A stretch of 39,744 nt of DNA from Pseudomonadota bacterium (GTDB lineage Bacteria; Myxococcota_A; UBA9042; CAIXZC01), in assembly GCA_043815665.1 (NCBI GenBank), contig JBDRIT010000013.1, positions 1 through 39,744 of the forward strand. Direction: 5' to 3'. This document shows, piece by piece, positions 1-39,744 of the stretch. Below the pieces are notes generated by a model. The model was not told the origin of the DNA, searched no databases, and saw only the letters and a program-made list of their open reading frames with translations. A program made the position numbers and the translations under genes. Positions within the stretch are counted from its first letter, which is position 1. The number at the start of each line of letters is the position of its first letter.

Positions 1-52
1 CTGAGGCTGAGCAACGGTAGGTGGGTCGGGCACTGAACGACTCAGGTTCGCC

Positions 53-130
53 GTGACCGTGACCGTGACCGTGACCGTGACCGTGACCGTGACCGTGACC
101 GTGACCGTGACCGTGACCGTGACCGTGACC
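53..130. repeat. (GTGACC)13 perfect hexanucleotide microsatellite
   Basis: 13 uninterrupted GTGACC units read directly in the sequence. No ORF of 60 aa or more spans it on either strand. Confidence 0.95.
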
Positions 131-683
131 GGCGCCAACCTCAGTTTGCCCCTCTGATCATGGGAGCCACAGCGGGATCATTTCGAGTAAATTCTGCACC
201 CGAGTTCTCTGCCAGAACCCACGAAGATGTCAGGAGGGCGAAAAAAAGGTTCTTCGCGATCGAGGTTGGGTCCGAGGTTCGTGGTGTGATGCGGGAGGTG
301 TCGCAGTGGCACCGAGGGGCCAACGCAAGGCCGAACCCCCCGCTCCGGTCGCGCGGCTCCGCCGGGCTCCCTTCTCTCCCCCCTCGGGGGGTCGAGAGGG
401 GTCTTGATGTAACCGCCAACTTACGTTTCGAGGGGCCAACCTCCCCCCCGTCGCCTCTGGCGACGTCGCCCCCAACGGGGGCGATTTTACCGTGCATGCT
501 GTGACGTTCGGGAGGGCTTCGGGCAGGTGCTGAGGCCCTCGGTGGGTTGCACTTGGCACGGGAAAAAATCTCCCCCTTGGGGTGAGGAGGGTACCGGCGC
601 AGCCGGTAGAACGCTCCGGTGGAGCGTTCGGCCCGACGCAAGGCGAGGAGCAGTGCGACGAGGGAGCTGCGAAGCAGCGAGGA

Positions 684-699
684 GGGGGGGGGGGGGGGG
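684..699. repeat. Homopolymeric G16 tract, followed by an A8 tract at 729-736
   Basis: Read directly: gaggag G16 ccggcc ... cccaaaaaaaag. It lies in a region with no credible ORF. Confidence 0.9.
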
Positions 700-756
700 C
701 CGGCCACCCAACGTCGATCGCGAAGACCCAAAAAAAAGTGCTTCTCCGAGCATTAT

Positions 757-806
757 TTCTGTACACCACCGCATCCGGCGGAGCCGGCGGGGCGGCTCGG
801 GATGAC
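757..806 (+). repeat. Copy A of a duplicated ~50 nt non-coding element (ACACCACC-N-TCCGGCGGAGCCGG-N-GGATGACGG)
   Basis: Near-identical to 1253-1301. It contains the hairpin CCGGC-gga-GCCGG and a GGGATGACGGG motif. Further GGATGACG copies occur at about 1166 and 1316. Confidence 0.6.
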
Positions 807-1252
807 GGGGGGAATCGGGGCGTAGGTCTCGTAGGAGCGGAGCTTCGTCCGCTCAACTGGGCTTCAAAGCCCCTCCTACAGTTTGGTCCGCGGTCGTCAT
901 TTCGCGCTTGGCTGATGATCCGGTCAAAGCTGAACGAGCCGATCCGGCCCCTGCCTTTGAGGCCGGCCTCCCCTTCTATTATGGTTCTCCCTTTACTTTG
1001 CGCTCGGCACTGGGGGCCTGCGTGGAGGGGTATCACCTGGACCGGCGTGAGCCGCAGCCAGGTGATGGCCCCGGAAACGGAGCAGGCCCCCGGAGACAGG
1101 CCGTTGTAGATGAGTGGGGCGATGCCCGAGAGGTTCACTTGACCGAAGGCCTCGCTGCGCTCGGGATGACGGGAGGGCTGCGCTTCTAGGAAACACCAAC
1201 CTCGGCTTTTTTCGACACAAGCTCAAAACCCAGCGATTCGCCGTGCATTTGT

Positions 1253-1301
1253 TTCTGAACACCACCTCGTCCGGCGGAGCCGGATGGGCAACTCAGGATG
1301 A
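1253..1301 (+). repeat. Copy B of the duplicated ~50 nt element
   Basis: The string catttgtttctgaacaccacctcgtccggcggagccgg...caggatgacg aligns with 743-806 at a high fraction of identical positions, in the same orientation. Confidence 0.6.
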
Positions 1302-1345
1302 CGACGGGGCGAGAGCGGGATGACGGGTTTCTTGCGCGACGACGA

Positions 1346-2143
1346 CTAGAGCAGCCCGACCTCATCCAGCCGCATCCAGCCGTCGCGCTCGTCCCCGATC
1401 CGGACCTCCAGGAGGCCGGCCTCGTCCGGGGTCGCGTCCAGGATGCGGATCTCGAGGCCCTCGGCCACGGGGATCCCCCGGGCCGCGGGGTTGGGGGCCT
1501 CCCGGAGCAGCGCGTCGGGGGCGGTGACCACAGCGAGGCGCAGCGTCCCGTCGGCCCAGAGGCGACCCCCGGCCAAGGTGAGGACCAGGAGGACGGGCAC
1601 CAGGGCCGCCCACGCGGCGACCCGCGCGGCCCCGTGGAGGTGGGCGAGACGCCGAAGCCCCAGGGCCCCCAGGGAGATCAGGAAGATCGCTGCGAGGGCC
1701 AGGGCGAGGGCGAGGATCAGGGGACGGGGGAGGATCGTGAACAGGGTCACCCAGAGCCCGTGGCTCTCGTCGAACACGAGCTGCCCCTTCTCGATGCGAT
1801 CCCGATCCCGCTCCAGCAACGCCTCCCGGGCCAGGGCCAGGTTGGCCTCGGTGTCCGCGGCCAGGTCCCCGCCCGGGTCCGCCCGGAGCGCCAGCTTGAG
1901 GTGGTGGATCGCCAGGCCGTAGCGCTCCATTCGGAGCGCCGCGGTGCCCAGGTTGTAGCGCAGGGCCGCGTTGTCCAGGCCCCCGTCCAGGAGGGCCTCG
2001 TAGCGCTGGAGCGCGGCCGCGTCCCGGCCCGCGAACCAGTCGTCGTTCGCTGCGCGCCACTGGGTCTCCGCGTCGACCCCGGCGCGGACCGGGCCCGCAG
2101 CGAGGAGCGCCGCCGCCGCCAGGAACAGCGAAAGGGATCTCAT
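1346..2143 (-). CDS. BatE-like protein (signal peptide, TPR-like region, TM segment, C-terminal SH3b-like domain); last gene of the Bat operon
   Basis: 265 aa ORF with an N-terminal signal peptide (MRSLSLFLAAAALLAAGPVRA), TPR-like helices, and a hydrophobic segment. Its start overlaps the batD-like stop by 4 nt (2140-2143). Its operon position matches BatE. Confidence 0.5.
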   Translation of the reverse strand: MRSLSLFLAAAALLAAGPVRAGVDAETQWRAANDDWFAGRDAAALQRYEALLDGGLDNAALRYNLGTAALRMERYGLAIHHLKLALRADPGGDLAADTEANLALAREALLERDRDRIEKGQLVFDESHGLWVTLFTILPRPLILALALALAAIFLISLGALGLRRLAHLHGAARVAAWAALVPVLLVLTLAGGRLWADGTLRLAVVTAPDALLREAPNPAARGIPVAEGLEIRILDATPDEAGLLEVRIGDERDGWMRLDEVGLL

Positions 2144-4053
2144 GGTGTCCCCCGCTGGGCGCGGAGCCCGTCGAGGCGGTCCAGGAGATCCCTGAGGCGC
2201 ATCACGGCCGCGGCGCGGTCTGCGTCCTGGGCTGCGGAGGGCGCGAAGCGGGCGTAGTCGCAGCTCTCCAGCTCCTCCCGGAGCGCCTGAATCAGCGTCG
2301 CGTCCGCGCCCAGTTCCCGGAGCGCGGACACGAGCCCGTCGCCGCCGCGGGCGGCGGGGGCCAGGTCGAAGCGATCACCGAGGTAGTCGCCCACCACGCG
2401 GGCCAGGGTCCCGTAGAATGCGGCGGTGTCCTCCCCGGGGTGGCGCAGCAGCTCTGCGAGGGCCTGTCGCGCCCTGCCCAGGGCCCGACGCCGTCCCTTC
2501 CCCTTCACGGGTCGGCGCCGGCGGAGGAGGCGTCCGGTCCAGGGCAGGAGGGCCGCGGCCCCAAGGATCCCCAGGGCCACCAGGAATCCGATGGGCACCG
2601 GGAGGGTCGCCGGGCGCGGCGGCGACGGCGCGAGGTCCGGGCCGGTGACCGGCCGCACCTGCTCGTTCACGTCCACGGCCGCAATGGGCGCCTCTGCTGC
2701 CGTGGGGCGGGTCAGGGTCACCGCGCCCAGGGGCGCGTCCACGCTCCTGTACTGGCCGGAGTCGGGGTCCAGGGTCACCAGGCGCAGGGCGCCGAGGTCC
2801 AGGGTCCCCGTGCGGTCCACCCGGAAGGGCACCTGCACCGAGATCTCGCCCCGGATCCCCTCCCGATCCGTAACCACCCCGCTCCGATCCACCGAGGGCT
2901 CCCGCACGGTCACCCCGGGGGGGGACGGGGGAGGCGGCGGCACGAGGCCGTAGAGGTTGCCCTCCCCGGAGATCCGGTACTTGACGAAGCCCCACGTCCC
3001 TGCCTGGAGCTCCAGGGGGATCTCAACGTCCTGGATCTCGAAGCGCCCCACGTTGCCGTCCCGGAACCCGTCGGCCCGGGGGGTCGGCACAGGCCGCACC
3101 TGGAGGGCCACCGTGGGCCCCTTGACCTCGTTCTGGTTCATCCCGGAGGAGAAGCTGATGGAGAAGCCGCCCCCGCCCCGGTGGACGGTGGTGCGGTTCA
3201 CGGAGACCACCGCGGTGGGCGGGGCCAGGGACCGCGCCCCGGTCTCCAGGGGGATCAGGAGGGAGCGTCCGAGGTTGTAGACCGTGTAGCGGCGGCCCCC
3301 GATGGTCTCCTTGCCGTCCTCCCGAACCTCCTGATCCAGGGGCTCCTGGCGGAAGCCCTCGGGTTCGGGGACCGAGACCTCCTGGACCCCCCCCACGGTC
3401 TGGTGATCCACGTAGAGCAGGTGATCCACCAGGAAGGGCTCGCTCACGTACGGGGTCCCCCGGGAGGGGCGGGTGAGGGTGAACGCGTCGTACTTCGACA
3501 GGGACGACAGGTCCCCGAGGGAGGCCGCGTCCAGGGAGAGGTCCGCGGAGGGGAAGACGGTCTCCTTCGACCCCTGCGGCTCCGTGGGTTGGAGCTCGCG
3601 TCGGGTTTGTCGGGGGCGGACGCGGCCCCGGGACGCACGCTTCGCCTTGTCGCCCTTCCCCGGCTTGACGGTGATCGTCTGGGGGGCCGAGGTCAGGAGG
3701 CTCTCCCGCGCCCGGAAGAAGCCGTCCCCCAGGAGGGAGGCCGTGGGGGTCTCGAGGCGCCCCGTCTTCTTTGGGGTCAGCCGGAACGCGAAGCGGCAGG
3801 GTGCGGACTTCACCTCGTAGCCGATGTTCATGCAGAACATGGGCTGGCGCACCCGCAGGGCCTCCACGTCGAAGAGCTCCGACGTCGGGGGCACCAGCTC
3901 CACGTGATCCGCGTTCACCGTGATCACGAGATCCACCCACTCGTTCTCGAAGATCTCCTCGTCGTCCACCTGGACGTCCAGCGCCCCCGCGCGCACCGCG
4001 GGCGCTGCGAGGACGAGGAACAACAGGGTGTGCACGAGTTGTCGCATTGCCAT
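2140..4053 (-). CDS. BatD-like oxygen-tolerance protein (secreted, C-terminal TM anchor plus cytoplasmic tail)
   Basis: 637 aa with a signal peptide (MAMRQLVHTLLFLVLAAPAVRA), a large extracytoplasmic domain, and a single C-terminal TM (IGFLVALGILGAAALLPW) followed by a basic stretch. Size and position between BatB/C and BatE are typical of BatD. Confidence 0.5.
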   Translation of the reverse strand: MAMRQLVHTLLFLVLAAPAVRAGALDVQVDDEEIFENEWVDLVITVNADHVELVPPTSELFDVEALRVRQPMFCMNIGYEVKSAPCRFAFRLTPKKTGRLETPTASLLGDGFFRARESLLTSAPQTITVKPGKGDKAKRASRGRVRPRQTRRELQPTEPQGSKETVFPSADLSLDAASLGDLSSLSKYDAFTLTRPSRGTPYVSEPFLVDHLLYVDHQTVGGVQEVSVPEPEGFRQEPLDQEVREDGKETIGGRRYTVYNLGRSLLIPLETGARSLAPPTAVVSVNRTTVHRGGGGFSISFSSGMNQNEVKGPTVALQVRPVPTPRADGFRDGNVGRFEIQDVEIPLELQAGTWGFVKYRISGEGNLYGLVPPPPPSPPGVTVREPSVDRSGVVTDREGIRGEISVQVPFRVDRTGTLDLGALRLVTLDPDSGQYRSVDAPLGAVTLTRPTAAEAPIAAVDVNEQVRPVTGPDLAPSPPRPATLPVPIGFLVALGILGAAALLPWTGRLLRRRRPVKGKGRRRALGRARQALAELLRHPGEDTAAFYGTLARVVGDYLGDRFDLAPAARGGDGLVSALRELGADATLIQALREELESCDYARFAPSAAQDADRAAAVMRLRDLLDRLDGLRAQRGTP

Positions 4054-4118
4054 TCCAACGTTCAGGGCCAGGGACGGATTCTAGTCACGATCCCCCACAA
4101 CCGCAACGCCCGTCGCCC

Positions 4119-7076
4119 TTACCAAGCCTTCCCTCCCGGGATCCGGACGTTGGGCATCCCCTCGAGGGCCTTCTCTGCCTCCAGGTTCCGCCGCTTCTTT
4201 TGATCGAGCTGGTCCATCTGCTGATCGATGGCCTGTTGTTGCTCCTCCTGCTGTTGCTGCTGCTCCTTCTCGTCGTCGCCGCCACCGCCGCCGCCGCCCT
4301 GGGGCTCCTGGATCTGGAGCGTGTAGAAGTTCGTCCCGTCGGGCGTCGCACCGGAGATCCGGAGCAGCCAGGTCCCCGGCGCGTCCTCCCCGGCCTCGAG
4401 GACCACGCCCTCCCCGGGCGTCTCGTCGCTGCTCTCGTCGCTGTGCTCCACCGGGTTTGCGGTGTCCTCGGGGTCGTAGGCTTCGAGGAGCAGATCTCCG
4501 TCCCCGTGGACGAAGACCGCCTGCACCTGGGCTTTCTCGCCAGCGGGCAGCTCCAGGCGGAACCAGTCGTCGTCCCCCCCGCAGCGGCGCAGCTCCAGGG
4601 GTTGCCCCCCCTTCTGCACGGGCTTGGCCGCGTCCGGGGTGTCGTCGTCCTCGTTCTTGTCGTCCCCCTCGGGGCAGGGGGGCACCCCCCGGACGGTGAG
4701 CTGCCCCGCCGCCTCGGCGCCGGCCAGTCGGATGTAGTAGATCCCCTCCTGGAGCTCCTGCGCGGACGCCGCGAAGCGGCTCGCAGGCGCGGCGGCGGCC
4801 CCCGGTGCGGCGGGTTGTCCTTCGCCCAGGTCCCCTCCCGTGGCCACCACCCGACCGGCCTCGTCCTGGATCTCGAGGGTCAGGGCCCCGTCCAGCACCT
4901 CTCCTTCGAAGGTCGTGAAGAGGGTCCAGCCCGCCTGGACGCCCGTCCGGAACCAGTCCTCGTCCCCGGGGCAGAGGCGCAGGGTCAGGGGCGCGCCGTC
5001 CTCGGGGAGGTCCTTCGCCGCAGACAGGGTGTCGTTGTCCTCCTGCCCGTCCTCCAGGGACGCACAGGTGGGGAGGGTCTCCAGGCCCAGCCGGTAGCCG
5101 TGCTCCTCATCGTCCGGCGCACGCACCCGCAGGGTCCAGGTGGCCTCGCTGTCGGAGAGGTTCTCCGTCAGGAGGACTCCGTCGCTGTCCGCGAAGAGGG
5201 TCGCGGAGTCCGCCAGGCCGGAGGCCCCTTCCATGAGCTCGAGGGTCACGCCGACGGCGGGTTGACCCCGGGGTGGGAGGGGCGGGGTTGCGGCGGCCTC
5301 GTCGGGGGCCGCCCCAGGCGGCGCCTCCGGGGCGGCGGGAGCCGCGGCGCCGGGTCGTGCGAGCCACGCGCGGAGCCTGTGCCCCGCCGGCACCGTCACC
5401 CCGTAGTGGTCCACGTCCTCGGGACAGAGGAGCAGGTCCACGCCCCCGATCTCGGGCTCCCAGGCCGTGGGCCGGACGGGGGAGTTGTTGGGTTCGTACG
5501 TCTCCTGCCGCCGGGAGCAGGGCGGATGGAGGTGGAGGAGGGCCAGCTCCAGGTTCTCCGAGGCCCCGTCGACGCCGGGGTCCTTCCGGATCGCGGCGCG
5601 CAGGGATCCCACGGCCTGCTCCAGGGCGGCCTTCCGCTCCGCATCCTCTTCCTTCGAGAGGGCCAGCCGCAGGTACGCGAGGCCCTGGTTTGCCAGGATC
5701 GCCGCCTCCAGCTCCGGCCCGGTTTTTTCAGCGGCTCGCTTGAATGCGTCCAGCGCCGCGTCGTAGTCCCCGGCCGCGAGGTGCGCGGTTCCCAGGTCGT
5801 AGTGCAGCTCCGCCCGCTCCGGGATCTTCTCGCGGAGGGCCTCCAGGGAGGCGGCGGCCTCCGCGTACTCCTCCCCCGCGTACCGCTCGTTGGCTTCGTC
5901 CACCGCGGAGTTCGTGGTCTCGAACATGCCGCAGGAGGGCACGGCGAGGAGGGCCAGGAGCACCGCGAAGGTCCCCCGCCGCCGCCACCCGGCCAGCGCG
6001 AGGCTCAGCGCGAGGAGCGCCAACCCCGGCGCCAGGAGGAGCTGGAAACGGTCCTTCCGGAGCTTCTCCAGGGTCGCCTCGACCTCCTGCTTCTCCAGGC
6101 GGTCCAGCTCCTCGAAGATTGCGGCAGCGATGGGCTGGCCGGTGTAGTGGAAGTACCGGCCGCCGGTGATCTCCGCCACCTGCTTCAGCAGGTCCTCGTT
6201 GAGCCGGGACACCACCGGGTCTCCGGTCTCCTCGTCGGTGAGGCGGCCGCCGGTGGGTTCGCCGGTCTCCCCGTCCAGCTCCGGCACGAGATCCCCTGCG
6301 TGGGGATCTCCGACGCCGATGGTGTACACCCGGATCCCCAGGTCCTTGGCTCTGCGGGCCACCGTCAGGGGCTCCGAGCCGTGGTCCTCGCCGTCGCTGA
6401 CCAGCACGATCACCTTGTACTTGCTCCCCGCGTAGGGGTGGAGGATCTCCGTCGTGTTCTCCTTCGCCCCCGTCTTCGCCTTCGCGCTGTCCTTCTCCGC
6501 GCGTCCCGCGCCCAGGAGCTCGAGGGAGACGGCGAGCGCGCGGCCGACCGCGGTGCCGGGAACGGGCAGGTCCGCGGGGTTCATGTCCCGCAGGTAGCTG
6601 CGGATTGCGCCGAAGTCCGAGGTCATGGGGCTCTGCTTGTACGCGATCCCCGCGAAGGGAACCAGCCCCACCCGGCCGCCGTTGAGGCGGGTGAGGAGCT
6701 CCTCGAGCTCCAGCACCGACGCGTGGAGCCGGTCGGGCTCCACGTCCCGGGTGAGCATGCTCGCGCTCATGTCCAGTGCGACGACCACGTCGAGGCCCTT
6801 GCGGGTCCACTCGGACTCCTCCATGCCGTACTGGGGTCGGAGCGCGGCCAGGCCGAAGAGGGCCATTGCCACGAGGAAGAGCACCGCGGAGACCGCCCTG
6901 GCCGCGGGGGACGTGTCCTCGGTGAGGAGCCCCCGCAGGGGCCCGTCGGCCAGGCGCCGGGCCATCCGGGCTCGCCAGAGGGCAAGCCCCAACCGGGCCG
7001 CTATCAGGACCGCGAGGCCCAGGGCCACGGCCCACCACCAGGCACCATTGTGGAAGAAGAGGCCGCCCTCGATCAT
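4119..7076 (-). CDS. BatB/BatC-like fusion: TM-VWA-TM followed by TPR, three PPC (pre-peptidase C-terminal-like) domains and an acidic Gln-rich tail
   Basis: 985 aa. The VWA domain carries the MIDAS motif DVVVALDMSASM, flanked by TM segments as in BatB. TPR helices follow (HYDLGTAHLAAGDYDAALDAFKRA). Three repeats then show EPNN/NDT...LxLCPxDxDWFR signatures (PPC-like). The tail is GGGGGGGDDEKEQQQQQEEQQQ. The start overlaps the batA stop (ATGA at 7073-7076). Confidence 0.6.
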   Translation of the reverse strand: MIEGGLFFHNGAWWWAVALGLAVLIAARLGLALWRARMARRLADGPLRGLLTEDTSPAARAVSAVLFLVAMALFGLAALRPQYGMEESEWTRKGLDVVVALDMSASMLTRDVEPDRLHASVLELEELLTRLNGGRVGLVPFAGIAYKQSPMTSDFGAIRSYLRDMNPADLPVPGTAVGRALAVSLELLGAGRAEKDSAKAKTGAKENTTEILHPYAGSKYKVIVLVSDGEDHGSEPLTVARRAKDLGIRVYTIGVGDPHAGDLVPELDGETGEPTGGRLTDEETGDPVVSRLNEDLLKQVAEITGGRYFHYTGQPIAAAIFEELDRLEKQEVEATLEKLRKDRFQLLLAPGLALLALSLALAGWRRRGTFAVLLALLAVPSCGMFETTNSAVDEANERYAGEEYAEAAASLEALREKIPERAELHYDLGTAHLAAGDYDAALDAFKRAAEKTGPELEAAILANQGLAYLRLALSKEEDAERKAALEQAVGSLRAAIRKDPGVDGASENLELALLHLHPPCSRRQETYEPNNSPVRPTAWEPEIGGVDLLLCPEDVDHYGVTVPAGHRLRAWLARPGAAAPAAPEAPPGAAPDEAAATPPLPPRGQPAVGVTLELMEGASGLADSATLFADSDGVLLTENLSDSEATWTLRVRAPDDEEHGYRLGLETLPTCASLEDGQEDNDTLSAAKDLPEDGAPLTLRLCPGDEDWFRTGVQAGWTLFTTFEGEVLDGALTLEIQDEAGRVVATGGDLGEGQPAAPGAAAAPASRFAASAQELQEGIYYIRLAGAEAAGQLTVRGVPPCPEGDDKNEDDDTPDAAKPVQKGGQPLELRRCGGDDDWFRLELPAGEKAQVQAVFVHGDGDLLLEAYDPEDTANPVEHSDESSDETPGEGVVLEAGEDAPGTWLLRISGATPDGTNFYTLQIQEPQGGGGGGGDDEKEQQQQQEEQQQAIDQQMDQLDQKKRRNLEAEKALEGMPNVRIPGGKAW

Positions 7077-8164
7077 GGGAACCTCCTGAGGACCGTGGTC
7101 TGCAGCAGGAGCCCGAGGGACAGGAGGGCCAGGCCCGCCAGGAGGAAGGGGAGGAACTCCTCCTTCTGGAAGGCGACCCGCTCCTCGAGGCGCTCGGAGC
7201 GCTCCAGGTCCTCGAACTGCTTTCGAAAGGAGGCCTCGTCGTAGGAGACCTGGAAGGTCCCCCGGGCCGCCTCCACCAGGGATCGGATCTGCGCCTCGTC
7301 CACGTGGCCGGGGTCGTCCGCGTAGAGCAGCCGCCCGAACTGGTCATGGAGGTAGCGTCCGTTGGGGCCCACCGCCGGGGTCTTGGTGTCCGTGCCGCTG
7401 CCGATGAGGAACGCGTAGAGCCGGGGGCGCTCGTCGTCGGACAGCGCCCCGAGGCGTTTTGCGACGTCCATGGGCTTGAGCTTGCTGGCGTTGTCGTTGC
7501 CGTCGGTGATCAGGATGATGACCTTGCCCGCGCCCTCCCCGTCCTCCAGGCGCTTCCACCCCCGGGAGAGCGCGTCGCCGATCGCGGTGCGCGCCCCCTC
7601 GATGGTGCAGCGGTTGAGGCAGCTGGAATCGCCCCGTCCCCGATCCCGCTCGCCGGAGTCGAGCTCCAGCCCCTCGAGCTGGTCGAGGGCGGTCCGATAG
7701 TCCAGCGTCAACGGAAATTTCAAGAATGCGTCCTGTGAAAAGATCACCAGGCCGATGCGGTCGCCCTGGCGCTTGCTGATGAAGTCCCGGAGCGCGGCGC
7801 GGGCCACCTCGAAGCGGTTGGAGGGCTCCGAGCCCTCGGCCTGGAGCGCGGACAGGGCCGCGTCGGGCAGGTCCACCGCGTTCATGGAGCCGGACATGTC
7901 CAGGCAGATCATGATGTCCAGCCCCTCGCCGGTGAGCTCCTCCCAGTCCTCGGTCTGGGGCCGGGCCAGGGCCACGACGACGAGCGCGAAGCCCAGGACG
8001 AAGGCGAGGGTCGGGAGGCCCGCGAGGCGGACCTTGGGGCCCGCGCCGGCCGCGTCCAGGGCTGGCTGGTTCGCGAAGCGCCACCCGGGGCGTCCCCGGC
8101 GGAGCCAGAGGACCAGGGGCAGCGCGAGGAGCGCGAGGAAGGCCCACGGCGTCGCGAAGCTCAT
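7073..8164 (-). CDS. BatA-like VWA-domain membrane protein
   Basis: 363 aa with an N-terminal TM, a VWA MIDAS motif DIMICLDMSGSM, and a C-terminal TM (FLPFLLAGLALLSLGLLL). It has 4 nt overlaps with both neighbours. Confidence 0.7.
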   Translation of the reverse strand: MSFATPWAFLALLALPLVLWLRRGRPGWRFANQPALDAAGAGPKVRLAGLPTLAFVLGFALVVVALARPQTEDWEELTGEGLDIMICLDMSGSMNAVDLPDAALSALQAEGSEPSNRFEVARAALRDFISKRQGDRIGLVIFSQDAFLKFPLTLDYRTALDQLEGLELDSGERDRGRGDSSCLNRCTIEGARTAIGDALSRGWKRLEDGEGAGKVIILITDGNDNASKLKPMDVAKRLGALSDDERPRLYAFLIGSGTDTKTPAVGPNGRYLHDQFGRLLYADDPGHVDEAQIRSLVEAARGTFQVSYDEASFRKQFEDLERSERLEERVAFQKEEFLPFLLAGLALLSLGLLLQTTVLRRFP

Positions 8165-9111
8165 GACGCGCCCTCCGTCTTCTGGGCCAGGGTCTTCTCC
8201 ACCAGGCGCTCCACCTGCCGCAGCGCGCTCCGGGCGGAGTCCGGCGTGGGCTCCAGCTTGGCGAACTTCACCAGGTCGAAGTCACCCAGCAGGACCACCA
8301 CCTCCTCCAGGATCATCCCCTCCATGCGCACCCGCTTGAGCCGCTGGGTCAGCTCCGTGGTGGTGAGGTCCATGGAGTCGAAGCCGAAGCGGCCCCCCAG
8401 GTACTCCCGGAGGGTCTCCGAGAGCTCGGTGTAGTAGGCGGCGAAGGCGCCCTTCTCCAGGAGGTCCGACGCGGCCAGTCGCATCAGCCGTGCCCGTGCC
8501 CGCTCGTGGGGGGGGATCGGCGGCGGCGGCGGGGGCCGGCGGTGGAGGCGGCGCCAGCGGATCACCGCGAGGGTCGTGGCGGTGGCCGTCACGGCCACCC
8601 CGAGGATGATCAGGGCCCAAACCAGCACCCAGTGGGTCTCGGCCAGGGGCACCGGCGGCACCGGCGCCGCGGGGGGCGGGTCCACCTCCGTGGGGAAGTG
8701 TGTCCCGGTGTGGAACCGTACCTTGGGCACGGCGACGCCGACCTCGCCCCCCGCCGGCAGCTCGAAGCGCAGGCGCTGGGCGGGGATCCGGATCCAGCCG
8801 ACCCCCGCGACCCGCATGGGCACGGTGAGATCGTAGCGGACGTGGTCTCCCGCCAGGACCTCGCGCTGCAAGGAGATCTGATCGCGGAGCAGCAGGAGAT
8901 CCTCGGGGACGTCCAGGCCCTCGGGGGGCTTCATGCGGACCCCCGCGGGGACGTCTACCCGCACATGCCACTCCACGTCGTCCCCCACGGTGGGGTCCTC
9001 GGGCATGTCCACCCAGACCGCGGGCTTGAGGTCGCTGCCCGTCGCGGGCTCCTGGGCCAGCGCGGGCAGCGCGGCGAGGAGCAGGAGCGTGGCCAGGAGG
9101 TGTTTCATCAA
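8161..9111 (-). CDS. Membrane protein of the MoxR/Bat operon (signal peptide, extracytoplasmic domain, TM, Pro-rich linker, DUF4381-like cytoplasmic tail)
   Basis: 316 aa with a signal peptide (MMKHLLATLLLLAALPALA), a TM (WVLVWALIILGVAVTATATTLAVI), then PPPPPPIPP and a C-terminal helical domain. Its position between DUF58 and BatA matches the slot usually taken by a DUF4381 protein. Confidence 0.45.
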   Translation of the reverse strand: MMKHLLATLLLLAALPALAQEPATGSDLKPAVWVDMPEDPTVGDDVEWHVRVDVPAGVRMKPPEGLDVPEDLLLLRDQISLQREVLAGDHVRYDLTVPMRVAGVGWIRIPAQRLRFELPAGGEVGVAVPKVRFHTGTHFPTEVDPPPAAPVPPVPLAETHWVLVWALIILGVAVTATATTLAVIRWRRLHRRPPPPPPIPPHERARARLMRLAASDLLEKGAFAAYYTELSETLREYLGGRFGFDSMDLTTTELTQRLKRVRMEGMILEEVVVLLGDFDLVKFAKLEPTPDSARSALRQVERLVEKTLAQKTEGAS

Positions 9112-10022
9112 GACCTCCTCGCCCGCCGCCGGAACAGGCGCAGCATGGGGCCCATGTAGTCCTGGTCCGTGCGGATGGTCTCGAAGTCCAGGCCCTGGGC
9201 CCGGAAGAGATCGGTGAGGCGCTGATCCGCCTGGGCCGCGGCCGCGCTGTACCGCTTCCGGACACCCTTGCTGGAAAAATCCACCAGGCGCAGCGCGCCG
9301 GTCTCAGGGTCGGCCACGGTGACGAGGCCCGCGGGGGGCAGCGCGAGGTCCGCAGGGTCCCGCGCGACCAGGGGCACCAGATCATGGCGCTGCTTCGCGA
9401 TGGCCAGGGATCTCCGGAGCCCCTCGAACTCCGCCGGCGACTTGATGAAGAAATCGGAGAGCAGGAACGCGACGGAGGTCTTCTTCGTCACACCCACCAA
9501 CGTCCGGAGCGCCTCCGAGACGCCCCCGGGGGCCGCCCCGGGCCGCGCCGGCTCGAAGCGCAGGATGTCCATGATCACCCGCATGACGTGCAGGCGTCCC
9601 TTCCGGGGAGGCACGATGTGCTCGACCTTGTCCGTGAAGATGATCAGGCCCACCCGGTCGTTGTTCTTGATCGCGCTGAACGCGAGGAGCGCGCCCACCT
9701 CGGCCTGGAGCTCCTGCCGGGTCATGCCCCGGGTGCCGAAGCAAGCGGATCGGGACGCGTCCACCAGGAGGAAGACGGTGAGCTCGCGCTCCTCCACGAA
9801 GAGCTTCACGTGGAGGTCGCCGGTGCGGGCGGAGACGTTCCAGTCGACCTGGCGGATGTCGTCCCCCGCCTGGTAGGGCCGCACCTCTTCGAAGCTCATA
9901 CCGCGGCCCTTGAACACCGATCGGTACTGCCCCGCCATCTGGTCCGTGGCCAGCCGCGACGTGGCGATCTCGATGTGGCGCAGCTTCTTGCGAAGCGCGA
10001 CGTGGTTCCGATCGTTCTTCAT
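9108..10022 (-). CDS. DUF58 family protein (VWA-like, MoxR partner)
   Basis: 304 aa. The motif QVDWNVSARTGDLHVKLF ... LLVDASRS is characteristic of DUF58. It sits directly downstream of moxR, with a 4 nt overlap to the next gene. Confidence 0.7.
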   Translation of the reverse strand: MKNDRNHVALRKKLRHIEIATSRLATDQMAGQYRSVFKGRGMSFEEVRPYQAGDDIRQVDWNVSARTGDLHVKLFVEERELTVFLLVDASRSACFGTRGMTRQELQAEVGALLAFSAIKNNDRVGLIIFTDKVEHIVPPRKGRLHVMRVIMDILRFEPARPGAAPGGVSEALRTLVGVTKKTSVAFLLSDFFIKSPAEFEGLRRSLAIAKQRHDLVPLVARDPADLALPPAGLVTVADPETGALRLVDFSSKGVRKRYSAAAAQADQRLTDLFRAQGLDFETIRTDQDYMGPMLRLFRRRARRS

Positions 10023-10034
10023 GGCTCGGCTCCG

Positions 10035-11024
10035 CTACGGGACCTCGACCTCGTCGAGGATCTGGCGGATGACGCTCTCGGGGGCCAGCTCCTCGGCCTC
10101 GGCCTCGTAGGTCAGCACCACCCGGTGACGCAGGACCTCCATGGCGACCTCCTTCACGTCCTCGGGGATCACGTAGCCCCGGTGCCGCAGGAAGGCCTGG
10201 GCCCTGGACGCGTTCAAGAGGAAGAGGGACGCGCGGGGGGACGCGCCGAAGGAGATGAAGTCCTTCAGCCGCGCGAGGCCGTGGGCCGCTGGCTCCCGGG
10301 TCGCGAAGACGATGTCCAGGATGTAGCTCTTGATCTTGTCGTCCACGTAGACCTGGTGGAGCACCTCCCGCGCCTTCAGGATCTCCTCGGGCTTGATCAC
10401 CGGGCGGGCCGAGGGGATCACGAGGGCCGTCATGCGCTCCATGATCAGCCGCTCCTCGTCCCGATCCGGGTAGCCCACCACGATCTTGAGCATGAACCGG
10501 TCCACCTGGGCCTCGGGCAGGGGGTAGGTCCCCTCCTGTTCGATGGGGTTCTGGGTGGCCAGGACCAGGAAGAGCGGGTCCAGCTTGTAGGTGGCGTCCC
10601 CGATGGTGACCTGCTTCTCCTGCATGGCCTCGAGGAGCGCGCTCTGGACCTTGGCCGGCGCCCGGTTGATCTCGTCAGCGAGGACGATGTTCGAGAAGAT
10701 CGGGCCCTTGTGCGGGGTGAACTCGCCGGTCTTCTGGCTGTAGACCATGGTCCCCAGGATGTCCGCGGGGAGGAGGTCCGGCGTGAACTGGATCCGCTGG
10801 AACTTCGTCTCGATCACGTCCGCGAGGGTCTGCACGGTGAGGGTCTTGGCCAGACCCGGAACGCCCTCCAGGAGGATGTGTCCGCCGGTGAGCAGCCCGA
10901 TGAGCAGCCCCTCCAGCATCCGCTTCTGGCCCACCACCACCCGGCCCAGCTCCTCCAGGAGCGGGTCCACGAACGCGCTCTCTTTGCGCACGATGTCGTT
11001 GATGTACCGAATGTCGCCTTCCAT
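10035..11024 (-). CDS. moxR: MoxR-family AAA+ ATPase
   Basis: 329 aa with Walker A (GVPGLAKT) and Walker B (LADEINRAPAKVQSALLEAMQE). The C-terminal region is typical of MoxR. A GGAGGGAGG RBS precedes the ATG. Confidence 0.9.
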   Translation of the reverse strand: MEGDIRYINDIVRKESAFVDPLLEELGRVVVGQKRMLEGLLIGLLTGGHILLEGVPGLAKTLTVQTLADVIETKFQRIQFTPDLLPADILGTMVYSQKTGEFTPHKGPIFSNIVLADEINRAPAKVQSALLEAMQEKQVTIGDATYKLDPLFLVLATQNPIEQEGTYPLPEAQVDRFMLKIVVGYPDRDEERLIMERMTALVIPSARPVIKPEEILKAREVLHQVYVDDKIKSYILDIVFATREPAAHGLARLKDFISFGASPRASLFLLNASRAQAFLRHRGYVIPEDVKEVAMEVLRHRVVLTYEAEAEELAPESVIRQILDEVEVP

Positions 11025-11243
11025 GGGATCCTCCCTCCACCAGCAGTCAACGTCGCAATCAACGCCAAGGGTTCCGGATTATTCCTGAAACCGCTTGACT
11101 TGCAACCCCCTGCTCTGGAATGAATAGCCCCACGCGGATCGGACACCTCCGATCGCTGCGGGGTGGGTGGGAGCGATCGTCGTCCGGACATTGTTCGGGC
11201 CGTTGCTCACTGTCCGGCCCGGGCCCTGCGCAGGAGGTGTCAC

Positions 11244-12773
11244 ATGTCCCTCGTCATCACCGGAGAGAACCTCACCATCAACGACGTCGCGGCCGTCGCG
11301 CGGCGTCGCGAGTCCGTCTCCCTCCACCCCGACGCCGAGGCCCGCATCGTGAGGTGTCGGAGCTTCATCGAGGAGCGCATCGCGGCCGGGGAGATCATGT
11401 ACGGGGTGAACACGGGGATCGGCGAGTTCTCCGAGGTGGTCCTCACCGACGCGCAGACGGCCCAGTTCCAGAAGTGGCTGATCTACAACCACGCAGCGGG
11501 GATCGGTGAGCCCTGCCCCGAGGACTGGGTCCGGGGTGCGATGCTGGGCCGGATCAACGTCCACGCCCATGGGCACTCGGGCTGCCGCCCGGTGATCACC
11601 CGGACCCTGGTGGAGATGCTCAACAAGGGCGTCACCCCGGTGGTTTGTAAAAAAGGCTCCGTGGGCGCGTGCGGGGATCTTGCCCCCATGAGCCAGGTCG
11701 CGCTCGCGGTGATCGGCGAGCACGAGGTTTTTTACAAGGGCGAGCGCATGCCCGCCCGGCGGGGCCTCGAGGAGGCGGGCATCACCCCCGCCACCCTGCA
11801 GGCCCGGGACGGCCTCGCGATCATCAACGGGTCGAACCTCCTCACCGCGATCGGCGCGCTCTTCCTCTACGACGCGGAGCGGTGGCTCCAGCAGGCGGAG
11901 ATCGCCGCGGCCATGACCCTGGAGGCCCTCCTGGCCAACATGAAGCCCTACGACCCGCGGCTCCACCGGCTGCGGGGCTTCCCCGGCGCGGTGACCTCCG
12001 CGGAGAACCTCCAGAAGATCCTGGCCGGCTCGGATCTCGTCGAGGGCCGCCTGAAGACCCGGGTCCAGGACGCGTACTCCATGCGGTCCACGCCCCAGGT
12101 CATCGGCGCCGCGCGGGATCAGCTGCGCTGGGCCCGGGAGCAGGTGGAGATCGAGCTGAACGGGGTCGGGGACAACCCCCTGTTCCTGCCCGAGGACGAT
12201 GTGGTCCTGACGGGTGCAAACTTCCAGGGCACCCCGGTGAGCATGCCCGTGGACACCGCGGGGGCCGCGGTGACCATGATCTCGATCCTCTCGGAGCGGC
12301 GCCTGAACCGCCTCCTCAATCCGGCCCTCTCCGTGGGCCTGCCGCCCTTCCTGACCAAGGGCGCGGGGATGATGTCCGGCCACATGCTCTCTCAGTACAC
12401 CGCGGACATGATGATCGTGGAGCAGCGGATCCTCTCGGCGCCGGCCTTCATCCAGTCGATCCCTGCGGCTGCGGACCAGGAAGACTTCGTGTCCATGGGC
12501 ATGAACTCCTCCCTGAAGTCCATGCAGATCCTCGAGAACGCCTGGGGCGTCCTGGGCATCGAGTTCATCGCCGCCGCCCAGGCCCTGGACTTCCGGGACC
12601 ACGGCTTCGGCCGCGGCGTCGCCGCGGCCCGGGCCGCGGTCCGGGAGCACGTGCCCTTCCTCGATGACGACCGCCCCCTCTTCAACGATCACAACGCCAT
12701 GATGCAGGCCGTGAAGGACTTCGATGTCCTGACGGCTGTGGAATCGGAGATCGGTGAGCTGACGCTCTACTGA
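11244..12773 (+). CDS. MIO-dependent aromatic amino-acid ammonia-lyase family protein (HAL/PAL/TAL-like) with an Ala-Cys-Gly MIO tripeptide
   Basis: The ORF 11163-12773 is trimmed to the internal ATG at 11244, which is preceded by an AGGAGG RBS at 11233-11238; this gives 509 aa. Family signatures are YGVNTGIGEF, NHAAGIG, KGSVGACGDLAPMS (the canonical form is GSVGASGDLAP), NGVGDNPLF and AADQEDFVSMG. Confidence 0.85.
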   Translation: MSLVITGENLTINDVAAVARRRESVSLHPDAEARIVRCRSFIEERIAAGEIMYGVNTGIGEFSEVVLTDAQTAQFQKWLIYNHAAGIGEPCPEDWVRGAMLGRINVHAHGHSGCRPVITRTLVEMLNKGVTPVVCKKGSVGACGDLAPMSQVALAVIGEHEVFYKGERMPARRGLEEAGITPATLQARDGLAIINGSNLLTAIGALFLYDAERWLQQAEIAAAMTLEALLANMKPYDPRLHRLRGFPGAVTSAENLQKILAGSDLVEGRLKTRVQDAYSMRSTPQVIGAARDQLRWAREQVEIELNGVGDNPLFLPEDDVVLTGANFQGTPVSMPVDTAGAAVTMISILSERRLNRLLNPALSVGLPPFLTKGAGMMSGHMLSQYTADMMIVEQRILSAPAFIQSIPAAADQEDFVSMGMNSSLKSMQILENAWGVLGIEFIAAAQALDFRDHGFGRGVAAARAAVREHVPFLDDDRPLFNDHNAMMQAVKDFDVLTAVESEIGELTLY

Positions 12774-12779
12774 CAGCCC

Positions 12780-14358
12780 TCAGACCAGCGCGTTCAGCCC
12801 GTCCACGAAGGTCTCCTCGGACACGTCCTCCAGGATCTCCACCTTGCCGGGGCGGATGGGGGATCACGAGGCGGATCCGCTCGCCGACGCGCTTCTTGTC
12901 CAGACGGACCCGGTCCATGAAGGCGTCCGGCGCCGGCGCGGGGTAGGTGGTGGGCAGGCCCAGGTGGGTGAGGGCCGCGCGGATCCGGCCCTCCAGGCCG
13001 GGCTCGGTGTGGCCCAGGGCCTGGCCGATGCGGGCCGCGGCGAGGAGGCCCAGGCCAACGGCCTGTCCGTGGGTGAGCGCCGGATCCAGGGCTTCCAGCG
13101 CATGGGCCGTGGTGTGGCCCAGGTTGAGCACCTGGCGGAGCCCCAGCTCCCGGGGATCCTCGCTGACCACCCTGGCCTTGACCCGGGCACAGCGACGGAT
13201 CAGCTCCGCGGCGCCCTCTTCCCGCCATGTCCGCGTGGATTCCTCTGCGAGCTTGGTAAACAGTTCGTCGTCGCCGATCAGGGCGGTCTTGAGGGCCTCG
13301 GAGAACGCATCGGAGAAGGCCGACTCGGGGAGGGTGGCGAGGACGTCCGGGTCGGCCAGCACCCCCCGGGGGCTGTAGAAGGTCCCCGCCAGGTTCCGGG
13401 CACGGCGGTGGTCCACCGCGGTCTTCCCGCCGATGGCCGCATCGATCATGGCCAGCAGGGTCGTGGGGATGAGCACCGTGCGGAGGCCCCGCATGTAGAC
13501 CGAGGCGACGAAGCTCCCCAGGTCCAGGGTCGCGCCGCCGCCCACCACGAGGATCCCGTGGTCCCGGGCCGCACCCGCAGCAGCGAGGCCGTCCAGGAGC
13601 CGCCCCGCCCCCTCCCAGGATTTCTCATCCGGGGAGACGAGGTGGATCCGGGGGAGCTTGCCCGCGTTGGCCAGGGACGCGGTGAGGGCCGGCCCCATGT
13701 GTTGCCAGGGGGCGCGGTCCGCGATCACGTGGACCTTGTCCACCCCCTCGAGCCAGGCGGTGTACACCCCCGTGTCCACGAGGAGGCCTCGGCGGATCAC
13801 GATGGGGCAGGGCGGCGCGCCGGGGATCCGCACGGTCACCGGCTCCAGCCCCAGGAGCCGGGCCAGCGCGTCCGCCGCGCCGTCCGAGGTGAGTGTGCTG
13901 GTGTCCAGGCGCAGCGCGAAGCTCTCGTAGACCGGGGCGCGGGCGCTGAGGATCTGGCGGATCTTCGCCTCCCGATCCGGCGCCCCCTCCAGGAGCGGCC
14001 GGTCCTGACCGGTGAGACGGGTTGCGAGGATCTCCGGGGGGGCGTGGAGGCAGATCACGGTGCCCCCGCGGGCCGCGGCCTCCCGCGCCGGCTCCTTGAG
14101 CAACGCGCCGCCTCCCGTCGCGACCACGAGACCCCGGGGAACGGCGAGATCCTGGATCACCTCCGCCTCCAGGGCGCGGAACGCGGCCCATCCCTCCTCC
14201 CGGATCAGCGCCAGGGCCGTCCGGTGCGCGCGGCGCTCGATCTCGTCGTCGGTGTCCATGAAGCTCCGCCCCAGGAGGCGGGCCAAGGCCCGCCCGGCGG
14301 CGGACTTTCCGGTGCCCATCATGCCCGTGAGGATGATGTTCGGGAGGGGGGCGCTCAC
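12780..14358 (-). CDS. aroKB: Bifunctional shikimate kinase / 3-dehydroquinate synthase (AroK-AroB fusion); apparent frameshift at the G5 run 12858-12862
   Basis: N-terminus has a P-loop GMMGTGKS (shikimate kinase). The AroB domain follows (GGGATLDLGSFVASVY, NLGHTTAHALE, RLDKKRVGERIRLVIP). The annotated ORF, ending at 12682, finishes with low-complexity junk that overlaps the lyase gene. Shifting one base at the G5 run yields a canonical AroB C-terminus, ...IPIRPGKVEILEDVSEETFVDGLNALV, with its stop at 12780-12782. Confidence 0.75.
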
Positions 14359-15484
14359 CGGGTGCGCTCCAGCGCGGCGAGGACCATCTCAAGGGTGTCG
14401 CCGCCGGTGCGCTCCAGGAGCGCGTCCGCCAGGACCAGCGCGACGACGGCCTCGACGACCACGCCCCCCGCGGGCACCGCGCAGATGTCCGCGCGCAGGG
14501 GGTCCGTGGTGGTCTCCTCGCCGGTCTCGAGGTCTACGGAGGGGAGGCCCTCGCCAAGGGTCGGGATCGGCTTGAAGTGGACCCGGAGCACCAGGGGCAT
14601 GCCGTTGGTCATGCCGCCCTCGAGGCCCCCGGCGCGGTTGGTGCGGCGCAGGATCCCCCGGGACCCGCGGAAGATGCCGTCGTGGAGCCGGGAGCCCAGC
14701 TCCATGGCGCCCTCGACCCCGGCGCCGATCTCCATGGCCTTGACGCTGGGGACGCTCATGGCCGCCTGGGCCAGGCGGCCGTCCAGGCGCCGATCCCAGT
14801 GGACGTGGCTGCCCAGACCCACGGGGAGGGGCGCGACCAGGATCTCCGCGACGCCACCCAGGCTGTCCCTGGCGGCCCGGGCCGCCTCGATCTCCCGGAT
14901 CATCCCCGCGGTGGCCACGGGATCGTCGCAGCGGACCTCCGAGGCCTCCGCGGCGTCTGCGATGGCCTGGATCTCCGCGGGGCTGGTCAGGTGCTCCCCG
15001 CTGGTGCTCCCGGAGACCACGGCGCCGATGCGCCGCACCCGGGAGATCACGAAGATCCCCGCCTCGGCCAGGAGCCGCCGGGCCGCGGCCCCCAGCGCGG
15101 TGCGCATCGCGGTCTCCCGGGCGCTGGCCCGCTCCCAGATGGCCCGCACGTCGTTGAGGCCGTACTTCATGGCCCCGGCCAGATCCGCGTGGCCCGGTCG
15201 GGGGATCCGGATGGGCGGCAGCAGATCCAGTGCGTCGGCCTCCCCCGGGTTGCGCAGGCGGATGCCCAGGGGCGCCCCCGTGGTTCGGCCCTGGTGGAGC
15301 CCGCCCCAGATCTCGGCGTTGTCCCGGTGGCGCTGCCGGTTGCTGCGCCCGAAGCCCCGCTGTCGCCGGTCCAGGTCGCGGTCCACGTCGTCGAGGGTCA
15401 GGGGGAGCCCCGCGGGCAGGCCCTCCAGGATGCCCAGGAGCCCTGGGCCGTGGGAATCACCGGCGGTGTAGTATCGGAGTATCA
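14355..15484 (-). CDS. aroC: Chorismate synthase
   Basis: The start is set at MILRYYTAGDSHGPG (ATG complement at 15482-15484, with an AGGAGG RBS 7 nt upstream). Signatures include GxGRSSARETA-like motifs and a conserved C-terminus. The ATGA at 14355-14358 overlaps the aroKB start. Confidence 0.9.
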
Positions 15485-15593
15485 TGAGGTTCCCTCCTGT
15501 GCCACCTTGATTATGGGTCCAAGTGTCTTGATTCTCTACCCCTTCCTGATAGATCATCCTGATTGTTCGCTGAAACGACTCGGGAGTCTGAAC

Positions 15594-18101
15594 ATGCGCC
15601 TTCGAACGTCATTCCTGGCCGCCCTCTTGATCCTCCTTGCAGGCTGTGTGGAGCGCTACAGCTACCAGCACGTCAACGAAGACGCAGTCACTGCCGACAC
15701 CGGCGAGGTCGAGGGCGGCGACGTCTCCGGCGACGCCGCAGACGTCGGCGGTGACGGCGCGTGCGCGCCGGACTGCGCAGGCAGGATCTGCGGCCCTGAC
15801 GGCTGCGGCGGCGCCTGCGGGGACTGCGGCGTGGGCTACACCTGCGACCCGAAGGGGGAGACCTGTGCGGGGGACTGCGAGGCCCTCTGTGACGGCCTCC
15901 AGTGCGGCACCGCGGGGCTGGACGACGAGTGCGGCTGCGGGGACTGCGACGACGACGAGGCCTGCACCGACGACTTCTGCGGCGACGGGACCTGTGTCTA
16001 CGATCCCCTGGACAAGGAGTGCGACGACGGCGACCCCTGCACCATCGGCGACTGGTGCGTGGAGGGCCTCTGCGCGGCGACCGACAAGAACTGCGACGAC
16101 GGCAACCCCTGCACCGGCGACGCCTGCGGCGAGGCCGGGGAGTGCGTCTACACGAACAACACTGTGCCCTGCAACGACGAAGATCCCTGCACGGTGCCCG
16201 ATGTCTGCGCGGACGGGGCGTGCGTCGGGCAGCCGAAGGGCTGCGCCGATGACAACCCCTGCACCAAGGACTCCTGCAGTGATGCCGGGGTCTGCGACCA
16301 TGACCCCGTCGCCATGAACGGGGAGCCCTGCGACGACGGCAACCCCTGCACCGACGACGCGTGCTCCGGCGGGGGCTGTGTCGGCACCCTCAAGCTCCTG
16401 GAGGACCTCGAGGCGCTGGACTGCCTCTGCGCCGAGGACGCTGACTGTACGGATCTCGAGGACGCGGACGTCTGCAACGGCACCCTCGTCTGCGAGAAGG
16501 ACATGCCCGGGGATCCCGAGGGGATCTGCGTCGTCGACGACGGGACGATCCTCACCTGCGCGGACGAGATCGGCTGCACCGTAGACTCCTGCGACCCGGT
16601 GGACGGGTGCACCTTCACCGGTGCTGACGACCTCTGCGCCGACGAGGATCCCTGCACCGACGACCTCTGCGACGTCGTGCTGGGCTGTCAGCACCCCTTC
16701 AACGCCGCGCCCTGTGACGACGGCGACCAGTGCACCGACGGTGACCTCTGTGCGGAGGGCGTCTGCGCGGGGCCCGACGTGACGGACTGTGACGACCAGA
16801 TCGCCTGCACCGCGGACGGTTGCCAGGCAGAGAGCGGCTGCTCCCACGTCCCCGACGACGGGCTCTGCCCCGATTCCGGGGAGTGCCAGGTCGGGGTCTG
16901 CCTCCTCACCGCCGGCTGCAGCCTGGCGGACGCGGACGCCGGGACCCTCTGCGTCGGGGGCTCCTGCAAGGACGGGGCCTGTGTCCTCGTCGGGCAGGAT
17001 CTCTCCTGCGCCGAGATCAATGCCTGCGTCAAGGCCTGCGGGATCGGCGGCTCGGGATGCATGCAGGTGTGCGTCGACGCGGGGACGGTGGAGGGGAAGG
17101 ACCTCTTTGCGGACTTCGCCGCGTGCATGGACATCGCGTGTCCCGCCCCCGTGGAGCCGTCCTGTCCTCCCGTTGCGGAGGCGGGCGCCTGCGCGGCAGA
17201 GGCCGCCGCGTGCGAATCCGGCTGCGCGCCGGACTGCGCCGGCAAGGACTGCGGGGACGACGGCTGCGGGGGGTCCTGCGGGGACTGCGGCGGGAACGCG
17301 GCCCGCTGCCACGAGGGCGCCTGCATGCCTGCGGACATGGTCTGGGTGTCCCCGGGGGTCTTCGGCATGGGCTGCGTCGCGGCCGACACCGAGTGCGAAG
17401 GGGACGAAGACCCCTTCCACGAGGTCACCCTGGACGGCTTCGGCCTCGACGAGACCGAGGTGACCGTGCTGGACTACACGGGCTGCGTCGACGACGGCGG
17501 GGCCTGTGGGACCCCCGGGACCGGCGACAACTGCCTCTGGGCCACGGGGTGGGGGGTCAACAACAACCCGATCAACTGCGTGACCTGGGACATGGCCGAG
17601 GCCTACTGCGCGTGGACCGGGAAGCGCCTGTGCACCGAGGCCGAGTGGGAGAAGGGCGCCCGGGGCACCGACGGGCGGATCTACCCCTGGGGGGCCGCCG
17701 CGCCGACCTGCGCCCTCGCCGTGATCGACGGATGCGTGGGTGGGACCCAGGAGGTCGGCATCCACCCCGGGGGCGCAAGCCCCTATGGCGCCCAGGACAT
17801 GCTGGGCAACGTCTGGGAGTGGACCGCCGACTGGTACGCGGGGGACTACTACTGCAACGGGGACGGGGCCACGTGCACGGAGCTCTGCAGCGACTGCGCC
17901 GATCAGCCGGCCTTCGATGATCCCTGGGTCGATCCCGAGGGGCCCGCCGCGGGGAGCCTCCGGGTCACTCGCGGGGCCGCATTCTCCCACACGGATGTGC
18001 CCGGTGGCCTCGGCCTCAACACCCGGAATTCCCGCCGCCTGGGTCGGACCCCGACGGACAACTTCCCCACCGTCGGCTTCCGCTGCTGCTGGTCTCCGTA
18101 G
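15594..18101 (+). CDS. Lipoprotein with about 20 Dictyostelium-type CTDC cysteine-rich repeats and a C-terminal FGE/SUMF1-like domain
   Basis: The start is taken at the ATG at 15594 (MRLRTSFLAALLILLAGC, lipobox LAGC). The long upstream part of ORF 14577-18101 is the antisense shadow of aroC. Repeats have the form CxDGNPCTxDxC (for example DGNPCTGDACGEAGEC, DEDPCTVPDVC, DDNPCTKDSC). The C-terminal roughly 280 aa shows the FGE-sulfatase fold signature (WVSPGVFGMG...GNVWEWTADWY...RVTRGAAF...GFRCC). Confidence 0.75.
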   Translation: MRLRTSFLAALLILLAGCVERYSYQHVNEDAVTADTGEVEGGDVSGDAADVGGDGACAPDCAGRICGPDGCGGACGDCGVGYTCDPKGETCAGDCEALCDGLQCGTAGLDDECGCGDCDDDEACTDDFCGDGTCVYDPLDKECDDGDPCTIGDWCVEGLCAATDKNCDDGNPCTGDACGEAGECVYTNNTVPCNDEDPCTVPDVCADGACVGQPKGCADDNPCTKDSCSDAGVCDHDPVAMNGEPCDDGNPCTDDACSGGGCVGTLKLLEDLEALDCLCAEDADCTDLEDADVCNGTLVCEKDMPGDPEGICVVDDGTILTCADEIGCTVDSCDPVDGCTFTGADDLCADEDPCTDDLCDVVLGCQHPFNAAPCDDGDQCTDGDLCAEGVCAGPDVTDCDDQIACTADGCQAESGCSHVPDDGLCPDSGECQVGVCLLTAGCSLADADAGTLCVGGSCKDGACVLVGQDLSCAEINACVKACGIGGSGCMQVCVDAGTVEGKDLFADFAACMDIACPAPVEPSCPPVAEAGACAAEAAACESGCAPDCAGKDCGDDGCGGSCGDCGGNAARCHEGACMPADMVWVSPGVFGMGCVAADTECEGDEDPFHEVTLDGFGLDETEVTVLDYTGCVDDGGACGTPGTGDNCLWATGWGVNNNPINCVTWDMAEAYCAWTGKRLCTEAEWEKGARGTDGRIYPWGAAAPTCALAVIDGCVGGTQEVGIHPGGASPYGAQDMLGNVWEWTADWYAGDYYCNGDGATCTELCSDCADQPAFDDPWVDPEGPAAGSLRVTRGAAFSHTDVPGGLGLNTRNSRRLGRTPTDNFPTVGFRCCWSP

Positions 18102-18190
18102 CCTCCGACAGGTGGAGGTCTTTCTGTGGGAGGCCCGTCCACGGGCCGAATCGGGGCGTGGACGCCCCTCCCACAGTCGAGTGGCCAACC
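18102..18190. repeat. REP-like imperfect palindrome (long GC hairpin) between convergent genes; likely a bidirectional terminator
   Basis: CTGTGGGAGG-cc-CGTCCACG-ggccgaatcgggg-CGTGGACG-cc-CCTCCCACAG at 18124-18176, plus a small hairpin CCTCC-gacaggt-GGAGG at 18103-18119. One arm is repeated at 25941-25968. Confidence 0.6.
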
Positions 18191-18192
18191 GG

Positions 18193-19182
18193 CTACCAGA
18201 CGTCGTCGACTTCCTGGATGTCCCCGAGCAGCCCGGCGAGGCGTTTCTTCAGCTGGGTCTCGATCTGGCGGATCCGCTCCCGGGAGACGCCGTAGCGATC
18301 GCCGATGTCCTGGAGGGTCTCCGGGGTGTCGGAGAGGAGTCGGGACCGGAGGATGTCCCGCTCCTTGTCCGAGAGGTCGTCTACCACCTCAGCGAGGCGC
18401 TCGGAGACCTTCTGGAGGATCTCCTCCCGGCCCAGGGACTCCTCCTGGGTGATGTCCGGGTCCGGGAGCATGTCGACGTAGCTCTGTTTCCCGTCGTCCC
18501 CGACGTCCGCGTCGAGGGAGAAGTCACGCTGCGCGAGGTGCATCTCCGCCTCGACCCGGCGCCTCCGCGCGGCCGCGGGGAGGAGGACCACGTCCCCCTC
18601 TCTGATCCCGTCGGCCCCCTCGTCGGAGATGGCCTCGTCCACGGAGTCGTACTCCCCCCCCTCCTTCTCGGTCTGCATCCGAAAGAAGAGCTTGCGCTGT
18701 GCGGCCGCGGTGCCCACCCGCACCATGGACCAGGAGCGGATGATGTAGTTCTGCATGTAGGCCTTGATCCACCAGACCGCGTAGCTGATCAGGCGGTAGC
18801 CCCGCTCCGGCTGGAACTTCTGCACGGCCTTCATCAGGCCGATGTTCCCCTCCTGGATCAGGTCCACGAGCTTCACGTTGTAGTGCTTGTAGCTGTGGGC
18901 CATCTTGACCACGAAGCGGAGGTTCGCCTCCACCAACTGTCGGGCGGCGTCCTTGTCTCCGCCCGTCGAGAAGCGCAGGGCCAGCTCCTGCTCCTCCTCC
19001 CGGGACAGGAGGGGCACCCGACGGATCTCGTCGATGTAGGTGTCCAGGGAGCTGCGGTTGGCAGGCGGCCGGGCCTGCTCCCGCACCGCGGGGTGGGCTG
19101 CGTCCTGTCGCCGCACCGCGGGGAGCTGCCGCTCCGGCGAGGGCGCCTTCAGGGCCTTCCGGGTGGTTCCGTCCTTCGTCAT
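18193..19182 (-). CDS. Sigma-70 family RNA polymerase sigma factor, RpoH (sigma-32)-like
   Basis: 329 aa with region 2 (LVDLIQEGNIGLMKAVQKF), an RpoH-box-like QRKLFFRMQ, and a region 4 HTH (ETLQDIGDRYGVSRERIRQIE). Confidence 0.85.
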   Translation of the reverse strand: MTKDGTTRKALKAPSPERQLPAVRRQDAAHPAVREQARPPANRSSLDTYIDEIRRVPLLSREEEQELALRFSTGGDKDAARQLVEANLRFVVKMAHSYKHYNVKLVDLIQEGNIGLMKAVQKFQPERGYRLISYAVWWIKAYMQNYIIRSWSMVRVGTAAAQRKLFFRMQTEKEGGEYDSVDEAISDEGADGIREGDVVLLPAAARRRRVEAEMHLAQRDFSLDADVGDDGKQSYVDMLPDPDITQEESLGREEILQKVSERLAEVVDDLSDKERDILRSRLLSDTPETLQDIGDRYGVSRERIRQIETQLKKRLAGLLGDIQEVDDVW

Positions 19183-19183
19183 C

Positions 19184-20233
19184 CTACTCCGCAGCCGGAG
19201 GGACTTCGCCGTTCAACATGTGGGTGAGGTACGCGTTCAGGTCCTCGGGGGTCTTGGCGTTCTCCTTCGCCCGCTCCGCCCTGGCCTGCGCCGGGGTCTT
19301 CCCCTGGGCCACGAGGAGCCGGGATGCGTCCACCTCCTGCTGCACCATGGACTGGATCCCCCCCGCGGAGCCCCATCCAACCTGCTTGCGGCCGTTGATC
19401 ACGAAGGAGGGCGTCCCCCGGGCCTCGAGCATCGTCGCGACCCGCATGTTCGCGTCGAACTGGAACCCCAGGGTGTTGTCCCCGAGGTCCTTCCTGAACG
19501 TCTCCATGTCCAGGCCGAGGCTCGCCGCGACCTGCTCGAGGTCCGCGTCCTCCAGGGCCCGGGAGTTCTCGAAGAGCGCGTCGTGGTACTCCCAGAATTT
19601 TCCCTGGCGGAAGGCCGCCATGGAGGCCGTGGCCGCAGCCCGGGCCCGGCGGTGCATGTCCAGGGGGTTGTTCCAGAAGATCCAGCGGACGTCCGGGAAC
19701 TCCGTGAGCAGGGGCTTCAGGCCGTCCGCGGCCCGCTTGCACACCGGGCACTGGAAGTCGGACAGGATGAACACCAGCACCGGCGCGTCCTCGGGGCCCG
19801 TCGCGGGATGCGCGCCGAACTTCGTGACGTAGCTGCCCTCGGGGGGCGGGGGCATCTTCGGGGCTGCGGGGACGGTCGTGGGCTTTGGGGGCGGGCTCGG
19901 AACCGGAACTGGAGCCGATGGCTTCGCCACGGGGGTCGCTGCGATCAGCGCTCTCACCCGCGCCTCAATCTTCTCGGAGGCCTTGGCCTCGACCTTGTCG
20001 GCTACCGCCTCGGCGAGTTTGTCGGTGTCGAACTGCACCACGGGCACCAGGACCTCCCGCTGAATGGTGACCGGCGCCGCCGGTGTCGTGGGGGCCGGCG
20101 CCGTGATCAGGGGCGCCTTCGCCGCGTCGGGGCAGGCCCCGAACTGACCGATCGCGAGTGCGAGCACCGCCACCGCCTCCAATACCACCGCCGCGGCCAA
20201 CAGGTACAAGGCGCTGCTTCTCTTCTCCGCCAT
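19184..20233 (-). CDS. Membrane-anchored DsbA-family thiol:disulfide oxidoreductase (CPVC active site)
   Basis: 349 aa with an N-terminal TM and an Ala/Pro-rich linker. The thioredoxin fold has FQCPVCKR and the conserved GTPSFVINGR. Its stop abuts the sigma-factor start (19182-19184). Confidence 0.7.
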   Translation of the reverse strand: MAEKRSSALYLLAAAVVLEAVAVLALAIGQFGACPDAAKAPLITAPAPTTPAAPVTIQREVLVPVVQFDTDKLAEAVADKVEAKASEKIEARVRALIAATPVAKPSAPVPVPSPPPKPTTVPAAPKMPPPPEGSYVTKFGAHPATGPEDAPVLVFILSDFQCPVCKRAADGLKPLLTEFPDVRWIFWNNPLDMHRRARAAATASMAAFRQGKFWEYHDALFENSRALEDADLEQVAASLGLDMETFRKDLGDNTLGFQFDANMRVATMLEARGTPSFVINGRKQVGWGSAGGIQSMVQQEVDASRLLVAQGKTPAQARAERAKENAKTPEDLNAYLTHMLNGEVPPAAE

Positions 20234-20302
20234 GGAATGCCCCCCGGGTTCCGTCAGCTTTCAAGCGTAGGAAGTATAATCGGATGCCCCGGGGATGCAA
20301 CG

Positions 20303-21916
20303 TCACGACAGCGGCAGGTCCACGTGGAAGGTCGTCCCCTCCCCGGGGCCGCTGGAGACGGAGACCTCGCCCCCGTGCTCCCGGATGATCTGCTGCACCA
20401 GGGTGAGCCCGAGGCCCGTGCCGGCCTCCTTGGTTGTGAAGAAGGGCTCGAAGATCCGGGCCTGGTCTCCTGCGGGGATCCCGGCGCCGTTGTCTCGCAC
20501 CCGGATCCGTGCGCGGCCCTCCTCCTCCCAGGCCTTGATGTGCATCCGGCCCCCGCCCTCGGTCGGCATCTGCGCCAGGGCCTCCAGCGCGTTCTTCACC
20601 AGGTTCATCAGCGCCTGCCTGAGGAGGTTGTTGTCGGCCTGGATGGGGAGCGTCTCCGGGACATCCCAGCTGACCTCAGCCCCCGCGGCCTTGGCCTCCT
20701 CCCGGAAGAAGCTCAGGAGGTCTGCGATCATCGAGGAGAGATCCATGGGCTCCCGCTGGGGGTGGGGGAACTTCGCGAAGCGGAGGTAGTACTCGGTCAC
20801 CTCGGTGAGGCGCTCCACCTCACGGCTCAGGGCCTCGGTGAGGGTCGAGAGCTCCTCGACCCGATCCTCGGAGATCTCCCCGGAGAGATCCGCCACGGAC
20901 TCCTCGAGGATCTCGAGGCGGAGGCCGATCGCGTTGAGGGGGTTGCGGATCTCGTGGGCGATCTGGGTGGACATCTTCCCGATCGCGGAGAGCCGCTCGG
21001 AGCGGAGCAGCTCCTCCGCCTGGCTGCGGATCATCTCCTCGCGCTGGCGCAGCTTCCCCGCCATGCGTCCCAGGTCCAGGGCCAGATCCCCGAGCTCCGT
21101 GCGCGACGGCACCCGGGGCGGCGCGTCGTACTGGCCTTTGGCGATGCGGTTGGCCATCTCCCGCAGGCGTCGGATCGGGCCGAGCCACCGCAGGGCCAGG
21201 AGGGAGAGGAGGACGCTCACCAGCAGGGCCGCGCCCCCCAGCACCGACGCAGCCACCACAGCGGTGCGCTCCCGCCCCTCCACCGCCTCCCAGGTGGCCT
21301 CTGCGGCGTCGGTGTAATCCGCGTGGATCCCGCGCAGGCCGTGGAGCAGAAACTTGAGGGACGCGAGGATCATGTCCCGCCAGAGGACGCTCAGGCGCGT
21401 CTCGCCGCCCTCGGACTCCTCGAGGTATTGGACCACGAGCGCGTCGTAGACCGCACGGTTGGTGTGGCCGGTCATCTCCTCGAGCCAGGCCACCACCGGC
21501 GGGTTGAGGACCCCGGGCTCCCGCTGGAGCTCCAGGAGGAGGTCCTCTCCGTCCTGGAGCGCGTCCACGCGGTCAGCGATCTCGATGAGGGCCTCCCCGT
21601 CGGCCAACGCGTTCCCCACCCGGCGGAGATGCTCGGCGATCTTCTCGACCCGGGGGAAGGGACGGTACGCGGTGAGGGCCTGCCGCACCCAGCCCGGGTC
21701 CTTGTCCCGGCTCCGCTTCAGGGCGGCGTGGTAGGCGGCGGTCTCCCTGGAGAGCTGCTGGAGGTTGGTCCCGGCGGGCAGGAGGTCCCGGCGCATCAGG
21801 GACACCTGCCGGCGCATGCGATCCATGGACACGATCGCGAAGGTGGTGACCGAACCGAGGAGCGCGATGATCAGGACGGAGCCGAGGAGGGAGCGGGTGG
21901 CGAGGGAGAGCCTCAT
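20303..21916 (-). CDS. Sensor histidine kinase (TM sensor, HAMP-like, HisKA, HATPase)
   Basis: 537 aa. The H-box is HEIRNPLNAI. N, G1 and G2 boxes are present (DNGAGIP, GTGLGLTLV). Two TM segments flank a periplasmic-sized region. Confidence 0.85.
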   Translation of the reverse strand: MRLSLATRSLLGSVLIIALLGSVTTFAIVSMDRMRRQVSLMRRDLLPAGTNLQQLSRETAAYHAALKRSRDKDPGWVRQALTAYRPFPRVEKIAEHLRRVGNALADGEALIEIADRVDALQDGEDLLLELQREPGVLNPPVVAWLEEMTGHTNRAVYDALVVQYLEESEGGETRLSVLWRDMILASLKFLLHGLRGIHADYTDAAEATWEAVEGRERTAVVAASVLGGAALLVSVLLSLLALRWLGPIRRLREMANRIAKGQYDAPPRVPSRTELGDLALDLGRMAGKLRQREEMIRSQAEELLRSERLSAIGKMSTQIAHEIRNPLNAIGLRLEILEESVADLSGEISEDRVEELSTLTEALSREVERLTEVTEYYLRFAKFPHPQREPMDLSSMIADLLSFFREEAKAAGAEVSWDVPETLPIQADNNLLRQALMNLVKNALEALAQMPTEGGGRMHIKAWEEEGRARIRVRDNGAGIPAGDQARIFEPFFTTKEAGTGLGLTLVQQIIREHGGEVSVSSGPGEGTTFHVDLPLS

Positions 21917-23445
21917 GCCGGTTCGGAGGCCTCGTCGTCCGGCGCGAGGATCCGGTCGAGGAACAGCTCGACGAGGGGTCCGCTCAGCTTGCCCCCCGCC
22001 GCCTCGTCCCGGAGGATCTCGGCGACCCGCAGGGCCGGGATCGGCCTCCGGTAGGGCCGGTCCTTCGCCGTGAGGGCCTCCGCGATGTCCGCCACCGCGA
22101 GGATCTGCTGCTGGAGCAGGAGCTCCTCACCCTTCAGGCCCCAGGGATAGCCGCTGCCGTCGAGCTTCTCGTGGTGCCCCGCCGCGATCGCAGGGACCCG
22201 ACGAAGCTCCTCGGGCCAGGGGATCGTCGAGAGGAAGGCGTGGGTGTGTACCACGTGGTCGTCCATCTGGCGCCGCTCGGTGGCGGTGAGGTTGCCGCGC
22301 TGGATCAGCAGGTGCTCTGCCTCCTCCGGGGAGAGCGCGTGGAGAGGGACGCCGTCCAGCTCGAGGTTCAGGTCCCTCAGTCCCTGAACCGTCTCGGCCT
22401 CCTCGTCCGAGAGCCAGCCCTTGGTGTTGAGGTCCGCGATCACCGCCCAGCCCCGCTGGAGGGCCTCCGCGACGTCCTCGTCCCTCGCCTCCCGGGCCAG
22501 GAGGCGCAGGAGCGCGAAGCGCAGGCGGACCAGCTCAAGCTGGACATCGGTCAGCCGGGCGGCCTTGCGCAGCACGGCCTCGGGCACCCCGATCTTTCCG
22601 AAGTCATGGAGGAGGGACGCGACGCGGAGCTCCTTGAGCGCGTCGGGGCCCAGCGCGTTCGTGGCGGGGACCTCGCCTCTGGCCCGGTTCCACGCCTGAG
22701 CCAGGGAGATGGCGAAGTCTGTCACCCGCAGGGAGTGGCCGGAGGTCGTGGGGTCCCGAGACTCGATCGCACGCACCGACGCATCCACGAAGCCCTCGAA
22801 GAGGGCCTCCATGTCCGCGATGAGGCGGGCGTTCTCCCAGGCAACCGCGGCCTGGGAGGCCACCGCCTGCGCCAGGGCCTCTCCGGCGGGGTCGAACACC
22901 GTGACGAACTGCTCGAAGTCCTCCGGAGTGTGGAGCTTGCGTTGCCACTGGGTCTTGCGGTTGATCAGCTGCACCACGCCGATGATCCGTCGCCGGTGGT
23001 CGCGCATGGGGACCACCAGCATGGACCGGGTACGGTAGCCCGCCGCGCGGTCGAACTTCGGATCGAAGTGGTAGGGCCGTTCCGGGGGCAGCTTGTAGAC
23101 GTCGGGGACGTTGAGGAGCTCCCCGGTCAGGCCCACGTAGCCTGCGATGAAGGCCTTGGAGAGGGGGAGCTGGATGGAGCGGAAGGGCACCTTCAGCGAG
23201 TCGCATTGGGCGGCCGCGAAGGTGATATCCCGGGGCTTGCCGTCCTTCCGGTTCACCAGGTAGATGCTCCCCGCGTCCGCCTGGGTGAGCTGACGGCAGC
23301 CCCGCAGGAACTTCTCCAGGAGCTTCTCCATGTCGCGCTCTGACGAGAGCGCGATGCCGAGCTCGATGAGGAGCCGCACCCGTTCGTCGCCTGTGAAGAC
23401 GTGGGTCAGCTCACCGGTGATGGTGATCTCGAAGTCGGTGGTCAT
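21913..23445 (-). CDS. GAF domain plus HD-GYP phosphohydrolase (c-di-GMP phosphodiesterase family)
   Basis: Start taken at MTTDFEIT (ATG complement at 23443-23445). The 955 aa ORF 21913-24780 is two genes. The HD motif is LLHDFGKIGVPEAVL and the HD-GYP motif is GHHEKLDGSGYPWGL. ATGA overlaps link it to both neighbours. Confidence 0.8.
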   Translation of the reverse strand: MTTDFEITITGELTHVFTGDERVRLLIELGIALSSERDMEKLLEKFLRGCRQLTQADAGSIYLVNRKDGKPRDITFAAAQCDSLKVPFRSIQLPLSKAFIAGYVGLTGELLNVPDVYKLPPERPYHFDPKFDRAAGYRTRSMLVVPMRDHRRRIIGVVQLINRKTQWQRKLHTPEDFEQFVTVFDPAGEALAQAVASQAAVAWENARLIADMEALFEGFVDASVRAIESRDPTTSGHSLRVTDFAISLAQAWNRARGEVPATNALGPDALKELRVASLLHDFGKIGVPEAVLRKAARLTDVQLELVRLRFALLRLLAREARDEDVAEALQRGWAVIADLNTKGWLSDEEAETVQGLRDLNLELDGVPLHALSPEEAEHLLIQRGNLTATERRQMDDHVVHTHAFLSTIPWPEELRRVPAIAAGHHEKLDGSGYPWGLKGEELLLQQQILAVADIAEALTAKDRPYRRPIPALRVAEILRDEAAGGKLSGPLVELFLDRILAPDDEASEPA

Positions 23446-24563
23446 TTTGCGGGTACGGGGGCCGGGAAGTTGTAGAGGAACCTGCCGTCCTTGTTCTCGA
23501 AGGCCACTGCGGGGTCGTTCTTGGAGAAGGCCTTGGAGAGGCGGTTGAGGACCTCGATGCGGGCCGTGGCGTCGTCGGCCCGCTTGAACGCGTGGGGCCC
23601 CGAGTGCATGTCGAAGACGGGCAGGGCCTCCAGGCGTCTGAAGCGGAGCCGCTTCTTTCCGGTGTTCCAGCGCAGCTGGAGCTTCACCAGGAGCCCCCAG
23701 TCTCCGCTCCCCTTGAGCTCCTTCACGCTCCCCATGTTGCGCGCGCCCCGGAGCGCGAAGTTGCCCAGGCTGTAGAAGATGAGCCCCTCGCCGTAGCGCT
23801 CGATGCCCTGGACCACGTGGGGGTGGTGGCCGATGACGAGGTCCACGCCGAAGTCCTTCACCGCCCGGCGGGCAAGGTTCTTCTGGTAGCCCACGGGCTC
23901 CAGCTCCCGCTCCTTGCCCGCGTGCATGGACAGGATGCGGATGTCGGCGTTGGCCCCCTTCAGGGCCTTCAGCGCGGCGTCGGGCTTGTGGGTGGAGACC
24001 ACGCCGGCGCGCTTGGACGTGGCCTGGGTGCCGATGGACACCGCAGCGAAGGCGATCCGAACCCCCTTGACCTCGAAGATCGCAACGGTCGCCGCCTCGT
24101 CGATGTCCTTGCCCGCGCCCGCGAAGTGGAGGCGCCCCTTGCGGCCGAGCTTCTTCAGCCACTTCTGCGTCTCCTCGATCCCCTCGGCTCCATAGTCCCG
24201 GACGTGGTTGTTGGCGATGGACATGAGGTTGAAGCCCACCTTCAGCAGGAGCTTCACCCCGTTGGGGTGGGTGCGGAAGTTGTACTCCTTCTCCGCGGTG
24301 GGCAGGTCGTTGCGGTCTGTGACCACGGTCTCGAGGTTGCAGAAGTTGATGTCCCCGTCGATGAGCGCTGCGATCTGCGTCGTCATCTTCTCGAACGGGA
24401 CCCGCTTCCCCCAGAGATCCATCCCGTCGGCGTGGACGTCCACCCGGGACCGGTTGAGTCCCACGTCGCCTACGGCGACGAGGGTGAAGTCGATCTCGCT
24501 TGCGTGGACGGGGGCGGCGGCGAAGAGCAGGACCAGCGTGAGTGGGAGGGCCGCGTGGCGCAT
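23442..24563 (-). CDS. CapA/PgsA-family metallophosphoesterase (poly-gamma-glutamate capsule synthesis-like), secreted
   Basis: 373 aa with a signal peptide (MRHAALPLTLVLLFAAAPVHA). Metallophosphatase motifs include LVAVGDVG, GDINFCNLE and GHHPHVVQG. Confidence 0.75.
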   Translation of the reverse strand: MRHAALPLTLVLLFAAAPVHASEIDFTLVAVGDVGLNRSRVDVHADGMDLWGKRVPFEKMTTQIAALIDGDINFCNLETVVTDRNDLPTAEKEYNFRTHPNGVKLLLKVGFNLMSIANNHVRDYGAEGIEETQKWLKKLGRKGRLHFAGAGKDIDEAATVAIFEVKGVRIAFAAVSIGTQATSKRAGVVSTHKPDAALKALKGANADIRILSMHAGKERELEPVGYQKNLARRAVKDFGVDLVIGHHPHVVQGIERYGEGLIFYSLGNFALRGARNMGSVKELKGSGDWGLLVKLQLRWNTGKKRLRFRRLEALPVFDMHSGPHAFKRADDATARIEVLNRLSKAFSKNDPAVAFENKDGRFLYNFPAPVPAK

Positions 24564-24614
24564 GTCTGTTCTCCTGCGGTTTCGGCTGCATCCTAAGGAC
24601 TCCCTCTGGGAGTG

Positions 24615-24659
24615 TCAACCGCACCCGAGGTTGAAACACGCTCGCACCGGTGCTATGTT
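24615..24659 (+). promoter_or_regulatory. Candidate sigma70-type promoter (TTGAAA-17-TATGTT) with an overlapping TCAACC-N8-GGTTGA inverted repeat
   Basis: -35 TTGAAA at 24631-24636 and -10 TATGTT at 24654-24659, 42 nt upstream of the 24701 start. The inverted repeat at 24615-24634 overlaps the -35. The same architecture recurs at 38931-38975. Confidence 0.35.
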
Positions 24660-24700
24660 CAGCCCCCGTGATCCGGCTCACTCCAGGAGGGAGGACGCCA

Positions 24701-25432
24701 ATGGGATGGACAGACTTCATGGCCCGCCGCCGAGAGACAGGGGCCACACGAAAGATCGAGCGGCTCAAGAAGCGGCTCATGGACCCGCATCACCAGACCG
24801 GTGAGCGGAAGCGCTCCATCGCCGAGCTGGACCAGATCGGCAGCGAGGATGCGATCTACGCGCTCCTCGGGCGCTTCACCTACCACACCTCGGGGAGCAT
24901 CGTCGACGAGGACGAGAAGCAGCTCGTCTTCGACGTCCTCCGGCGCAAGGGCGCCGCGGCCATCCCGGCCATCGAGGACTACATCATCAACGAGAAGACG
25001 ATCTACTGGCCCCTGCGGACGCTCTCCGAGCTCGCCGGCACGGAGCGGGCCGTGGAGATCCTCCTCGAAGCCCTCGACTCCATCCCCGACCGCTGGGCGG
25101 AGAGCATGGAGCGGATGAACAGCCTGGTCTCCTCCATGCGCGACTTCCATCACCCCCGGATCCTCGAGCGTCTGATCGAGCTGTCCGGGGACGACTTCGA
25201 GGAGATCCGCTTCCTCTCGGTGGACGGGCTCTTCACCTTCGACGAGCAGACCGCAGTGGACGCGGTCATGGAGCGCCTGGTCCACGCCGAGGAGACCGTA
25301 CGGGTCAAGACCTACATCATCGATCTCCTCCTGGAGCGCGGGTGGAACATCAGGCACTGGAAGAAGCGCCTCGGGGACCACCTGCCGGAGGGATTCTTCA
25401 TCGACGACACCGGCGCAATCCAGCGCCGGTGA
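24701..25432 (+). CDS. Hypothetical protein (alpha-helical, HEAT-like repeats possible)
   Basis: The ORF 24650-25432 is trimmed to MGWTDFMARRRE (ATG at 24701, GGAGGGAGG RBS upstream). No confident family assignment can be made from sequence alone. Confidence 0.5.
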   Translation: MGWTDFMARRRETGATRKIERLKKRLMDPHHQTGERKRSIAELDQIGSEDAIYALLGRFTYHTSGSIVDEDEKQLVFDVLRRKGAAAIPAIEDYIINEKTIYWPLRTLSELAGTERAVEILLEALDSIPDRWAESMERMNSLVSSMRDFHHPRILERLIELSGDDFEEIRFLSVDGLFTFDEQTAVDAVMERLVHAEETVRVKTYIIDLLLERGWNIRHWKKRLGDHLPEGFFIDDTGAIQRR

Positions 25433-25451
25433 TCGGAGTCCAGGAGGGCCC

Positions 25452-25928
25452 ATGGTCCAGCGTCTGCCCATGACCAACGAAGGCTTCCAGAAGCTCAAGG
25501 TCCAGCTCCGCCGCATCCGGGAGGTGGAGCGGCCCCAGAACGTGCGCGACATCGAGATCGCCCGCAGCCACGGGGACCTCTCCGAGAACGCGGAGTACCA
25601 CGCCGCCAAGGAGCGGCAGGCCATGCTCGATGCCCAGATGAAGCAGCTCGAGTCCAAGATCAGCCTCGCCCAGGTCATCGATCCCGCGTCCCTCTCCGGG
25701 GAACGGGTGGTCTTCGGCGCTACGGTGACCCTGGAGAACCTCGAGAGCGACGAGGAGGTCGTCTACCAGATCGTGGGGGACGACGAGGCCGAGCCCAACG
25801 AGGGGCGCATCTCCCTGTCCTCCCCCCTGGCCCGGGCCCTCATCGGCAAGACGGTCGGTGACGAGGTCATGGTCCACGCCCCCGGCGGTGACCGCGGCTA
25901 CGAGATCATGGGCGTCGTCTTCAAGTAG
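25452..25928 (+). CDS. greA: Transcription elongation factor GreA
   Basis: 158 aa. The N-terminal coiled coil has the acidic tip (HGDLSENAEYHAAKE). The C-terminal FKBP-like domain is present (SLSSPLARALIGKTVGDEV). Confidence 0.9.
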   Translation: MVQRLPMTNEGFQKLKVQLRRIREVERPQNVRDIEIARSHGDLSENAEYHAAKERQAMLDAQMKQLESKISLAQVIDPASLSGERVVFGATVTLENLESDEEVVYQIVGDDEAEPNEGRISLSSPLARALIGKTVGDEVMVHAPGGDRGYEIMGVVFK

Positions 25929-25940
25929 GCATCTGTCTTT

Positions 25941-25968
25941 GTGGGAGGGGCGTCCACGCCCCGATTCG
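25941..25968. repeat. Partial copy (one arm) of the REP-like palindrome found at 18124-18176
   Basis: GTGGGAGGGGCGTCCACGCCCCGATTCG equals the reverse complement of 18146-18173. It lies between convergent greA and the TPR gene and forms a GGGG...CCCC hairpin. Confidence 0.5.
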
Positions 25969-25971
25969 CAG

Positions 25972-26892
25972 CTACTCCGTCTTCCCTTTCTCGATCTCGG
26001 CCTTGATCCGCGCCATCTCCTTCTGCCCCACCTCGACGAAGGGCTTCTCGCTCTCCAGGCGGCCGGCGACCTCCACGTAGCGGCCCCAGATGTCCAGGGC
26101 CTTGGCGAGCTCTCCGGCCTCCTCGTAGGCGTAGGCCAGGTTGTAGAGGGCCTCGGGGTAGCGGCTCTTCAGCTCCACGGACCGCTCCAGGGCCTCGATC
26201 TCCTTGGGCAGGTCCCCGAGCTTGTGCCAGGCCAGGGCCAGGTTGTAGCTGGCCTTGTAGAAGGACGGGCGCTTCTCCAGCGCGGCCTCGTAGGCCGCGA
26301 CCTCCTTGCGGATCATGGCCTCCCTGGCGGCGGCCTCCTCGGTCGTCTCGGCCTTCTTGCCGTAGGCGATGCCCAGGTTGTAGTGGATGTCCGGAACGTC
26401 CCGGGTGAGGGTCAGGGCCTTGCTGTAGGTCTCGATGGCCTCGTCCAGGCGCTCCATGCGGGCCAGGAGGATCCCCAGGTTCACCAGCCCGTCCAGGGCC
26501 TCGGGCTCGTGCTCGAGGGTGCGCTGGTACTCCGCGACGGCCTCCTCGTACTGGCCCTCGTCCTCCAGGGCCAGGGCCAGATTGTAGTGGGCCCTGGAGT
26601 ATGTCGGGTCCAGCTCCAGGGCCTTGCGGTAGGCGTCCTTCTCCTTGTCGTACTGCCGCAGCTGGCCGTAGGCCGCGCCGAGGTTGTACCAGGCCTCCTT
26701 GAAGTCGTCCCGCTGCTCGATCGCGGCGCGGTAGAGCCCCACCGCCTCGCGGTATTCGCCCTGGACGAAGAGGTCGTTGGCCTTGCGGAAGTTGTCCTCG
26801 GGGGAGCGCTCCTCCTGCGCGGCCGCGAGGGCCGGTGCGAGGAGCAGCCAGAGGGCCGCCGCGATCCCGAGGTACCGAATGCCTGTGTTCAT
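25972..26892 (-). CDS. Secreted TPR-repeat protein
   Basis: 306 aa with a signal peptide (MNTGIRYLGIAAALWLLLAPALAAA) and multiple TPR units (AWYNLGAAY, AHYNLALAL, IHYNLGIAY, ASYNLALAW, ALYNLAYAY). Confidence 0.7.
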   Translation of the reverse strand: MNTGIRYLGIAAALWLLLAPALAAAQEERSPEDNFRKANDLFVQGEYREAVGLYRAAIEQRDDFKEAWYNLGAAYGQLRQYDKEKDAYRKALELDPTYSRAHYNLALALEDEGQYEEAVAEYQRTLEHEPEALDGLVNLGILLARMERLDEAIETYSKALTLTRDVPDIHYNLGIAYGKKAETTEEAAAREAMIRKEVAAYEAALEKRPSFYKASYNLALAWHKLGDLPKEIEALERSVELKSRYPEALYNLAYAYEEAGELAKALDIWGRYVEVAGRLESEKPFVEVGQKEMARIKAEIEKGKTE

Positions 26893-27005
26893 CGAGGTCC
26901 GTCCCTGCCGTCGACCGCCAGTCTACCAGTCTGTTGAGTTATAGCGGGAGTCCCACCAGGATGTCAACCGACGGCCCCCTCCCCCAGGATCTCGGCACAT
27001 TGGGT

Positions 27006-27033
27006 TTGCACGCGGCGGAGCCGGGTCTATACT
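27006..27033 (+). promoter_or_regulatory. Candidate sigma70-type promoter for relA (TTGCAC-16-TATACT), followed by a 5' UTR hairpin GGACTCC...GGAGTCC at 27039-27069
   Basis: Read directly from the sequence. It is located 40-70 nt upstream of the GTG start at 27074. Confidence 0.35.
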
Positions 27034-27073
27034 GTCCCGGACTCCGCGGCTGCGGGGAGGGGGGAGTCCGAAC

Positions 27074-29254
27074 GTGCTCAAGCTGGAACAGATCCTGTCT
27101 TCCCTCCAGGAGTACCACCCCGGCGCGGACGTGGACCTGATCAAGGCTGCGTACCTCTACGCGTTCGAGAAGCACCAGGGCCAGAAGCGGCAGTCGGGCG
27201 AGCCCTACATCATCCACCCCCTGAGCGTGGCCCAGATCGTCACCACCCTGAAGCTGGACGAGGAGGCCATCGCGGCGGCACTGCTCCACGACGTGGTGGA
27301 GGACACGGAGGCGTCCGCGGCGGACATCAAGGAGCGGTTCGGGGAGCGGGTCGCGGTCCTGGTGGACGGGGTCACCAAGCTGTCCAAGATGAGCTTCTCC
27401 AGCCAGGAGGAGCGTCAGGCCGAGAACTTCCGCAAGATGATGATGGCCATGTCCCAGGACATCCGCGTGATCCTGGTGAAGCTCGCGGACCGCCTCCACA
27501 ACATGAAGACCCTGGACTACAAGGCCCGGGCCATGGGGGGCATGGAGAGCGCCCAGCGCATCGCCCGGGAGACCATGGAGATCTATGCGCCCCTGGCCAA
27601 TCGCCTGGGCATCCATGGGATCAAGTCCCAACTCGAGGACCTCTCGTTCCAATACCTCAACGCCGAGGACTGGGTCGAGATCAATAAAAAACTCTCGCGG
27701 CGGAAGCGGGAGAACCTGCGCTTCATCGACCTGGTCAAGGGTATCCTGGGCAACGAGCTCAAGGCCGCGGGCTACACCGCCGAGCTCGACGGGCGCATGA
27801 AGCACGTCTACAGCATCTGGCGCAAGATGCAGTCCCAGCGGATCCCCTTCGAGGAGGTCTACGACATCGTCGCGTTCCGGGCCATCGTCGGGCAGGTCAA
27901 CGAGTGCTGGCACATCCTCGGCATCGTCCACCAGCTCTGGAAGCCCATCCCCGGCCGGTTCCGGGACTACATCGACCTGCCGAAGCCCAACGGCTACCGC
28001 TCGCTCCACACCTCGGTCATCGGGCCCAACGGCGAGCCGATGGAGATCCAGATCCGGACCCGGGAGATGCACGAGCAGGCCGAGCGCGGCATCGCCGCCC
28101 ACTGGCGCTACAAGGAGTCGGGGCCCGTGAGGCGCCCCGACGAGGAACGGATCAAGATGCTCAAGGATCTCCTGGAGGGGATCCGCGAGCTCCACAAGGA
28201 GACCTCTTCCTCCAGGGAGTTCCTCTCCACGGTGAAGGAGGACCTCTTCGGAGACGAGATCTTCGTCTTCACCCCCAAGGGCGACGTCAATGTCTTCCCC
28301 CGGGGCGCGACGCCGGTGGACTTCGCCTACTCGATCCACTCCGAGGTGGGGCACCACTGCACCGGGGCCAAGGTCAACGGGACCATGGTGCCCCTGTCCT
28401 ACCCCCTCCACAGCGGCGACATCGTCCAGATCCTGACCTCCCCGTCCCAGGCGCCCAACAGCGATTGGCTCAAGTTCGTCCGGACGGGCCGGGCCAAGAC
28501 CAAGATCCGGGCGGTCTTCCGCCTGGAGCGGCGCGGTCGGTCGCTGGAGATCGGTCGGGCCCTCCTGGAGAAGGAGTTCAAGAAGCGGGGCCTGTCCTTC
28601 AACAAGCTCCACAAGAAGGGGGAGCTCCAGCGGGCCGCGGAGGAGCTCCGGGCCGAGGCGGAGGAGGAGCTCATCGTTCGGGTCGGGGCCTCGAAGATCA
28701 CCCCGGAGCAGGTCCTCGGGGTGGTGGCTCCGGAGACCCTGGACAAGGGGCTGACCCCGGAGGAGGAGGTGCGCCCCTCGGGGATCTCCGGTCTGATCAA
28801 TCGCATCATGCCCGATGCGTCGGGGCGGGTCCTGGTGGGCGGGGAGGGGGACATCATGACCCACTTCGCGCGGTGCTGCGCGCCCCTGCCTGGAGACAGC
28901 CTCGTGGGCCACGTGAACCGGGCCCACGGGATCACCGTGCACCGGCAGGACTGCAAGCAGGTGGAGGACGCGGATCCCGACCGCATCGTGGACGTGGCCT
29001 GGGATCGCAAGGCCGGCGGCGACCGCACCGTCCGGCTCCGGGTCCTCTGCAACGATCAGCCGGGGATGCTCGCCGCGATGACCCAGGTCTTCACCAACCT
29101 CGGCGCCAACATCATGAGCGCCAACTGCAAGGGCAGCGGCGACAAGGGCGCGGTGAACATCTTTGAGATCTCCGTCTCCTCGGTGAGCCACCTGAAGTCC
29201 GTCACCCGCGCACTCGAGCGGATCCCGGGGATCCGCTCCGTCCAGCGCGCCTGA
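27074..29254 (+). CDS. relA: Bifunctional (p)ppGpp synthetase/hydrolase, RelA/SpoT homologue
   Basis: 726 aa with a GTG start and GGGAGG RBS. Domains are HD (HDVVEDT), synthetase (RFRDYIDLPKPNGYRSLHTSV, GEPMEIQIRT), TGS and ACT. Confidence 0.95.
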   Translation: MLKLEQILSSLQEYHPGADVDLIKAAYLYAFEKHQGQKRQSGEPYIIHPLSVAQIVTTLKLDEEAIAAALLHDVVEDTEASAADIKERFGERVAVLVDGVTKLSKMSFSSQEERQAENFRKMMMAMSQDIRVILVKLADRLHNMKTLDYKARAMGGMESAQRIARETMEIYAPLANRLGIHGIKSQLEDLSFQYLNAEDWVEINKKLSRRKRENLRFIDLVKGILGNELKAAGYTAELDGRMKHVYSIWRKMQSQRIPFEEVYDIVAFRAIVGQVNECWHILGIVHQLWKPIPGRFRDYIDLPKPNGYRSLHTSVIGPNGEPMEIQIRTREMHEQAERGIAAHWRYKESGPVRRPDEERIKMLKDLLEGIRELHKETSSSREFLSTVKEDLFGDEIFVFTPKGDVNVFPRGATPVDFAYSIHSEVGHHCTGAKVNGTMVPLSYPLHSGDIVQILTSPSQAPNSDWLKFVRTGRAKTKIRAVFRLERRGRSLEIGRALLEKEFKKRGLSFNKLHKKGELQRAAEELRAEAEEELIVRVGASKITPEQVLGVVAPETLDKGLTPEEEVRPSGISGLINRIMPDASGRVLVGGEGDIMTHFARCCAPLPGDSLVGHVNRAHGITVHRQDCKQVEDADPDRIVDVAWDRKAGGDRTVRLRVLCNDQPGMLAAMTQVFTNLGANIMSANCKGSGDKGAVNIFEISVSSVSHLKSVTRALERIPGIRSVQRA

Positions 29255-29258
29255 GCCC

Positions 29259-30257
29259 ATGACCTCGCGCGGGGACCGGCCACCCGAGGGGGGCCACCGC
29301 CGGGACGAGCGCCGCCTCCACATCTGCATGGGCGAGGTCTGCAACAACAACTGCCTCTTCTGCATGGACAAGGGGGGTCGCCTCCGCCAGCGGCATCTCG
29401 AGCTCATCAACCCGGAGGAGACCCTCCGGTTCATGGAGGAGAACCGGGACCTGGGGGAGATCCTCTTCACCGCGGGGGAGCCCACCCTCCACGAGGACCT
29501 GGTCCGGTACATCGGGCACGCCAGGCGCCTGGGCTTCTACCGGATCGGGTTGATCACCAACGGCCGCCGCCTGGCCTACCACGCCTACGCGGAGGGCCTC
29601 CTGCGCGCGGGCCTCAACAGCGTGGTCCTCTCCATCCATGGCCACCAGGCGCGCCTCCACGACGGGCAGACCCGGACCCCCGGCAGCTTCGAGCAGACCG
29701 CGGCGGGCCTCCGCACCCTGTCGGATCTCAAGGCCGGGTGGGAGCTCCACCTCTCCACCTCCACCGTGGTGAACCGACGGAACGTCCCCCACCTCGACGG
29801 GATCCTCGCCTTCCTTCTGGCCTTCCCCCTGGACCAGATCGTGCTCAACGCGGTCCAGCCCCTCGGCCGCACCGCCGATCTCTTCAATCAGCTCGTCCCA
29901 CGGTACTCCGAGATCGTCGATGCCCTCTCCGTCGCGCTGGAGCATGTCCCGGAGGACCAGCGGGCCCGGATCCGTCTCCTGGACGTGCCCCCCTGCCTCC
30001 TGACCCGCCTCCCCGAGGAGACCCGGGGCTGGGTGGAGGAGCACCAGCACTTCGAGCGGCGGGGCGGTCTCCCTCGGGGCCTGGGGGACGCGGCGCTACG
30101 CAAGGGAACCCGCGGCGTGGTGCGCAAGAAGGACTTCGATGCGATCCAGCGCGCGTTCGGCCCGCCCTGCGAGGGCTGCCCCCTCCGGCCCCGCTGTGAC
30201 GGCGTCTGGCGGCGCTATGCGGAGGAGTACGGCTGGGACGAGTTCGGTGCCCCCTGA
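29259..30257 (+). CDS. Radical SAM enzyme, paralogue 1 of 4 (CNNNCLFC; C-terminal C...CxxCx5C)
   Basis: 332 aa. The motif VCNNNCLFCMDKGG lies near the N-terminus with TAGEPTL about 30 aa later. The C-terminus has PPCLL...PPCEGCPLRPRCDGVWRRYAEEYGWDEF. The ATG is 5 nt after the relA stop. Confidence 0.8.
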   Translation: MTSRGDRPPEGGHRRDERRLHICMGEVCNNNCLFCMDKGGRLRQRHLELINPEETLRFMEENRDLGEILFTAGEPTLHEDLVRYIGHARRLGFYRIGLITNGRRLAYHAYAEGLLRAGLNSVVLSIHGHQARLHDGQTRTPGSFEQTAAGLRTLSDLKAGWELHLSTSTVVNRRNVPHLDGILAFLLAFPLDQIVLNAVQPLGRTADLFNQLVPRYSEIVDALSVALEHVPEDQRARIRLLDVPPCLLTRLPEETRGWVEEHQHFERRGGLPRGLGDAALRKGTRGVVRKKDFDAIQRAFGPPCEGCPLRPRCDGVWRRYAEEYGWDEFGAP

Positions 30258-30348
30258 CGCCCTCCCCCCTGGCGTGGGGGCCCGGAAGTTGTTATTAAGC
30301 CACCAGGGGTTCCGATCTCGAGAGGATCCCGGAGGAGAGGGAGCGACC

Positions 30349-31311
30349 ATGGCCGACGAGCGGACGGCGCAATCCACCGAGCGGGTAGACGTCAAGACCG
30401 GCTTCAACTGCAACAACCGGTGCTTCTTCTGCGTTCAGGGGAACAAGCGCGACCTCTACGGCAACAAGTCCACCGAGGAGGTCAAGGAGACCCTGCGCGC
30501 CGCGGTGCAGGACTCCGACTCCATCGTATTCACCGGCGGCGAGGTCACGATCCGGCCCGACTTCATCGAGCTGGTCCGCTTCGCCAGGGAGCTCGGCTTC
30601 CGCAGCATCCAGGTCCAGACCAACGGCCGGATGCTGGCCTACAAGAAATTCGCAGAGCAGACCGTGGCGGCCGGGGCCAACGAGTTCTCCCCCGCGATCC
30701 ACGGCCACACGGCAGAGCTCCACGACTACCTGACCCGCTGCGCGGGGAGCTTCAAGCAGAGCGTGCAGTCGATCCGGAACCTCAAGGAGCTGGGCCAGCG
30801 GGTGATCACCAACTCCGTGATCACCCGCTCCAACTTCCGGCACCTCCCGGAGCTGGCCGCGCTCCTGGTCCGCCTCGGCGTCGATCAGTACCAGTTCGCG
30901 TTCGTCCACGCCCTGGGCACCGCACAGGAGAACTTCAGCCGGATCGTCCCCCGCATGACCCTGGTCGAGCCCTACGTGAAGCGCGGCATCCAGGTCGGCG
31001 TCCAGGCGGGCCGCATCGTCCTCACCGAGGCGATCCCCTACTGCTTCATGTCCGGGTACGAGGAGCACGTCGCCGAGCGCTTCATGCCCCGCACCAAGAT
31101 CTTCGATGCGAAGATGGTTGTGCAGGACTACACGAGCTACCGCTGGACCGAGGGCAAGGGCAAGGGGCCGCCTTGCAAGGACTGCACCTGGAATCCGGTC
31201 TGTGAGGGCCCCTGGAAGGACTACGTGGACGGCTATGGCTGGGACGAGTTCCTCCCCCGCACCGACGCGGTGACCATCACCCTCCCGGAGAGCCGGGGCA
31301 AGGGCTGCTGA
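30349..31311 (+). CDS. Radical SAM enzyme, paralogue 2 of 4 (CNNRCFFC; C-terminal C...CxxCx5C)
   Basis: The start is taken at the ATG at 30349 (RBS GGAGGAGAGGGAG). The ORF 30139 extension is GC-rich read-through. Motifs are FNCNNRCFFCVQG, TGGEVTI and PPCKDCTWNPVCEGPWKDYVDGYGWDEF. 320 aa. Confidence 0.8.
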   Translation: MADERTAQSTERVDVKTGFNCNNRCFFCVQGNKRDLYGNKSTEEVKETLRAAVQDSDSIVFTGGEVTIRPDFIELVRFARELGFRSIQVQTNGRMLAYKKFAEQTVAAGANEFSPAIHGHTAELHDYLTRCAGSFKQSVQSIRNLKELGQRVITNSVITRSNFRHLPELAALLVRLGVDQYQFAFVHALGTAQENFSRIVPRMTLVEPYVKRGIQVGVQAGRIVLTEAIPYCFMSGYEEHVAERFMPRTKIFDAKMVVQDYTSYRWTEGKGKGPPCKDCTWNPVCEGPWKDYVDGYGWDEFLPRTDAVTITLPESRGKGC

Positions 31312-32972
31312 TGCCAGGCGACACCACCGCCGAGATCAAGGAGTCCGCGGCCCAGGAGAAGCGCCAGTGGGTCCGGCTCACGAAGCTCTGCAACAACCGC
31401 TGCACCTTCTGCCTCGACTCCGAGGCCCAGGACGGGACCATGGTGCCCGCGGACGCGGTGCGGCGACGGATCATCGAGGGCCGCGAGGCCGGCGCGACCC
31501 GCCTGATCCTCAGCGGCGGGGAGCCCACGATCCACCCGGACTACCTCTCCTTCATCGAGGCGGGGCGCCACGCGGGCTACCGCTGGGTCCAGACCATCTC
31601 CAACGGCAGGATGTTCTCCTACAAGAAATTCGCGGACCGGGCCCTGGCCGCGGGGCTGGACGAGGCCACCTTCTCCATCCACGGGCACACCCCCGGGATC
31701 CACGATCGGCTCACCGGGGTCCCCGGGTCCTTCGACCAGGCCCTGCGGGGGCTGAAGAACCTCCTGGGACGGTGCGTGACCAACGTGGACGTGGTGCTCA
31801 ACAAGCAGAACGTCCCCCACCTGCGGGAGCTCCTCGAGTTCTTCATGGACCTGGGGATCCACGAGTTCGACCTGCTCCACACCGTCCCCTTCGGCCTGGC
31901 CTGGTGCGAGAACCGGGACGCGCTGTTCTACGACCCCGCGGTGCTCTCGGCGGATCTCCGGCGTGCCTTCGAGCTGCGCCACCGGGACGGCATCTACATG
32001 TGGACCAACCGCCTCCCCGCCCGCTACCTCGAGGGGGCCGAGGACCTGATCCAGGATCCCAAGAAGATCCACGACGAGGTCCGGGGCCGCTGGGATCACT
32101 TCCAGACCTGGGTCGACACCGGGGAGCCGCTGCCCTGCCGGGACGAGCGCTGCCCCTTCTGCTTCCTTGAGGGGTTCTGTGACCGCCTTGGGGACGTGGT
32201 GGAGGCGCGCCTCGGACGGCGGGCCGCGGGGGACGGCGCGACCCGGGTCCGGGCGGACTGTGGGAGGGGCTTCAGCCCCGACGGCGGACACGGGACCTCC
32301 TGGCCTGCGGATCTCGCGCTGCCCGAGGCGATCCGGCTGGAAGTCATCGCGGCGACCCCCGAGGACGCGGAGGCCTGGCTGGAGGCCTTCCCCGGCATGG
32401 TGGAGCATCTCACCCTGGTGGTGGCGCCCTGGGCGACGGATCCGGGTCCCTGGGCCGGGCTCCTCGCACGGGCCGACTCTGTCCGCCTGGGGCCCGACGC
32501 GCCGGACGCGGGAGCCGACGCGATCCTTGCCGCCTGGCGGGCTGCGCCGCGGCGGGGGCGCCTGGAGGTGCCCGCGCTCATCGGGCTCGGGGACATCCTG
32601 GACACGGGGGACGGGGACGAGGCCTTCTACGTCCCCGTGCGGGAGCGCCTCACCGTGGCCATGGCCCGGGATCTGGACCTGGACGGGGTCCGGGCGCTGC
32701 ATCTCCGTACCGGGCGCCCCGTCGAGGGGCTGCCCCCCTGTCTGGACACCGGTGCGACCCCGCCCCCGGCGTTGGCGGAGCTGGATCTCACCCTCCTCGA
32801 CCCGGCCGGGCGACTGGACATGATCCGCTACACCGACGACTATATCGCCCGGTGGTACATGGTGAAGAGCCACCGGTGCGACGGCTGCCCGCGCACCGGG
32901 GCGTGCCCCGGGATCCACATCTCCGGGGCCCGGCGCTTCGGGCTCGCGGCGCTCACGCCCGTCGAGGAGTGA
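31311..32972 (+). CDS. Radical SAM enzyme, paralogue 3 of 4, with a ~250 aa C-terminal extension (CNNRCTFC; extra CRDERCPFCFLEGFC; terminal CDGCPRTGAC)
   Basis: 553 aa. Its ATG overlaps the previous TGA (tgATG). Motifs are LCNNRCTFCLD and SGGEPTI. A mid-protein Cys cluster and an Ala/Asp/Pro-rich low-complexity region lie between the core and the terminal CxxCx5C. Confidence 0.75.
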   Translation: MPGDTTAEIKESAAQEKRQWVRLTKLCNNRCTFCLDSEAQDGTMVPADAVRRRIIEGREAGATRLILSGGEPTIHPDYLSFIEAGRHAGYRWVQTISNGRMFSYKKFADRALAAGLDEATFSIHGHTPGIHDRLTGVPGSFDQALRGLKNLLGRCVTNVDVVLNKQNVPHLRELLEFFMDLGIHEFDLLHTVPFGLAWCENRDALFYDPAVLSADLRRAFELRHRDGIYMWTNRLPARYLEGAEDLIQDPKKIHDEVRGRWDHFQTWVDTGEPLPCRDERCPFCFLEGFCDRLGDVVEARLGRRAAGDGATRVRADCGRGFSPDGGHGTSWPADLALPEAIRLEVIAATPEDAEAWLEAFPGMVEHLTLVVAPWATDPGPWAGLLARADSVRLGPDAPDAGADAILAAWRAAPRRGRLEVPALIGLGDILDTGDGDEAFYVPVRERLTVAMARDLDLDGVRALHLRTGRPVEGLPPCLDTGATPPPALAELDLTLLDPAGRLDMIRYTDDYIARWYMVKSHRCDGCPRTGACPGIHISGARRFGLAALTPVEE

Positions 32973-32973
32973 T

Positions 32974-33906
32974 ATGGCGAATCTCGGCTACATCCAGGTC
33001 ACCCGCACCTGCAACCAGGCTTGCATCTTCTGCTCCAACCCCGAGCTGGATCGCGAGGCCACCCTGGCGGACGTCGAGGGCCTGGTGGACGACTTCGTGG
33101 CGCGGGGTTACGACGGGGTCATCATCACCGGCGGGGAGCCGACCCTCTTCTGCCAGCTCCCCGAGCTCATCGCGTACGCGACCTCGAAGGGCCTGGGCGT
33201 CCGGATGATCACCAACGGGCAGAAGACCTGCGACATGGACTTCCTGCGGCCCCTGTACGACGCGGGGCTCCGCCATGTCCACCAGTCCGTCTACACCCAC
33301 GATCCCGAGATCCAGGCCCGCCTCACCGGCAGGGCCGAGTCCCACGTGAACCTCTGCGCAAGCCTGGACAACTTCGGCGCGCTGGAGATGCAGGTGGACG
33401 TGAACATCACCATCCAGAGGTACAACGCCAACCACCTGGATCGGGTGGTGGTCTGGCTCCTGGAGCGGTGGCCCTTCATTCACCACGTGGTCTTCAACAA
33501 CCTCGACCCCACCTCGGACCGGGTGGCCGAGAACAGGGACGTGGTGCACAAGCTCGCGGACATGGAGCCCTTCCTGTTCCGGGCCCTCTCGTACCTCGAG
33601 CGCCACGGGCGCACCTACCGGGTGGAGCGGGTCCCCCTGTGCTACATGACCGAGTTCGCCCACGCGTCCACCGAGACCCGCAAGATCGTCAAGGGGGAGG
33701 AGCGCATCGTGCACTTCCTCGACGAGAAGGGCATGGTGCGCCAGACGGACTGGGAGCACGGCAAGGCCGACGTCTGCGCGGGCTGCTCCCTGACGTCGAT
33801 CTGCGCGGGGCTCTTCGAGATGGACAACTTCTATCAGAGCAGCGAGCTCTATCCGCTCTTCGTCCCCAAGGAGCCCATCGTCCGCCGGATCCTGAAGGGG
33901 AGATGA
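32974..33906 (+). CDS. Radical SAM enzyme, paralogue 4 of 4 (CNQACIFC; C-terminal C...CxxCx5C)
   Basis: 310 aa with the ATG 1 nt after the previous stop and a GAGGAG RBS. Motifs are TCNQACIFCSNPE, TGGEPTL and VPLCYM...VCAGCSLTSICAGLFEMDNFY. Confidence 0.8.
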   Translation: MANLGYIQVTRTCNQACIFCSNPELDREATLADVEGLVDDFVARGYDGVIITGGEPTLFCQLPELIAYATSKGLGVRMITNGQKTCDMDFLRPLYDAGLRHVHQSVYTHDPEIQARLTGRAESHVNLCASLDNFGALEMQVDVNITIQRYNANHLDRVVVWLLERWPFIHHVVFNNLDPTSDRVAENRDVVHKLADMEPFLFRALSYLERHGRTYRVERVPLCYMTEFAHASTETRKIVKGEERIVHFLDEKGMVRQTDWEHGKADVCAGCSLTSICAGLFEMDNFYQSSELYPLFVPKEPIVRRILKGR

Positions 33907-33916
33907 GGTCCACCCC

Positions 33917-34492
33917 ATGATCGAGGTCGGCGGCGTCTCCCTCTGGATCGATGACCTCATGCTCCCCGTGGCCCTGGCGATCGCGGCGATCACCGGGTGG
34001 TCGGATCTCAAGCCCATGGTGCCCCACCTCCTGGGGCGGGTCCCCTACGAAAAAAGTCCCGGGGGTGGGCGGATCTCGAACCGGGTGCTCCTCCTGGGCC
34101 TCGCGCTGGGTTTCGCGTGGCATCTCTTCGCGTGGGCCTGGCACGCGGGCGGGCTGGGGCTCTACTCCTTCGACATGCTCCAGGCCAAGCCCATGCCGTA
34201 CTGGGTCTATGTGGCCCTGAACACGGGGCTCGCCTTCGGCCTGGGCTTCCTGCTGTGGACCCTCGGCCTCTGGGCCGCAGGCGACGGGAAGCTCTTCGGC
34301 CTCCTGGCCTTCCTGCTGCCGCTCTCGGTCTACCGCAACAACTACCTGGACTGGTTCCCGTCCTTCGTCCTCTTCTTCAACACCTTCATCGCGGTCTTCG
34401 CGATCCTGGTGGTGGAGTTTGCGGCGCGGCTGGCAGTGCGGGTGCGGGGGGGGGACCGGGTTACCTCGGGGAGGTCATGGAGAAGGGCGTGA
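33917..34492 (+). CDS. Polytopic membrane protein with prepilin-peptidase (A24 aspartic peptidase, CpaA/TadV-like) motifs
   Basis: 191 aa with 4-5 hydrophobic segments. Candidate catalytic Asp motifs are GWSDLKP (first Asp) and AAGDGKLFGLLAF (GDxKL, second Asp), spaced as in A24 peptidases. The ATG lies 10 nt after the rSAM4 stop. Confidence 0.4.
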   Translation: MIEVGGVSLWIDDLMLPVALAIAAITGWSDLKPMVPHLLGRVPYEKSPGGGRISNRVLLLGLALGFAWHLFAWAWHAGGLGLYSFDMLQAKPMPYWVYVALNTGLAFGLGFLLWTLGLWAAGDGKLFGLLAFLLPLSVYRNNYLDWFPSFVLFFNTFIAVFAILVVEFAARLAVRVRGGDRVTSGRSWRRA

Positions 34493-35130
34493 AGGCCCTC
34501 TCGGAGAACAAGGTCCGGGTCCTGAAGATCATCATCCTCTTCCTGGCGATCTTCACCACCATCCGGATCCTGCGACACTTCCTCCGGGTGGCCCTGGACA
34601 TGGGCCTCGGGGACATCAACAAGACCATGGTCTACGTGATCCTCTTCATGATCTTCCGGCCCCTCACCCGGCTGCTGGAGTACAAGCCCACGTTCTGGGT
34701 GGCCCTCTCCATCGTCGCAGGCTATGCGGGCTGGGCCTTCCTCTTCGACCCCACGGGGGAGGCGAAGTACCACCTGGTGGACATCGGCACCCTCTCCCTC
34801 TCGATCATCGTCTTCCGCTACACGTACGACGCGTACCTCAAGGCCACGGACGAGCGGCGGATCCCCGTCGCCGATCTGCGACCGAAGATGATCCTCTCCG
34901 ACGACTCCGTACGGAAGTTCAAGGAGCGCACCGAGTTCTACCAGCGCTGGCTCAAGCCCCTGGAGCCCGACGGGCTCCGCCCCAATCAGGTCGAGGCGAT
35001 CCAGAGCTGGTACGGGGAGAACGATCTCGACGGCACCGTGGGCATCGCCCGCACCCTCCCCTTCGCGCCGGCCCTCTTCTTCGGCACCCTCATCACCATC
35101 GTGGTGCGCGGGCTGCTCCTCGTCTTCTAG
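34476..35130 (+). CDS. Membrane protein of unknown function (possibly fused to the preceding ORF if the G9 tract 34444-34452 is G10)
   Basis: 218 aa with an ATG at 34476 preceded by GGGGAGGT. It has several TM helices and a cytoplasmic C-terminal region. It overlaps the previous ORF by 17 nt in another frame. Confidence 0.45.
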
Positions 35131-35671
35131 GCGGGGCACCGCCAAGGGCGAGCTCGTCCGTCACCCGGAAGGGGTCCTTGCCGGATCGCAGGAGGACGGT
35201 GATCCGGTCCACGGTCCACCGCGCCGGGGTCCAGGTGGCCGCCAGCTCCCGGAGCATCGCGTCGCGCTGCCGGGCCCCGGTCGCCTCCCCGACGGTGATG
35301 TGCGGGGTGTACCCCCCGGGGTACCGGGTCTGGTCGTCGCAGGTGGGGACGCGCCCCAGCAGGGCGTCGTGCAGAGCGATCACCGGCGCCGGGGGATCGG
35401 GGGCCAACCAGAGGGTGCTCACGTCGTCGGGTTGGGAGAACCAGGAGAACCGGGACAGCTCCAGGGTGAAGGCCGGAATCCCCGCGCAGAGCCTGCGCAG
35501 ATCCGGCAGCAGGGCTCCGATCTCGACCGCCTCCACGAAGGGATAGAGCAGGGTCACGTGGGCCGGGACCCAGAAGACGTTCCGATCATGTCGCCAGCGG
35601 ATGTCCTCGATGCGCGACCGGAGCGCAGGCGGGGGGACGAGGGCGATGGTGGTCTGGTCGGACTTCCACAT
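35093..35671 (-). CDS. 2H phosphoesterase superfamily protein (LigT / 2'-5' RNA ligase-like)
   Basis: 192 aa with two H-x-T-x motifs (HVTLLYPF and HITVGEAT) at the expected spacing. Its 3' end overlaps the convergent membrane-protein gene by 38 nt. Confidence 0.55.
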   Translation of the reverse strand: MWKSDQTTIALVPPPALRSRIEDIRWRHDRNVFWVPAHVTLLYPFVEAVEIGALLPDLRRLCAGIPAFTLELSRFSWFSQPDDVSTLWLAPDPPAPVIALHDALLGRVPTCDDQTRYPGGYTPHITVGEATGARQRDAMLRELAATWTPARWTVDRITVLLRSGKDPFRVTDELALGGAPPRRRGAARAPRW

Positions 35672-35907
35672 GGTTCGGGTATCCCCCGGAGCGGGGGCGC
35701 TGTCAAGTGACTGGATCGAGACGGGCGTGATCGAAACAGCGGAAACGTGGGGACCAGGGCGAGGAGGGCCTCGATGGCGTCGGTGTCCCGGGTGAGGGGG
35801 ACCACGCCGAAGATCCGGAGCACGTCGCCAACCGCCGCTTCGTCTGTCCCGCCGGGCTGGAGGAGCATCCGACCCGGGCCATCACGGCGGCCATCAGCAA
35901 CAGCGCC

Positions 35908-36756
35908 CTACCGCTCTTCGACATGTGCCCCTCCTTCAGTGTTCTCTTGGTTCTTTCGTGTCTCCGCCGCGACCACGTCGTTGATGACGAGGCTGGCCAG
36001 CGCGAAGCCGAAGGCTGCGGTGACCGGCGCCATGGAGCCGTTGATGAAGGCCTTGTGGCTGCACCACTCGTGGGCCTCGCCCTCCTCCCCGTCGGGGCCG
36101 ATGGCGAACCGCGGGCAGTCGCAGGCGTCGGTGCCGCAGGCCGCTGCCTCGCCCCGATTTTCCAGGAGGGCCTCCAGGCTGAAGACCACCTTGAACGGGG
36201 TGGTGATCCCTCGACGGCGCAGGCGCTTGCGCAGCCGGCGCGCCAGGGGGCAGCCGTGGGAGTCCCAGATGGTCGCCGTGCGGATCCGCGTGGGGTCGAG
36301 CTTCCCCGACGCGCCCAGACTGGAGAAGAGCGTCCGGCCGAGGGCCAGGGTGTTGTCGATGAGGCCCAACTTGGGGCTCAGGGAGTCGATCGCGTCCAGG
36401 ACGTAGTCAAAGGTCTCCAGAGCGAAGTCCCCGCAGGTCTCGAGGCCCCAGGCCTCCCGCCGGGGGACGATCTCCGCGTCGGGGTTGATCGACCGCAGGC
36501 GCGTCGCCAGCTCGTCCACCTTGTAGCGCCCCACGTTTCCGGGGGTGGCCTGGAGCTGGCGGTTGACGTTGGTGATGCAGACGCAGTCCGAGTCCACCAG
36601 GGTGAGGTGCCCGATGCCGCTGCGGATCAGGGCCTCCGCGCACCAGCTCCCCACGCCGCCGACCCCGAAGAGGATCACCCGGGACCGGGCGAGGCGCTCC
36701 ATGGCTTCGCGGCCGATGAGGAGCTCCGAGCGATGGAACAGGGGGGATGACACGGC
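35908..36756 (-). CDS. tcdA: tRNA threonylcarbamoyladenosine dehydratase (ThiF/MoeB E1-like fold)
   Basis: Rossmann motif ILFGVGGVGSWCAEAL and LTLVDSDCVCITNVNRQ resemble TcdA/CsdL. The start is proposed at a GTG (complement 36754-36756) with AGGAGG 8 nt upstream. The longer ORF reaching 36909 overlaps the flotillin gene and is probably over-extended. Confidence 0.65.
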   Translation of the reverse strand, partial: AVSSPLFHRSELLIGREAMERLARSRVILFGVGGVGSWCAEALIRSGIGHLTLVDSDCVCITNVNRQLQATPGNVGRYKVDELATRLRSINPDAEIVPRREAWGLETCGDFALETFDYVLDAIDSLSPKLGLIDNTLALGRTLFSSLGASGKLDPTRIRTATIWDSHGCPLARRLRKRLRRRGITTPFKVVFSLEALLENRGEAAACGTDACDCPRFAIGPDGEEGEAHEWCSHKAFINGSMAPVTAAFGFALASLVINDVVAAETRKNQENTEGGAHVEER

Positions 36757-36830
36757 GGCGACCTCCTGGACAGGGACTGTAGCCACCGCGTGCTTCAGGT
36801 CAAGTCGGACGGCGTCTCCGCCGCAGGGGA

Positions 36831-38237
36831 TCAGCGCTCCCCGCGTGGGGGTGGCGTGGTCGGAGGTTTCGGGGCGTCGGGCCCGCCTGGCATGGTCTTC
36901 GCCATCCATTCCGGGAGCTGCATGCCCGCGAGGCCCATGAGATCCTGGAGGGGCGGGACGGACTTCGCCATGCCGGAGATGAAGTCCGCGGTCGCTGTCT
37001 TGCCGTCCTTGCCGGAGCCGCTCTCCCAGACGGTGACCTGGTCGATCGCGATGCCCTTGATCGCTTCGACCTGGATGTTCATCAGCTCCTCGAGCTTGTT
37101 CGCGATGAGGAACTGGACCGCGAGCGACGAGCTGCCCCCTGCCGCGGTGACGAGCTGGCGGAAGCCCTCGGCCTGGCCCTGGAGGATCGACTCCATGCCC
37201 TTGCCCTGGCCGGCCATGTCCGCCTGGACGGCCTCGCCCCGGGCGCGGCCCTCGAGGACCGCCTTCTCCTTGTCGGCCTCGGCCTGGATGATCTTCTCCC
37301 GCTTGGCGATCTCCGCGGGGACGATGCGGTCGGCCTCCTGGGTGGCCTCCTCCCGCTGGCGCCGGGCTTGCTCGGCGCGCTGCTCCGCGCCGTAGGCCTC
37401 CCGGAGCGCGTCCGCGGTCTTGACCTTCTCCGCGGCGTCGCCCTTTCGCTGGGCCTCGGCCTCTGCCTCCCGTCGGGAGGCGTTGGAGTTCGCGATGGCG
37501 ATCTCTGCGGTGTTCTCGCCCTCGACGGCCCGGGCGTTGGCCGTGGCCACGCTGACACGTTGGTCACGCTCTGCCTCGGCCTTGCCGGTCTCGCCGTCCC
37601 GCACCTGCTGGGCCACCGCGACCTTGGCCTTCTCGATGGCCTCCGCTGCGGCCTTCTTTCCCAGGGCCGAGATGTAGTCGGACTCGTCGGTGATGTCGGT
37701 GATGTTCACGTTGATGAGCTTGAGCCCGATCTTCTTGAGCTCACTCTCCACGTTGTTCATCACCCGGCGCTCGAAGCCCTCGCGGTCCGCGTTGATCTCC
37801 TCGATGTCCATGGTCGCGATGGTCGCGCGGAGCTGGCCGAAGATGATGTCCTCTGCGTTGGCCACGATCTGGGCCCGGTCCATGCTCAGGAGCCGCTCCG
37901 CCGCGAGGGCCATGATCGACGGCTCCGTGGAGATCCCGATGGTGAACCGCGAGGGGACGTTGACCCGGATGTTCTGCTTCGAGAGCGCGCCCCTCAGCTT
38001 GATGTCGATGGTCATGGGCGCAAGGTCCAGCCAGCCGTAGCTCTGGAGCAAGGGCCAGATGAACGACGCGCCGCCGTGGATGCACTGTGCGCTCTCCCCC
38101 TTGCCCACCTTCCCGAACTTCACCAGGATCCGGTCGGAGGGGCACCTCCGGTACCGTGCGATCGCGGCGACGAGGGTTACGAAGGCCAGGACGGCCAGGA
38201 TCACGACGACGATCAGGATCAGTGGAACTCCACCCAT
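36831..38237 (-). CDS. Flotillin / SPFH (band 7) domain protein
   Basis: 468 aa with an N-terminal TM, an SPFH domain, then a long Ala/Glu-rich coiled coil (AEAERDQRVSVATANA...) typical of flotillin (YqiK/FloT-like). Confidence 0.85.
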   Translation of the reverse strand: MGGVPLILIVVVILAVLAFVTLVAAIARYRRCPSDRILVKFGKVGKGESAQCIHGGASFIWPLLQSYGWLDLAPMTIDIKLRGALSKQNIRVNVPSRFTIGISTEPSIMALAAERLLSMDRAQIVANAEDIIFGQLRATIATMDIEEINADREGFERRVMNNVESELKKIGLKLINVNITDITDESDYISALGKKAAAEAIEKAKVAVAQQVRDGETGKAEAERDQRVSVATANARAVEGENTAEIAIANSNASRREAEAEAQRKGDAAEKVKTADALREAYGAEQRAEQARRQREEATQEADRIVPAEIAKREKIIQAEADKEKAVLEGRARGEAVQADMAGQGKGMESILQGQAEGFRQLVTAAGGSSSLAVQFLIANKLEELMNIQVEAIKGIAIDQVTVWESGSGKDGKTATADFISGMAKSVPPLQDLMGLAGMQLPEWMAKTMPGGPDAPKPPTTPPPRGER

Positions 38238-38246
38238 ATCGGCCTC

Positions 38247-38873
38247 CTATGTGCGCTCTTCCGTAGCGGCCTTGACGGCCAGCTTGTTTCCCACCAGGCC
38301 CGTGACCCGGATCGCCGCGCCCACCCGGAGCTCCGGGCCTCCGGTGACCGCGTTGAGATCCATGAGGCGCCCCTGGACCACCAGGGAGACCTTCCCTTCG
38401 CCCCCCATCTCCCGGGGGATCGAGATCGACACGGTGCCCGTGACTCCGACGGCGTTGTCCAGGGACAGGGTCCCGCTGTGGCGCAGCCCCGAGAGGCCCC
38501 GCATGATGCCCATCACCACCGCGACGAAGATCAGGCCGACGAGGGTCGCCAGGCCGACGACCAGGGGGGTCCCCAGGCCGAGCTCCAGGAAGGCCAGCCC
38601 CCCCCAGGAGAAGCCCAGAAAGAAGGCCACCATGTTGCGGATCGTGAAGTACTGTCCCAGGAACGACGCGCCGTGGTCTCCGTGGTCCCCTGCGTGCCCG
38701 TGATCGGCACCACCCATGTCCCCGTCGCCGAACATGTCGGCGTCGGTGTCCGCGTCCAGCCCCCCGGCCACGATGGTCATGACGGTCTGGACCAGGAAGA
38801 ACGCCGTTGAGAACAGCGCGAGGCCCCAAAGGAACTGCTCCGTCCCGCCGAGCCCTGCCCACCACTCGTTCAT
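38247..38873 (-). CDS. NfeD-family membrane protein (flotillin partner, YqiJ-like)
   Basis: 208 aa with TM helices, a His/Asp-rich loop (GADHGHAGDHGDHG), and a C-terminal OB-fold-like beta region. It is immediately upstream of the flotillin gene. Confidence 0.7.
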   Translation of the reverse strand: MNEWWAGLGGTEQFLWGLALFSTAFFLVQTVMTIVAGGLDADTDADMFGDGDMGGADHGHAGDHGDHGASFLGQYFTIRNMVAFFLGFSWGGLAFLELGLGTPLVVGLATLVGLIFVAVVMGIMRGLSGLRHSGTLSLDNAVGVTGTVSISIPREMGGEGKVSLVVQGRLMDLNAVTGGPELRVGAAIRVTGLVGNKLAVKAATEERT

Positions 38874-38930
38874 GAGGCCCCCCGATGACCGCTGGGTTCA
38901 GTAGAGTGACCCACACGCGGGGGGATCTTG

Positions 38931-38975
38931 TCAACCGATTCCGGGGTTGATTCCTGCTGCAGATGCGGCTAAGCT
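38931..38975 (+). promoter_or_regulatory. Candidate promoter (TTGATT-17-TAAGCT) with an overlapping TCAACC-N8-GGTTGA inverted repeat
   Basis: The inverted repeat is at 38931-38950, the -35 at 38947-38952 and the -10 at 38970-38975, 34 nt upstream of the ATG at 39009. The architecture matches 24615-24659. Confidence 0.35.
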
Positions 38976-39008
38976 GGTGCCACCTTTAAACGGATGAGGA
39001 GAATGAAC

Positions 39009-39608
39009 ATGCGGACTCTGGTGATCATGCTGGCCCTGGCCGTGATGGCCCTCGGCTGCGGTGGCGAGAAGAAGGCCGACGAGAAGAAGGCCGGCGAAAA
39101 GAAGACGGAGAAGAAGGCCGAGAAGAAGGCCGAAGAGAAGAAGATCGAGGAGCCTGCTGCCGAGGAGGCTCCCGCTGCCGAGGAGGCTCCCGCCGCTGAG
39201 GAGGCTCCCGCCGCTGAGGAGGCTCCCGCCGCTGAGGAGGCTCCCGCCGCCGAGGAGGCTCCCGCCGCCGAGGAGGCTCCCGCCGCCGAGGAGGCTCCCG
39301 CCGCCGAGGAGGCTCCCGCCGCCGAGGGGGCTCCCGCCGCCGAGGAGGCCAAGGGCGAGGGGACCGGCAGCGTCTGTGACGCGTACGCAGCCTGCTGCAT
39401 GGCCTACGCCGACGCGCTGGGCGGAGTCCAGGGCGTGCCCGAGTCCGCGGTCCAGGCGACCAAGGACGGCTGCAAGCAGATCGAGCAGCTCAAGACCATG
39501 GGCGCCGCCGCGGCGCAGGCTTGCCAGCAGGGCCTCGACGCCATGAAGCAGGCCGGCGAGGCCTACAAGGCCATGCCCGGGTTCGTCTGGCCCGAGGCGT
39601 GCAACTAG
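39009..39608 (+). CDS. Lipoprotein with a Lys/Glu-rich segment, (EEAPAA)x10 tandem repeat and a Cys-containing C-terminal domain
   Basis: Start at MRTLVIMLALAVMALGC (lipobox ALGC) with a GAGGAG RBS 7 nt upstream. The perfect peptide repeat EEAPAA is followed by a roughly 90 aa domain containing 6 Cys. Confidence 0.6.
   Translation: MRTLVIMLALAVMALGCGGEKKADEKKAGEKKTEKKAEKKAEEKKIEEPAAEEAPAAEEAPAAEEAPAAEEAPAAEEAPAAEEAPAAEEAPAAEEAPAAEEAPAAEGAPAAEEAKGEGTGSVCDAYAACCMAYADALGGVQGVPESAVQATKDGCKQIEQLKTMGAAAAQACQQGLDAMKQAGEAYKAMPGFVWPEACN
39149..39340 (+). repeat. 18 nt tandem repeat GAGGAGGCTCCCGC(C/T)GC(C/T), about 10.5 copies, in frame within the CDS
   Basis: Read directly from the sequence. Only third-position C/T wobble differences separate the copies. 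Confidence 0.9.
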
Positions 39609-39744
39609 ATGACCTCGGCGCAAATGATGATGCGGCCTGGGCGAGGAACCGGCGTCGAGGTCAAGGCGCTTCTACGAAGACGTGGTCGAGCCACTTCGAG
39701 GAGGAGCAACGCCGAGATCGGCGTCGGGGACCGGCCAGGGGGTA

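Follow-up and report, generated by a model that had tools for sequence, protein, structure and literature searches.

Positions 1-1345 of the window (the whole stretch of DNA analysed here, a 39,744-bp metagenome-assembled contig from an uncultured lineage of high GC that NCBI labels Pseudomonadota/Deltaproteobacteria) are a patchwork of small mobile and repeated elements, chiefly a 482-bp non-autonomous ISL3-type transposon, at the end of the contig. We consider it probable that all of 1-1345 is a non-coding intergenic mosaic of mobile and repeated DNA, with gene order differing between related lineages. This reading explains an odd 1.3-kb gene desert without a new RNA or regulatory switch. 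The elements are as follows:

1-50, no strand: non-coding-like sequence of the contig end, at the edge of the whole-contig window
51-131, no strand: hexanucleotide microsatellite (CCGTGA)13.5, equivalent to (GTGACC)n (TRF score 162, 100% matches)
240-247, no strand: GAAAAAAA, the left target-site duplication, abutting the left TIR
248-729, no strand: MITE, a 482-bp non-autonomous ISL3-type element without transposase
248-271, plus strand: left TIR, GGTTCTTCGCGATCGAGGTTGGGT, 22/24 complementary to 706-729
449-484, no strand: two adjoining perfect hairpins, CGTCGCC-TCT-GGCGACG and TCGCCCCC-AAC-GGGGGCGA
562-688, minus strand: MITE core, where conservation is highest, a hairpin cluster with a terminator-like hairpin followed by T6 at its minus-strand end
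684-699, no strand: G16 homopolymer inside the MITE, beside the right TIR (TRF)
706-729, minus strand: right TIR, from an inverted-repeat search and comparison with locus L021
730-737, no strand: right copy of the target-site duplication, AAAAAAAA, which is also the start of direct-repeat copy 1
730-821, plus strand: direct-repeat copy 1 (~92 nt), with a CCGGC-GGA-GCCGG hairpin, ending in CTCGGGATGACG
829-880, no strand: small hairpin pair enclosed by GTAGGAG...CTCCTAC, present in the predicted MFE and centroid structures
1124-1176, plus strand: right-half fragment of a GTCATCC...GGATGAC palindrome, left half missing
1224-1320, plus strand: direct-repeat copy 2, with two GGATGACG ends at 1296 and 1318
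1346-2143, minus strand: last gene of a Bat-like operon, encoding a 265-aa TPR protein

The absence of any protein-like ORF across 1-1345, proposed in an earlier note on this DNA, was borne out by codon-position GC, GC3 and a Pfam scan. The spread of GC between codon positions is 0.02-0.20 (151-1275), where the genes alongside show 0.4-0.5. Open frames next to the microsatellite have a GC3 of 0.50-0.75 compared with 0.92-0.95 in genes, and ten ORFs of 59-302 aa in the region gave no Pfam match except one far below threshold. Overall GC is lower in the region (56-68% vs 72-78%). In the terminal 50 nt two minus-strand frames are open to the edge (GC3 0.50 and 0.56), and all plus-strand frames hit stops before position 40. 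No tRNA or tmRNA was detected by ARAGORN, no promoter-like site was found in the region on either strand, and blastn of 132-1345 against PLSDB plasmids gave zero matches. The description of the region as repeat-dense and unusual for a compact genome holds, nearly all of the sequence features listed earlier are present (some with coordinates 1-4 nt off), and a Bat operon does lie beside them, on the minus strand, in the order MoxR-DUF58-VWA-VWA/TPR-BatD-like-TPR. The region was also said to continue beyond the window edge; in this assembly there is no sequence past that edge, the window being the entire contig. What that list missed is the organising feature, the 24-nt inverted repeat 248-271/706-729.

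This inverted repeat and the comparisons built on it show that 248-729 is a non-autonomous ISL3-family element (MITE). The two TIRs, written as GGNTCTTCRCGATCGASGTTGGGT, lie 434 nt apart, and shuffled sequences give no such match. Their start, GGYTCTTCGCG, agrees with the ends of published ISL3 elements, in which TIRs begin with GGCTCTTCG(CG) and are accompanied by 8-bp direct repeats (PMC6305408, PMC11448079). Since the inverted repeat lies between them, the A7 and A8 runs are identified as its target-site duplication, and GAAAAAAA and AAAAAAAA agree at 7 of 8 positions. The A7 run had been placed correctly at 241-247; the A8 run exists, at 730-737 and not at 729-736. A single MITE thus accounts for A7, A8, G16 and most of the hairpins.

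Scanning metagenomes for the TIR pattern brought up L021, a 1452-bp ISL3-family IS whose TIRs match those of the MITE at 23-24 of 24 positions and which is flanked by a perfect 8-bp duplication, ACAAATAT. Its 406-aa ORF carries PF01610 DDE_Tnp_ISL3 (5.8e-68) together with ISL3 HTH and zinc ribbon domains, and the associated transposase shares 46% identity with the nearest plasmid-borne ISL3 transposase. The 39.7-kb contig itself showed no ISL3 transposase, and the ORFs of the MITE have no Pfam match. An ISL3 transposase supplied in trans would recognise the 24-nt TIRs, and the MITE would have inserted into an A8 run, duplicating 8 bp; such a run would be a rare AT-rich target in a genome of roughly 73% GC. 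The cargo would consist of short, perfect hairpins in a cluster, plus a G-run prone to slippage. Without the 482 bp, the empty site is expected to read ...GGGCGAAAAAAAAGTGCTTC... The ISL3-type MITE, documented here together with its parent-type IS, was previously undescribed.

Further copies of the MITE come from other assemblies, the window genome being represented by one contig. The second copy, in L020, has flanks unrelated to those of the window; it is 87% identical over 248-691 and 85% over 681-735, and shows no recognisable target duplication. Two more contigs, L022 and L024, stop 55 nt inside further copies. Members of the family share samples with close relatives of the window organism, namely ERZ24794671 (L002 and L020) and ERZ890953 (L013, L022 and L024). 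Scans of IMG/VR with the MITE core and with the TIR gave 0 matches. Among 5.8 billion protein clusters, a 302-aa spurious ORF on the minus strand matched the L020 copy only and a 175-aa spurious ORF on the plus strand had no homologue; between the window and L020 copies the amino-acid identity (72%) is lower than the nucleotide identity (87%). The MITE occupies 37% of the region and is the sole part of it for which a parent element and other copies could be shown.

The MITE inserted into the A-run that opens copy 1 of a direct repeat. An element of about 50 nt had been reported as duplicated; the direct repeat is real and its extent had been put too short, as 753-812 and 1249-1308 align over 60 nt with 82% identity. 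After removal of the MITE in silico, the repeat extends to about 730-821 and 1224-1320, with an alignment score of 93 versus 21 +/- 3.5 for shuffles. No other copy of the ~92-nt unit was found in the sequences searched. Its 22-base core, scanned over 185,579 GTDB species genomes, gave one hit in an unrelated groundwater MAG, a short intergenic hairpin that we judged to be a chance match.

The ~92-nt units end in ...CTCRGGATGACG, the terminal motif of palindromic elements of 90-123 nt. These elements have GGATGACG as their end motif, and relatives either carry or lack them at corresponding sites. It does occur four times in the region, as reported earlier, all on the plus strand, with positions (800, 1164, 1296 and 1318) slightly different from those given then. 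The other 38 kb of the window contain 2 further copies only, and what is striking is the local clustering, as the whole-window count is only marginally above shuffles. Within the window, the longer form CGGGATGACG is confined to the region, where it has 3 copies. Complete GTCATCC...GGATGAC palindromes were found in L008, L009, L010, L013 and L016; L002, the window and L018 lack them at the orthologous sites. Positions 1150-1171 of the window are 95.7% identical (22/23 aligned positions) to the ends of the complete elements in L008, L009 and L010. The window itself carries one-sided or rearranged fragments of such palindromes only. Directly after the TPR stop codon, a palindromic element is present in L008 and L025, and the L025 contig ends inside one. 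In the literature, the GTCATCC/GGATGAC terminal sequences gave primer coincidences only. Motifs of the GTCATCC(Y)GAGCG... kind may be widespread across phyla as spurious ORFs, which is background without evidential weight here. The layout of the hairpin pair at 829-880 resembles GTAG-tagged REPs, judged by eye on a single instance, and no further copy of the pair was present among the fetched loci.

The two long simple repeats also deserve attention. Tandem Repeats Finder agreed with G16 at 684-699. The hexamer array, given as (GTGACC)13 at 53-130, is real, with a full extent of 51-131 and 13.5 copies. A (CCGTGA)n repeat was seen in 15 unrelated IMG/VR contigs. The array might conceivably be one arm of an inverted hexamer-array module that surrounds a 23S_rRNA_IVP gene in L023 and L020, an idea that found no support: the flanks of the microsatellite have no significant similarity to those modules, not above shuffles, and no IVP-like coding remnant was found in the window. 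Both G16 and (CCGTGA)13.5 would be by-products of replication slippage that control no gene.

As for the hairpins within the MITE, the one noted at 449-463 is real and in full extent reads CGTCGCC-TCT-GGCGACG at 449-465, and GAACGCTCC-GGT-GGAGCGTTC is likewise real, at 609-629 rather than 606-629. The pair at 449-484 has identical stems in the window and L020, with differences in the loops only. Folded as single-stranded DNA, the whole MITE gives z = -6.1, and the minus strand has a terminator-like site at 590-562. The hairpins may be at most passive terminator or insulator structures. The extreme conservation of the core 562-688, together with invariant stems, hints at a function beyond "passive debris".

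Several other explanations of the region were weighed. It could be the decayed remnant of a gene, and it does occupy a telling place: all relatives in L002-L017 and L026-L029, whose TPR proteins are 74-88% identical to that of the window, have a convergent gene of 231-305 aa directly after the operon (one relative at 75% has a different neighbour gene there), and 1-1345 takes the exact place of the convergent gene. A weak codon-position periodicity (0.18-0.20) across 901-1200 would also fit a remnant of this ~264-aa gene and perhaps of further genes. However, the TPR gene next to it is still 80-82% identical at the DNA level, and a decayed orthologue should therefore be visible; four orthologues used as tblastn queries gave E-values no better than 0.04, with hits that were non-collinear and inconsistent between orthologues. 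The long ORFs in the best frames of both strands have no homologues, the MITE copy being the one exception among the longest spurious ORFs. With no detectable trace of the convergent gene, the degraded gene suggested earlier is very improbable. That the window has neither of these neighbour genes, and that DNA homology to the relatives ends at the TPR stop codon, marks a break in synteny and speaks for the mosaic. A related doubt concerns the contig itself, whose end might be a chimeric join through a shared repeat, with 1-1345 not truly following the Bat operon. The position at a contig end and the GC shift (56-68% vs 72-78%) would fit, and related repeats demonstrably break assemblies, since L022, L024 and L025 end inside them. 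On the other side, intergenic and mobile DNA normally has low GC, and MITE-family copies occur in the same samples as close relatives (ERZ24794671, ERZ890953). Moreover, L008 carries a GTCATCC element ~21 nt past the same stop codon, and at least 1318-1345 therefore looks native. We consider such a join improbable, if somewhat less so than a decayed gene. Slippage-prone tracts had also suggested a contingency locus, that is, phase variation in which the length of G16 and/or (CCGTGA)n switches a gene past the contig end. Both tracts are long and perfect, and the G-run at the equivalent position of the MITE varies in length (16 in the window, 8 and 11 in L020, 9 in L022 and L024), but these are differences between paralogous copies in different assemblies and not between alleles. 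G16 is transposon cargo ~650 nt from the nearest gene end, and neither tract sits in an ORF or a promoter, with no coding signal or promoter-like site around either. The frames that are open through the microsatellite have non-coding-like flanks (GC3 0.50-0.56) and lack a good start codon or ribosome-binding site. A switch of this kind is hardly credible.

The alternative that bears most directly on the MITE concerns its hairpin cluster (~562-690, minus strand), which might be a small structured RNA or a portable terminator/insulator module spread by ISL3 transposition. The 127-nt core 562-688 differs from L020 at only 2 of its positions, each within the loop of the 592-608 hairpin, and is 98% identical between the copies, compared with ~82% for 248-560 and the remainder of the MITE. 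Between window and L020 all 82 stem positions are unchanged, while 55/362 positions elsewhere differ (p = 9e-6); in the loops 6 of 18 changed, a stem/loop contrast that is biased by the definition of the hairpins on the window copy. RNA folding of the core gives z = -5.0 for the minus and -2.2 for the plus strand, and the core ends in a hairpin and T6 on the minus strand, the strand of the Bat operon. Against an RNA stand the lack of a promoter-like site on both strands checked and of an Rfam match for the cluster, and a sequence upstream of the core that differs completely between copies, with a ~570-bp insertion in L020. Two copies are too few for covariation, and recent recombination could also yield an identical block. 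For the region as a whole, a structured ncRNA locus had been put forward along with an Rfam scan as its check. The scan assigned no known RNA family: at gathering thresholds the whole window gave 0 hits, and in E-value mode matches were at chance level only (the best, to a viral family, at 27.3 bits vs a threshold of 41.8). The part outside the MITE, 738-1345, folds no better than shuffles (z = -0.5). We retain, as an unlikely yet not far-fetched reading, that the 127-nt cluster is a functional structured module disseminated by ISL3 transposition, whether as a mobile small RNA or as a portable bidirectional terminator/insulator. Under this doubtful reading the core would be near-identical across genomes while the rest of the MITE drifts; if true, the G-run adjoining the module would give each copy a hypermutable length.

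Under the preferred reading, a mosaic of mobile and repeated DNA, the spot just after the Bat-like operon is prone to recombination, as marked by ISL3-type elements and GTCATCC...GGATGAC palindromes, which repeatedly break metagenome assemblies there. There is also a lesson for genome scanning: homopolymer runs that flank an inverted repeat are the signature of a target-site duplication, and this should be checked before one invokes a contingency locus or an ncRNA.

Among known systems, simple-sequence contingency loci occur in Haemophilus and Neisseria. The tracts in the window resemble them in being a long, perfect homopolymer and hexamer repeat, but differ in lying outside any reading frame or promoter and in showing paralogous length differences only. 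Mobile insertion cassettes are IS ends that enclose passenger genes. L023, another metagenome contig, provides a similar case at 491-1213, where the same ISL3 TIRs surround a 23S_rRNA_IVP (PF05635) gene without a transposase and the flanks are only T-rich and imperfect; unlike that cassette, the window element carries no ORF.

A second likeness is to the CGTC-tagged REPs, which are defined by a CGTC tag followed by an 8-9-bp stem beginning with AT, a 4-5-nt loop and a short CCA-like tail (Di Nocera et al. 2013, PMC3733652). In the mosaic intergenic regions of Neisseria, dRS3 (CGTC-1) repeats lie interspersed among repeats of other families (PMC3733652), and here too several families share one large intergenic region with no dedicated transposase known. 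All four window copies read CGTCATCC on the minus strand, with CGTC followed by AT, and inverted dimers occur in relatives. In contrast to CGTC-tagged REPs, the 8-9-bp stem and 4-5-nt loop after the tag are absent in 4/4 window copies: for the copy at 1164, hand-pairing of the 30 nt after CGTC with loops of 4 or 5 nt gave at most 4/8 paired stem positions, and the other three GGATGACG copies have no REP-type stem on reading. The complete elements of the relatives are long-range palindromes of 90-123 nt, unlike REPs of 20-40 nt.

The closest parallels are ISL3 elements themselves, among them the insertion sequence ISArsp7 (PMC6305408) and an ISL3-family MITE of Microcystis aeruginosa whose terminal repeats have GGCTCTTCG and whose direct repeats are 8 nt long (PMC11448079). 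Like these, the window element has TIRs beginning with GG(N)TCTTCGCG and a flanking duplication of 8 bp; like other ISL3-family MITEs it is small (482 bp), lacks a transposase and has copies at unrelated loci, and full-length ISs with the same TIRs exist. It differs from a simple deletion derivative of an IS, as its interior is unrelated to the L021 IS beyond the 24-nt TIRs, and from known ISL3 MITEs in carrying conserved perfect triloop hairpins and a variable G-run.

The stretch at 1-1345 is best explained as a mosaic built from repeats and mobile DNA, at a contig end and a variable spot, with a previously undescribed ISL3-type MITE (miniature non-autonomous transposon) as its core; ISL3-type MITEs as such are already known. 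The stretch is non-coding. The codon-position GC difference is 0.02-0.20 across 151-1275 versus 0.4-0.5 in the adjacent genes, GC3 in the frames open beside the microsatellite is 0.50-0.75 versus 0.92-0.95 in genes, and none of the ten ORFs scanned in the region (59-302 aa) gave a meaningful Pfam match, which bears out its earlier description as ORF-less.

The operon upstream (MoxR/DUF58/VWA/VWA-TPR/BatD-like/TPR, minus strand) ends with ABIK09_01260, a 265-aa TPR protein (100% match in protein search). In all relatives with a TPR protein 74-88% identical, a convergent gene of 231-305 aa directly follows the operon, usually succeeded by PLP decarboxylase, DUF819 and penicillin amidase; a different neighbour follows the operon in a 75% relative. 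None of these downstream genes was found anywhere in the window. At the DNA level, homology with the relatives (80-82% identity) ends at the TPR stop codon, at ~1347, and this, together with the differing neighbours, indicates that the spot downstream of the operon is variable between lineages. Because the window is the entire 39,744-bp contig, the region is a contig end; the earlier note had it continuing past the window edge, where the assembly has no sequence before position 1.

Repeats of the region:
51-131, (CCGTGA) x13.5 hexamer array, 100% matches (Tandem Repeats Finder)
241-247 and 730-737, A7 and A8 runs
248-271 / 706-729, 24-nt inverted repeat, 22/24 complementary (repeat finder)
684-699, G16 tract (Tandem Repeats Finder)
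753-812 / 1249-1308, 60-nt direct repeat, 82% identity

The hexamer array, the G16 tract and the twofold element in direct orientation thus agree with the earlier note, as does A7; A8 was also correctly seen, with coordinates one base off. Both A runs sit directly outside the inverted repeat. The longest spurious ORF had a single match in protein search, on the 1335-bp contig L020, whose sample also yielded one close relative. On L020 the element is found again, between unrelated flanks; this copy is 87% identical over window 248-691 and 85% over 681-735, and is broken by a ~570-bp insertion at the G-run position. A degenerate pattern of the terminal inverted repeats (TIRs), scanned against JGI metagenome contigs, returned four loci. 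In L021 the same TIRs enclose a 1452-bp element; its 8-bp duplication (ACAAATAT) is perfect, and its 406-aa ORF carries a DDE_Tnp_ISL3 domain (5.8e-68), the ISL3 HTH and the zinc ribbon; L023 holds a full IS and a 723-bp cassette bearing these TIRs, and L022 and L024 are contig ends stopping 55 nt inside further copies. We conclude that 248-729 is a non-autonomous ISL3-type element inserted into the A8 run. It has only the TIRs in common with the IS, so what lies between them is cargo and does not derive from a transposase gene by deletion. This single MITE explains A7, A8 and G16, as well as most of the earlier note's short GC hairpins.

The L023 cassette (JACKQG010058462.1, 491-1213) has no transposase. 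Its gene encodes a 119-aa four-helix-bundle protein (PF05635 23S_rRNA_IVP, 2.4e-23) and is flanked by inverted pairs of imperfect hexamer arrays at 607-664 and 1071-1128; the full IS copy lies 18 nt after the cassette. The L020 insertion (ERZ24794671 NODE_801718, 163-730), nested at the MITE G-run with CCTCCCCC on both sides, contains hexamer units that form a perfect inverted repeat of 44 nt (285-328 / 436-479) around a ~107-nt loop; it lacks the 23S_rRNA_IVP gene and looks like the L023 module with its gene deleted. The flanks of the window hexamer array share no similarity with those of the L023 and L020 arrays, so we draw no link to them. Among the relatives' loci, the sole similarity to the microsatellite is a (GTGGCC)5 run (L002 7482-7519, also L003-L005), which encodes (VA)n in a penicillin amidase signal peptide. 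Neither 1-239 (microsatellite and flanks) nor 813-1123 has relatives in any sequence searched.

The motif GGATGACG, correctly reported as recurring, occurs four times in the region, always on the plus strand, versus twice in the other 38 kb, and CGGGATGACG three times versus none elsewhere in the window. With the MITE and one copy of its target duplication taken out in silico, the direct repeat lengthens to ~92-96 nt (730-~821 vs 1224-1320), scoring 93 versus 21 +/- 3.5 for shuffles. Copy 1 opens with the A-run used by the MITE as target, and both units end ...CTCRGGATGACG. A genome scan with the unit's 22-base core and searches with the spurious ORFs found no further copy. Relatives have complete palindromes of 90-123 nt delimited by these ends, GTCATCCYGAG...CTCRGGATGAC:
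L008 5810-5932, complete palindrome
L008 8728-8837, complete palindrome
L013 672-761, complete palindrome

Window 1124-1176 matches their right half, the left half not being present. Between the VWA-TPR and BatD-like genes L008 and L013 have a palindrome, and L002, L018 and the window have none; at this orthologous site, therefore, palindromes come and go. An element of this type stands right after the TPR stop codon in three lineages: L008 (21 nt past the stop), L025 (contig ending within the element, 41 nt past) and the window. Another family of small repeats occupies intergenic positions just after stop codons, at 18125-18176 and 25940-25968. Its 29-nt unit TGTGGGAGGGGCGTCCACGCCCCGATTCG has inverted copies 100% identical, 7.8 kb apart, and at 18125-18176 forms with a related unit an inverted dimer of REPIN-like layout.

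Contigs L022 (1741-1794), L024 (1-55) and L025 (1431-1471), all metagenome contigs from the relatives' samples, end inside the MITE or a GGATGAC-type element, and the overlap of L022 with L024 spans 55 identical bases; such repeats systematically break short-read assemblies. A Cys-rich coding region adjoining the L024 copy resembles a long ORF at 15690-17300 with ~12 copies of a 72-78-nt repeat (CDDGNPCTDD-like), consistent with a related host. The other contig end has an 18 nt x10.6 tandem repeat (GCCGAGGAGGCTCCCGCC, AEEAPA in one frame; 39065-39349), preceded by 15/27-nt Lys/Glu-rich repeats, all inside overlapping ORFs. At 29339-33033, the motif CTGCAACAAC...TGC..CTTCTGC (C-N-N-x-C-x-F-C) in each of four neighbouring genes suggests that they are clustered paralogues encoding radical-SAM-type enzymes.

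The observation in the earlier note is confirmed, almost all of its features being in the sequence; of the readings it proposed, a structured ncRNA locus, a degraded gene or a contingency locus, none is supported. For the first, 738-1345 does hold local hairpins (a pair within GTAGGAG...CTCCTAC at 829-880), but as a whole its fold is no more stable than those of shuffles (z = -0.5), and the 74-nt hairpin at 1015-1088 matches Rfam only at chance level. A degraded gene is not supported: the relatives' downstream genes are absent and there is no sign of decay in place, the usual neighbour having been replaced by repeats in this lineage. The G-run varies in length between copies (16 nt in the window, 8 and 11 in L020, 9 in L022/L024); it is a tract beside the right TIR, carried by the element and tied to no gene.

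The single point of further note is the unusually conserved hairpin cluster of the MITE. The window copy has six perfect hairpins with 3-nt loops, among them the two named previously (449-465 and 609-629). Differences from L020 number 0/82 in stems, 6/18 in loops and 49/344 elsewhere (stems vs rest, Fisher p = 9e-6, somewhat biased by defining hairpins on the window copy). Over the 127 nt of segment 562-688 two positions differ, both within one loop, whereas identity across 248-560 is ~82%. Folded as RNA, 562-688 gives z = -5.0 on the minus strand, where it terminates in a hairpin then T6, and -2.2 on the plus strand. It may be a mobile small RNA or portable terminator, which we keep as a minority possibility since a search for a promoter-like site found none and the upstream sequence differs between the two copies.

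The mosaic reading has parallels in known systems. Published ISL3 elements and an ISL3-mobilised MITE have TIRs starting GGCTCTTCG(CG) and 8-bp direct repeats (PMC6305408, PMC11448079); the window element, which ends GG(T/G)TCTTCGCG between flanks GAAAAAAA / AAAAAAAA, is like them in TIR start and flanking repeats. With their CGTC tag and the AT after it, the window copies of GGATGACG bring to mind the CGTC-tagged REPs that Di Nocera et al. described (PMC3733652). Unlike these, they have no defining 8-9-bp stem with 4-5-nt loop next to the tag, so we note a resemblance only and claim no membership. CGTC-tagged REPs also cluster with other repeats, in the mosaic intergenic regions of Neisseria (PMC3733652).

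What the first reader, a model, noticed from the sequence alone, without database searches (positions are those of the whole stretch)
11244..12773. MIO-family ammonia-lyase with Ala-Cys-Gly instead of Ala-Ser-Gly, unusual selectivity residues, and an AT-only inverted repeat bracketing the MIO-loop codons
Seen: the catalytic loop reads GSVGACGDLAPMS (gcg tgc ggg at about 11668-11676). Established: HAL, PAL and TAL form the MIO electrophile from Ala-Ser-Gly. Cys at the middle position is known from mutagenesis (from memory, HAL S143C) to still give dehydroalanine-type chemistry, but it is not the canonical natural motif. The substrate-selectivity dipeptide preceding HAAGIG is N-H (LIYNHAAG). This differs from HAL (S-H), TAL (H-L) and PAL (F-L), so substrate specificity is unclear. 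An 8 nt inverted repeat, GTAAAAAA at 11647-11654 and TTTTTTAC at 11728-11735, flanks the MIO-encoding codons. It consists of A6 and T6 runs, which is very atypical in a roughly 70% GC gene. Inference: this could be an RNA structure, a recombination footprint or a slippage hotspot around the active site.
Basis: partly seen in the sequence, partly recalled or inferred. Interest (0 to 1): 0.6.

Follow-up and report, generated by a model that had tools for sequence, protein, structure and literature searches.

The report
Histidase-like enzyme with natural Ala-Cys-Gly
This gene encodes a histidine-ammonia-lyase-like enzyme from a large, very conserved and uncharacterised bacterial clade that normally carries cysteine where all studied relatives carry the serine that forms their built-in catalytic group; the A/T-rich inverted repeat around that site is real but not a conserved structure.

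Summary
Window 11244-12773 (+) encodes a 509-aa PF00221 protein whose loop reads GSVGACGDLAPMS. N82-H83 precedes AAGIG.

ACG is not peculiar to this gene. It is the ancestral and dominant state of a clade spanning at least ten phyla at about 70% identity (115/120 protein clusters, 83/92 loci). Ser replaced Cys at least 7 times independently, always by one nucleotide, and no other residue occurs. All HAL catalytic and imidazole-binding residues are kept.

Best reading: a HAL-type lyase whose MIO electrophile forms from Ala-Cys-Gly by loss of H2S, as in the P. putida S143C mutant (from memory). Histidine is the probable substrate but not certain. The clade scores below the HutH equivalog cut-off, has no hut gene neighbours, and sits in tandem with a true HutH in Cloacimonadota.

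The inverted repeat is really 10 nt and is non-random under a synonymous-codon null. However, it is shared by only one or two close lineages, shows no covariation, and is not in the minimum-energy fold.

I found no paper describing a natural ACG clade. Verdict: new variant of a known kind, moderate interest.

The parts
11244..12773 (+). Gene for a 509-aa MIO-family (PF00221) HAL-like lyase, member of the Ala-Cys-Gly clade
   Evidence: Translation. Pfam PF00221 E = 1.2e-166. NCBIfam NF006871 545 bits (cut-off 524) and TIGR01225 520 bits (cut-off 539). PDB sequence hits to HAL and TAM. AlphaFold2 model TM 0.87-0.91 to HAL structures.
11232..11237 (+). AGGAGG ribosome-binding site, 6 nt before the ATG
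   Evidence: Read directly from the sequence. Orthologues are also 508-509 aa from this start.
11667..11675 (+). Codons GCG TGC GGG = Ala142-Cys143-Gly144, the predicted MIO precursor tripeptide
   Evidence: Cys in 115/120 clusters and 83/92 loci. The Ser alternatives are always AGY. Cys is ancestral, with at least 7 independent changes to Ser.
11400..11402 (+). Tyr53 codon (catalytic base on the inner loop, YGVNTG)
   Evidence: Invariant in the clade and in 134/135 family representatives. Role as beta-proton acceptor from 10.1101/2025.08.13.670108.
11484..11492 (+). Tyr81-Asn82-His83: 'substrate switch' region, N-H instead of the S-H of HAL
   Evidence: N82 and H83 are invariant in the clade. 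Representatives have S at position 82 in 128/135. The Ser/His switch motif is described in PMC11432326.
11646..11648 (+). Cys135 codon (TGT), a clade-specific Cys replacing the Pro of canonical HAL
   Evidence: Cys in 119/120 clade members; Pro in 117/135 representatives. It is not coupled to Cys143: P0121 has R135 with C143, and P0222 has P135 with C143.
12480..12482 (+). Glu413 codon (DQEDF), equivalent to HAL Glu414, an imidazole-binding residue
   Evidence: Invariant in the clade. Role.
11645..11654 (+). Left arm of the 10-nt inverted repeat, TTGTAAAAAA (codons GTT TGT AAA AAA = V134 C135 K136 K137)
   Evidence: I6. The identical four codons occur in L093, and TGT AAA AAA occurs in L009. 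They are absent from L012, L013, L006, L095 and the rest of the clade.
11728..11737 (+). Right arm of the inverted repeat, TTTTTTACAA (codons GTT TTT TAC AAG = V162 F163 Y164 K165)
   Evidence: The T6 run is unique to the window; L093 has T7. Phe163 is TTT in 15/23 high-GC orthologues.

Best explanation
The gene encodes a histidine-ammonia-lyase-type MIO enzyme. It belongs to a widespread, slowly evolving and so far uncharacterised clade, found mostly in uncultured Myxococcota, Acidobacteriota, Cloacimonadota, Ignavibacteria, Elusimicrobiota and others.

In this clade the MIO electrophile is predicted to form from Ala142-Cys143-Gly144. The steps are:
1. The backbone cyclises: the Gly144 nitrogen attacks the Ala142 carbonyl, followed by dehydration.
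2. H2S, instead of H2O, is eliminated from residue 143. This gives the same 4-methylidene-imidazol-5-one as in canonical enzymes.
3. Catalysis then proceeds as in HAL. MIO engages the substrate amino group and Tyr53 removes the beta-proton.
4. Asn195, Gln275, Tyr278 and Arg281 hold the carboxylate. His83 and Glu413 hold an imidazole ring.

The most likely reaction is therefore L-histidine to trans-urocanate plus NH3.

What is shown: the sequence, the clade, the residue conservation and the Cys/Ser interchange. What is inferred: that MIO forms from Cys, and that the substrate is histidine.

The A/T-rich inverted repeat is a lineage-restricted patch of rare codons laid over conserved residues (V-C-K-K and V-F-Y-K). 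It is not a conserved nucleic-acid structure.

Sub-confidences: clade membership about 0.99; Cys as MIO precursor about 0.8; histidine as substrate about 0.6. The overall confidence given is for the whole statement, histidine included.
For: Family and fold
- PF00221 covers the full length.
- The closest solved structures are HALs (7tqr, 1b8f, 6v6h) and SgTAM, by sequence and by fold.
- The alignment to P. putida HAL runs query 12-482 to chain 12-484, so Cys143 sits at the position of Ser143.

The clade
- ACG occurs in 115/120 of the nearest 90%-identity clusters and in 83/92 loci.
- The clade spans many phyla at 69-76% identity.
- 196 of 509 positions are at least 99% invariant.

Cys and Ser are interchangeable at position 143
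- Only Cys or Ser occurs there.
- Every Ser codon is AGC or AGT, one step from TGC or TGT.
- Parsimony gives Cys as ancestral, with at least 7 independent changes to Ser.
- This is the pattern expected if both residues are precursors of the same dehydroalanine-type group, and not if the thiol itself is needed.

Catalytic and maturation residues
- D145 and F327 are invariant. Their HAL equivalents are the D145A and F329A/G mutants in the PDB.
- Y53, H83, N195, Q275, Y278, R281 and E413 are invariant.

Other support
- ACG also occurs in an otherwise canonical HutH, P0222 (650 bits on TIGR01225).
- From memory: Langer, Lieber and Retey 1994 (Biochemistry 33:14034) showed that HAL S143C matures into fully active enzyme.

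Inverted repeat: searches give no support for a structure. Searches show it is restricted to a few lineages.
Against: - No member of the clade has been assayed.
- The clade scores 502-520 bits on the HutH equivalog model TIGR01225, below the 539 cut-off.
- No urocanase or imidazolonepropionase gene lies nearby in the window or in about 90 related loci. Neighbours differ between phyla and include MoxR-DUF58-VWA, aroKB/aroC, HtpG and RmuC.
- In at least 14 Cloacimonadota-type loci the clade gene lies directly upstream of a bona fide HutH (685 bits, ASG, S-H). That suggests a non-redundant role.
- Many second-shell positions differ from canonical HutH: S82N, P135C, L149M, H151Q, H246F, H328Q and H415F.
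- MIO formation from Cys in this scaffold rests on a mutant of another enzyme, recalled from memory.
Confidence: 0.58

Rival explanations
1. The MIO chemistry is the same, formed from Ala-Cys-Gly, but the job is different. The clade would act on another imidazole-type or aryl amino acid, or would work as a 2,3-aminomutase rather than as the catabolic histidase.
For: - The clade scores below the TIGR01225 equivalog cut-off.
- It forms a conserved tandem with a true HutH in Cloacimonadota.
- There is no hut gene context.
- The switch dipeptide is N-H instead of S-H, and there is a set of clade-specific second-shell changes, including four His residues of canonical HutH replaced.
- Sequence similarity to tyrosine aminomutase SgTAM (299.6 bits) equals that to P. 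putida HAL (296.5 bits).
- Conservation across phyla is unusually high.
Against: - H83 and E413, the imidazole N-tau/N-pi ligands of HAL, are invariant.
- TAL (H-L) and PAL (F-L) switch residues are absent.
- The HAL models are the best NCBIfam hits: 520-545 bits, against 386 for TAM, 351 for PAM, 328 for TAL and 238 for PAL.
- The nearest superclade relative, P0124 (an archaeal HAL with ASG), passes the HutH cut-off at 547 bits.
Confidence: 0.27
2. Cys143 is not eliminated. The loop stays uncyclised, or cyclised with the thiol retained, and the enzyme uses a thiol-based or MIO-independent mechanism, as ergothionase-type lyases do without MIO.
For: - MIO-less members of the superfamily exist: ergothionase 6s7j and histidine-betaine trimethylammonia-lyase.
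- A second clade-specific cysteine, Cys135, lies 8 residues upstream.
- Nobody has shown MIO in a natural ACG protein.
Against: - Ser replaces Cys143 at least 7 times independently with the rest of the protein unchanged.
- Cys135 and Cys143 are not coupled in relatives.
- The whole G-S-V-G-A-x-G-D-L context, D145 and F327 are invariant, whereas MIO-less enzymes lack the motif.
- The S143C precedent (from memory).
Confidence: 0.07
3. The A6/T6 inverted repeat is a functional element bracketing the MIO codons: an mRNA hairpin, a translational pause or slippery site, or a recombination site.
For: - It is non-random under synonymous-codon shuffling.
- GTT TGT AAA AAA is identical in L093, and TGT AAA AAA survives in L009 although that gene has GC3 of 0.98.
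- Seven consecutive informative sites at gene nt 402-438 group the window with L093 against L093's sister L013. They include the Cys/Ser codon.
- Phe163 is TTT in 15/23 high-GC orthologues, and codons about 151-172 are the only internal GC3 trough.
Against: - The arms are not paired in the minimum-energy or centroid fold, and the z-score is -1.05.
- There is no covariation: 64.7% paired, 64.2% in shuffles, 64.4% when slid by +2.
- There is no Rfam family and no terminator- or promoter-like site at either patch.
- The A6 patch is absent from sister lineages L012 and L013 and from more than 85 other orthologues.
- The complementarity follows largely from Lys AAA being the complement of Phe TTT, laid over conserved residues.
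- The stem would be 8 A-U pairs of 10, closing a 73-nt GC-rich loop.
- In the -1 frame, TAA (11648-11650) overlaps the start of the A run, and the heptamer is not of the X XXY YYZ type (read).
Confidence: 0.06

Closest known systems
Histidine ammonia-lyase HutH (EC 4.3.1.3; P. putida HAL 1b8f/1gkm, T. acidophilum 7tqr, T. cruzi 6v6h; NCBIfam TIGR01225 / NF006871)
   Same: - Same fold (TM 0.87-0.92), same length, and the same residue numbering over the N-terminal half.
- Y53, H83, N195, Q275/277, Y278/280, R281/283, F327/329 and E413/414 are all present.
- The G-S-V-G-A-x-G-D-L loop is the same.
- It passes the NF006871 subfamily cut-off.
   Different: - Cys instead of Ser at position 143, and N82 instead of S82.
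- C135 for Pro, M149 for Leu, and Q151, F246, Q328 and F415 for four conserved His residues.
- Below the TIGR01225 equivalog cut-off (520 against 539).
- No hut operon context.
- Co-occurs in tandem with a true HutH in Cloacimonadota.
P. putida HAL S143C mutant (Langer, Lieber and Retey 1994; recalled from memory, not retrievable in the held library)
   Same: It has Ala-Cys-Gly at exactly the same position. The mutant is reported to mature post-translationally into fully active enzyme, so Cys can serve as the dehydroalanine/MIO precursor.
   Different: That is an engineered single substitution in a canonical HutH. Here Cys is the natural, ancestral state of a whole clade with many other substitutions, and it is untested.
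Tyrosine 2,3-aminomutase SgTAM (2ohy/2rjr; TIGR03832)
   Same: Its sequence score to the query equals that of P. putida HAL (299.6 against 296.5 bits). The fold is the same (TM about 0.90). It has His at the position-83 equivalent (alignment).
   Different: TIGR03832 scores 386 bits against a cut-off of 501. The query lacks the SgTAM insertions visible in the alignment. The query keeps Glu413, where SgTAM has Tyr (from memory).
MIO-less relatives: ergothionase (6s7j) and histidine-betaine trimethylammonia-lyase
   Same: Same superfamily and fold. They also keep the His/Glu imidazole ligands.
   Different: They lack the X-Ser-Gly motif altogether and act on trimethylammonium substrates. The query keeps the full MIO loop with Cys/Ser interchange, and scores only 213 bits to 6s7j.

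Membership tests
MIO-dependent aromatic amino acid lyase/aminomutase superfamily (Pfam PF00221) | Full-length Lyase_aromatic domain and HAL-type fold | tested here: met
   PF00221 555 bits, covering profile positions 1-466 of 466. AlphaFold2 model (pLDDT 81.6, pTM 0.87) matches HAL, TAM, TAL and PAL structures with TM 0.85-0.92.
MIO-dependent aromatic amino acid lyase/aminomutase superfamily (Pfam PF00221) | [quoted passage not shown] | tested here: not met
   The tripeptide is Ala-Cys-Gly. The literal motif fails. Functional equivalence of Cys is inferred from the Cys/Ser interchange and from the S143C precedent (memory).
MIO-dependent aromatic amino acid lyase/aminomutase superfamily (Pfam PF00221) | Residues needed for autocatalytic MIO formation and catalysis (Tyr53 base, Asp145, Phe329, Asn195, Arg283) | tested here: met
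   Y53, D145, F327, N195 and R281 are invariant in the clade.
MIO-dependent aromatic amino acid lyase/aminomutase superfamily (Pfam PF00221) | MIO chromophore actually present in the mature protein | not testable with these tools
   This needs UV difference spectroscopy, mass spectrometry or a crystal structure.
Histidine ammonia-lyase HutH (TIGR01225 equivalog) | Score at or above the curated equivalog cut-off (539.15 bits) | tested here: not met
   The window protein scores 520.1 bits, and other clade members 502-508 bits. For comparison, the tandem Cloacimonadota paralogue scores 685 bits.
Histidine ammonia-lyase HutH (TIGR01225 equivalog) | NF006871 'histidine ammonia-lyase' subfamily cut-off (524 bits) | tested here: met
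   545.2 bits. Other clade members score 528-538 bits.
Histidine ammonia-lyase HutH (TIGR01225 equivalog) | Ser-His substrate-switch dipeptide and Glu414 (imidazole binding) | tested here: inconclusive
   His83 and Glu413 are present and invariant. Ser82 is replaced by an invariant Asn.
Histidine ammonia-lyase HutH (TIGR01225 equivalog) | Genomic association with hutU/hutI (urocanase, imidazolonepropionase) | tested here: not met
   Neither gene occurs in the 39.7-kb window, in the annotated related loci, or among conserved neighbour clusters of about 85 loci. Whole genomes could not be searched.
Histidine ammonia-lyase HutH (TIGR01225 equivalog) | L-histidine to urocanate activity | not testable with these tools
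   An enzyme assay is required.
Tyrosine/phenylalanine ammonia-lyases (TAL, PAL) | His-Leu (TAL) or Phe-Leu (PAL) switch dipeptide; equivalog scores | tested here: not met
   The dipeptide is Asn-His. FlxA TAL scores 328 against a cut-off of 700, BagA 229 against 1000, and PAL TIGR01226 238 against 519.
MIO aminomutases (TIGR03832 Tyr 2,3-mutase; TIGR04475 Phe mutase) | Equivalog score above cut-off | tested here: not met
   386 against 501, and 351 against 800. Mutase versus lyase behaviour cannot be excluded from sequence alone.

The most novel reading that the evidence does not exclude
The Ala-Cys-Gly clade is not just a histidase with a different MIO precursor. It would be a functionally distinct, housekeeping-like MIO enzyme of many uncultured phyla, either using a new substrate (a histidine-related amine) or acting as an aminomutase.

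This reading would explain three things:
- about 70% identity across phyla;
- coexistence in tandem with a true HutH;
- a remodelled second shell (N82, C135, M149, Q151, F246, Q328, F415).

In the extreme version, the Cys matters mechanistically. It could give faster or anaerobic maturation through the better leaving group HS-, or it could persist as a thiol-bearing cofactor.
Probability: 0.2. Interest if true: 0.7.

Novelty: new variant of a known kind. Interest (0 to 1): 0.45.

Why it matters
The MIO literature treats the middle serine of the precursor tripeptide as invariant. [quoted passage not shown] Here, several hundred species across many mostly uncultured phyla use cysteine at that position by default and switch to serine repeatedly.

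If MIO is confirmed, this would be:
- the first natural case of MIO made by H2S elimination;
- a 30-year-late natural counterpart of the S143C mutant;
- a ready-made system for asking whether the leaving group affects maturation rate, oxygen sensitivity or folding.

There are also practical points.
- Motif-based filters that require Ser-Gly will miss or mislabel this clade. One example is the PROSITE PAL/histidase signature as I recall it. The HutH equivalog model likewise leaves the clade unnamed, so databases call it only 'aromatic amino acid lyase'.
- Histidine catabolism, or another activity, is therefore under-annotated in Cloacimonadota, Acidobacteriota, Ignavibacteria and related MAGs.
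- The tandem pairing with a true HutH makes substrate specificity a directly testable question.

Tried and rejected
1. RNA hairpin formed by the A6/T6 arms. Rejected: it is not in the minimum-energy fold, the z-score is -1.05, there is no covariation on 89 orthologues, and there is no Rfam hit.
2. Internal terminator or promoter at the AT patches. None was found.
3. Programmed -1 slippage at the A6 run. The heptamer is T AAA AAA rather than X XXY YYZ. In the -1 frame, TAA overlaps the start of the A run. The long open -1 frame downstream (the ORF at 11669-12667) is typical of high-GC DNA. There is no positive evidence.
4. Disulfide or metal pair between Cys135 and Cys143. Rejected because relatives carry one Cys without the other and Ser143 members keep Cys135.
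5. Function from gene neighbourhood. I clustered neighbours across about 85 loci and found only taxon-specific synteny: HtpG, RmuC, an ABC ATPase, TPR and Por-secretion proteins, and the Cloacimonadota HutH paralogue. MoxR-DUF58-VWA lies next to the gene both in the window's lineage and in an Eisenbacteria MAG, which is too little to build on.
6. ACG in a bona fide hut operon as proof of function. P0215 does sit beside hutU and hutI, but it has lost Q277 and Y280 and lies next to a canonical ASG lyase. It is probably a degenerate paralogue and not a clean test.
7. Literature. Nine searches found no paper describing a natural Ala-Cys-Gly MIO enzyme, the S143C paper, or histidine catabolism in Cloacimonas or Ignavibacterium.
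8. Sequencing error or pseudogene. Rejected: the frame is intact and the residue is conserved clade-wide.
Full report
**1. The observation**

The ORF from ATG 11244 to TGA 12773 on the + strand encodes 509 aa.
- An AGGAGG ribosome-binding site lies at 11232-11237.
- The catalytic loop reads GSVGACGDLAPMS.
- LIYNHAAGIG is present, with N82 and H83.
- GTAAAAAA (11647-11654) and TTTTTTAC (11728-11735) are there.
- The perfect inverted repeat is in fact 10 nt: TTGTAAAAAA at 11645-11654 and TTTTTTACAA at 11728-11737.
- The gene is 68% GC with GC3 of 0.94.

**2. What the protein is**

- It is a full-length PF00221 protein (E = 1.2e-166).
- The best NCBIfam hits are the two histidine ammonia-lyase models. 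NF006871 (subfamily) gives 545 bits, above its cut-off of 524. TIGR01225 (hutH equivalog) gives 520 bits, below its cut-off of 539.
- The aminomutase, TAL and PAL models all fall far below their cut-offs.
- By sequence, the nearest solved structures are T. acidophilum HAL 7tqr (319 bits), S. globisporus tyrosine aminomutase (300) and P. putida HAL (296).
- An AlphaFold2 model (pLDDT 81.6, pTM 0.87) superposes on these with TM 0.87-0.92.
- The alignment to P. putida HAL runs 12-482 against 12-484. Numbering therefore coincides in the N-terminal half, and the Cys is residue 143, the position of the MIO serine.

**3. ACG is the rule in a large clade**

- Among the 120 closest 90%-identity clusters in a 5.8-billion-protein database, 115 have ACG and 5 have ASG. 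118 have Y-N-H and 2 have F-N-H.
- A scan of one genome per GTDB species found 304 loci. The best 80 come from the following groups, at 69-76% amino-acid identity to the query:
  - Myxococcota
  - Acidobacteriota, including Aminicenantes, Thermoanaerobaculia and Holophagaceae
  - Cloacimonadota
  - Ignavibacteria, including Ignavibacterium album MAGs
  - Elusimicrobiota
  - KSB1
  - Planctomycetota
  - Latescibacterota, Chrysiogenales, Synergistia and others
- Over all 92 loci in hand, 83 are ACG and 9 are ASG. The Cys codons are TGC or TGT. Every Ser codon is AGC or AGT, never TCN, so each is one substitution away from Cys.
- I built a neighbour-joining tree of 89 non-redundant loci with the column masked and a canonical HutH as outgroup. 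Parsimony on it gives Cys as ancestral and at least 7 independent changes to Ser. No other residue ever occurs at this position.
- In a search of 1.84 billion cluster representatives, the clade collapses into a few 50%-identity clusters. Its nearest relatives are a mix of ACG (P0121, P0126, P0131) and ASG (P0122, and P0124, an archaeal HAL that passes TIGR01225 with 547 bits).
- ACG also appears sporadically elsewhere. P0222 is an otherwise textbook HutH (650 bits, S-H, QDPY, NFH, E414). P0215 and P0258 are further cases.

**4. Active site**

The following are invariant in the clade:
- Y53 (the base)
- H83 and E413 (imidazole ligands)
- N195, Q275, Y278 and R281 (carboxylate binding and positioning)
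- F327 and D145

Residue roles are taken from PMC11432326 and 10.1101/2025.08.13.670108. D145 and F329 are the residues whose mutants were crystallised in studies of HAL (PDB 1gk3, 1eb4, 1gk2, listed).

Clade-specific substitutions relative to about 130 family representatives:

| Position | Clade residue | Canonical residue |
|---|---|---|
| 82 | N | S |
| 135 | C | P |
| 143 | C | S |
| 149 | M | L |
| 151 | Q | H |
| 246 | F | H |
| 282 | S | C |
| 325 | A | G |
| 328 | Q | H |
| 415 | F | H |

Cys135 is not coupled to Cys143. Relatives carry either one alone, and Ser143 members keep Cys135.

**5. Mechanism**

The most economical reading is that Cys143 is simply an alternative precursor of the same MIO. 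The backbone cyclises, then beta-elimination removes H2S rather than H2O.

Four lines of evidence support this:
1. The position is restricted to Cys or Ser, the two residues that can give a dehydroalanine-type methylidene.
2. The two residues have been swapped repeatedly in an otherwise frozen protein.
3. The maturation residues are intact.
4. As far as I recall, P. putida HAL S143C matures into fully active enzyme (Langer, Lieber and Retey, Biochemistry 1994). I could not retrieve that paper in the held library.

With H83 and E413 kept and a MIO precursor present, the substrate should carry an imidazole and a free alpha-amino group. L-histidine is the obvious candidate.

**6. Reasons for caution about 'histidase'**

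- The clade falls below the HutH equivalog threshold.
- No urocanase or imidazolonepropionase gene lies in the window or beside the gene in related loci.
- Neighbours vary by lineage:
  - a divergent MoxR-DUF58-VWA operon and convergent aroK-aroB/aroC in the window's lineage
  - HtpG in Aminicenantes and Acidobacteriota
  - RmuC in Ignavibacteria
- In at least 14 Cloacimonadota-type loci the clade gene is followed directly by a second lyase. That second gene is a bona fide HutH (685 bits, ASG, I-L/I-S-H, QEDH).
- Conservation is unusually strong: about 70% identity across phyla, with 196 of 509 positions at least 99% invariant.
- A distinct substrate or a mutase activity therefore remains a live rival, at about 0.27.

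**7. The AT patches**

*Non-randomness.* The window has only 9 A6 or T6 runs, and two of them lie 74 nt apart in this gene. The left arm is four consecutive A/T-ending codons, GTT TGT AAA AAA, in a gene with GC3 of 0.94. Synonymous shuffling rarely reproduces this. An AT-rich inverted repeat arose in 0.4% of shuffles, a run of at least 4 A/T-ending codons in 0.7%, and two A6/T6 runs in 0 of 5000.

*Conservation is narrow and patchy.*
- The identical four codons plus GTT TTT T occur in L093 (P0004, 86.6% nt identity).
- TGT AAA AAA occurs in L009, despite a GC3 of 0.98.
- The sisters L013 (90.6% identical to L093) and L012 (94.4% identical to L009), as well as L006, L095 and all other orthologues, lack them.
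- Seven consecutive informative sites at gene nt 402-438 join the window with L093 against L013. They include the Cys to Ser codon of L013. This could be a small gene-conversion tract or parallel AT to GC changes. My rough estimate is p of about 0.02, post hoc.

*No evidence for a structure.*
- The arms do not pair in the minimum-energy or centroid structure, and the region is not unusually stable (z = -1.05).
- On 89 orthologues, 64.7% of cells pair, against 64.2% in shuffles and 64.4% with the partner slid by +2.
- There is no Rfam match in the window.
- There is no terminator- or promoter-like site at either patch.
- Much of the complementarity is built in. Lys AAA is the complement of Phe TTT, and TGT-A is the complement of T-ACA. 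Low-GC orthologues that encode the same residues therefore also show 8-9 of 10 'pairs'.

*One codon-level oddity is broader.* Phe163 is TTT in 15 of 23 high-GC orthologues, against 15% TTT overall. Codons about 151-172 form the only internal GC3 trough, after the 5' end. That segment is also the less conserved loop, so relaxed codon selection is a sufficient explanation.

**8. Novelty**

- No paper in the held library combines Ala-Cys-Gly or ACG with MIO.
- Source databases name the clade only 'aromatic amino acid (ammonia-)lyase' or, in JGI, 'histidine ammonia-lyase'.
- I therefore rate it a new variant of a known kind: an uncharacterised, widespread clade with a naturally Cys-derived (predicted) MIO.
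- It was anticipated by a 1994 mutant, so it is moderately rather than highly surprising.

**9. Verdict**

- Observation: confirmed.
- Interpretation: partly supported.
- The ACG feature is real, natural and clade-wide.
- The inverted repeat is a lineage-restricted rare-codon patch without structural support.
- Interest: 0.45.

Noticed in passing
window 12682-14358 (-), frameshift near 12858-12862: The convergent aroK-aroB fusion gene (shikimate kinase plus 3-dehydroquinate synthase) appears frameshifted at a G5 run. In the listed frame it runs 92 nt into the 3' end of the lyase gene and ends in Arg/Pro-rich junk. In another frame the C-terminus reads ...IRPGKVEILEDVSEETFVDGLNALV*, matching the 525-aa orthologues that stop just after the lyase gene. 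This is either an assembly indel or a real frameshift.
   Followed up: partly
L005 8001-9527 and 9547-11070 (also L018, L022, L024-L026, L028, L030, L034, L039, L040, L045, L063): In Cloacimonadota the ACG-clade gene is followed directly by a second lyase gene. That gene is a bona fide HutH (TIGR01225 685 bits, ASG, S-H, QEDH, about 40% identical). The tandem pair is conserved across the phylum. A division of labour or a heterotetramer is possible.
   Followed up: partly
window 11730-11732 (Phe163 TTT); codons about 151-172 in orthologues: Phe163 uses the rare TTT codon in 15 of 23 orthologues with GC3 of at least 0.8, against 15% TTT overall. It is the most A/T-ending position of all 509 codons. 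T6 and T7 runs recur here in Aminicenantes (L074, L075, L059). Codons about 151-172 are the only internal GC3 trough in high-GC orthologues.
   Followed up: partly
L013 gene nt 402-438 (locus 3353-3389) compared with L093 and the window: Seven consecutive informative sites group the window with L093 against L093's sister L013. They include the Cys143 to Ser codon change (TGC to AGC). This is a possible short gene-conversion tract that carried the ASG state together with GC-ending codons.
   Followed up: partly
window 4119-11024 (-); L003 3506-7764: A MoxR AAA+ ATPase, DUF58 and VWA/TPR (Bat-like) operon lies divergently upstream of the lyase gene in the window and its close relatives. It lies on the same strand directly upstream in an Eisenbacteria MAG. 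Adjacency in two distant lineages could be coincidence.
   Followed up: no
L099 1576-9536: A classic hut cluster (urocanase, two amidohydrolases, ABC transporter) contains two tandem lyases. One is a canonical ASG enzyme. The other is P0215, which has ACG but has lost Gln277 and Tyr280 (LRDALSIRC). It may be an inactive or repurposed paralogue, reminiscent of the hutH1/hutH2 pairs of Pseudomonas (from memory).
   Followed up: partly
window 11244-12773, residues 151, 246, 328, 415: Four histidines conserved in canonical HutH representatives are replaced throughout the clade (H151Q, H246F, H328Q, H415F). The resulting G-A-N-F-Q-G-T-P motif resembles the NFQGTP of PAL as I recall it. It may bear on metal stimulation or substrate positioning.
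   Followed up: no
window 29259-32972 (+): Three consecutive radical-SAM genes (332, 390 and 553 aa) lie downstream of a RelA/SpoT gene (27074-29254). They are unrelated to the finding.
   Followed up: no
window 11078-11105 (-): This is the only sigma-70-like promoter match in 11000-13000 (TTGCAA, 16-nt spacer, AATAAT). It lies in the intergenic region and points towards the divergent moxR gene.
   Followed up: no

Follow-up and report, generated by a model that had tools for sequence, protein, structure and literature searches.

In the 39,744-nt window analysed here, which is one entire contig of a MAG that carries the label 'Pseudomonadota bacterium' at NCBI, two pairs of genes face each other across spacers that hold GC-rich hairpins. 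At site 1, a gene for a protein with a Cys-rich repeat (Dicty_CTDC) and an FGE-sulfatase domain converges with one for a sigma-70 family factor, and at site 2 greA converges with a gene for a TPR protein. All four genes had been called in a first-pass annotation and are confirmed by Pfam, which also supports the radical SAM gene (31311-32972) that carries a further copy of the hairpin unit. The genes at the two junctions and the repeat units of the window are:

14577 to 18101, plus strand: gene for the Cys-rich repeat (Dicty_CTDC)/FGE-sulfatase domain protein (Pfam), 3' end facing site 1
18102 to 18123, plus strand: small hairpin CCTCCGACAGGTGGAGG followed by TCTTT, immediately past the CTDC stop, weakly terminator-like
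18124 to 18176, no strand assigned: probable REPIN of two REP units, tail-to-tail inverted, with the common centre CGAATCG; sequence CTGTGGGAGGCCCGTCCACGGGCCGAATCGGGGCGTGGACGCCCCTCCCACAG
18124 to 18152, plus strand: left REP unit, 'CC/GG' stem type, CT-GTGGGA-GGCCCGT-cc-ACGGGCC-GAATC
18148 to 18176, minus strand: right REP unit, commonest ('master') type, CT-GTGGGA-GGGGCGT-cc-ACGCCCC-GATTC in minus-strand reading
18193 to 19182, minus strand: gene for the sigma-70 family factor (Pfam), 3' end facing site 1
25452 to 25928, plus strand: greA (Pfam), 3' end facing site 2
25939 to 25967, plus strand: REP singlet between the greA and TPR stops, TT-GTGGGA-GGGGCGT-cc-ACGCCCC-GATTC
25972 to 26892, minus strand: gene for the TPR protein (Pfam), 3' end facing site 2
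32258 to 32282, plus strand: short-stem REP unit CT-GTGGGA-GGGGCT-tc-AGCCCC-GAC, in frame within the radical SAM gene and encoding CGRGFSPD

Exact look-ups of the sigma-factor and GreA products found no entry for either. A homologue search with the greA product, however, returned the window's own protein (P0001) at 100% identity and, among the matches listed, MAG proteins from Deltaproteobacteria, Myxococcales and Polyangiaceae as the closest. Syntenic contigs of relatives, reached through homologues of GreA and of the radical SAM protein (rSAM), have a DNA identity to the window of 82-86%. Among these related loci (numbered with L in the following), L028 and L035 are sisters (~92% nucleotide identity) and the window lies outside the pair (~85%); L041 is, by nucleotide identity, also a sister of L028. 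The coding DNA of the window and that of the MAG CAZNWW are ~85% identical.

At site 1, a 91-nt spacer separates the CTDC/FGE-sulfatase stop codon (18099-18101) from that of the sigma-70 gene (18193-18195, minus strand). Folded whole, this spacer has a predicted energy of -48.7 kcal/mol (z = -2.6) when taken as RNA; as DNA it has -28.4 kcal/mol (z = -4.4; 0/200 shuffles as stable). The long imperfect hairpin described in the first-pass annotation is there, but it occupies 53 of the 91 nt and does not fill them: it extends over 18124-18176, where the predicted fold has paired stretches of 10, 8 and 3 bp, with a 2x2 internal loop between each and the next. It corresponds to the inverted doublet of REP units, which is predicted to be able to fold as a single long hairpin; both pairing partners are exchanged between its two stems, hence the two internal loops. 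The stem variant of the left unit recurs as one doublet partner in L002, L003, L005, L013 and L019, and the plan of the whole doublet in L003, L005, L008, L013, L015, L019 and L035. The flank tcttt(c)tgtggg, previously taken to be common to the copies at both junctions, belongs at site 1 to the left unit, not to the arm with the site 2 sequence. Between the CTDC stop and the doublet, the small hairpin stretch (18102-18123) contains CCTCCGACAG, which has 1 mismatch to the reverse complement of the REP head. This small hairpin (18101-18119) is the only call of the terminator scan near site 1, and the count of that scan is within chance (2 found, 2.8 expected).

Site 2 is bounded by the greA stop (25926-25928) and the TPR stop (25972-25974). 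The recurrence of one arm of the site 1 hairpin at 25941-25968, noticed earlier at 28/28 positions, holds and is one base longer, as 18147-18175 and 25940-25968 agree, in inverted orientation, at 29/29 bases; allowing up to 3 mismatches, there are 2 matches in the window and 0.00 expected (100 shuffles). No T run follows the REP hairpins of sites 1 and 2 on either strand, in agreement with the earlier statement that both are free of a U-tract. Scanning the window for the combination of head, perfect stem and GA returned 4 well-formed units against 0.4 expected in shuffles. A fifth candidate at 290-315, with one head mismatch and in a low-GC stretch, was set aside as a chance match, 0.4 such matches being expected. 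None of the Rfam 15 families matched anywhere in the window at the gathering score. Simple repeats lie towards both ends of the contig: a perfect hexanucleotide repeat, (CCGTGA) x13.5, adjoins a lower-GC stretch at its start (51-131), and within the last ORF an 18-nt tandem repeat (GCCGAGGAGGCTCCCGCC, 10.6 copies, 97% matches; 39159-39349) encodes a low-complexity stretch of (AEEAPA)n type and is preceded by Lys/Glu-rich 15-nt repeats (39065-39143).

The REP units are 25-29 nt long and follow a common plan, in which CT-GTGGGA is followed by a GC-rich stem of 6-7 bp with a loop of 2-4 nt and then by GAyyC. The forms of the family are written out in GTGGGAGGGGCTTCAGCCCCGAT and GTGGGAGGGGCGTCCACGCCCCGAT, with CTGTGGGAGG as unit string and GTGGGAGGGGCGTCCA, plus variants, as a 16-mer of the family. 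GTGG heads every unit, two bases from the foot of the stem, although the GTGGGAGG head is invariant by construction because it served as the search anchor. The base preceding it is T in 67/70 units, and the preceding dinucleotide is CT in 51/70 and TT in 11/70. As a MAFFT alignment of the units put gaps in the 3' stem and not in the loop, covariation was counted on end-anchored stems. Across 45 distinct units, 266/270 stem positions are paired, compared with a mean of 207 +/- 5 and a maximum of 223 when the 3' partners are shuffled, and this pairing is kept through changes on both sides of the stem: pair 3 is G-C in 35 units and C-G in 10; pair 4 is G-C in 26, C-G in 12 and T-G in 5; and pair 6 is G-C in 21, T-A in 14 and C-G in 6. 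The conserved feature of the family is the pairing of the hairpin, not the sequence of its stem.

The family is multi-copy in an uncultured Myxococcota lineage, where its units are found as singlets, inverted doublets and tandem arrays and vary in number between close relatives. A degenerate pattern covering both stem types (TGTGGGAGGNNCGTCCACGNNCCGA), scanned against one genome per species, matched at least 24 loci; among the matches listed, 23 lie in the MAG CAZNWW01 (GCA_964576155.1, uncultured Myxococcales) and 1 in a second Myxococcales MAG, and three more loci come from JGI metagenomes. The viral contigs yielded no copy of the family, their one match being a Pseudomonas-type GI REP. We collected 51 units in a first set and 70 in the non-redundant final set; the window contig has 4 units in 39.7 kb, and L028 has 4 in 20 kb. 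The master 29-mer of the window is present in at least 7 further, identical copies in the CAZNWW Myxococcales MAG. The absence of further copies genome-wide, which the first-pass annotation had named as part of a refutation, is clearly contradicted by the dozens in related genomes.

Neighbouring units form 17 direct pairs, with a period of 30-39 nt, 9 tail-to-tail inverted pairs and 2 head-to-head pairs, and no target-site duplication was found at the flanks of 9 doublets. A CRISPR array was considered and rejected: the linkers are constant, 7-17 nt long and without unique spacers, and the units are dispersed over many loci. A long-loop variant of the unit, GTGGGAGGGCCTTT...AGGCCCGA, was observed at L004:1763-1866, L014:7438-7550, L020:7731-7834 and, in part, in L002. 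Its conserved loop insert of ~62 nt (GTAGCTGAGCTGAGCGGACGCAGTTCGCTCGTGCGAAACTGATGCCCTTTGGGTAC) is found at no fewer than three loci of the CAZNWW MAG and has a hairpin of its own (CAGTTCGC..GCGAAACTG); it could be a small nested element, or else REP loops could be the target of a second element.

The gene context of the copies was taken from a rough GC3-based call, as stop-to-stop ORF cover does not discriminate coding from non-coding sequence in DNA of high GC content. By this rough call, units are found between convergent genes at both window sites and in L013, L018 and L023, between co-directional genes in L008, L014 and L024, and between divergent genes in L001, L005, L006 and L014, the last arrangement accounting for about one quarter of the classifiable intergenic copies. 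The majority of units lie, again by the rough call, between genes or in 5' untranslated stretches, and at least 2 loci carry units in frame within genes. Their placement at convergent, co-directional and divergent junctions alike suggests that the units are generally extragenic and not specific to 3' ends.

Orthologous junctions differ in the number of units they carry. At the CTDC|sigma junction the window has 2 units, L035 has 4, and L028-L030 have none. The spacer of L028-L030 is 9 nt long, and alignment of L028 to the window is interrupted exactly at 18101|18192; the block missing from L028 measures ~82 nt and includes the small hairpin stretch 18102-18123. In L035, L036 and L038, three direct units are accompanied by an inverted GGGGCGTGGACGCCCCTCCCACAG, the core of the right (master) unit of site 1 in the window, which adjoins the sigma stop. 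Since L028 and L035 are sisters and the window lies outside the pair, the absence from L028 is more simply explained by a loss than the presence elsewhere by two gains. At the greA|TPR junction, L028-L030 and L031 have one unit in the same place and orientation as the window, with other stems (GGGGTCtctGGCCCC, GGGGCCtctGGCCCC), the more distant L033 has no unit and a spacer of 6 nt, and L038 and L041 have tandem REP arrays. Arrays of REP units also form the ends of contigs of relatives at both junctions.

Unit presence conflicts with the identity tree at site 1, where the window and L035 have units and L028 does not, as well as in the rSAM gene, where the window and L028 have a unit and L041 does not; recombination or repeated events could each account for this patchy pattern. 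More generally, the mobility of the units is read from presence and absence between species, and deletion or homologous recombination could also produce what we see.

Three further differences were observed at these junctions. In L033, chorismate synthase directly follows the sigma gene, and the whole CTDC/FGE-sulfatase gene is missing together with the REPIN junction, which makes the gene itself an indel in the clade. In L031 (6330-6490), the greA|TPR spacer is ~400 nt longer, and shortly before the conserved REP unit it holds a tandem array of an unrelated 32-nt unit (AATCACAGACGTGAGCTTGCGAACGTCACCTC) in about five copies. Finally, the contigs of one relative (L035:10500-10554 and the ends of L036 and L037) terminate in poly-G runs directly after greA, apparently an artefact of assembly at this repeat-rich spacer.

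Units are also found inside coding sequence. Across 32258-32282, GC at the third codon position stays at 0.88-0.97 in the frame of the rSAM gene, from which we conclude that the unit is translated, as CGRGFSPD. The same codon carries a unit in L028 (core GGGCCTTCAGGCCC) and in L043 (GGGGCTCCGGCCCC), where the window has the core GGGGCTTCAGCCCC; each of the three versions is a perfect palindrome, each changes the encoded residues, and each has matching variants elsewhere in these genomes or in related ones. Eight other orthologues, including those of the CAZNWW MAG and L041, are without a unit and have RADAARRF or a close variant instead, 5-7 codons shorter in the alignment. A 13-mer in this gene (rSAM3, ~32269) had been dismissed as probably coincidental in the first-pass annotation; that view is refuted, as there is a full in-frame unit here, with units at the same codon in two orthologues. 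The gene belongs to a stretch (29196-33903) of four tandem radical SAM genes downstream of a RelA/SpoT-family gene, an arrangement kept in all close relatives (L028, L041); the third of these genes is extended at its C-terminus by a long stretch that is Cys-rich at the end.

A separate observation concerns the L028 orthologue of window 19184-20233, a DsbA/thioredoxin-like protein whose linker includes, in frame, an inverted REP doublet (L028:4261-4316) encoding PVGGPSGPKALGAEAPPTK. At the position of the doublet, the window orthologue shows the shorter stretch PVAKPSAPV..PVPSP, and the DsbA-like protein has a separate low-complexity insert of 35 residues (PEGGFSGP x2) nearer the N-terminus. 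Together, the in-frame units of the rSAM and DsbA-like genes offer a natural test of whether the hairpin, as DNA or RNA, can be kept at the expense of residues.

With its GTGG head, compensating stem changes, inverted doublets and arrays, and unit number varying among relatives, the family bears out the REP-like reading first given to the two junctions. It is a GT[AG]G-tagged, Pseudomonas-like REP/REPIN family, and thus an already known kind of element, in an uncultured Myxococcota lineage. Canonical REPs are defined by a 5' GT[AG]G at the foot of the hairpin (PMC6006769), and REPINs are found in ~10% of bacteria according to the literature. The GI REP of P. fluorescens SBW25 (GTGGGAGGGGGCTTGCCCCCGAT) and the REP of P. 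putida (TGTGGGAGCGGGCgTGCCCGCGAA) (PMC2817692 Table 1; PMC3116915 Table 1) have the same head as the myxobacterial unit, (T)GTGGGAG(G), followed in both cases by a GC-rich perfect palindrome two bases past GTGG and by the tail GA(T/A). The two-base gap between GTGG and the stem is as in Marinomonas REP-Mb and Pseudomonas GI, one myxobacterial short-stem unit matches a Pseudomonas REP at 18/23 positions without gaps, and one general pattern retrieves both the myxobacterial units and, from the viral collection, a unit of the Pseudomonas type. The Pseudomonas elements are mostly extragenic, as the myxobacterial units appear to be by the rough GC3-based call, and in both groups inverted doublets can fold into one long hairpin. 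They differ in their host (a Myxococcota lineage here, a gammaproteobacterium for the Pseudomonas REPs) and in the myxobacterial stem, which is one pair shorter or has another loop (TTCA, or a GT-CC-AC core). In contrast to the SBW25 GI and P. putida REPs, the myxobacterial family commonly forms direct tandem arrays with a 30-39 nt period, and the units of its doublets abut, with CGA(A/T)(A)TCG in common, whereas those of Pseudomonas doublets are separated by a spacer. For SBW25 GI doublets, Bertels and Rainey are said to have put this spacer at ~71 nt in 2011.

The comparison extends to REPs with a characterised enzyme. E. coli and Stenotrophomonas TnpA-REP cut the folded single strand at a CT beside the REP and require the GTAG motif, and in Group 3 systems the stems are short and perfect and sometimes stand two bases away from the tag (PMC8266576). 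As in the myxobacterial family, E. coli REP/BIME elements, which go with TnpA-REP (RayT/YafM, PDB 4ER8; Group 2), have a GT[AG]G foot beside the hairpin; their Y and Z subtypes alternate within doublets, much as the 'GGCCCGT' and 'GGGGCGT' types do here, the CT beside our units is the dinucleotide cut by the E. coli enzyme, and target-site duplications are absent in both. On the other hand, E. coli REPs are longer (~35 nt), with GTAG as head and an imperfect, bulged stem that is needed by the enzyme, whereas the myxobacterial units have the head GTGG and stems that are short, perfect and Group 3-like. In the GTAG-tagged superfamily (Di Nocera et al., 2013), stems are 6-9 bp long, the tag may degenerate to GTGG (GTAG-20 of Opitutus terrae), and elements lie near stop codons, some of them wholly within ORFs without breaking the frame (PMC3733652). 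The latter parallel the insertions of the myxobacterial family in the rSAM and DsbA-like genes. Rickettsia palindromic elements (RPEs) are longer, at >100 nt, and are not known to be linked to RAYTs. Searched by myxobacterial names, the surveys PMC3733652, PMC2817692, PMC5581495 and PMC6006769 make no mention of a myxobacterial family, and literature combining RAYT with Myxococc* gave only titles apparently unrelated to REPs.

For a transposase partner, we combined a six-frame HUH-motif regex with tblastn searches, using E. coli TnpA-REP (its sequence checked against PDB 4ER8) and two consensus Y1 seeds as queries, and with a screen in which GC3-supported ORFs had to contain an HUH motif and a downstream Tyr. 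Neither the window nor ~400 kb of related loci yielded a RAYT or other Y1 (HUH) transposase, so that the RAYT association suggested earlier, for elements taken to be mobile and of REP/RAYT type, found no support there; the SBW25 GI family, by comparison, is tied to a Group 3/clade I RAYT. Five ORFs passed the screen for HUH and Tyr and were rejected as not Y1-like by eye, being sulfatase-, nucleotidase-, ligase- and HD-like and, in one case, apparently spurious.

Taken together, we consider it highly probable that 18124-18176 is a REPIN and that 25939-25967 and 32258-32282 are single units of one dispersed REP family, probably mobilised by a RAYT. The link to a RAYT is one that we infer from the type of REP: as in the case of the REPs with a GT[AG]G tag in Pseudomonas and enterobacteria, the units are probable substrates of a single-copy RAYT/TnpA-REP of the HUH-Y1 type. 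Such an enzyme would bind the folded single-stranded hairpin with its GTGG foot and cut at the adjacent CT, and units would thereby spread, be excised or be duplicated without target-site duplications. Where a hairpin is transcribed just past a stop codon, it probably slows 3'-to-5' decay of the RNA or damps convergent read-through, which would be a side effect and not the reason for the existence of the sequence; any role as terminator or RNA stabiliser is, in our reading, probably secondary.

It has to be asked, nevertheless, whether the hairpins could be host-evolved and immobile, serving as bidirectional terminators or 3'-end stabilisers whose similarity reflects a shared functional optimum. 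The two intergenic copies of the window and those of L013, L018 and L023 do lie between convergent stops, within 4-54 nt of them, and the hairpins are very stable; yet independent evolution would hardly lead one to expect 29/29 identity between the sites and with 7 copies in a genome whose coding DNA is ~85% identical, and a terminator has no use for the conserved, asymmetric head GTGGGA. Both strands are without a U-tract, and copies also occur at divergent and co-directional junctions, in tandem arrays with 4 to 6 units or more, and within the reading frame of two genes. We therefore regard this explanation as distinctly improbable, and the bidirectional terminating or stabilising role that the first-pass annotation had put forward is not established by copies that have no U-tract and are also found in divergent, co-directional (both by the rough GC3-based call) and intragenic positions.

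Two other explanations were considered. Units could be double-stranded sites for a palindrome-recognising protein, such as a global regulator or nucleoid protein; their core is palindromic, and E. coli REPs bind IHF, gyrase and Pol I (PMC6006769). We hold this to be very improbable, as the stem sequence is free while it remains paired, with swaps between G-C and C-G at two positions and from G-C to T-A at a third, which argues for recognition of the fold and not of the base sequence. Copies in coding sequence and in arrays also speak against it, and, for a REP, binding of this kind would be secondary anyway. The 53-nt palindrome could instead be a MITE, the deletion derivative of a DDE-type IS, with its arms as terminal inverted repeats; being short, palindromic, dispersed and present or absent at orthologous sites, it has the look of one. 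Against this, target-site duplications were found in 0/9 doublets, doublets are less common than single arms and direct tandem arrays, compensating changes preserve the separate hairpin of every arm, and no related full-length IS was seen, all of which leaves the MITE origin with almost no credibility.

The reading as a dispersed REP family, probably mobilised by a RAYT, admits a bolder extension, namely that a Group-3-like REPIN-RAYT system was acquired across phyla and that resident units continue to be replaced, with the genomic REP population as template, even within coding sequence. We regard this as unlikely; if true, it would be relevant to the claim of an almost strictly vertical inheritance of REPIN-RAYT systems, and it would imply a maintenance at the level of the hairpin that overrides protein sequence.

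In practical terms, the junction hairpins should be labelled as members of a repeat family and not as gene-specific regulators. The units also coincide with the limits of assembly, as contigs of the lineage break right after greA and beside the sigma stop, and several end within REP arrays. The accepted view of how REPs act is unchanged by this family. It extends the Pseudomonas-like GTGGGAG type of REP to a myxobacterial lineage, which is thereby a place in which to seek a REPIN-RAYT pair outside the gammaproteobacteria.

Follow-up and report, generated by a model that had tools for sequence, protein, structure and literature searches.

Four HxsC-like radical-SAM paralogues and a predicted A24-type membrane protease in a Myxococcota-type module related to variant HXS systems

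Described HXS systems and the layout of the locus

HXS (His-Xaa-Ser) systems were reportedly predicted in 2011. In 2026 one HXS type was shown to be a barrier to phage entry, with an effector that needs radical-SAM (rSAM)-dependent modification and N-terminal processing (PMC13128918). Classical HXS defends against phages by blocking the entry of their DNA; its HxsA is matured by HxsB and HxsC via N-terminal processing and a +8 Da modification, and the four components HxsD-HxsB-HxsC-HxsA make up >99.8% of classical systems, with no A24-type protease listed (PMC13128918). Variant HXS (HxsA3, NF038309; HxsA4, NF038313; HxsC4, NF038332) is defined as NCBIfam models only, and we found no papers on the HxsA3, HxsA4 or HxsC4 variants.

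The locus analysed here consists of relA/spoT, four same-strand rSAM paralogues (29259-33906) and an A24-type membrane protease gene. The window, meaning the whole stretch of DNA analysed, is an entire contig of 39,744 bp. Its relevant features are as follows.

27074..29254, + strand: relA/spoT, bifunctional (p)ppGpp synthetase/hydrolase, upstream neighbour of the module
29259..30257, + strand: rSAM1 ORF, HxsC4-like radical-SAM enzyme, 332 aa
30258..30348, + strand: rSAM1-rSAM2 spacer, 91 nt, with conserved blocks and a GGAGG-type RBS
30349..31311, + strand: rSAM2 ORF, 320 aa, the most conserved paralogue (PF04055, 78 bits)
31311..32972, + strand: rSAM3 ORF, 553 aa, rSAM core with an extra Cys motif and an insert
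32974..33906, + strand: rSAM4 ORF, 310 aa (PF04055, 60 bits)
33917..35130, + strand: predicted intramembrane aspartyl protease (GxGD type, divergent member of family A24), ~404 aa, extended at its C-terminus; a single frameshifted gene
33917-34492 and 34477-35130, + strand: the two protease halves in the window, separated by a -1 frameshift
34446..34454, + strand: G9 homopolymer, the frameshift site, one base shorter than in homologues

This five-gene module of four related rSAMs and one membrane-embedded protease is rare and conserved. GC3 in frame was 0.91-0.96 for all listed ORFs. An earlier sequence-only reading had described four tandem same-strand rSAM paralogues, and both the ORFs and PF04055 confirmed them, all four proteins scoring 59.8-78.4 bits against a cut-off of 29.5; they are true members of the radical SAM superfamily and paralogous to one another. 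The rSAM2 start is the ATG at 30349, preceded by a GGAGG-type RBS, and a longer ORF from 30139 was discarded as spurious. The rSAM3 start overlaps the rSAM2 stop (TGATG), and the gap between relA and rSAM1 is 4 nt, not 5 nt as first given. The 91-nt spacer between rSAM1 and rSAM2 did not appear in that description.

The relA/spoT product scored 729.5 bits on TIGR00691 (cut-off 499), with HD_4, RelA_SpoT, TGS and ACT domains all present. Between 26800 and 35800 the sole promoter-like site lies upstream of relA, at 27005-27033, and nothing resembling a terminator was detected; relA/spoT probably shares a transcript with rSAM1 at least. Two spacer blocks are conserved in an alignment of the window with two related contigs (L001 and L009), CCCCTGGCG at 30266-30274 and AAGTTGTTATTAAG at 30286-30299. 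The latter is AT-rich within a 69% GC contig and may be a putative internal promoter able to drive rSAM2 to the protease independently. A σ54 promoter in this spacer was rejected for its wrong spacing.

The arrangement had been judged not assignable to a named system, but it is a relative of HXS systems, with best NCBIfam matches to HxsC4 and HxsC and with Hxs neighbours in other phyla. Like classical HXS (TIGR03976-03979), the window has HxsC-lineage rSAMs that carry a second Cys cluster, and by analogy it would share the logic of maturing a His-Xaa-Ser repeat protein, N-terminal processing included, into a product that acts outside the cytoplasm. Unlike classical HXS, it has four HxsC-like paralogues, all under the HxsC cut-off, lacks HxsA, HxsD and HxsB nearby, has an added A24-type membrane protease and sits in a housekeeping context instead of a defence island. 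The likeness to variant HXS is that the A24-like protease family and rSAM2-4 orthologues flank HxsA3 or HxsA4 precursors; the differences are scores under the cut-offs and a Myxococcota-type module without precursor or HxsD.

Radical-SAM paralogues and the membrane protein

The cluster-binding and family motifs of the four rSAMs are listed below.

rSAM1, + strand: CNNNCLFC, 29340-29363; AGEPT; VPPC, 29985-29996; CEGCPLRPRC, 30168-30197; YGWDEF
rSAM2, + strand: CNNRCFFC; GGEVT; IPYC; CKDCTWNPVC; YGWDEF
rSAM3, + strand: GGEPT; extra CRDERCPFCFLEGFC, 32136-32180; C-terminal CDGCPRTGAC, 32877-32906
rSAM4, + strand: CNQACIFC; GGEPT; VPLC; CAGCSLTSIC

CxxxCxxC, G-E-x-T and CxxCx5CxG were invariant when the four paralogues were aligned with seven relatives, in agreement with the N-terminal cluster motif first described. 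Three other motif claims held in part. GGEPT, said to be in all four, is found in rSAM3 and rSAM4, whereas rSAM1 has AGEPT and rSAM2 GGEVT; YGWDEF or a similar sequence, ascribed to three, is exact in rSAM1 and rSAM2 only, with FGLAAL in rSAM3 and nothing comparable in rSAM4; and the upstream PxC is present in rSAM1, rSAM2 and rSAM4 but lacking at the corresponding position of rSAM3. In place of that Cys, rSAM3 carries a conserved Cx4Cx2Cx5C insert (32136-32180), which is kept in an orthologue at locus L045 (ECRGERCGYCSLEMFC), and it also has a poorly conserved insert of ~200 aa. By its motifs, each rSAM is predicted to have a SAM-cleaving [4Fe-4S] site and a C-terminal Cys motif for one putative auxiliary cluster, with a further cluster probably in rSAM3.

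The C-terminal pattern is PxC...CxxCx5C (four Cys), without the x3C Cys of SPASM, and PF13186 (SPASM) matched none of the four rSAMs at E<=0.01. The suggestion of a non-canonical, non-SPASM auxiliary-cluster motif was therefore upheld, and the pattern appears compatible with a twitch-type single auxiliary cluster; BlsE, a twitch enzyme, was the best PDB sequence match, over the core only. The window rSAMs share a partial TIM-barrel core and a C-terminal CxxCx5C auxiliary-cluster region with the SPASM/twitch maturases PqqE, SkfB, anSME and BlsE, but lack the final Cys of CxxCx5Cx3C, have a family-specific YGWDEF tail and contain no detectable RRE/PqqD domain. An identity as QueE, MoaA or anSME was ruled out, all scores lying far under the cut-offs. 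With the anti-phage models of PADLOC-DB 2.0, the rSAMs gave only generic viperin-core similarity (31.6-51.2 bits) and the protease gave no match.

HxsC4 (NF038332) and HxsC (TIGR03977) were the top NCBIfam matches for all four rSAMs, each time below the cut-off. For rSAM1-4 the scores were 294, 181, 111 and 52 bits on HxsC4 (cut-off 500), rSAM1 aligning along the entire model, and 80.0, 99.3, 86.5 and 90.0 bits on HxsC (cut-off 267.9), on which a true HxsC from C. drakei scores 317 bits. The nearest relatives, P0041 and P0033, scored 482 and 472 bits on HxsC4 against the same cut-off of 500. Identity between paralogues within the window is only 22-32%. The four are paralogues within the HxsC/HxsC4 radical-SAM family whose divergence is ancient.

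The two membrane ORFs reported downstream are one frameshifted gene, as relatives encode a single protein of 396-405 aa; DNA alignment against L001, L008 and L009 placed a missing base in the G9 run (34446-34454); the gene was either misassembled here or inactivated recently. The A24-like Asp motifs noticed earlier are real. Candidate catalytic sites are D30 in WSDLKP (33998-34015), D123 in AAGDGK (34274-34291) and LPFAPAL (35056-35076), and D30, A-G-D123-x-K and P382-F-x-P385, invariant in 19 sequences, are all present in the window. With an A24/FlaK-like fold and the D...GxGD...PFxP motifs of A24, the protein is a diverged member of family A24 (GxGD intramembrane aspartyl proteases), of predicted activity.

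It differs from the peptidase A24 proteins used for comparison (the prepilin peptidase PilD and archaeal FlaK (PDB 3S0X), PibD and EppA) in its additional TM helices and the soluble stretch inserted between GxGD and PFxP, in being encoded in rSAM operons and not pilus operons, and in a substrate leader, PKIKKxIxxFLxxEEGKISK, that is not a canonical class III signal. PF01478 matched neither the window ORFs nor P0121, but did match 6/19 family members (best E 1.7e-7); Arc_PepC matched three and Arc_PepC_II two of the 19. Neither NCBIfam nor Pfam was found to have a model for the protease. Its family extends over Bacteria and Archaea and counts no fewer than 560 protein clusters at E<=1e-30; a scan of viral contigs returned no copy of the protease.

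Relatives in other lineages and the search for a precursor

In 80 loci from genomes and 80 from metagenomes, drawn from different phyla, the protease family co-occurs with HxsC-like rSAMs, and the same families stand beside HxsA3 or HxsA4 in Clostridia, CPR, DPANN and other lineages. A leader-TM-(His-Xaa-Ser)n precursor lies within 10 kb in 42/63 non-Myxococcota genome loci and HxsD in 40/63, with HxsB in some loci; the precursors linked to the protease family share the leader given above and one transmembrane helix. Neighbours scored above the NCBIfam cut-offs for HxsA3 (105.8 vs 65), HxsA4 (70.5 and 64.1 vs 55), HxsD (62-73 vs 50), HxsC (317 vs 268) and HxsB (378-526 vs 370).

Orthologues of rSAM2, rSAM3 and rSAM4 occur in HxsA4-linked arrays (L023, L045, L136 and L138). 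Those of rSAM2 are 44-59% identical in CPR and DPANN arrays (55-59% in L023 and L045), those of rSAM3 44-55% in HxsA4-linked arrays, and those of rSAM4 44-52% in CPR, Omnitrophica and other arrays (44-47% in the HxsA4-linked ones). In a Myxococcota (Polyangia) MAG, an HxsA4-type precursor, '...FLAGEEAGIARRD...(HGS)n...HGSW', adjoins an enzyme of the rSAM1 type, which shares 44% identity with rSAM1 and has an HxsC4 score of 472 bits.

We examined ±10 kb around Myxococcota-type loci (17 from genomes, about 20 from metagenomes and 3 others); in the source genome the precursor search covered the window contig. No HxsA-like gene was found within ±10 kb of any of these loci. The HxsD HMM, the leader HMM and a six-frame regex for HxS repeats had no match in the window or the Myxococcota-type loci, and no HxsD was found hidden inside the rSAMs, including the rSAM3 insert. 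HxsB was recorded as absent within ±10 kb of Myxococcota-type loci, for the window on the basis of its rSAMs, none of which had HxsB (TIGR03978) among its best 25 NCBIfam matches. In a His-rich scan of the window the single return was a (GTGACC)n repeat at 50-130, which is non-coding, and in tblastn the Polyangia HxsA4 matched nothing on the window and Myxococcota-type loci beyond low-complexity noise in the wrong frame. Thus, the regex, leader HMM and tblastn searches of the window bear out the initial impression that no precursor-peptide ORF is nearby. When 5.8 billion proteins were searched with the leader profile, the 88 matches were small proteins of DPANN/CPR type, none recognisably from Myxococcota. 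All-vs-all ORF clustering over loci revealed nothing conserved with the Myxococcota module besides the rSAMs and protease, except a KamA-family rSAM in one clade.

Competing readings of the module

We consider it probable that the locus is a lineage-specific, Myxococcota-type minimal version of variant HXS maturation (HxsA3/HxsA4 type) with an unlinked precursor. A precursor encoded elsewhere in the genome, with a conserved N-terminal leader, one TM helix and C-terminal His-Xaa-Ser repeats, would be modified in the cytoplasm by the four rSAMs, each at a different step or site, and would then insert into the membrane. At the cytoplasmic face the A24-like protease would cut off the leader close to its invariant Gly, much as prepilin/preflagellin peptidases act on class III signal peptides, and this would leave a His-rich, modified peptide located on the membrane or outside it. 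Here we infer the substrate identity in this organism, the step order and the cleavage site. The RiPP-like multi-step peptide modification first proposed is kept as the best reading. The HXS-type reading is favoured by the HxsC4/HxsC matches of all four rSAMs, by the A24/FlaK fold and motifs of the membrane protein and the pairing of its family with HxsC-like rSAMs, by the rSAM2-4 orthologues in HxsA4-linked arrays with Hxs neighbours above cut-offs, and by the Polyangia pairing of an rSAM1-type enzyme with an HxsA4-type precursor. Against it stand the lack of HxsA-like, HxsD or HxsB genes within ±10 kb of Myxococcota-type loci (HxsD being the core-complex partner of HxsC in the classical system), a leader-profile search that gave only small DPANN/CPR-type proteins, rSAM scores under both cut-offs and a protease gene frameshifted in this assembly.

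HxsA and HxsD are unlinked at every Myxococcota-type locus, which would also suit a module re-targeted in Myxococcota to another membrane-anchored protein, pilin-like or with a class III signal, and not to an HxS precursor. In the Myxococcota proteases TM1 is followed by a 17-aa insert, and their identity to HxsA-linked ones is only 24-30%; several leader-bearing proteins elsewhere (at L043, L048, L057, L078, L119 and L120) lack HxS repeats, which suggests that the protease family accepts other cargos. We nevertheless hold re-targeting to be somewhat unlikely, given rSAM2-4 orthologues at 44-59% identity in HxsA4-linked arrays, the Polyangia tie to an HxsA4 precursor and ORF clustering that yielded no alternative conserved neighbour gene over the loci. 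The missing precursor, the housekeeping context and core neighbours in sequence and fold that include BlsE, GDGT-MAS, MoaA and viperin could instead point to a small-molecule, lipid or cofactor pathway with the membrane protein as scaffold or transporter, not protease. The membrane-lipid and cofactor alternatives raised at the outset gained no support, and such a pathway seems highly improbable.

The base missing from the G9 run relative to three homologues raises the prospect that the frameshift is real and the locus a non-functional remnant, decaying in this organism. MAG assemblies often get homopolymer lengths wrong, and the contig has other long G/C runs; both protease halves keep coding-type GC3 (0.92-0.95) and all invariant catalytic residues, and the four rSAMs are intact. 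We regard decay as unlikely. A pathway under stringent-response control and functionally tied to RelA would fit the 4-nt relA-rSAM1 gap, the lone promoter-like match upstream of relA and the lack of a terminator-like site through 35800, and the junction is kept in three closely related contigs (L001, L002 and L009). However, relA is absent ahead of the other ~35 Myxococcota-type loci, where the upstream neighbours include rimP-nusA, pgk-tpiA and unrelated large proteins, and the AT-rich spacer block could drive rSAM2 to the protease independently. The neighbourhood comparison suggested for checking constant adjacency thus put relA beside the module in its closest relatives only, leaving the proposed stringent-response link weak and a functional tie to RelA distinctly unlikely. 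The adjacency appears to be a chance outcome of local gene order and not a sign of a functional tie that has been conserved: in this lineage the module would have settled directly behind relA/spoT, probably with read-through from the relA promoter.

More tentatively, and with rather less than even confidence, we propose that the A24-like protease defines a leader-dependent processing/sorting system in Bacteria and Archaea, in which 1 to 9 HxsC-type rSAMs serially modify His-Xaa-Ser tails. The Myxococcota four-rSAM module would be an orphan branch whose substrate gene has moved or changed class, under the relA promoter in this lineage. We found no literature description of such a system.

A large unannotated A24-type protease family constantly accompanies HxsC-like rSAMs in variant HXS (Clostridia, CPR, DPANN and Myxococcota) and is a concrete, testable candidate for the HXS leader-removal step. 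The window module, without precursor, HxsD or HxsB, offers a natural minimal case in which the substrate is unlinked or new. The rSAM arrays provide an enzyme set for working out radical chemistry on His/Ser repeats. In some lineages they comprise 4-9 paralogues, a remarkable number for genomes of ~1 Mb.

The four radical-SAM paralogues and their family

The four tandem radical-SAM (rSAM) paralogues, rSAM1–rSAM4, and the membrane protein gene that make up the module lie behind relA/spoT in a window of 69% GC.

Genes of the relA–module region (window coordinates, strand; frame-specific GC3 within 0.91–0.96 for each)
27074–29254, +, relA/spoT
29259–30257, +, rSAM1
30349–31311, +, rSAM2
31311–32972, +, rSAM3
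32974–33906, +, rSAM4
33917–34492 and 34477–35130, +, overlapping pair of membrane ORFs

The rSAM2/rSAM3 junction is a TGATG overlap, and the remaining intergenic distances are 91 nt (rSAM1/rSAM2), 1 nt (rSAM3/rSAM4) and 10 nt (rSAM4/membrane ORF). The sequence-only reading gave the overlap and the 1-nt and 10-nt spacings correctly, but the relA/rSAM1 gap is 4 nt, not 5. The neighbourhood is an ordinary chromosomal context, with a TPR protein and GreA on the 5' side and, convergently on the 3' side, a LigT-like 2H phosphoesterase, a ThiF-family protein and flotillin, followed by a 208-aa ORF with no Pfam match.

All four rSAMs passed the PF04055 threshold. The top NCBIfam match of rSAM1, rSAM2 and rSAM3 was HxsC4 (NF038332; 294, 181 and 111 bits, cut-off 500), a variant of the rSAM HxsC of the His-Xaa-Ser system (HXS); rSAM4 scored 52 bits on HxsC4 and matched HxsC best. 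HxsC (TIGR03977, cut-off 267.9) gave 80–99 bits across all four, and MoaA, PqqE, NirJ, Ahb and similar families were far weaker. Solved structures, compared by sequence and by fold, matched the generic rSAM core only (top PDB sequence match BlsE, 62 bits). The four rSAMs belong to the HxsC/HxsC4 lineage, and none of the well-characterised families named earlier (QueE, MoaA and anSME among them) fits them. NCBI names rSAM1 (MFH1529361.1), rSAM2 (MFH1529362.1) and rSAM4 (MFH1529364.1) merely 'radical SAM protein'.

When the four paralogues were aligned with seven relatives, CxxxCxxC, G-E-x-T, N101, one Pro and CxxCx5CxG proved invariant, and a Cys after the invariant Pro (PxC) was present in most of the 11 sequences. 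rSAM3 and its orthologue lack this cysteine at the homologous position and carry a conserved Cx4Cx2Cx5C insert instead. Since a Pfam search found no SPASM match in any of the four, and given this alignment pattern, the rSAM3 exception included, the earlier description of a non-canonical auxiliary-cluster domain is fair; some of its motif details needed correcting.

The A24-type membrane protease

The 'two membrane ORFs' reported earlier are one gene, as relatives have a single protein of 396–405 aa that spans both; in tblastn, each of two relatives' proteins covered the two ORFs in two frames. The frameshift lies at a G9 run (34446–34454), one base short in the window. Both halves keep coding-type composition and every invariant residue, which makes an assembly error more likely than decay. 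Other long homopolymers in the window also bear on this question: long G or C runs occur at 12 sites, including G16 at 684–699, 2917–2924, 8508–8515 and the 34446–34454 run itself.

Across 19 family members, D30, AGD123xK, P382-F-x-P385 and several Asn, Trp and Pro residues were invariant. The window protein itself had no Pfam or NCBIfam match and Foldseek by itself gave no significant A24 result; Peptidase_A24 was matched by 6 of the 19 relatives (best E 1.7e-7) and archaeal A24 C-terminal domains by five. The membrane component of the module is an A24-type GxGD protease.

Conservation of the module and its links to HXS components

A protease-profile scan of one genome per GTDB species returned 80 loci, 17 of them Myxococcota-type (carrying the window's kind of module), with the full colinear rSAM1-2-3-4-protease order in 10 of the 17. 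A metagenome scan added about 20 Myxococcota-type loci (8 complete, one of 48% GC). The four-rSAM and protease module is thus conserved, and its rSAM1 family occurs chiefly in uncultured Myxococcota/'Deltaproteobacteria' MAGs. The layout with relA 5' of the module was found only in the window and its close relatives L001, L002 and L009. In the L005 clade, the four rSAMs, the protease and a KamA-family rSAM (TIGR00238, 220 bits against a cut-off of 199) stand behind a divergent rimP-nusA operon; this lysine 2,3-aminomutase-like gene lies directly 3' of the protease gene in L005 (15516–16520), L010, L012, L013 and L014. In an Anaeromyxobacter-like clade (L018 5648–9788 and L020 7561–11762, minus strand), two more rSAM-like genes and a gene for a protein of about 310 aa lie convergently 3' of the protease gene. 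A different cluster, L003 (1–16200 of the 3-Mb contig ERZ25039480), has about ten rSAM genes, two of them rSAM1-like (42–43% identical), with a FemAB-like acetyltransferase, a DUF362/ferredoxin-rSAM fusion and an rSAM-methyltransferase fusion, and without an A24-like gene.

At E≤1e-30 the protease family had 560 cluster representatives among 1.84 billion proteins, a figure that rose to 1,466 at E≤1e-10; only two representatives were Myxococcota-type. A viral-contig scan found the family on no viral contig. The other loci belong to CPR/Patescibacteria, Omnitrophica, DPANN and other archaea, Clostridia (including C. drakei and C. ljungdahlii) and Poribacteria, and in most of them 1 to 9 HxsC-like rSAM genes adjoin the protease gene. 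Clustering of non-rSAM ORFs in these distant loci revealed a small three-part protein: a conserved N-terminal leader, (I/L)PK(I/L)KKxIxxFLxxEEGxISK (Pro and Gly invariant), a single hydrophobic helix and a C-terminal His-Xaa-Ser run (HGSHGS..., HSSHSS...), the last residues of which are often GQW or SY. NCBIfam identified such proteins as the HXS precursor variants HxsA3 (105.8 against a cut-off of 65) and HxsA4 (70.5 and 64.1 against 55), and the protein adjoining them as the partner HxsD (62.6 to 73.1 bits, cut-off 50). The gene order in C. drakei is HxsA3, HxsD, A24-like protease, HxsC (317 against 268) and HxsB (526 against 370); two archaeal loci (L055, L046) hold the protease, HxsD, HxsB (378 and 446 against 370), HxsA4 and 4 or 5 HxsC4-like rSAMs. 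Overall, 42 of the 63 non-Myxococcota genome loci had a leader-bearing ORF and 40 had HxsD; the Myxococcota-type genome loci had neither (0/17 for each). In phyla other than Myxococcota, members of the HxsC-type rSAM and A24-type protease families lie beside genuine HXS components.

Orthologues of the window rSAMs occur in HxsA4-linked arrays (L023, L045, L136, L138), at 44–55% identity for rSAM3, 44–47% for rSAM4 and 25–34% for rSAM1; rSAM2 reaches 55–59% in L023 and L045 and just 25–31% in L136 and L138. The window's own paralogues are just 22–32% identical to each other, so the four are ancient; elsewhere they belong to HxsA4-type systems.

On low-GC CPR-type contigs, 7–9 tandem HxsC-like rSAM paralogues lie directly 5' of an A24-like protease gene (L131, L133, L134, L137, L146, L148, L157, L029, L039, L047, L050), several without HxsA in the fetched flanks, a very large outlay for such small genomes. 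CPR arrays also contain a conserved protein of 67–80 aa with the motif Y(I/L)(I/V)TY(K/R)SxEHFEV(L/V)GWV and no family match; its role may be that of an accessory protein or a chaperone. Six further proteins carry an HxsA-type leader and TM helix without HxS repeats, their tails being Cys-rich, Thr/Ser-rich or Tyr/Asp/Gly-rich, which suggests that the leader serves more generally to target proteins to the A24-like protease.

Small and leader-bearing proteins at compared loci
L024 8865–9068, 67–80-aa CPR array protein
L028 6699–6923, same
L029 8762–8971, same
L039 7999–8217, same
L050 8730–8972, same
L043 11082–11471, leader-bearing, HxS-less protein
L048 2501–4174, minus strand, same
L057 5230–5511, same
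L078 15648–16241, same
L119 90–638, same
L120 662–1900, same
L169 1188–1544, minus strand, Polyangia HxsA4-type precursor, diverged leader PLKRKAKFFLAGEEAGIARRD, (HGS)n-HGSW
L168 1194–1550, minus strand, same

Judged by sequence, HxsA4-type precursors do exist in Myxococcota. The proteins nearest to the HxsC4 cut-off were P0041 (Deltaproteobacteria MAG, 482 bits) and P0033 (Polyangia MAG, 472 bits; 44% identical to rSAM1). Directly after P0033, a convergent gene encodes a 118-aa protein, 'LPPLKRKAKFFLAGEEAGIARRDFL-TM-...CSHGSHGSHGSHGSHGSHGSHGSHGSHASHGSHGSHGSW', whose leader matches CPR and archaeal leaders (E 6e-6). This precursor adjoins the HxsC4-like rSAM, followed by a SPASM rSAM, a B12-rSAM, a DegT aminotransferase and a methyltransferase; the contig opens with the C-terminus of a further HxsC-like rSAM. 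No comparable ORF was found in the window or any protease-bearing Myxococcota locus.

Substrate of the module and its adjacency to relA

In classical HXS, HxsA is matured by HxsB, HxsC (with two Fe-S sites) and HxsD: its N-terminus is processed and an SHRSS motif undergoes a +8 Da change, which yields a periplasmic anti-phage effector (PMC13128918). For the window's organism we consider it rather probable that an HxsA4-type precursor encoded away from the module would be modified by the four rSAMs and have its leader cut off at the membrane by the A24-like protease. Linked HxsA and HxsD are wholly absent, and leader-bearing proteins without HxS repeats occur elsewhere; these facts also suit a module re-targeted to another membrane-anchored substrate, which is the main rival and an appreciably less likely one; a metabolite or lipid pathway seems quite improbable. 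The locus is best described as a minimal HXS-type module that has four paralogues and a dedicated A24 protease but lacks a linked substrate. The sequence-only reading could not assign it to a named system; such a system, HXS, exists, so the locus is less exotic than first thought. We found no paper mentioning HxsA3, HxsA4 or HxsC4 in the searchable literature, and no NCBIfam or family-specific Pfam model for the protease family in the libraries searched. The locus points to a widespread, apparently undescribed HXS component, and yields a concrete hypothesis for leader removal.

Co-transcription of relA and the module is plausible in the window, given the short gap, the position of the sole promoter-like match 5' of relA and the failure to find a terminator-like site after it. 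The rSAM1–rSAM2 spacer (30266–30299) holds a conserved CCCCTGGCG block and an AT-rich AAGTTGTTATTAAG block, common to the window, L001 and L009; the AT-rich block could be an internal promoter, and the consensus promoter scan did not flag these blocks. With the relA junction restricted to one lineage and this candidate promoter inside the module, we do not read the adjacency as the functional stringent-response link suggested earlier.

At the contig start (50–130), a non-coding hexanucleotide tandem repeat (GTGACC/CCGTGA) has about 13 copies; one frame reads as (HG)n, yet the stretch is no ORF of coding-type composition. The window is labelled 'Pseudomonadota bacterium' and its nearest relatives 'uncultured Myxococcales'. 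At 38994–39608 it encodes a predicted lipoprotein, with no Pfam match, that combines (EEAPAA)n repeats with a Cys-rich C-terminal domain.

Follow-up and report, generated by a model that had tools for sequence, protein, structure and literature searches.

A probable homopolymer indel divides a conserved A24-type membrane peptidase gene that adjoins a radical-SAM array

The contig JBDRIT010000013.1, a metagenome-assembled (MAG) contig available at NCBI, carries two overlapping membrane-protein ORFs, the first of which ends shortly after a run of guanines. This arrangement raises the question of whether two genes are present at this locus or a single gene whose reading frame is broken, and, in the latter case, how the break arose. 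The stretch of DNA analysed here, designated the window, covers positions 1 to 39,744 of this contig, i.e., 39,744 nucleotides, and its relevant features are collected in Table 1. The initial annotation, made from the sequence alone, reported a prepilin peptidase-like ORF (ORF-A) stopping after a G9 homopolymer and a second, overlapping ORF (ORF-B), and proposed that one additional G would generate a fusion protein of about 405 aa. The boundaries of ORF-A (191 aa) were reproduced in the current analysis, as was the presence of the G9 run, which is located at 34446-34454, two nucleotides from the previously indicated 34444-34452. The end of ORF-B at 35130 was likewise reproduced, while its ATG was found to lie at 34477 and not at 34476. 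With one G inserted into the run, the translation continues uninterrupted as a single 404-aa frame that contains ...RVRGGGPGYLGEVMEKGVKAL..., in agreement with the predicted fusion.

Table 1. Coordinates of the peptidase locus, its upstream genes and the aroKB frameshift in the window.
Feature	Coordinates	Strand	Basis or remark
aroKB second homopolymer frameshift, C5 on coding strand	12858..12862	-	junk tail; alignment to solved structures
relA/spoT-family (p)ppGpp synthetase/hydrolase	26945..29254	+	HD_4, RelA_SpoT, TGS, ACT domains
Four tandem radical-SAM paralogues	29259-30257, 30349-31311, 31311-32972, 32974-33906	+	PF04055, E 1e-16 to 1e-22
Whole interrupted gene, FlaK/EppA-like A24-type aspartyl membrane peptidase (predicted)	33917..35130	+	fused translation, 404 aa if G10
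ORF-A, N-terminal fragment	33917..34492	+	191 aa; MFH1529365.1 / ABIK09_01380, 'hypothetical protein' at NCBI
Asp30 codon GAT (WSDLK), first putative catalytic aspartate	34004..34006	+	alignment invariance
Asp123 codon GAC (AAGDGK), second putative catalytic aspartate, GxGD-type	34283..34285	+	alignment invariance
G9 homopolymer	34446..34454	+	frame change between ORF-A and ORF-B
ORF-B, C-terminal fragment	34477..35130	+	217 aa; MFH1529366.1 / ABIK09_01385, 'hypothetical protein' at NCBI
Arc_PepC-corresponding region, ~fused residues 290-377	34783..35046	+	mapping from relatives
P382-F-A-P385 codons, last transmembrane helix	35059..35070	+	conserved motif

ORF-A and ORF-B were found to be the halves of one ancestrally single gene. 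Sixteen full-length homologues (396-406 aa) align with the fused protein at 44-83% identity and 93-100% coverage. Furthermore, a profile search matched 2172 cluster representatives; among the best 150 of these matches, 148 are single proteins of 329-464 aa, and nearly all align as one stretch from approximately profile position 5 to 396. Each of the two ORFs forms a singleton cluster among ~15 billion proteins and is found on this contig alone. Inspection of orthologous loci revealed one continuous frame for the peptidase gene in 31 of the 32 genome loci checked, and no split version was found in the ~50 relatives examined. The earlier view that both readings are viable is not supported by these single-frame loci and by the conservation of the junction residues in the fused frame.

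The G9 homopolymer itself was identified as the site of the frame break. If read as G10, the run becomes CGG GGG GGG GGA, encoding R-G-G-G, and brings back the conserved ...GGPGYLG..., which is kept in one frame across the junction in all close orthologues. ORF-A consists of native residues 1-179 followed by a 12-residue out-of-frame tail (DRVTSGRSWRRA), and carries predicted helices 1-5 and both conserved aspartates, while ORF-B represents fused residues 188-404. Coding-phase analysis showed a GC3 of 0.95 in phase 1 before the run and of 0.96 in phase 0 after it; the phase flips precisely at the homopolymer, and an intergenic gap is absent there. Both halves of the gene exhibit a dN/dS below 0.45, and the C-terminal half is free of stop codons over 225 codons. 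In nine orthologous loci, all in frame, the longest G run at the same site is only G3-G7. A G9 run by itself is no commoner than chance in this window of 69% GC (9 overlapping matches versus 6.2 +/- 3.9 in shuffles); the non-random part is the coincidence of the run with a frame change inside a conserved gene.

It is most likely that the organism makes a single full-length protein, and that the two-ORF arrangement represents a sequencing or assembly slip and is not biological. One conserved A24-type gene has probably been broken by a homopolymer indel error, or by the fixation of a minority length variant in the consensus, such that the contig reads G9 where G10 is needed to maintain the reading frame. 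This corresponds to the homopolymer indel errors of draft and MAG genomes, in which a single-base change in run length splits a conserved gene into overlapping ORFs. A second case is provided by the window itself, since the previously suggested G5 frameshift in aroKB was confirmed by finer phase analysis and by alignment to solved structures; independently of the break in the peptidase gene, it truncates the conserved C-terminus of the encoded dehydroquinate synthase. The SKI and DHQS domains of aroKB share one open frame, and the tail following ...RLVIPH is junk and extends over 92 nt of the HAL gene. Removal of one C from the coding strand restores a C-terminus reading ...RLVIPIRPGKVEILEDVSEETFVDGLNALV, followed by a stop, which aligns to the C-terminus of the dehydroquinate synthases 6lk2, 1ujn and 3okf. 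The confirmed aroKB frameshift makes homopolymer length look unreliable in this assembly, as had been suspected for its poly-G tracts, and favours assembly indel errors; given that the contig has at least one such additional homopolymer frameshift, ORF boundaries at mononucleotide runs are not to be trusted here. Errors are not widespread in the assembly, since ~45 other coding homopolymers of 6-8 nt in the window are in frame. The G16 tract described at 684-699 is also present, in a stretch without a clear coding signal, and clear evidence of a third frameshift was not found in the 3' tail of a LigT-like gene (35093-35671, minus strand). ABIK09_01380 and ABIK09_01385, each listed as a 'hypothetical protein' in the public record of this MAG, should accordingly be regarded as one frameshifted A24-family peptidase gene.

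An identical sequence picture would result from a genuine and recent slippage from G10 to G9, by which the gene would have been inactivated or split, perhaps as part of a reversible phase variation that switches the enzyme off and on. G9-10 tracts are intrinsically hypermutable, the frame is kept at most other homopolymers of the window, and both halves of the gene are intact and codon-biased, as would be expected if the event were very recent; ORF-A also retains both putative catalytic aspartates, and re-initiation at ORF-B would be possible 15 nt before the ORF-A stop. We nevertheless consider a genuine frameshift unlikely, because aroKB, which is improbable to be tolerated in a broken state, is also homopolymer-frameshifted, pointing to a common technical cause, and because relatives carry G3-G7 at this site. 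With a tract that is not shared by relatives, nothing suggests that a contingency locus has been maintained. Genome and metagenome searches, aimed at a same-species sequence from which the tract length could be read, showed no tract-length polymorphism and no same-species copy. Exact-protein look-ups for same-species sequence and a variable-G-run DNA pattern scan of metagenomes gave no match, a metagenome protein scan for a same-species copy returned one locus only, at 73% identity, and the best match of the genome search, 83% identical, likewise did not represent a same-species copy.

Far less probable is the existence of two bona fide overlapping genes, which would encode a split enzyme with N- and C-terminal parts that are synthesised independently and come together in the membrane. 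The NCBI annotation lists two proteins, the ORF-B ATG is preceded by a GGAGG (34470-34474), the 16-nt overlap with ORF-A would permit translational coupling, and the loss would be limited to eight ancestral residues (180-187). However, the spacer between this GGAGG and the ATG is only 2 nt, and a conserved start codon with a ribosome binding site was not found for ORF-B in the aligned orthologues. The ORF-B ATG corresponds to the internal Met188, which is replaced by Leu in three loci (L004, L081 and L083), and the GGGGAG stretch of the window is GGCAAG or GGGAAG in aligned orthologues. What had been described as the own RBS and ATG of ORF-B is therefore composed of ordinary, non-conserved Gly-Glu-Val-Met codons. 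Moreover, the break coincides precisely with a homopolymer and bears no trace of adaptation, ORF-A simply continuing in the wrong frame for 12 codons until the first stop, and none of the ~50 relatives examined possesses a split gene. Programmed recoding, in which a true G9 would yield both truncated and full-length products through -1 ribosomal frameshifting or transcriptional slippage, was rejected as very improbable. The nine identical bases are formally slippery and the required shift is indeed -1, but no orthologue (G3-G7) shows such a slippery run or a gene arranged in two frames, the 106 nt downstream of the run (34455-34560) fold with -38 kcal/mol versus a shuffle mean of -38.7 (z = +0.17), i.e., without downstream structure, and transcriptional slippage sites are known mainly at A/T runs.

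The product of the single gene favoured above would be a polytopic membrane aspartyl peptidase of ~404 residues, belonging to the A24 (prepilin/preflagellin peptidase, GxGD) superfamily. A FlaK-like core containing Asp30 and Asp123 makes up one part of its predicted layout; the others are four additional transmembrane helices, a soluble domain of the Arc_PepC type and a last helix bearing the PFAP motif. Membership of the A24 family and fold holds for the family as a whole. The A24-like assignment had been said to depend on two short motifs, which understates the support that it receives from fold and relatives. In a comparison with the Pfam profile PF01478, for which the cut-off is 26.5 bits, the window protein remained below this value (16.4 bits for ORF-A, 11.7 bits for the fusion), while several full-length relatives exceed it (P0024, 33.2; P0025, 31.5; P0026, 27.7; P0032, 27.4; and P0023, 27.1 bits), and 63 of the 85 relatives match PF01478 at E<=0.01. 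Asp30 is invariant among aligned family members (21/21 and 85/85), as are D123 and K125 (both 85/85). Asp123 is positioned in a short helix (121-133) of the AF2 model, and the equivalent of its AAGDGK motif in E. coli GspO is GYGDFKLL. These two conserved aspartates, the second of which is of the GxGD type, constitute the putative catalytic pair expected of an A24 peptidase. The predicted fold matches the membrane fold of the preflagellin peptidase FlaK (PDB 3s0x), a GxGD membrane aspartyl protease with which the window protein shares only 16% sequence identity and compared to which it is ~170 residues longer, with four extra helices. FlaK was not recovered by sequence searches against the PDB, nor by Foldseek, which returned nothing significant.

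The family also shares features with the bacterial prepilin peptidases PilD, GspO and CpaA (PF01478, A24A), as its relatives match the same profile and some of them are named 'CpaA' by JGI. The GDxKL motif is common to both (GDGKLF in the window protein, GDFKLL in E. coli GspO). The PFAP motif of the last helix, in which P382, F383 and P385 are invariant in alignment A1 and conservation of F383 reaches at least 90% in alignment A2 (85 members), is possibly the counterpart of the AFGP/PFGP motif that bacterial prepilin peptidases carry in their own last helix, which would represent a common C-terminal (P/A)F(A/G)P helix motif. The sole hhalign alignment of the family profile with E. coli GspO pairs TLPFAPALFFG with TIAFGPWLALG and is weak (E 0.03-0.16). 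Unlike PilD, GspO and CpaA, the window protein does not possess an N-terminal methyltransferase or Zn-finger domain, and it differs from GspO (225 aa) in having a large C-terminal extension; the profile-profile match between the two is not significant.

The C-terminal half is predicted to contain four extra helices (199-227, 236-255, 257-276 and 282-312), located between core helix 5 and a small soluble domain. Strands and helices were predicted at residues 313-380 of the AF2 model, and the region from ~290 to 377 represents the end of the last inserted helix together with this soluble alpha/beta domain. This region corresponds to Arc_PepC (PF06819), the Pfam domain found at the C-terminus of archaeal A24 peptidases, although a Pfam scan of the window protein returned no direct match to it. 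Among the 85 relatives, 30 match PF06819 (best E 1.4e-12, 48 bits versus a cut-off of 23.4) and six match PF06847 (Arc_PepC_II). The matching stretches map to window residues 290-397; for example, residues 234-332 of P0054 correspond to window residues 290-377 in alignment A2. The sole match of the C-terminal half of the window protein was to DUF2101, at 17-18 bits; this identity was rejected as being sub-threshold, the Arc_PepC relationship of the family providing a better explanation.

This architecture is reminiscent of EppA, a large euryarchaeal type IV prepilin peptidase (MEROPS A24B), the likeness being drawn from its published description. According to PMC4187195, EppA of Methanococcus maripaludis amounts to FlaK extended by four transmembrane segments, and PMC4371748 calls it a 'much larger prepilin peptidase'. 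The model of the window protein likewise combines a FlaK-like core with four extra helices (199-312), also includes a soluble domain and a final transmembrane helix, and would agree with the description of EppA in its four additional segments relative to FlaK. The sizes are also similar (350-400 aa), and relatives of the window protein carry Peptidase_A24 together with Arc_PepC. Characterisation of this EppA-like A24 family, represented by the 2172 cluster representatives, was not found in the literature.

The genomic context differs from that of EppA, which is encoded in the epd pilus operon, as the window gene is preceded by relA and four radical-SAM genes and has no pilin gene in its vicinity. 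The absence of a pilin gene, already indicated in the initial annotation, was verified by strict and relaxed motif scans, which detected no genes with class III (prepilin-type) signals across the 39.7 kb of the window or at 12 loci from Myxococcota. The radical-SAM array is positioned directly upstream of the peptidase gene and forms a conserved cluster with it. The same four radical-SAM genes adjoin the peptidase gene in the same order in L001-L005, L008-L011, L013, L017, L019, L021, L023 and L039, and the linkage to tandem radical-SAM genes is kept across phyla, with linked arrays of 3-7 paralogous HxsC-like genes being observed in Myxococcota, Patescibacteria, Omnitrophota and some DPANN archaea. 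The presence of an aspartyl membrane protease in a radical-SAM operon had been termed unusual, which holds with respect to the literature searched, which yielded no paper that connects prepilin peptidases with radical-SAM arrays; the cluster is, however, widely conserved and not an oddity of this contig.

The best NCBIfam matches of the four radical-SAM proteins are HxsC4 and HxsC of the HXS (His-Xaa-Ser) system, all well under the cut-off (HxsC4, 294 versus 500 bits; HxsC, 80-99 versus 268 bits). HxsB/C mature an exported protein and are required for its cleavage (PMC13128918). HxsA or HxsD was not found in the gene cluster of the window and, unlike this cluster, HXS contains no A24 peptidase. 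Membership of HXS or of another defence system was rejected for the radical-SAM genes, given these sub-cut-off scores and a PADLOC result that indicated generic viperin-core similarity only.

Distant relatives of the window peptidase do adjoin pilin genes. In L025-L029 and L066, which are six loci from MAGs of Patescibacteria (CPR) and Omnitrophota, prepilin-type genes (K-G|FTLIELL) are located 1-7 kb downstream of the homologue. The pilins have Glu at position +5, as in the EppA system, while those beside the CPR homologues have Phe at position +1, unlike the substrates of EppA, for which a Gln at +1 is needed. The enzyme would cleave short N-terminal leaders of the class III type off substrates anchored in the membrane, and would act jointly with the four HxsC-like radical-SAM enzymes, which are putatively co-transcribed with it and presumably modify proteins or peptides; both the protease activity and the nature of the substrate are inferred. 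The cluster may, tentatively, represent an undescribed maturation system in which radical-SAM enzymes modify pilin-like or class-III-signal proteins and the peptidase cleaves their leaders, with a connection to relA, the stringent-response gene, in Myxococcota. On a more modest alternative reading, the G tract would constitute a genuine on/off switch for the peptidase/radical-SAM system.

Biologically, the linkage between peptidase and radical-SAM genes is of more interest than the frameshift, as large FlaK/EppA-like aspartyl peptidases of both bacteria and archaea are consistently encoded with tandem radical-SAM paralogues. On further study, this linkage could reveal new protein or pilin maturation in CPR, DPANN and Myxococcota, whose surface biology is poorly understood. 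With regard to relA, the relA/spoT gene of the window stops 4 nt short of the first radical-SAM gene, and this adjacency is kept in the closest relatives (L001-L005); L008 exhibits weaker relA matches ~0.3 kb or more upstream of its radical-SAM array.

The reading frame of the peptidase gene is interrupted at a G9 homopolymer, and addition of one G to this run creates a single frame of 404 codons, reading ...RVRGGGPGYLGEVMEKGVKAL..., which joins ORF-A (the N-terminal fragment) to ORF-B (the C-terminal fragment). The initial annotation had described this break correctly, albeit with coordinates 2 nt too low. Third-position GC, the coding signal used in this window of 69% GC, switches exactly at the run from phase 1 (0.95) to phase 0 (0.96), with zero non-coding gap. 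G9 runs are by themselves unsurprising in the window (9 overlapping matches versus 6.2 +/- 3.9 in shuffles); the meaningful point is the coincidence of this run with a frame change within coding sequence.

Positions of the features discussed, in window coordinates
Feature	Position	Strand	Remarks
Contig start	1-1340		no clear coding signal
(GTGACC)13 microsatellite	53-130		within contig start
G16 tract	684-699		within contig start
A8 run	730-737		within contig start
MoxR AAA+ ATPase / DUF58 / VWA / VWA-TPR / TPR gene string	1346-11078	-	all in frame, including 7-8-nt homopolymers
aroKB open frame	12682-14388	-	SKI and DHQS domains, one frame
G5 frameshift in aroKB	12858-12862	-	C5 on coding strand; one surplus base
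relA/spoT	26945-29254	+	first gene of tight same-strand block
Four radical-SAM paralogues (HxsC-like)	29259-33906	+	4-5 nt past relA/spoT
Peptidase gene	33917-35130	+	last member of block
ORF-A	33917-34492	+	191 aa; stop 38 nt past G run
G9 homopolymer	34446-34454	+	site of frame change
ORF-B	34477-35130	+	217 aa; ATG at 34477
2'-5' RNA ligase/LigT-family gene	35093-35671	-	overlaps peptidase gene 3' end convergently, 38 nt
Predicted lipoprotein	38994-39608	+	signal peptide ending ...LGC; ~ten tandem EEAPAA repeats

The fused translation has 16 full-length homologues (396-406 aa, 44-83% identity, 93-100% coverage), and the junction peptide (A/E/G/Q/T)GGPGYLG is conserved in the alignment, in a single frame in every orthologue. 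When 1.84 billion representative proteins were searched with a profile, 2172 relatives were recovered (556 at E<=1e-30), and 148 of the best 150 matches are 329-464 aa long, nearly all spanning the whole profile in one stretch. Comparison of orthologous loci showed the homologue, with its GDxK motif and C-terminal part, to be one continuous open frame in 31 of the 32 genome loci inspected, the remaining one being a coordinate artefact. The ORF-B start corresponds to an internal Met188, a position that encodes Leu (CTC or CTG) in three relatives (loci L004, L081 and L083), while its putative RBS is formed by the Gly-Glu codons GGG GAG, which are GGC AAG or GGG AAG in aligned orthologues, and only 2 nt separate the end of GGAGG from the ATG. 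Since neither Met188 nor this RBS is conserved among orthologues, the spacing is so short and the homologues are unsplit, the two-gene reading is without comparative support. The proposal that fused and split readings are both viable was consequently not sustained, because ORF-A and ORF-B are, by these comparisons, one gene. NCBI lists the two halves individually as hypothetical proteins, not as a frameshifted pseudogene: MFH1529365.1 (ABIK09_01380, ORF-A) and MFH1529366.1 (ABIK09_01385, ORF-B), the only entries for these two ORFs in the protein collection, are each a singleton cluster from the same 39,744-bp contig, titled 'MAG: hypothetical protein [Pseudomonadota bacterium]'. This contig coincides exactly with the window, which is accordingly of metagenome-assembled origin and publicly annotated with two proteins here. 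Its closest relatives carry the label Myxococcales or Deltaproteobacteria.

The A24-like assignment of the initial annotation is not reached by the window protein itself, which remains below the Pfam cut-offs for both Peptidase_A24 (PF01478; 16.4 versus 26.5 bits) and DUF2101 (18.3 versus 22 bits), but it is upheld by the family. Peptidase_A24 is matched by 63 of the 85 aligned full-length relatives, several above the gathering score, while Arc_PepC ('archaeal peptidase A24 C-terminal domain') is matched by 30 (best E 1.4e-12), in stretches corresponding to window residues about 290-397, and Arc_PepC_II by six; furthermore, all 85 share D30, D123, K125 and N155 without exception. These matches and invariant residues place the family within A24 despite the sub-threshold scores of the window protein, and the repaired protein is predicted to be a new bacterial member of a known, A24B/EppA-like kind of peptidase. 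Its layout matches the one described for EppA, the large archaeal prepilin peptidase. D123 lies in AAGDGK, a GxGD-type motif similar to GYGDFKLL of the E. coli prepilin peptidase GspO. In the last helix, P382, F383 and P385 (PFAP) are invariant in a 21-sequence alignment, and the weak hhalign alignment of PFAP with the C-terminal AFGP helix of GspO (E 0.03-0.16) is a lead only. The frame break falls just past core helix 5. ORF-A retains both aspartates but lacks the extra helices as well as the Arc_PepC domain and the last helix, which bears the conserved PFAP motif.

A second frameshift, which had been proposed at a G5 run in aroKB, was corroborated. Past this run, the final ~25 residues of the dehydroquinate synthase portion are lost to Arg/Pro/Gly junk, the GC3 phase changes, and the junk tail overlaps the convergent histidine ammonia-lyase (HAL) gene by 92 nt; deletion of one base restores the C-terminus, ...DKKRVGERIRLVIPIRPGKVEILEDVSEETFVDGLNALV and a stop, which aligns to the extreme C-terminus of dehydroquinate synthases with known structures (6lk2, 1ujn, 3okf). 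Within 22 kb, two conserved genes, one of which serves aromatic amino-acid biosynthesis, are each broken by an independent homopolymer frameshift, which suggests a technical cause. The break in the peptidase gene is probably an indel introduced in sequencing or assembly, a category that covers fixation of a minority variant in the consensus. That the frameshift is genuine, and either recent or reversible, appears unlikely given the aroKB case and the G tract, which is not conserved (G3-G7 in orthologues), although ~45 other 6-8-nt runs in coding DNA of the window are in frame. These runs, and syntenic relA and radical-SAM genes equal in length to those of relatives, argue against a grossly error-prone assembly. 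Both halves are still under purifying selection (dN/dS versus orthologues: N-half 0.13-0.24, C-half 0.27-0.43) and the C-half has zero stops in 225 codons; if the event is real, it must therefore have happened very recently. Protein look-ups, genomes and metagenome scans yielded no same-species sequence giving the true tract length. Programmed recoding at the run is highly improbable, because no slippery site is conserved in orthologues and the downstream fold is unremarkable (z +0.17), and a true split gene is equally so in view of the unsplit homologues and unconserved ORF-B start and RBS. In the LigT-family gene, whose tail past the domain is Arg/Pro/Gly-rich, no clear evidence of a third frameshift was found.

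The frameshift itself is of low interest; the part deserving follow-up is the conserved radical-SAM/peptidase cluster. The four radical-SAM genes and the peptidase gene are kept together in MAGs of Myxococcota and 'Deltaproteobacteria' at identities as low as 33-48% (Myxococcota-type loci L001-L005, L008-L011, L013, L017, L019, L021, L023 and L039); in L001-L005, the closest relatives, relA is adjacent as well. The association, which had been regarded as unusual, is therefore real and conserved. Each radical-SAM protein carries a Cys-rich C-terminal motif, CxxCx5-6C, and the closest NCBIfam families are HxsC4 and HxsC, with scores far below cut-off. In the HXS anti-phage system, HxsB and HxsC serve as protein-maturing enzymes (PMC13128918). 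The HxsA and HxsD components of that system are absent from the window cluster, and in PADLOC the similarity to viperins was limited to the generic radical-SAM core.

Arrays of 3-7 related radical-SAM genes also occur upstream of a homologous peptidase gene in Saccharibacteria and other Patescibacteria (L025-L030, L033, L066), Omnitrophota (L026, L054) and a small number of MAGs carrying Woesearchaeota or Methanosarcinales labels (L049, L075). In six of these loci, from Patescibacteria and Omnitrophota MAGs (L025-L029, L066), canonical prepilin genes (K-G|FTLIELL...) are found at a distance of 1-7 kb downstream, and in L028 an Ig/PKD-domain protein is encoded in between; no prepilin-type substrate gene was found near the cluster in the window and 12 Myxococcota loci. 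The Patescibacteria/Omnitrophota arrangement suggests a radical-SAM-linked pilin maturation cluster. For the conserved association as such, a pathway is proposed in which modification and leader cleavage would act on membrane-anchored or pilin-like proteins. A literature search for radical-SAM arrays tied to prepilin peptidases retrieved no paper.

Elsewhere in the window, the contig start, with its microsatellite and homopolymers, could represent an end that is chimeric or difficult to assemble, while the MoxR-containing gene string that follows is read as Bat (aerotolerance)-like.
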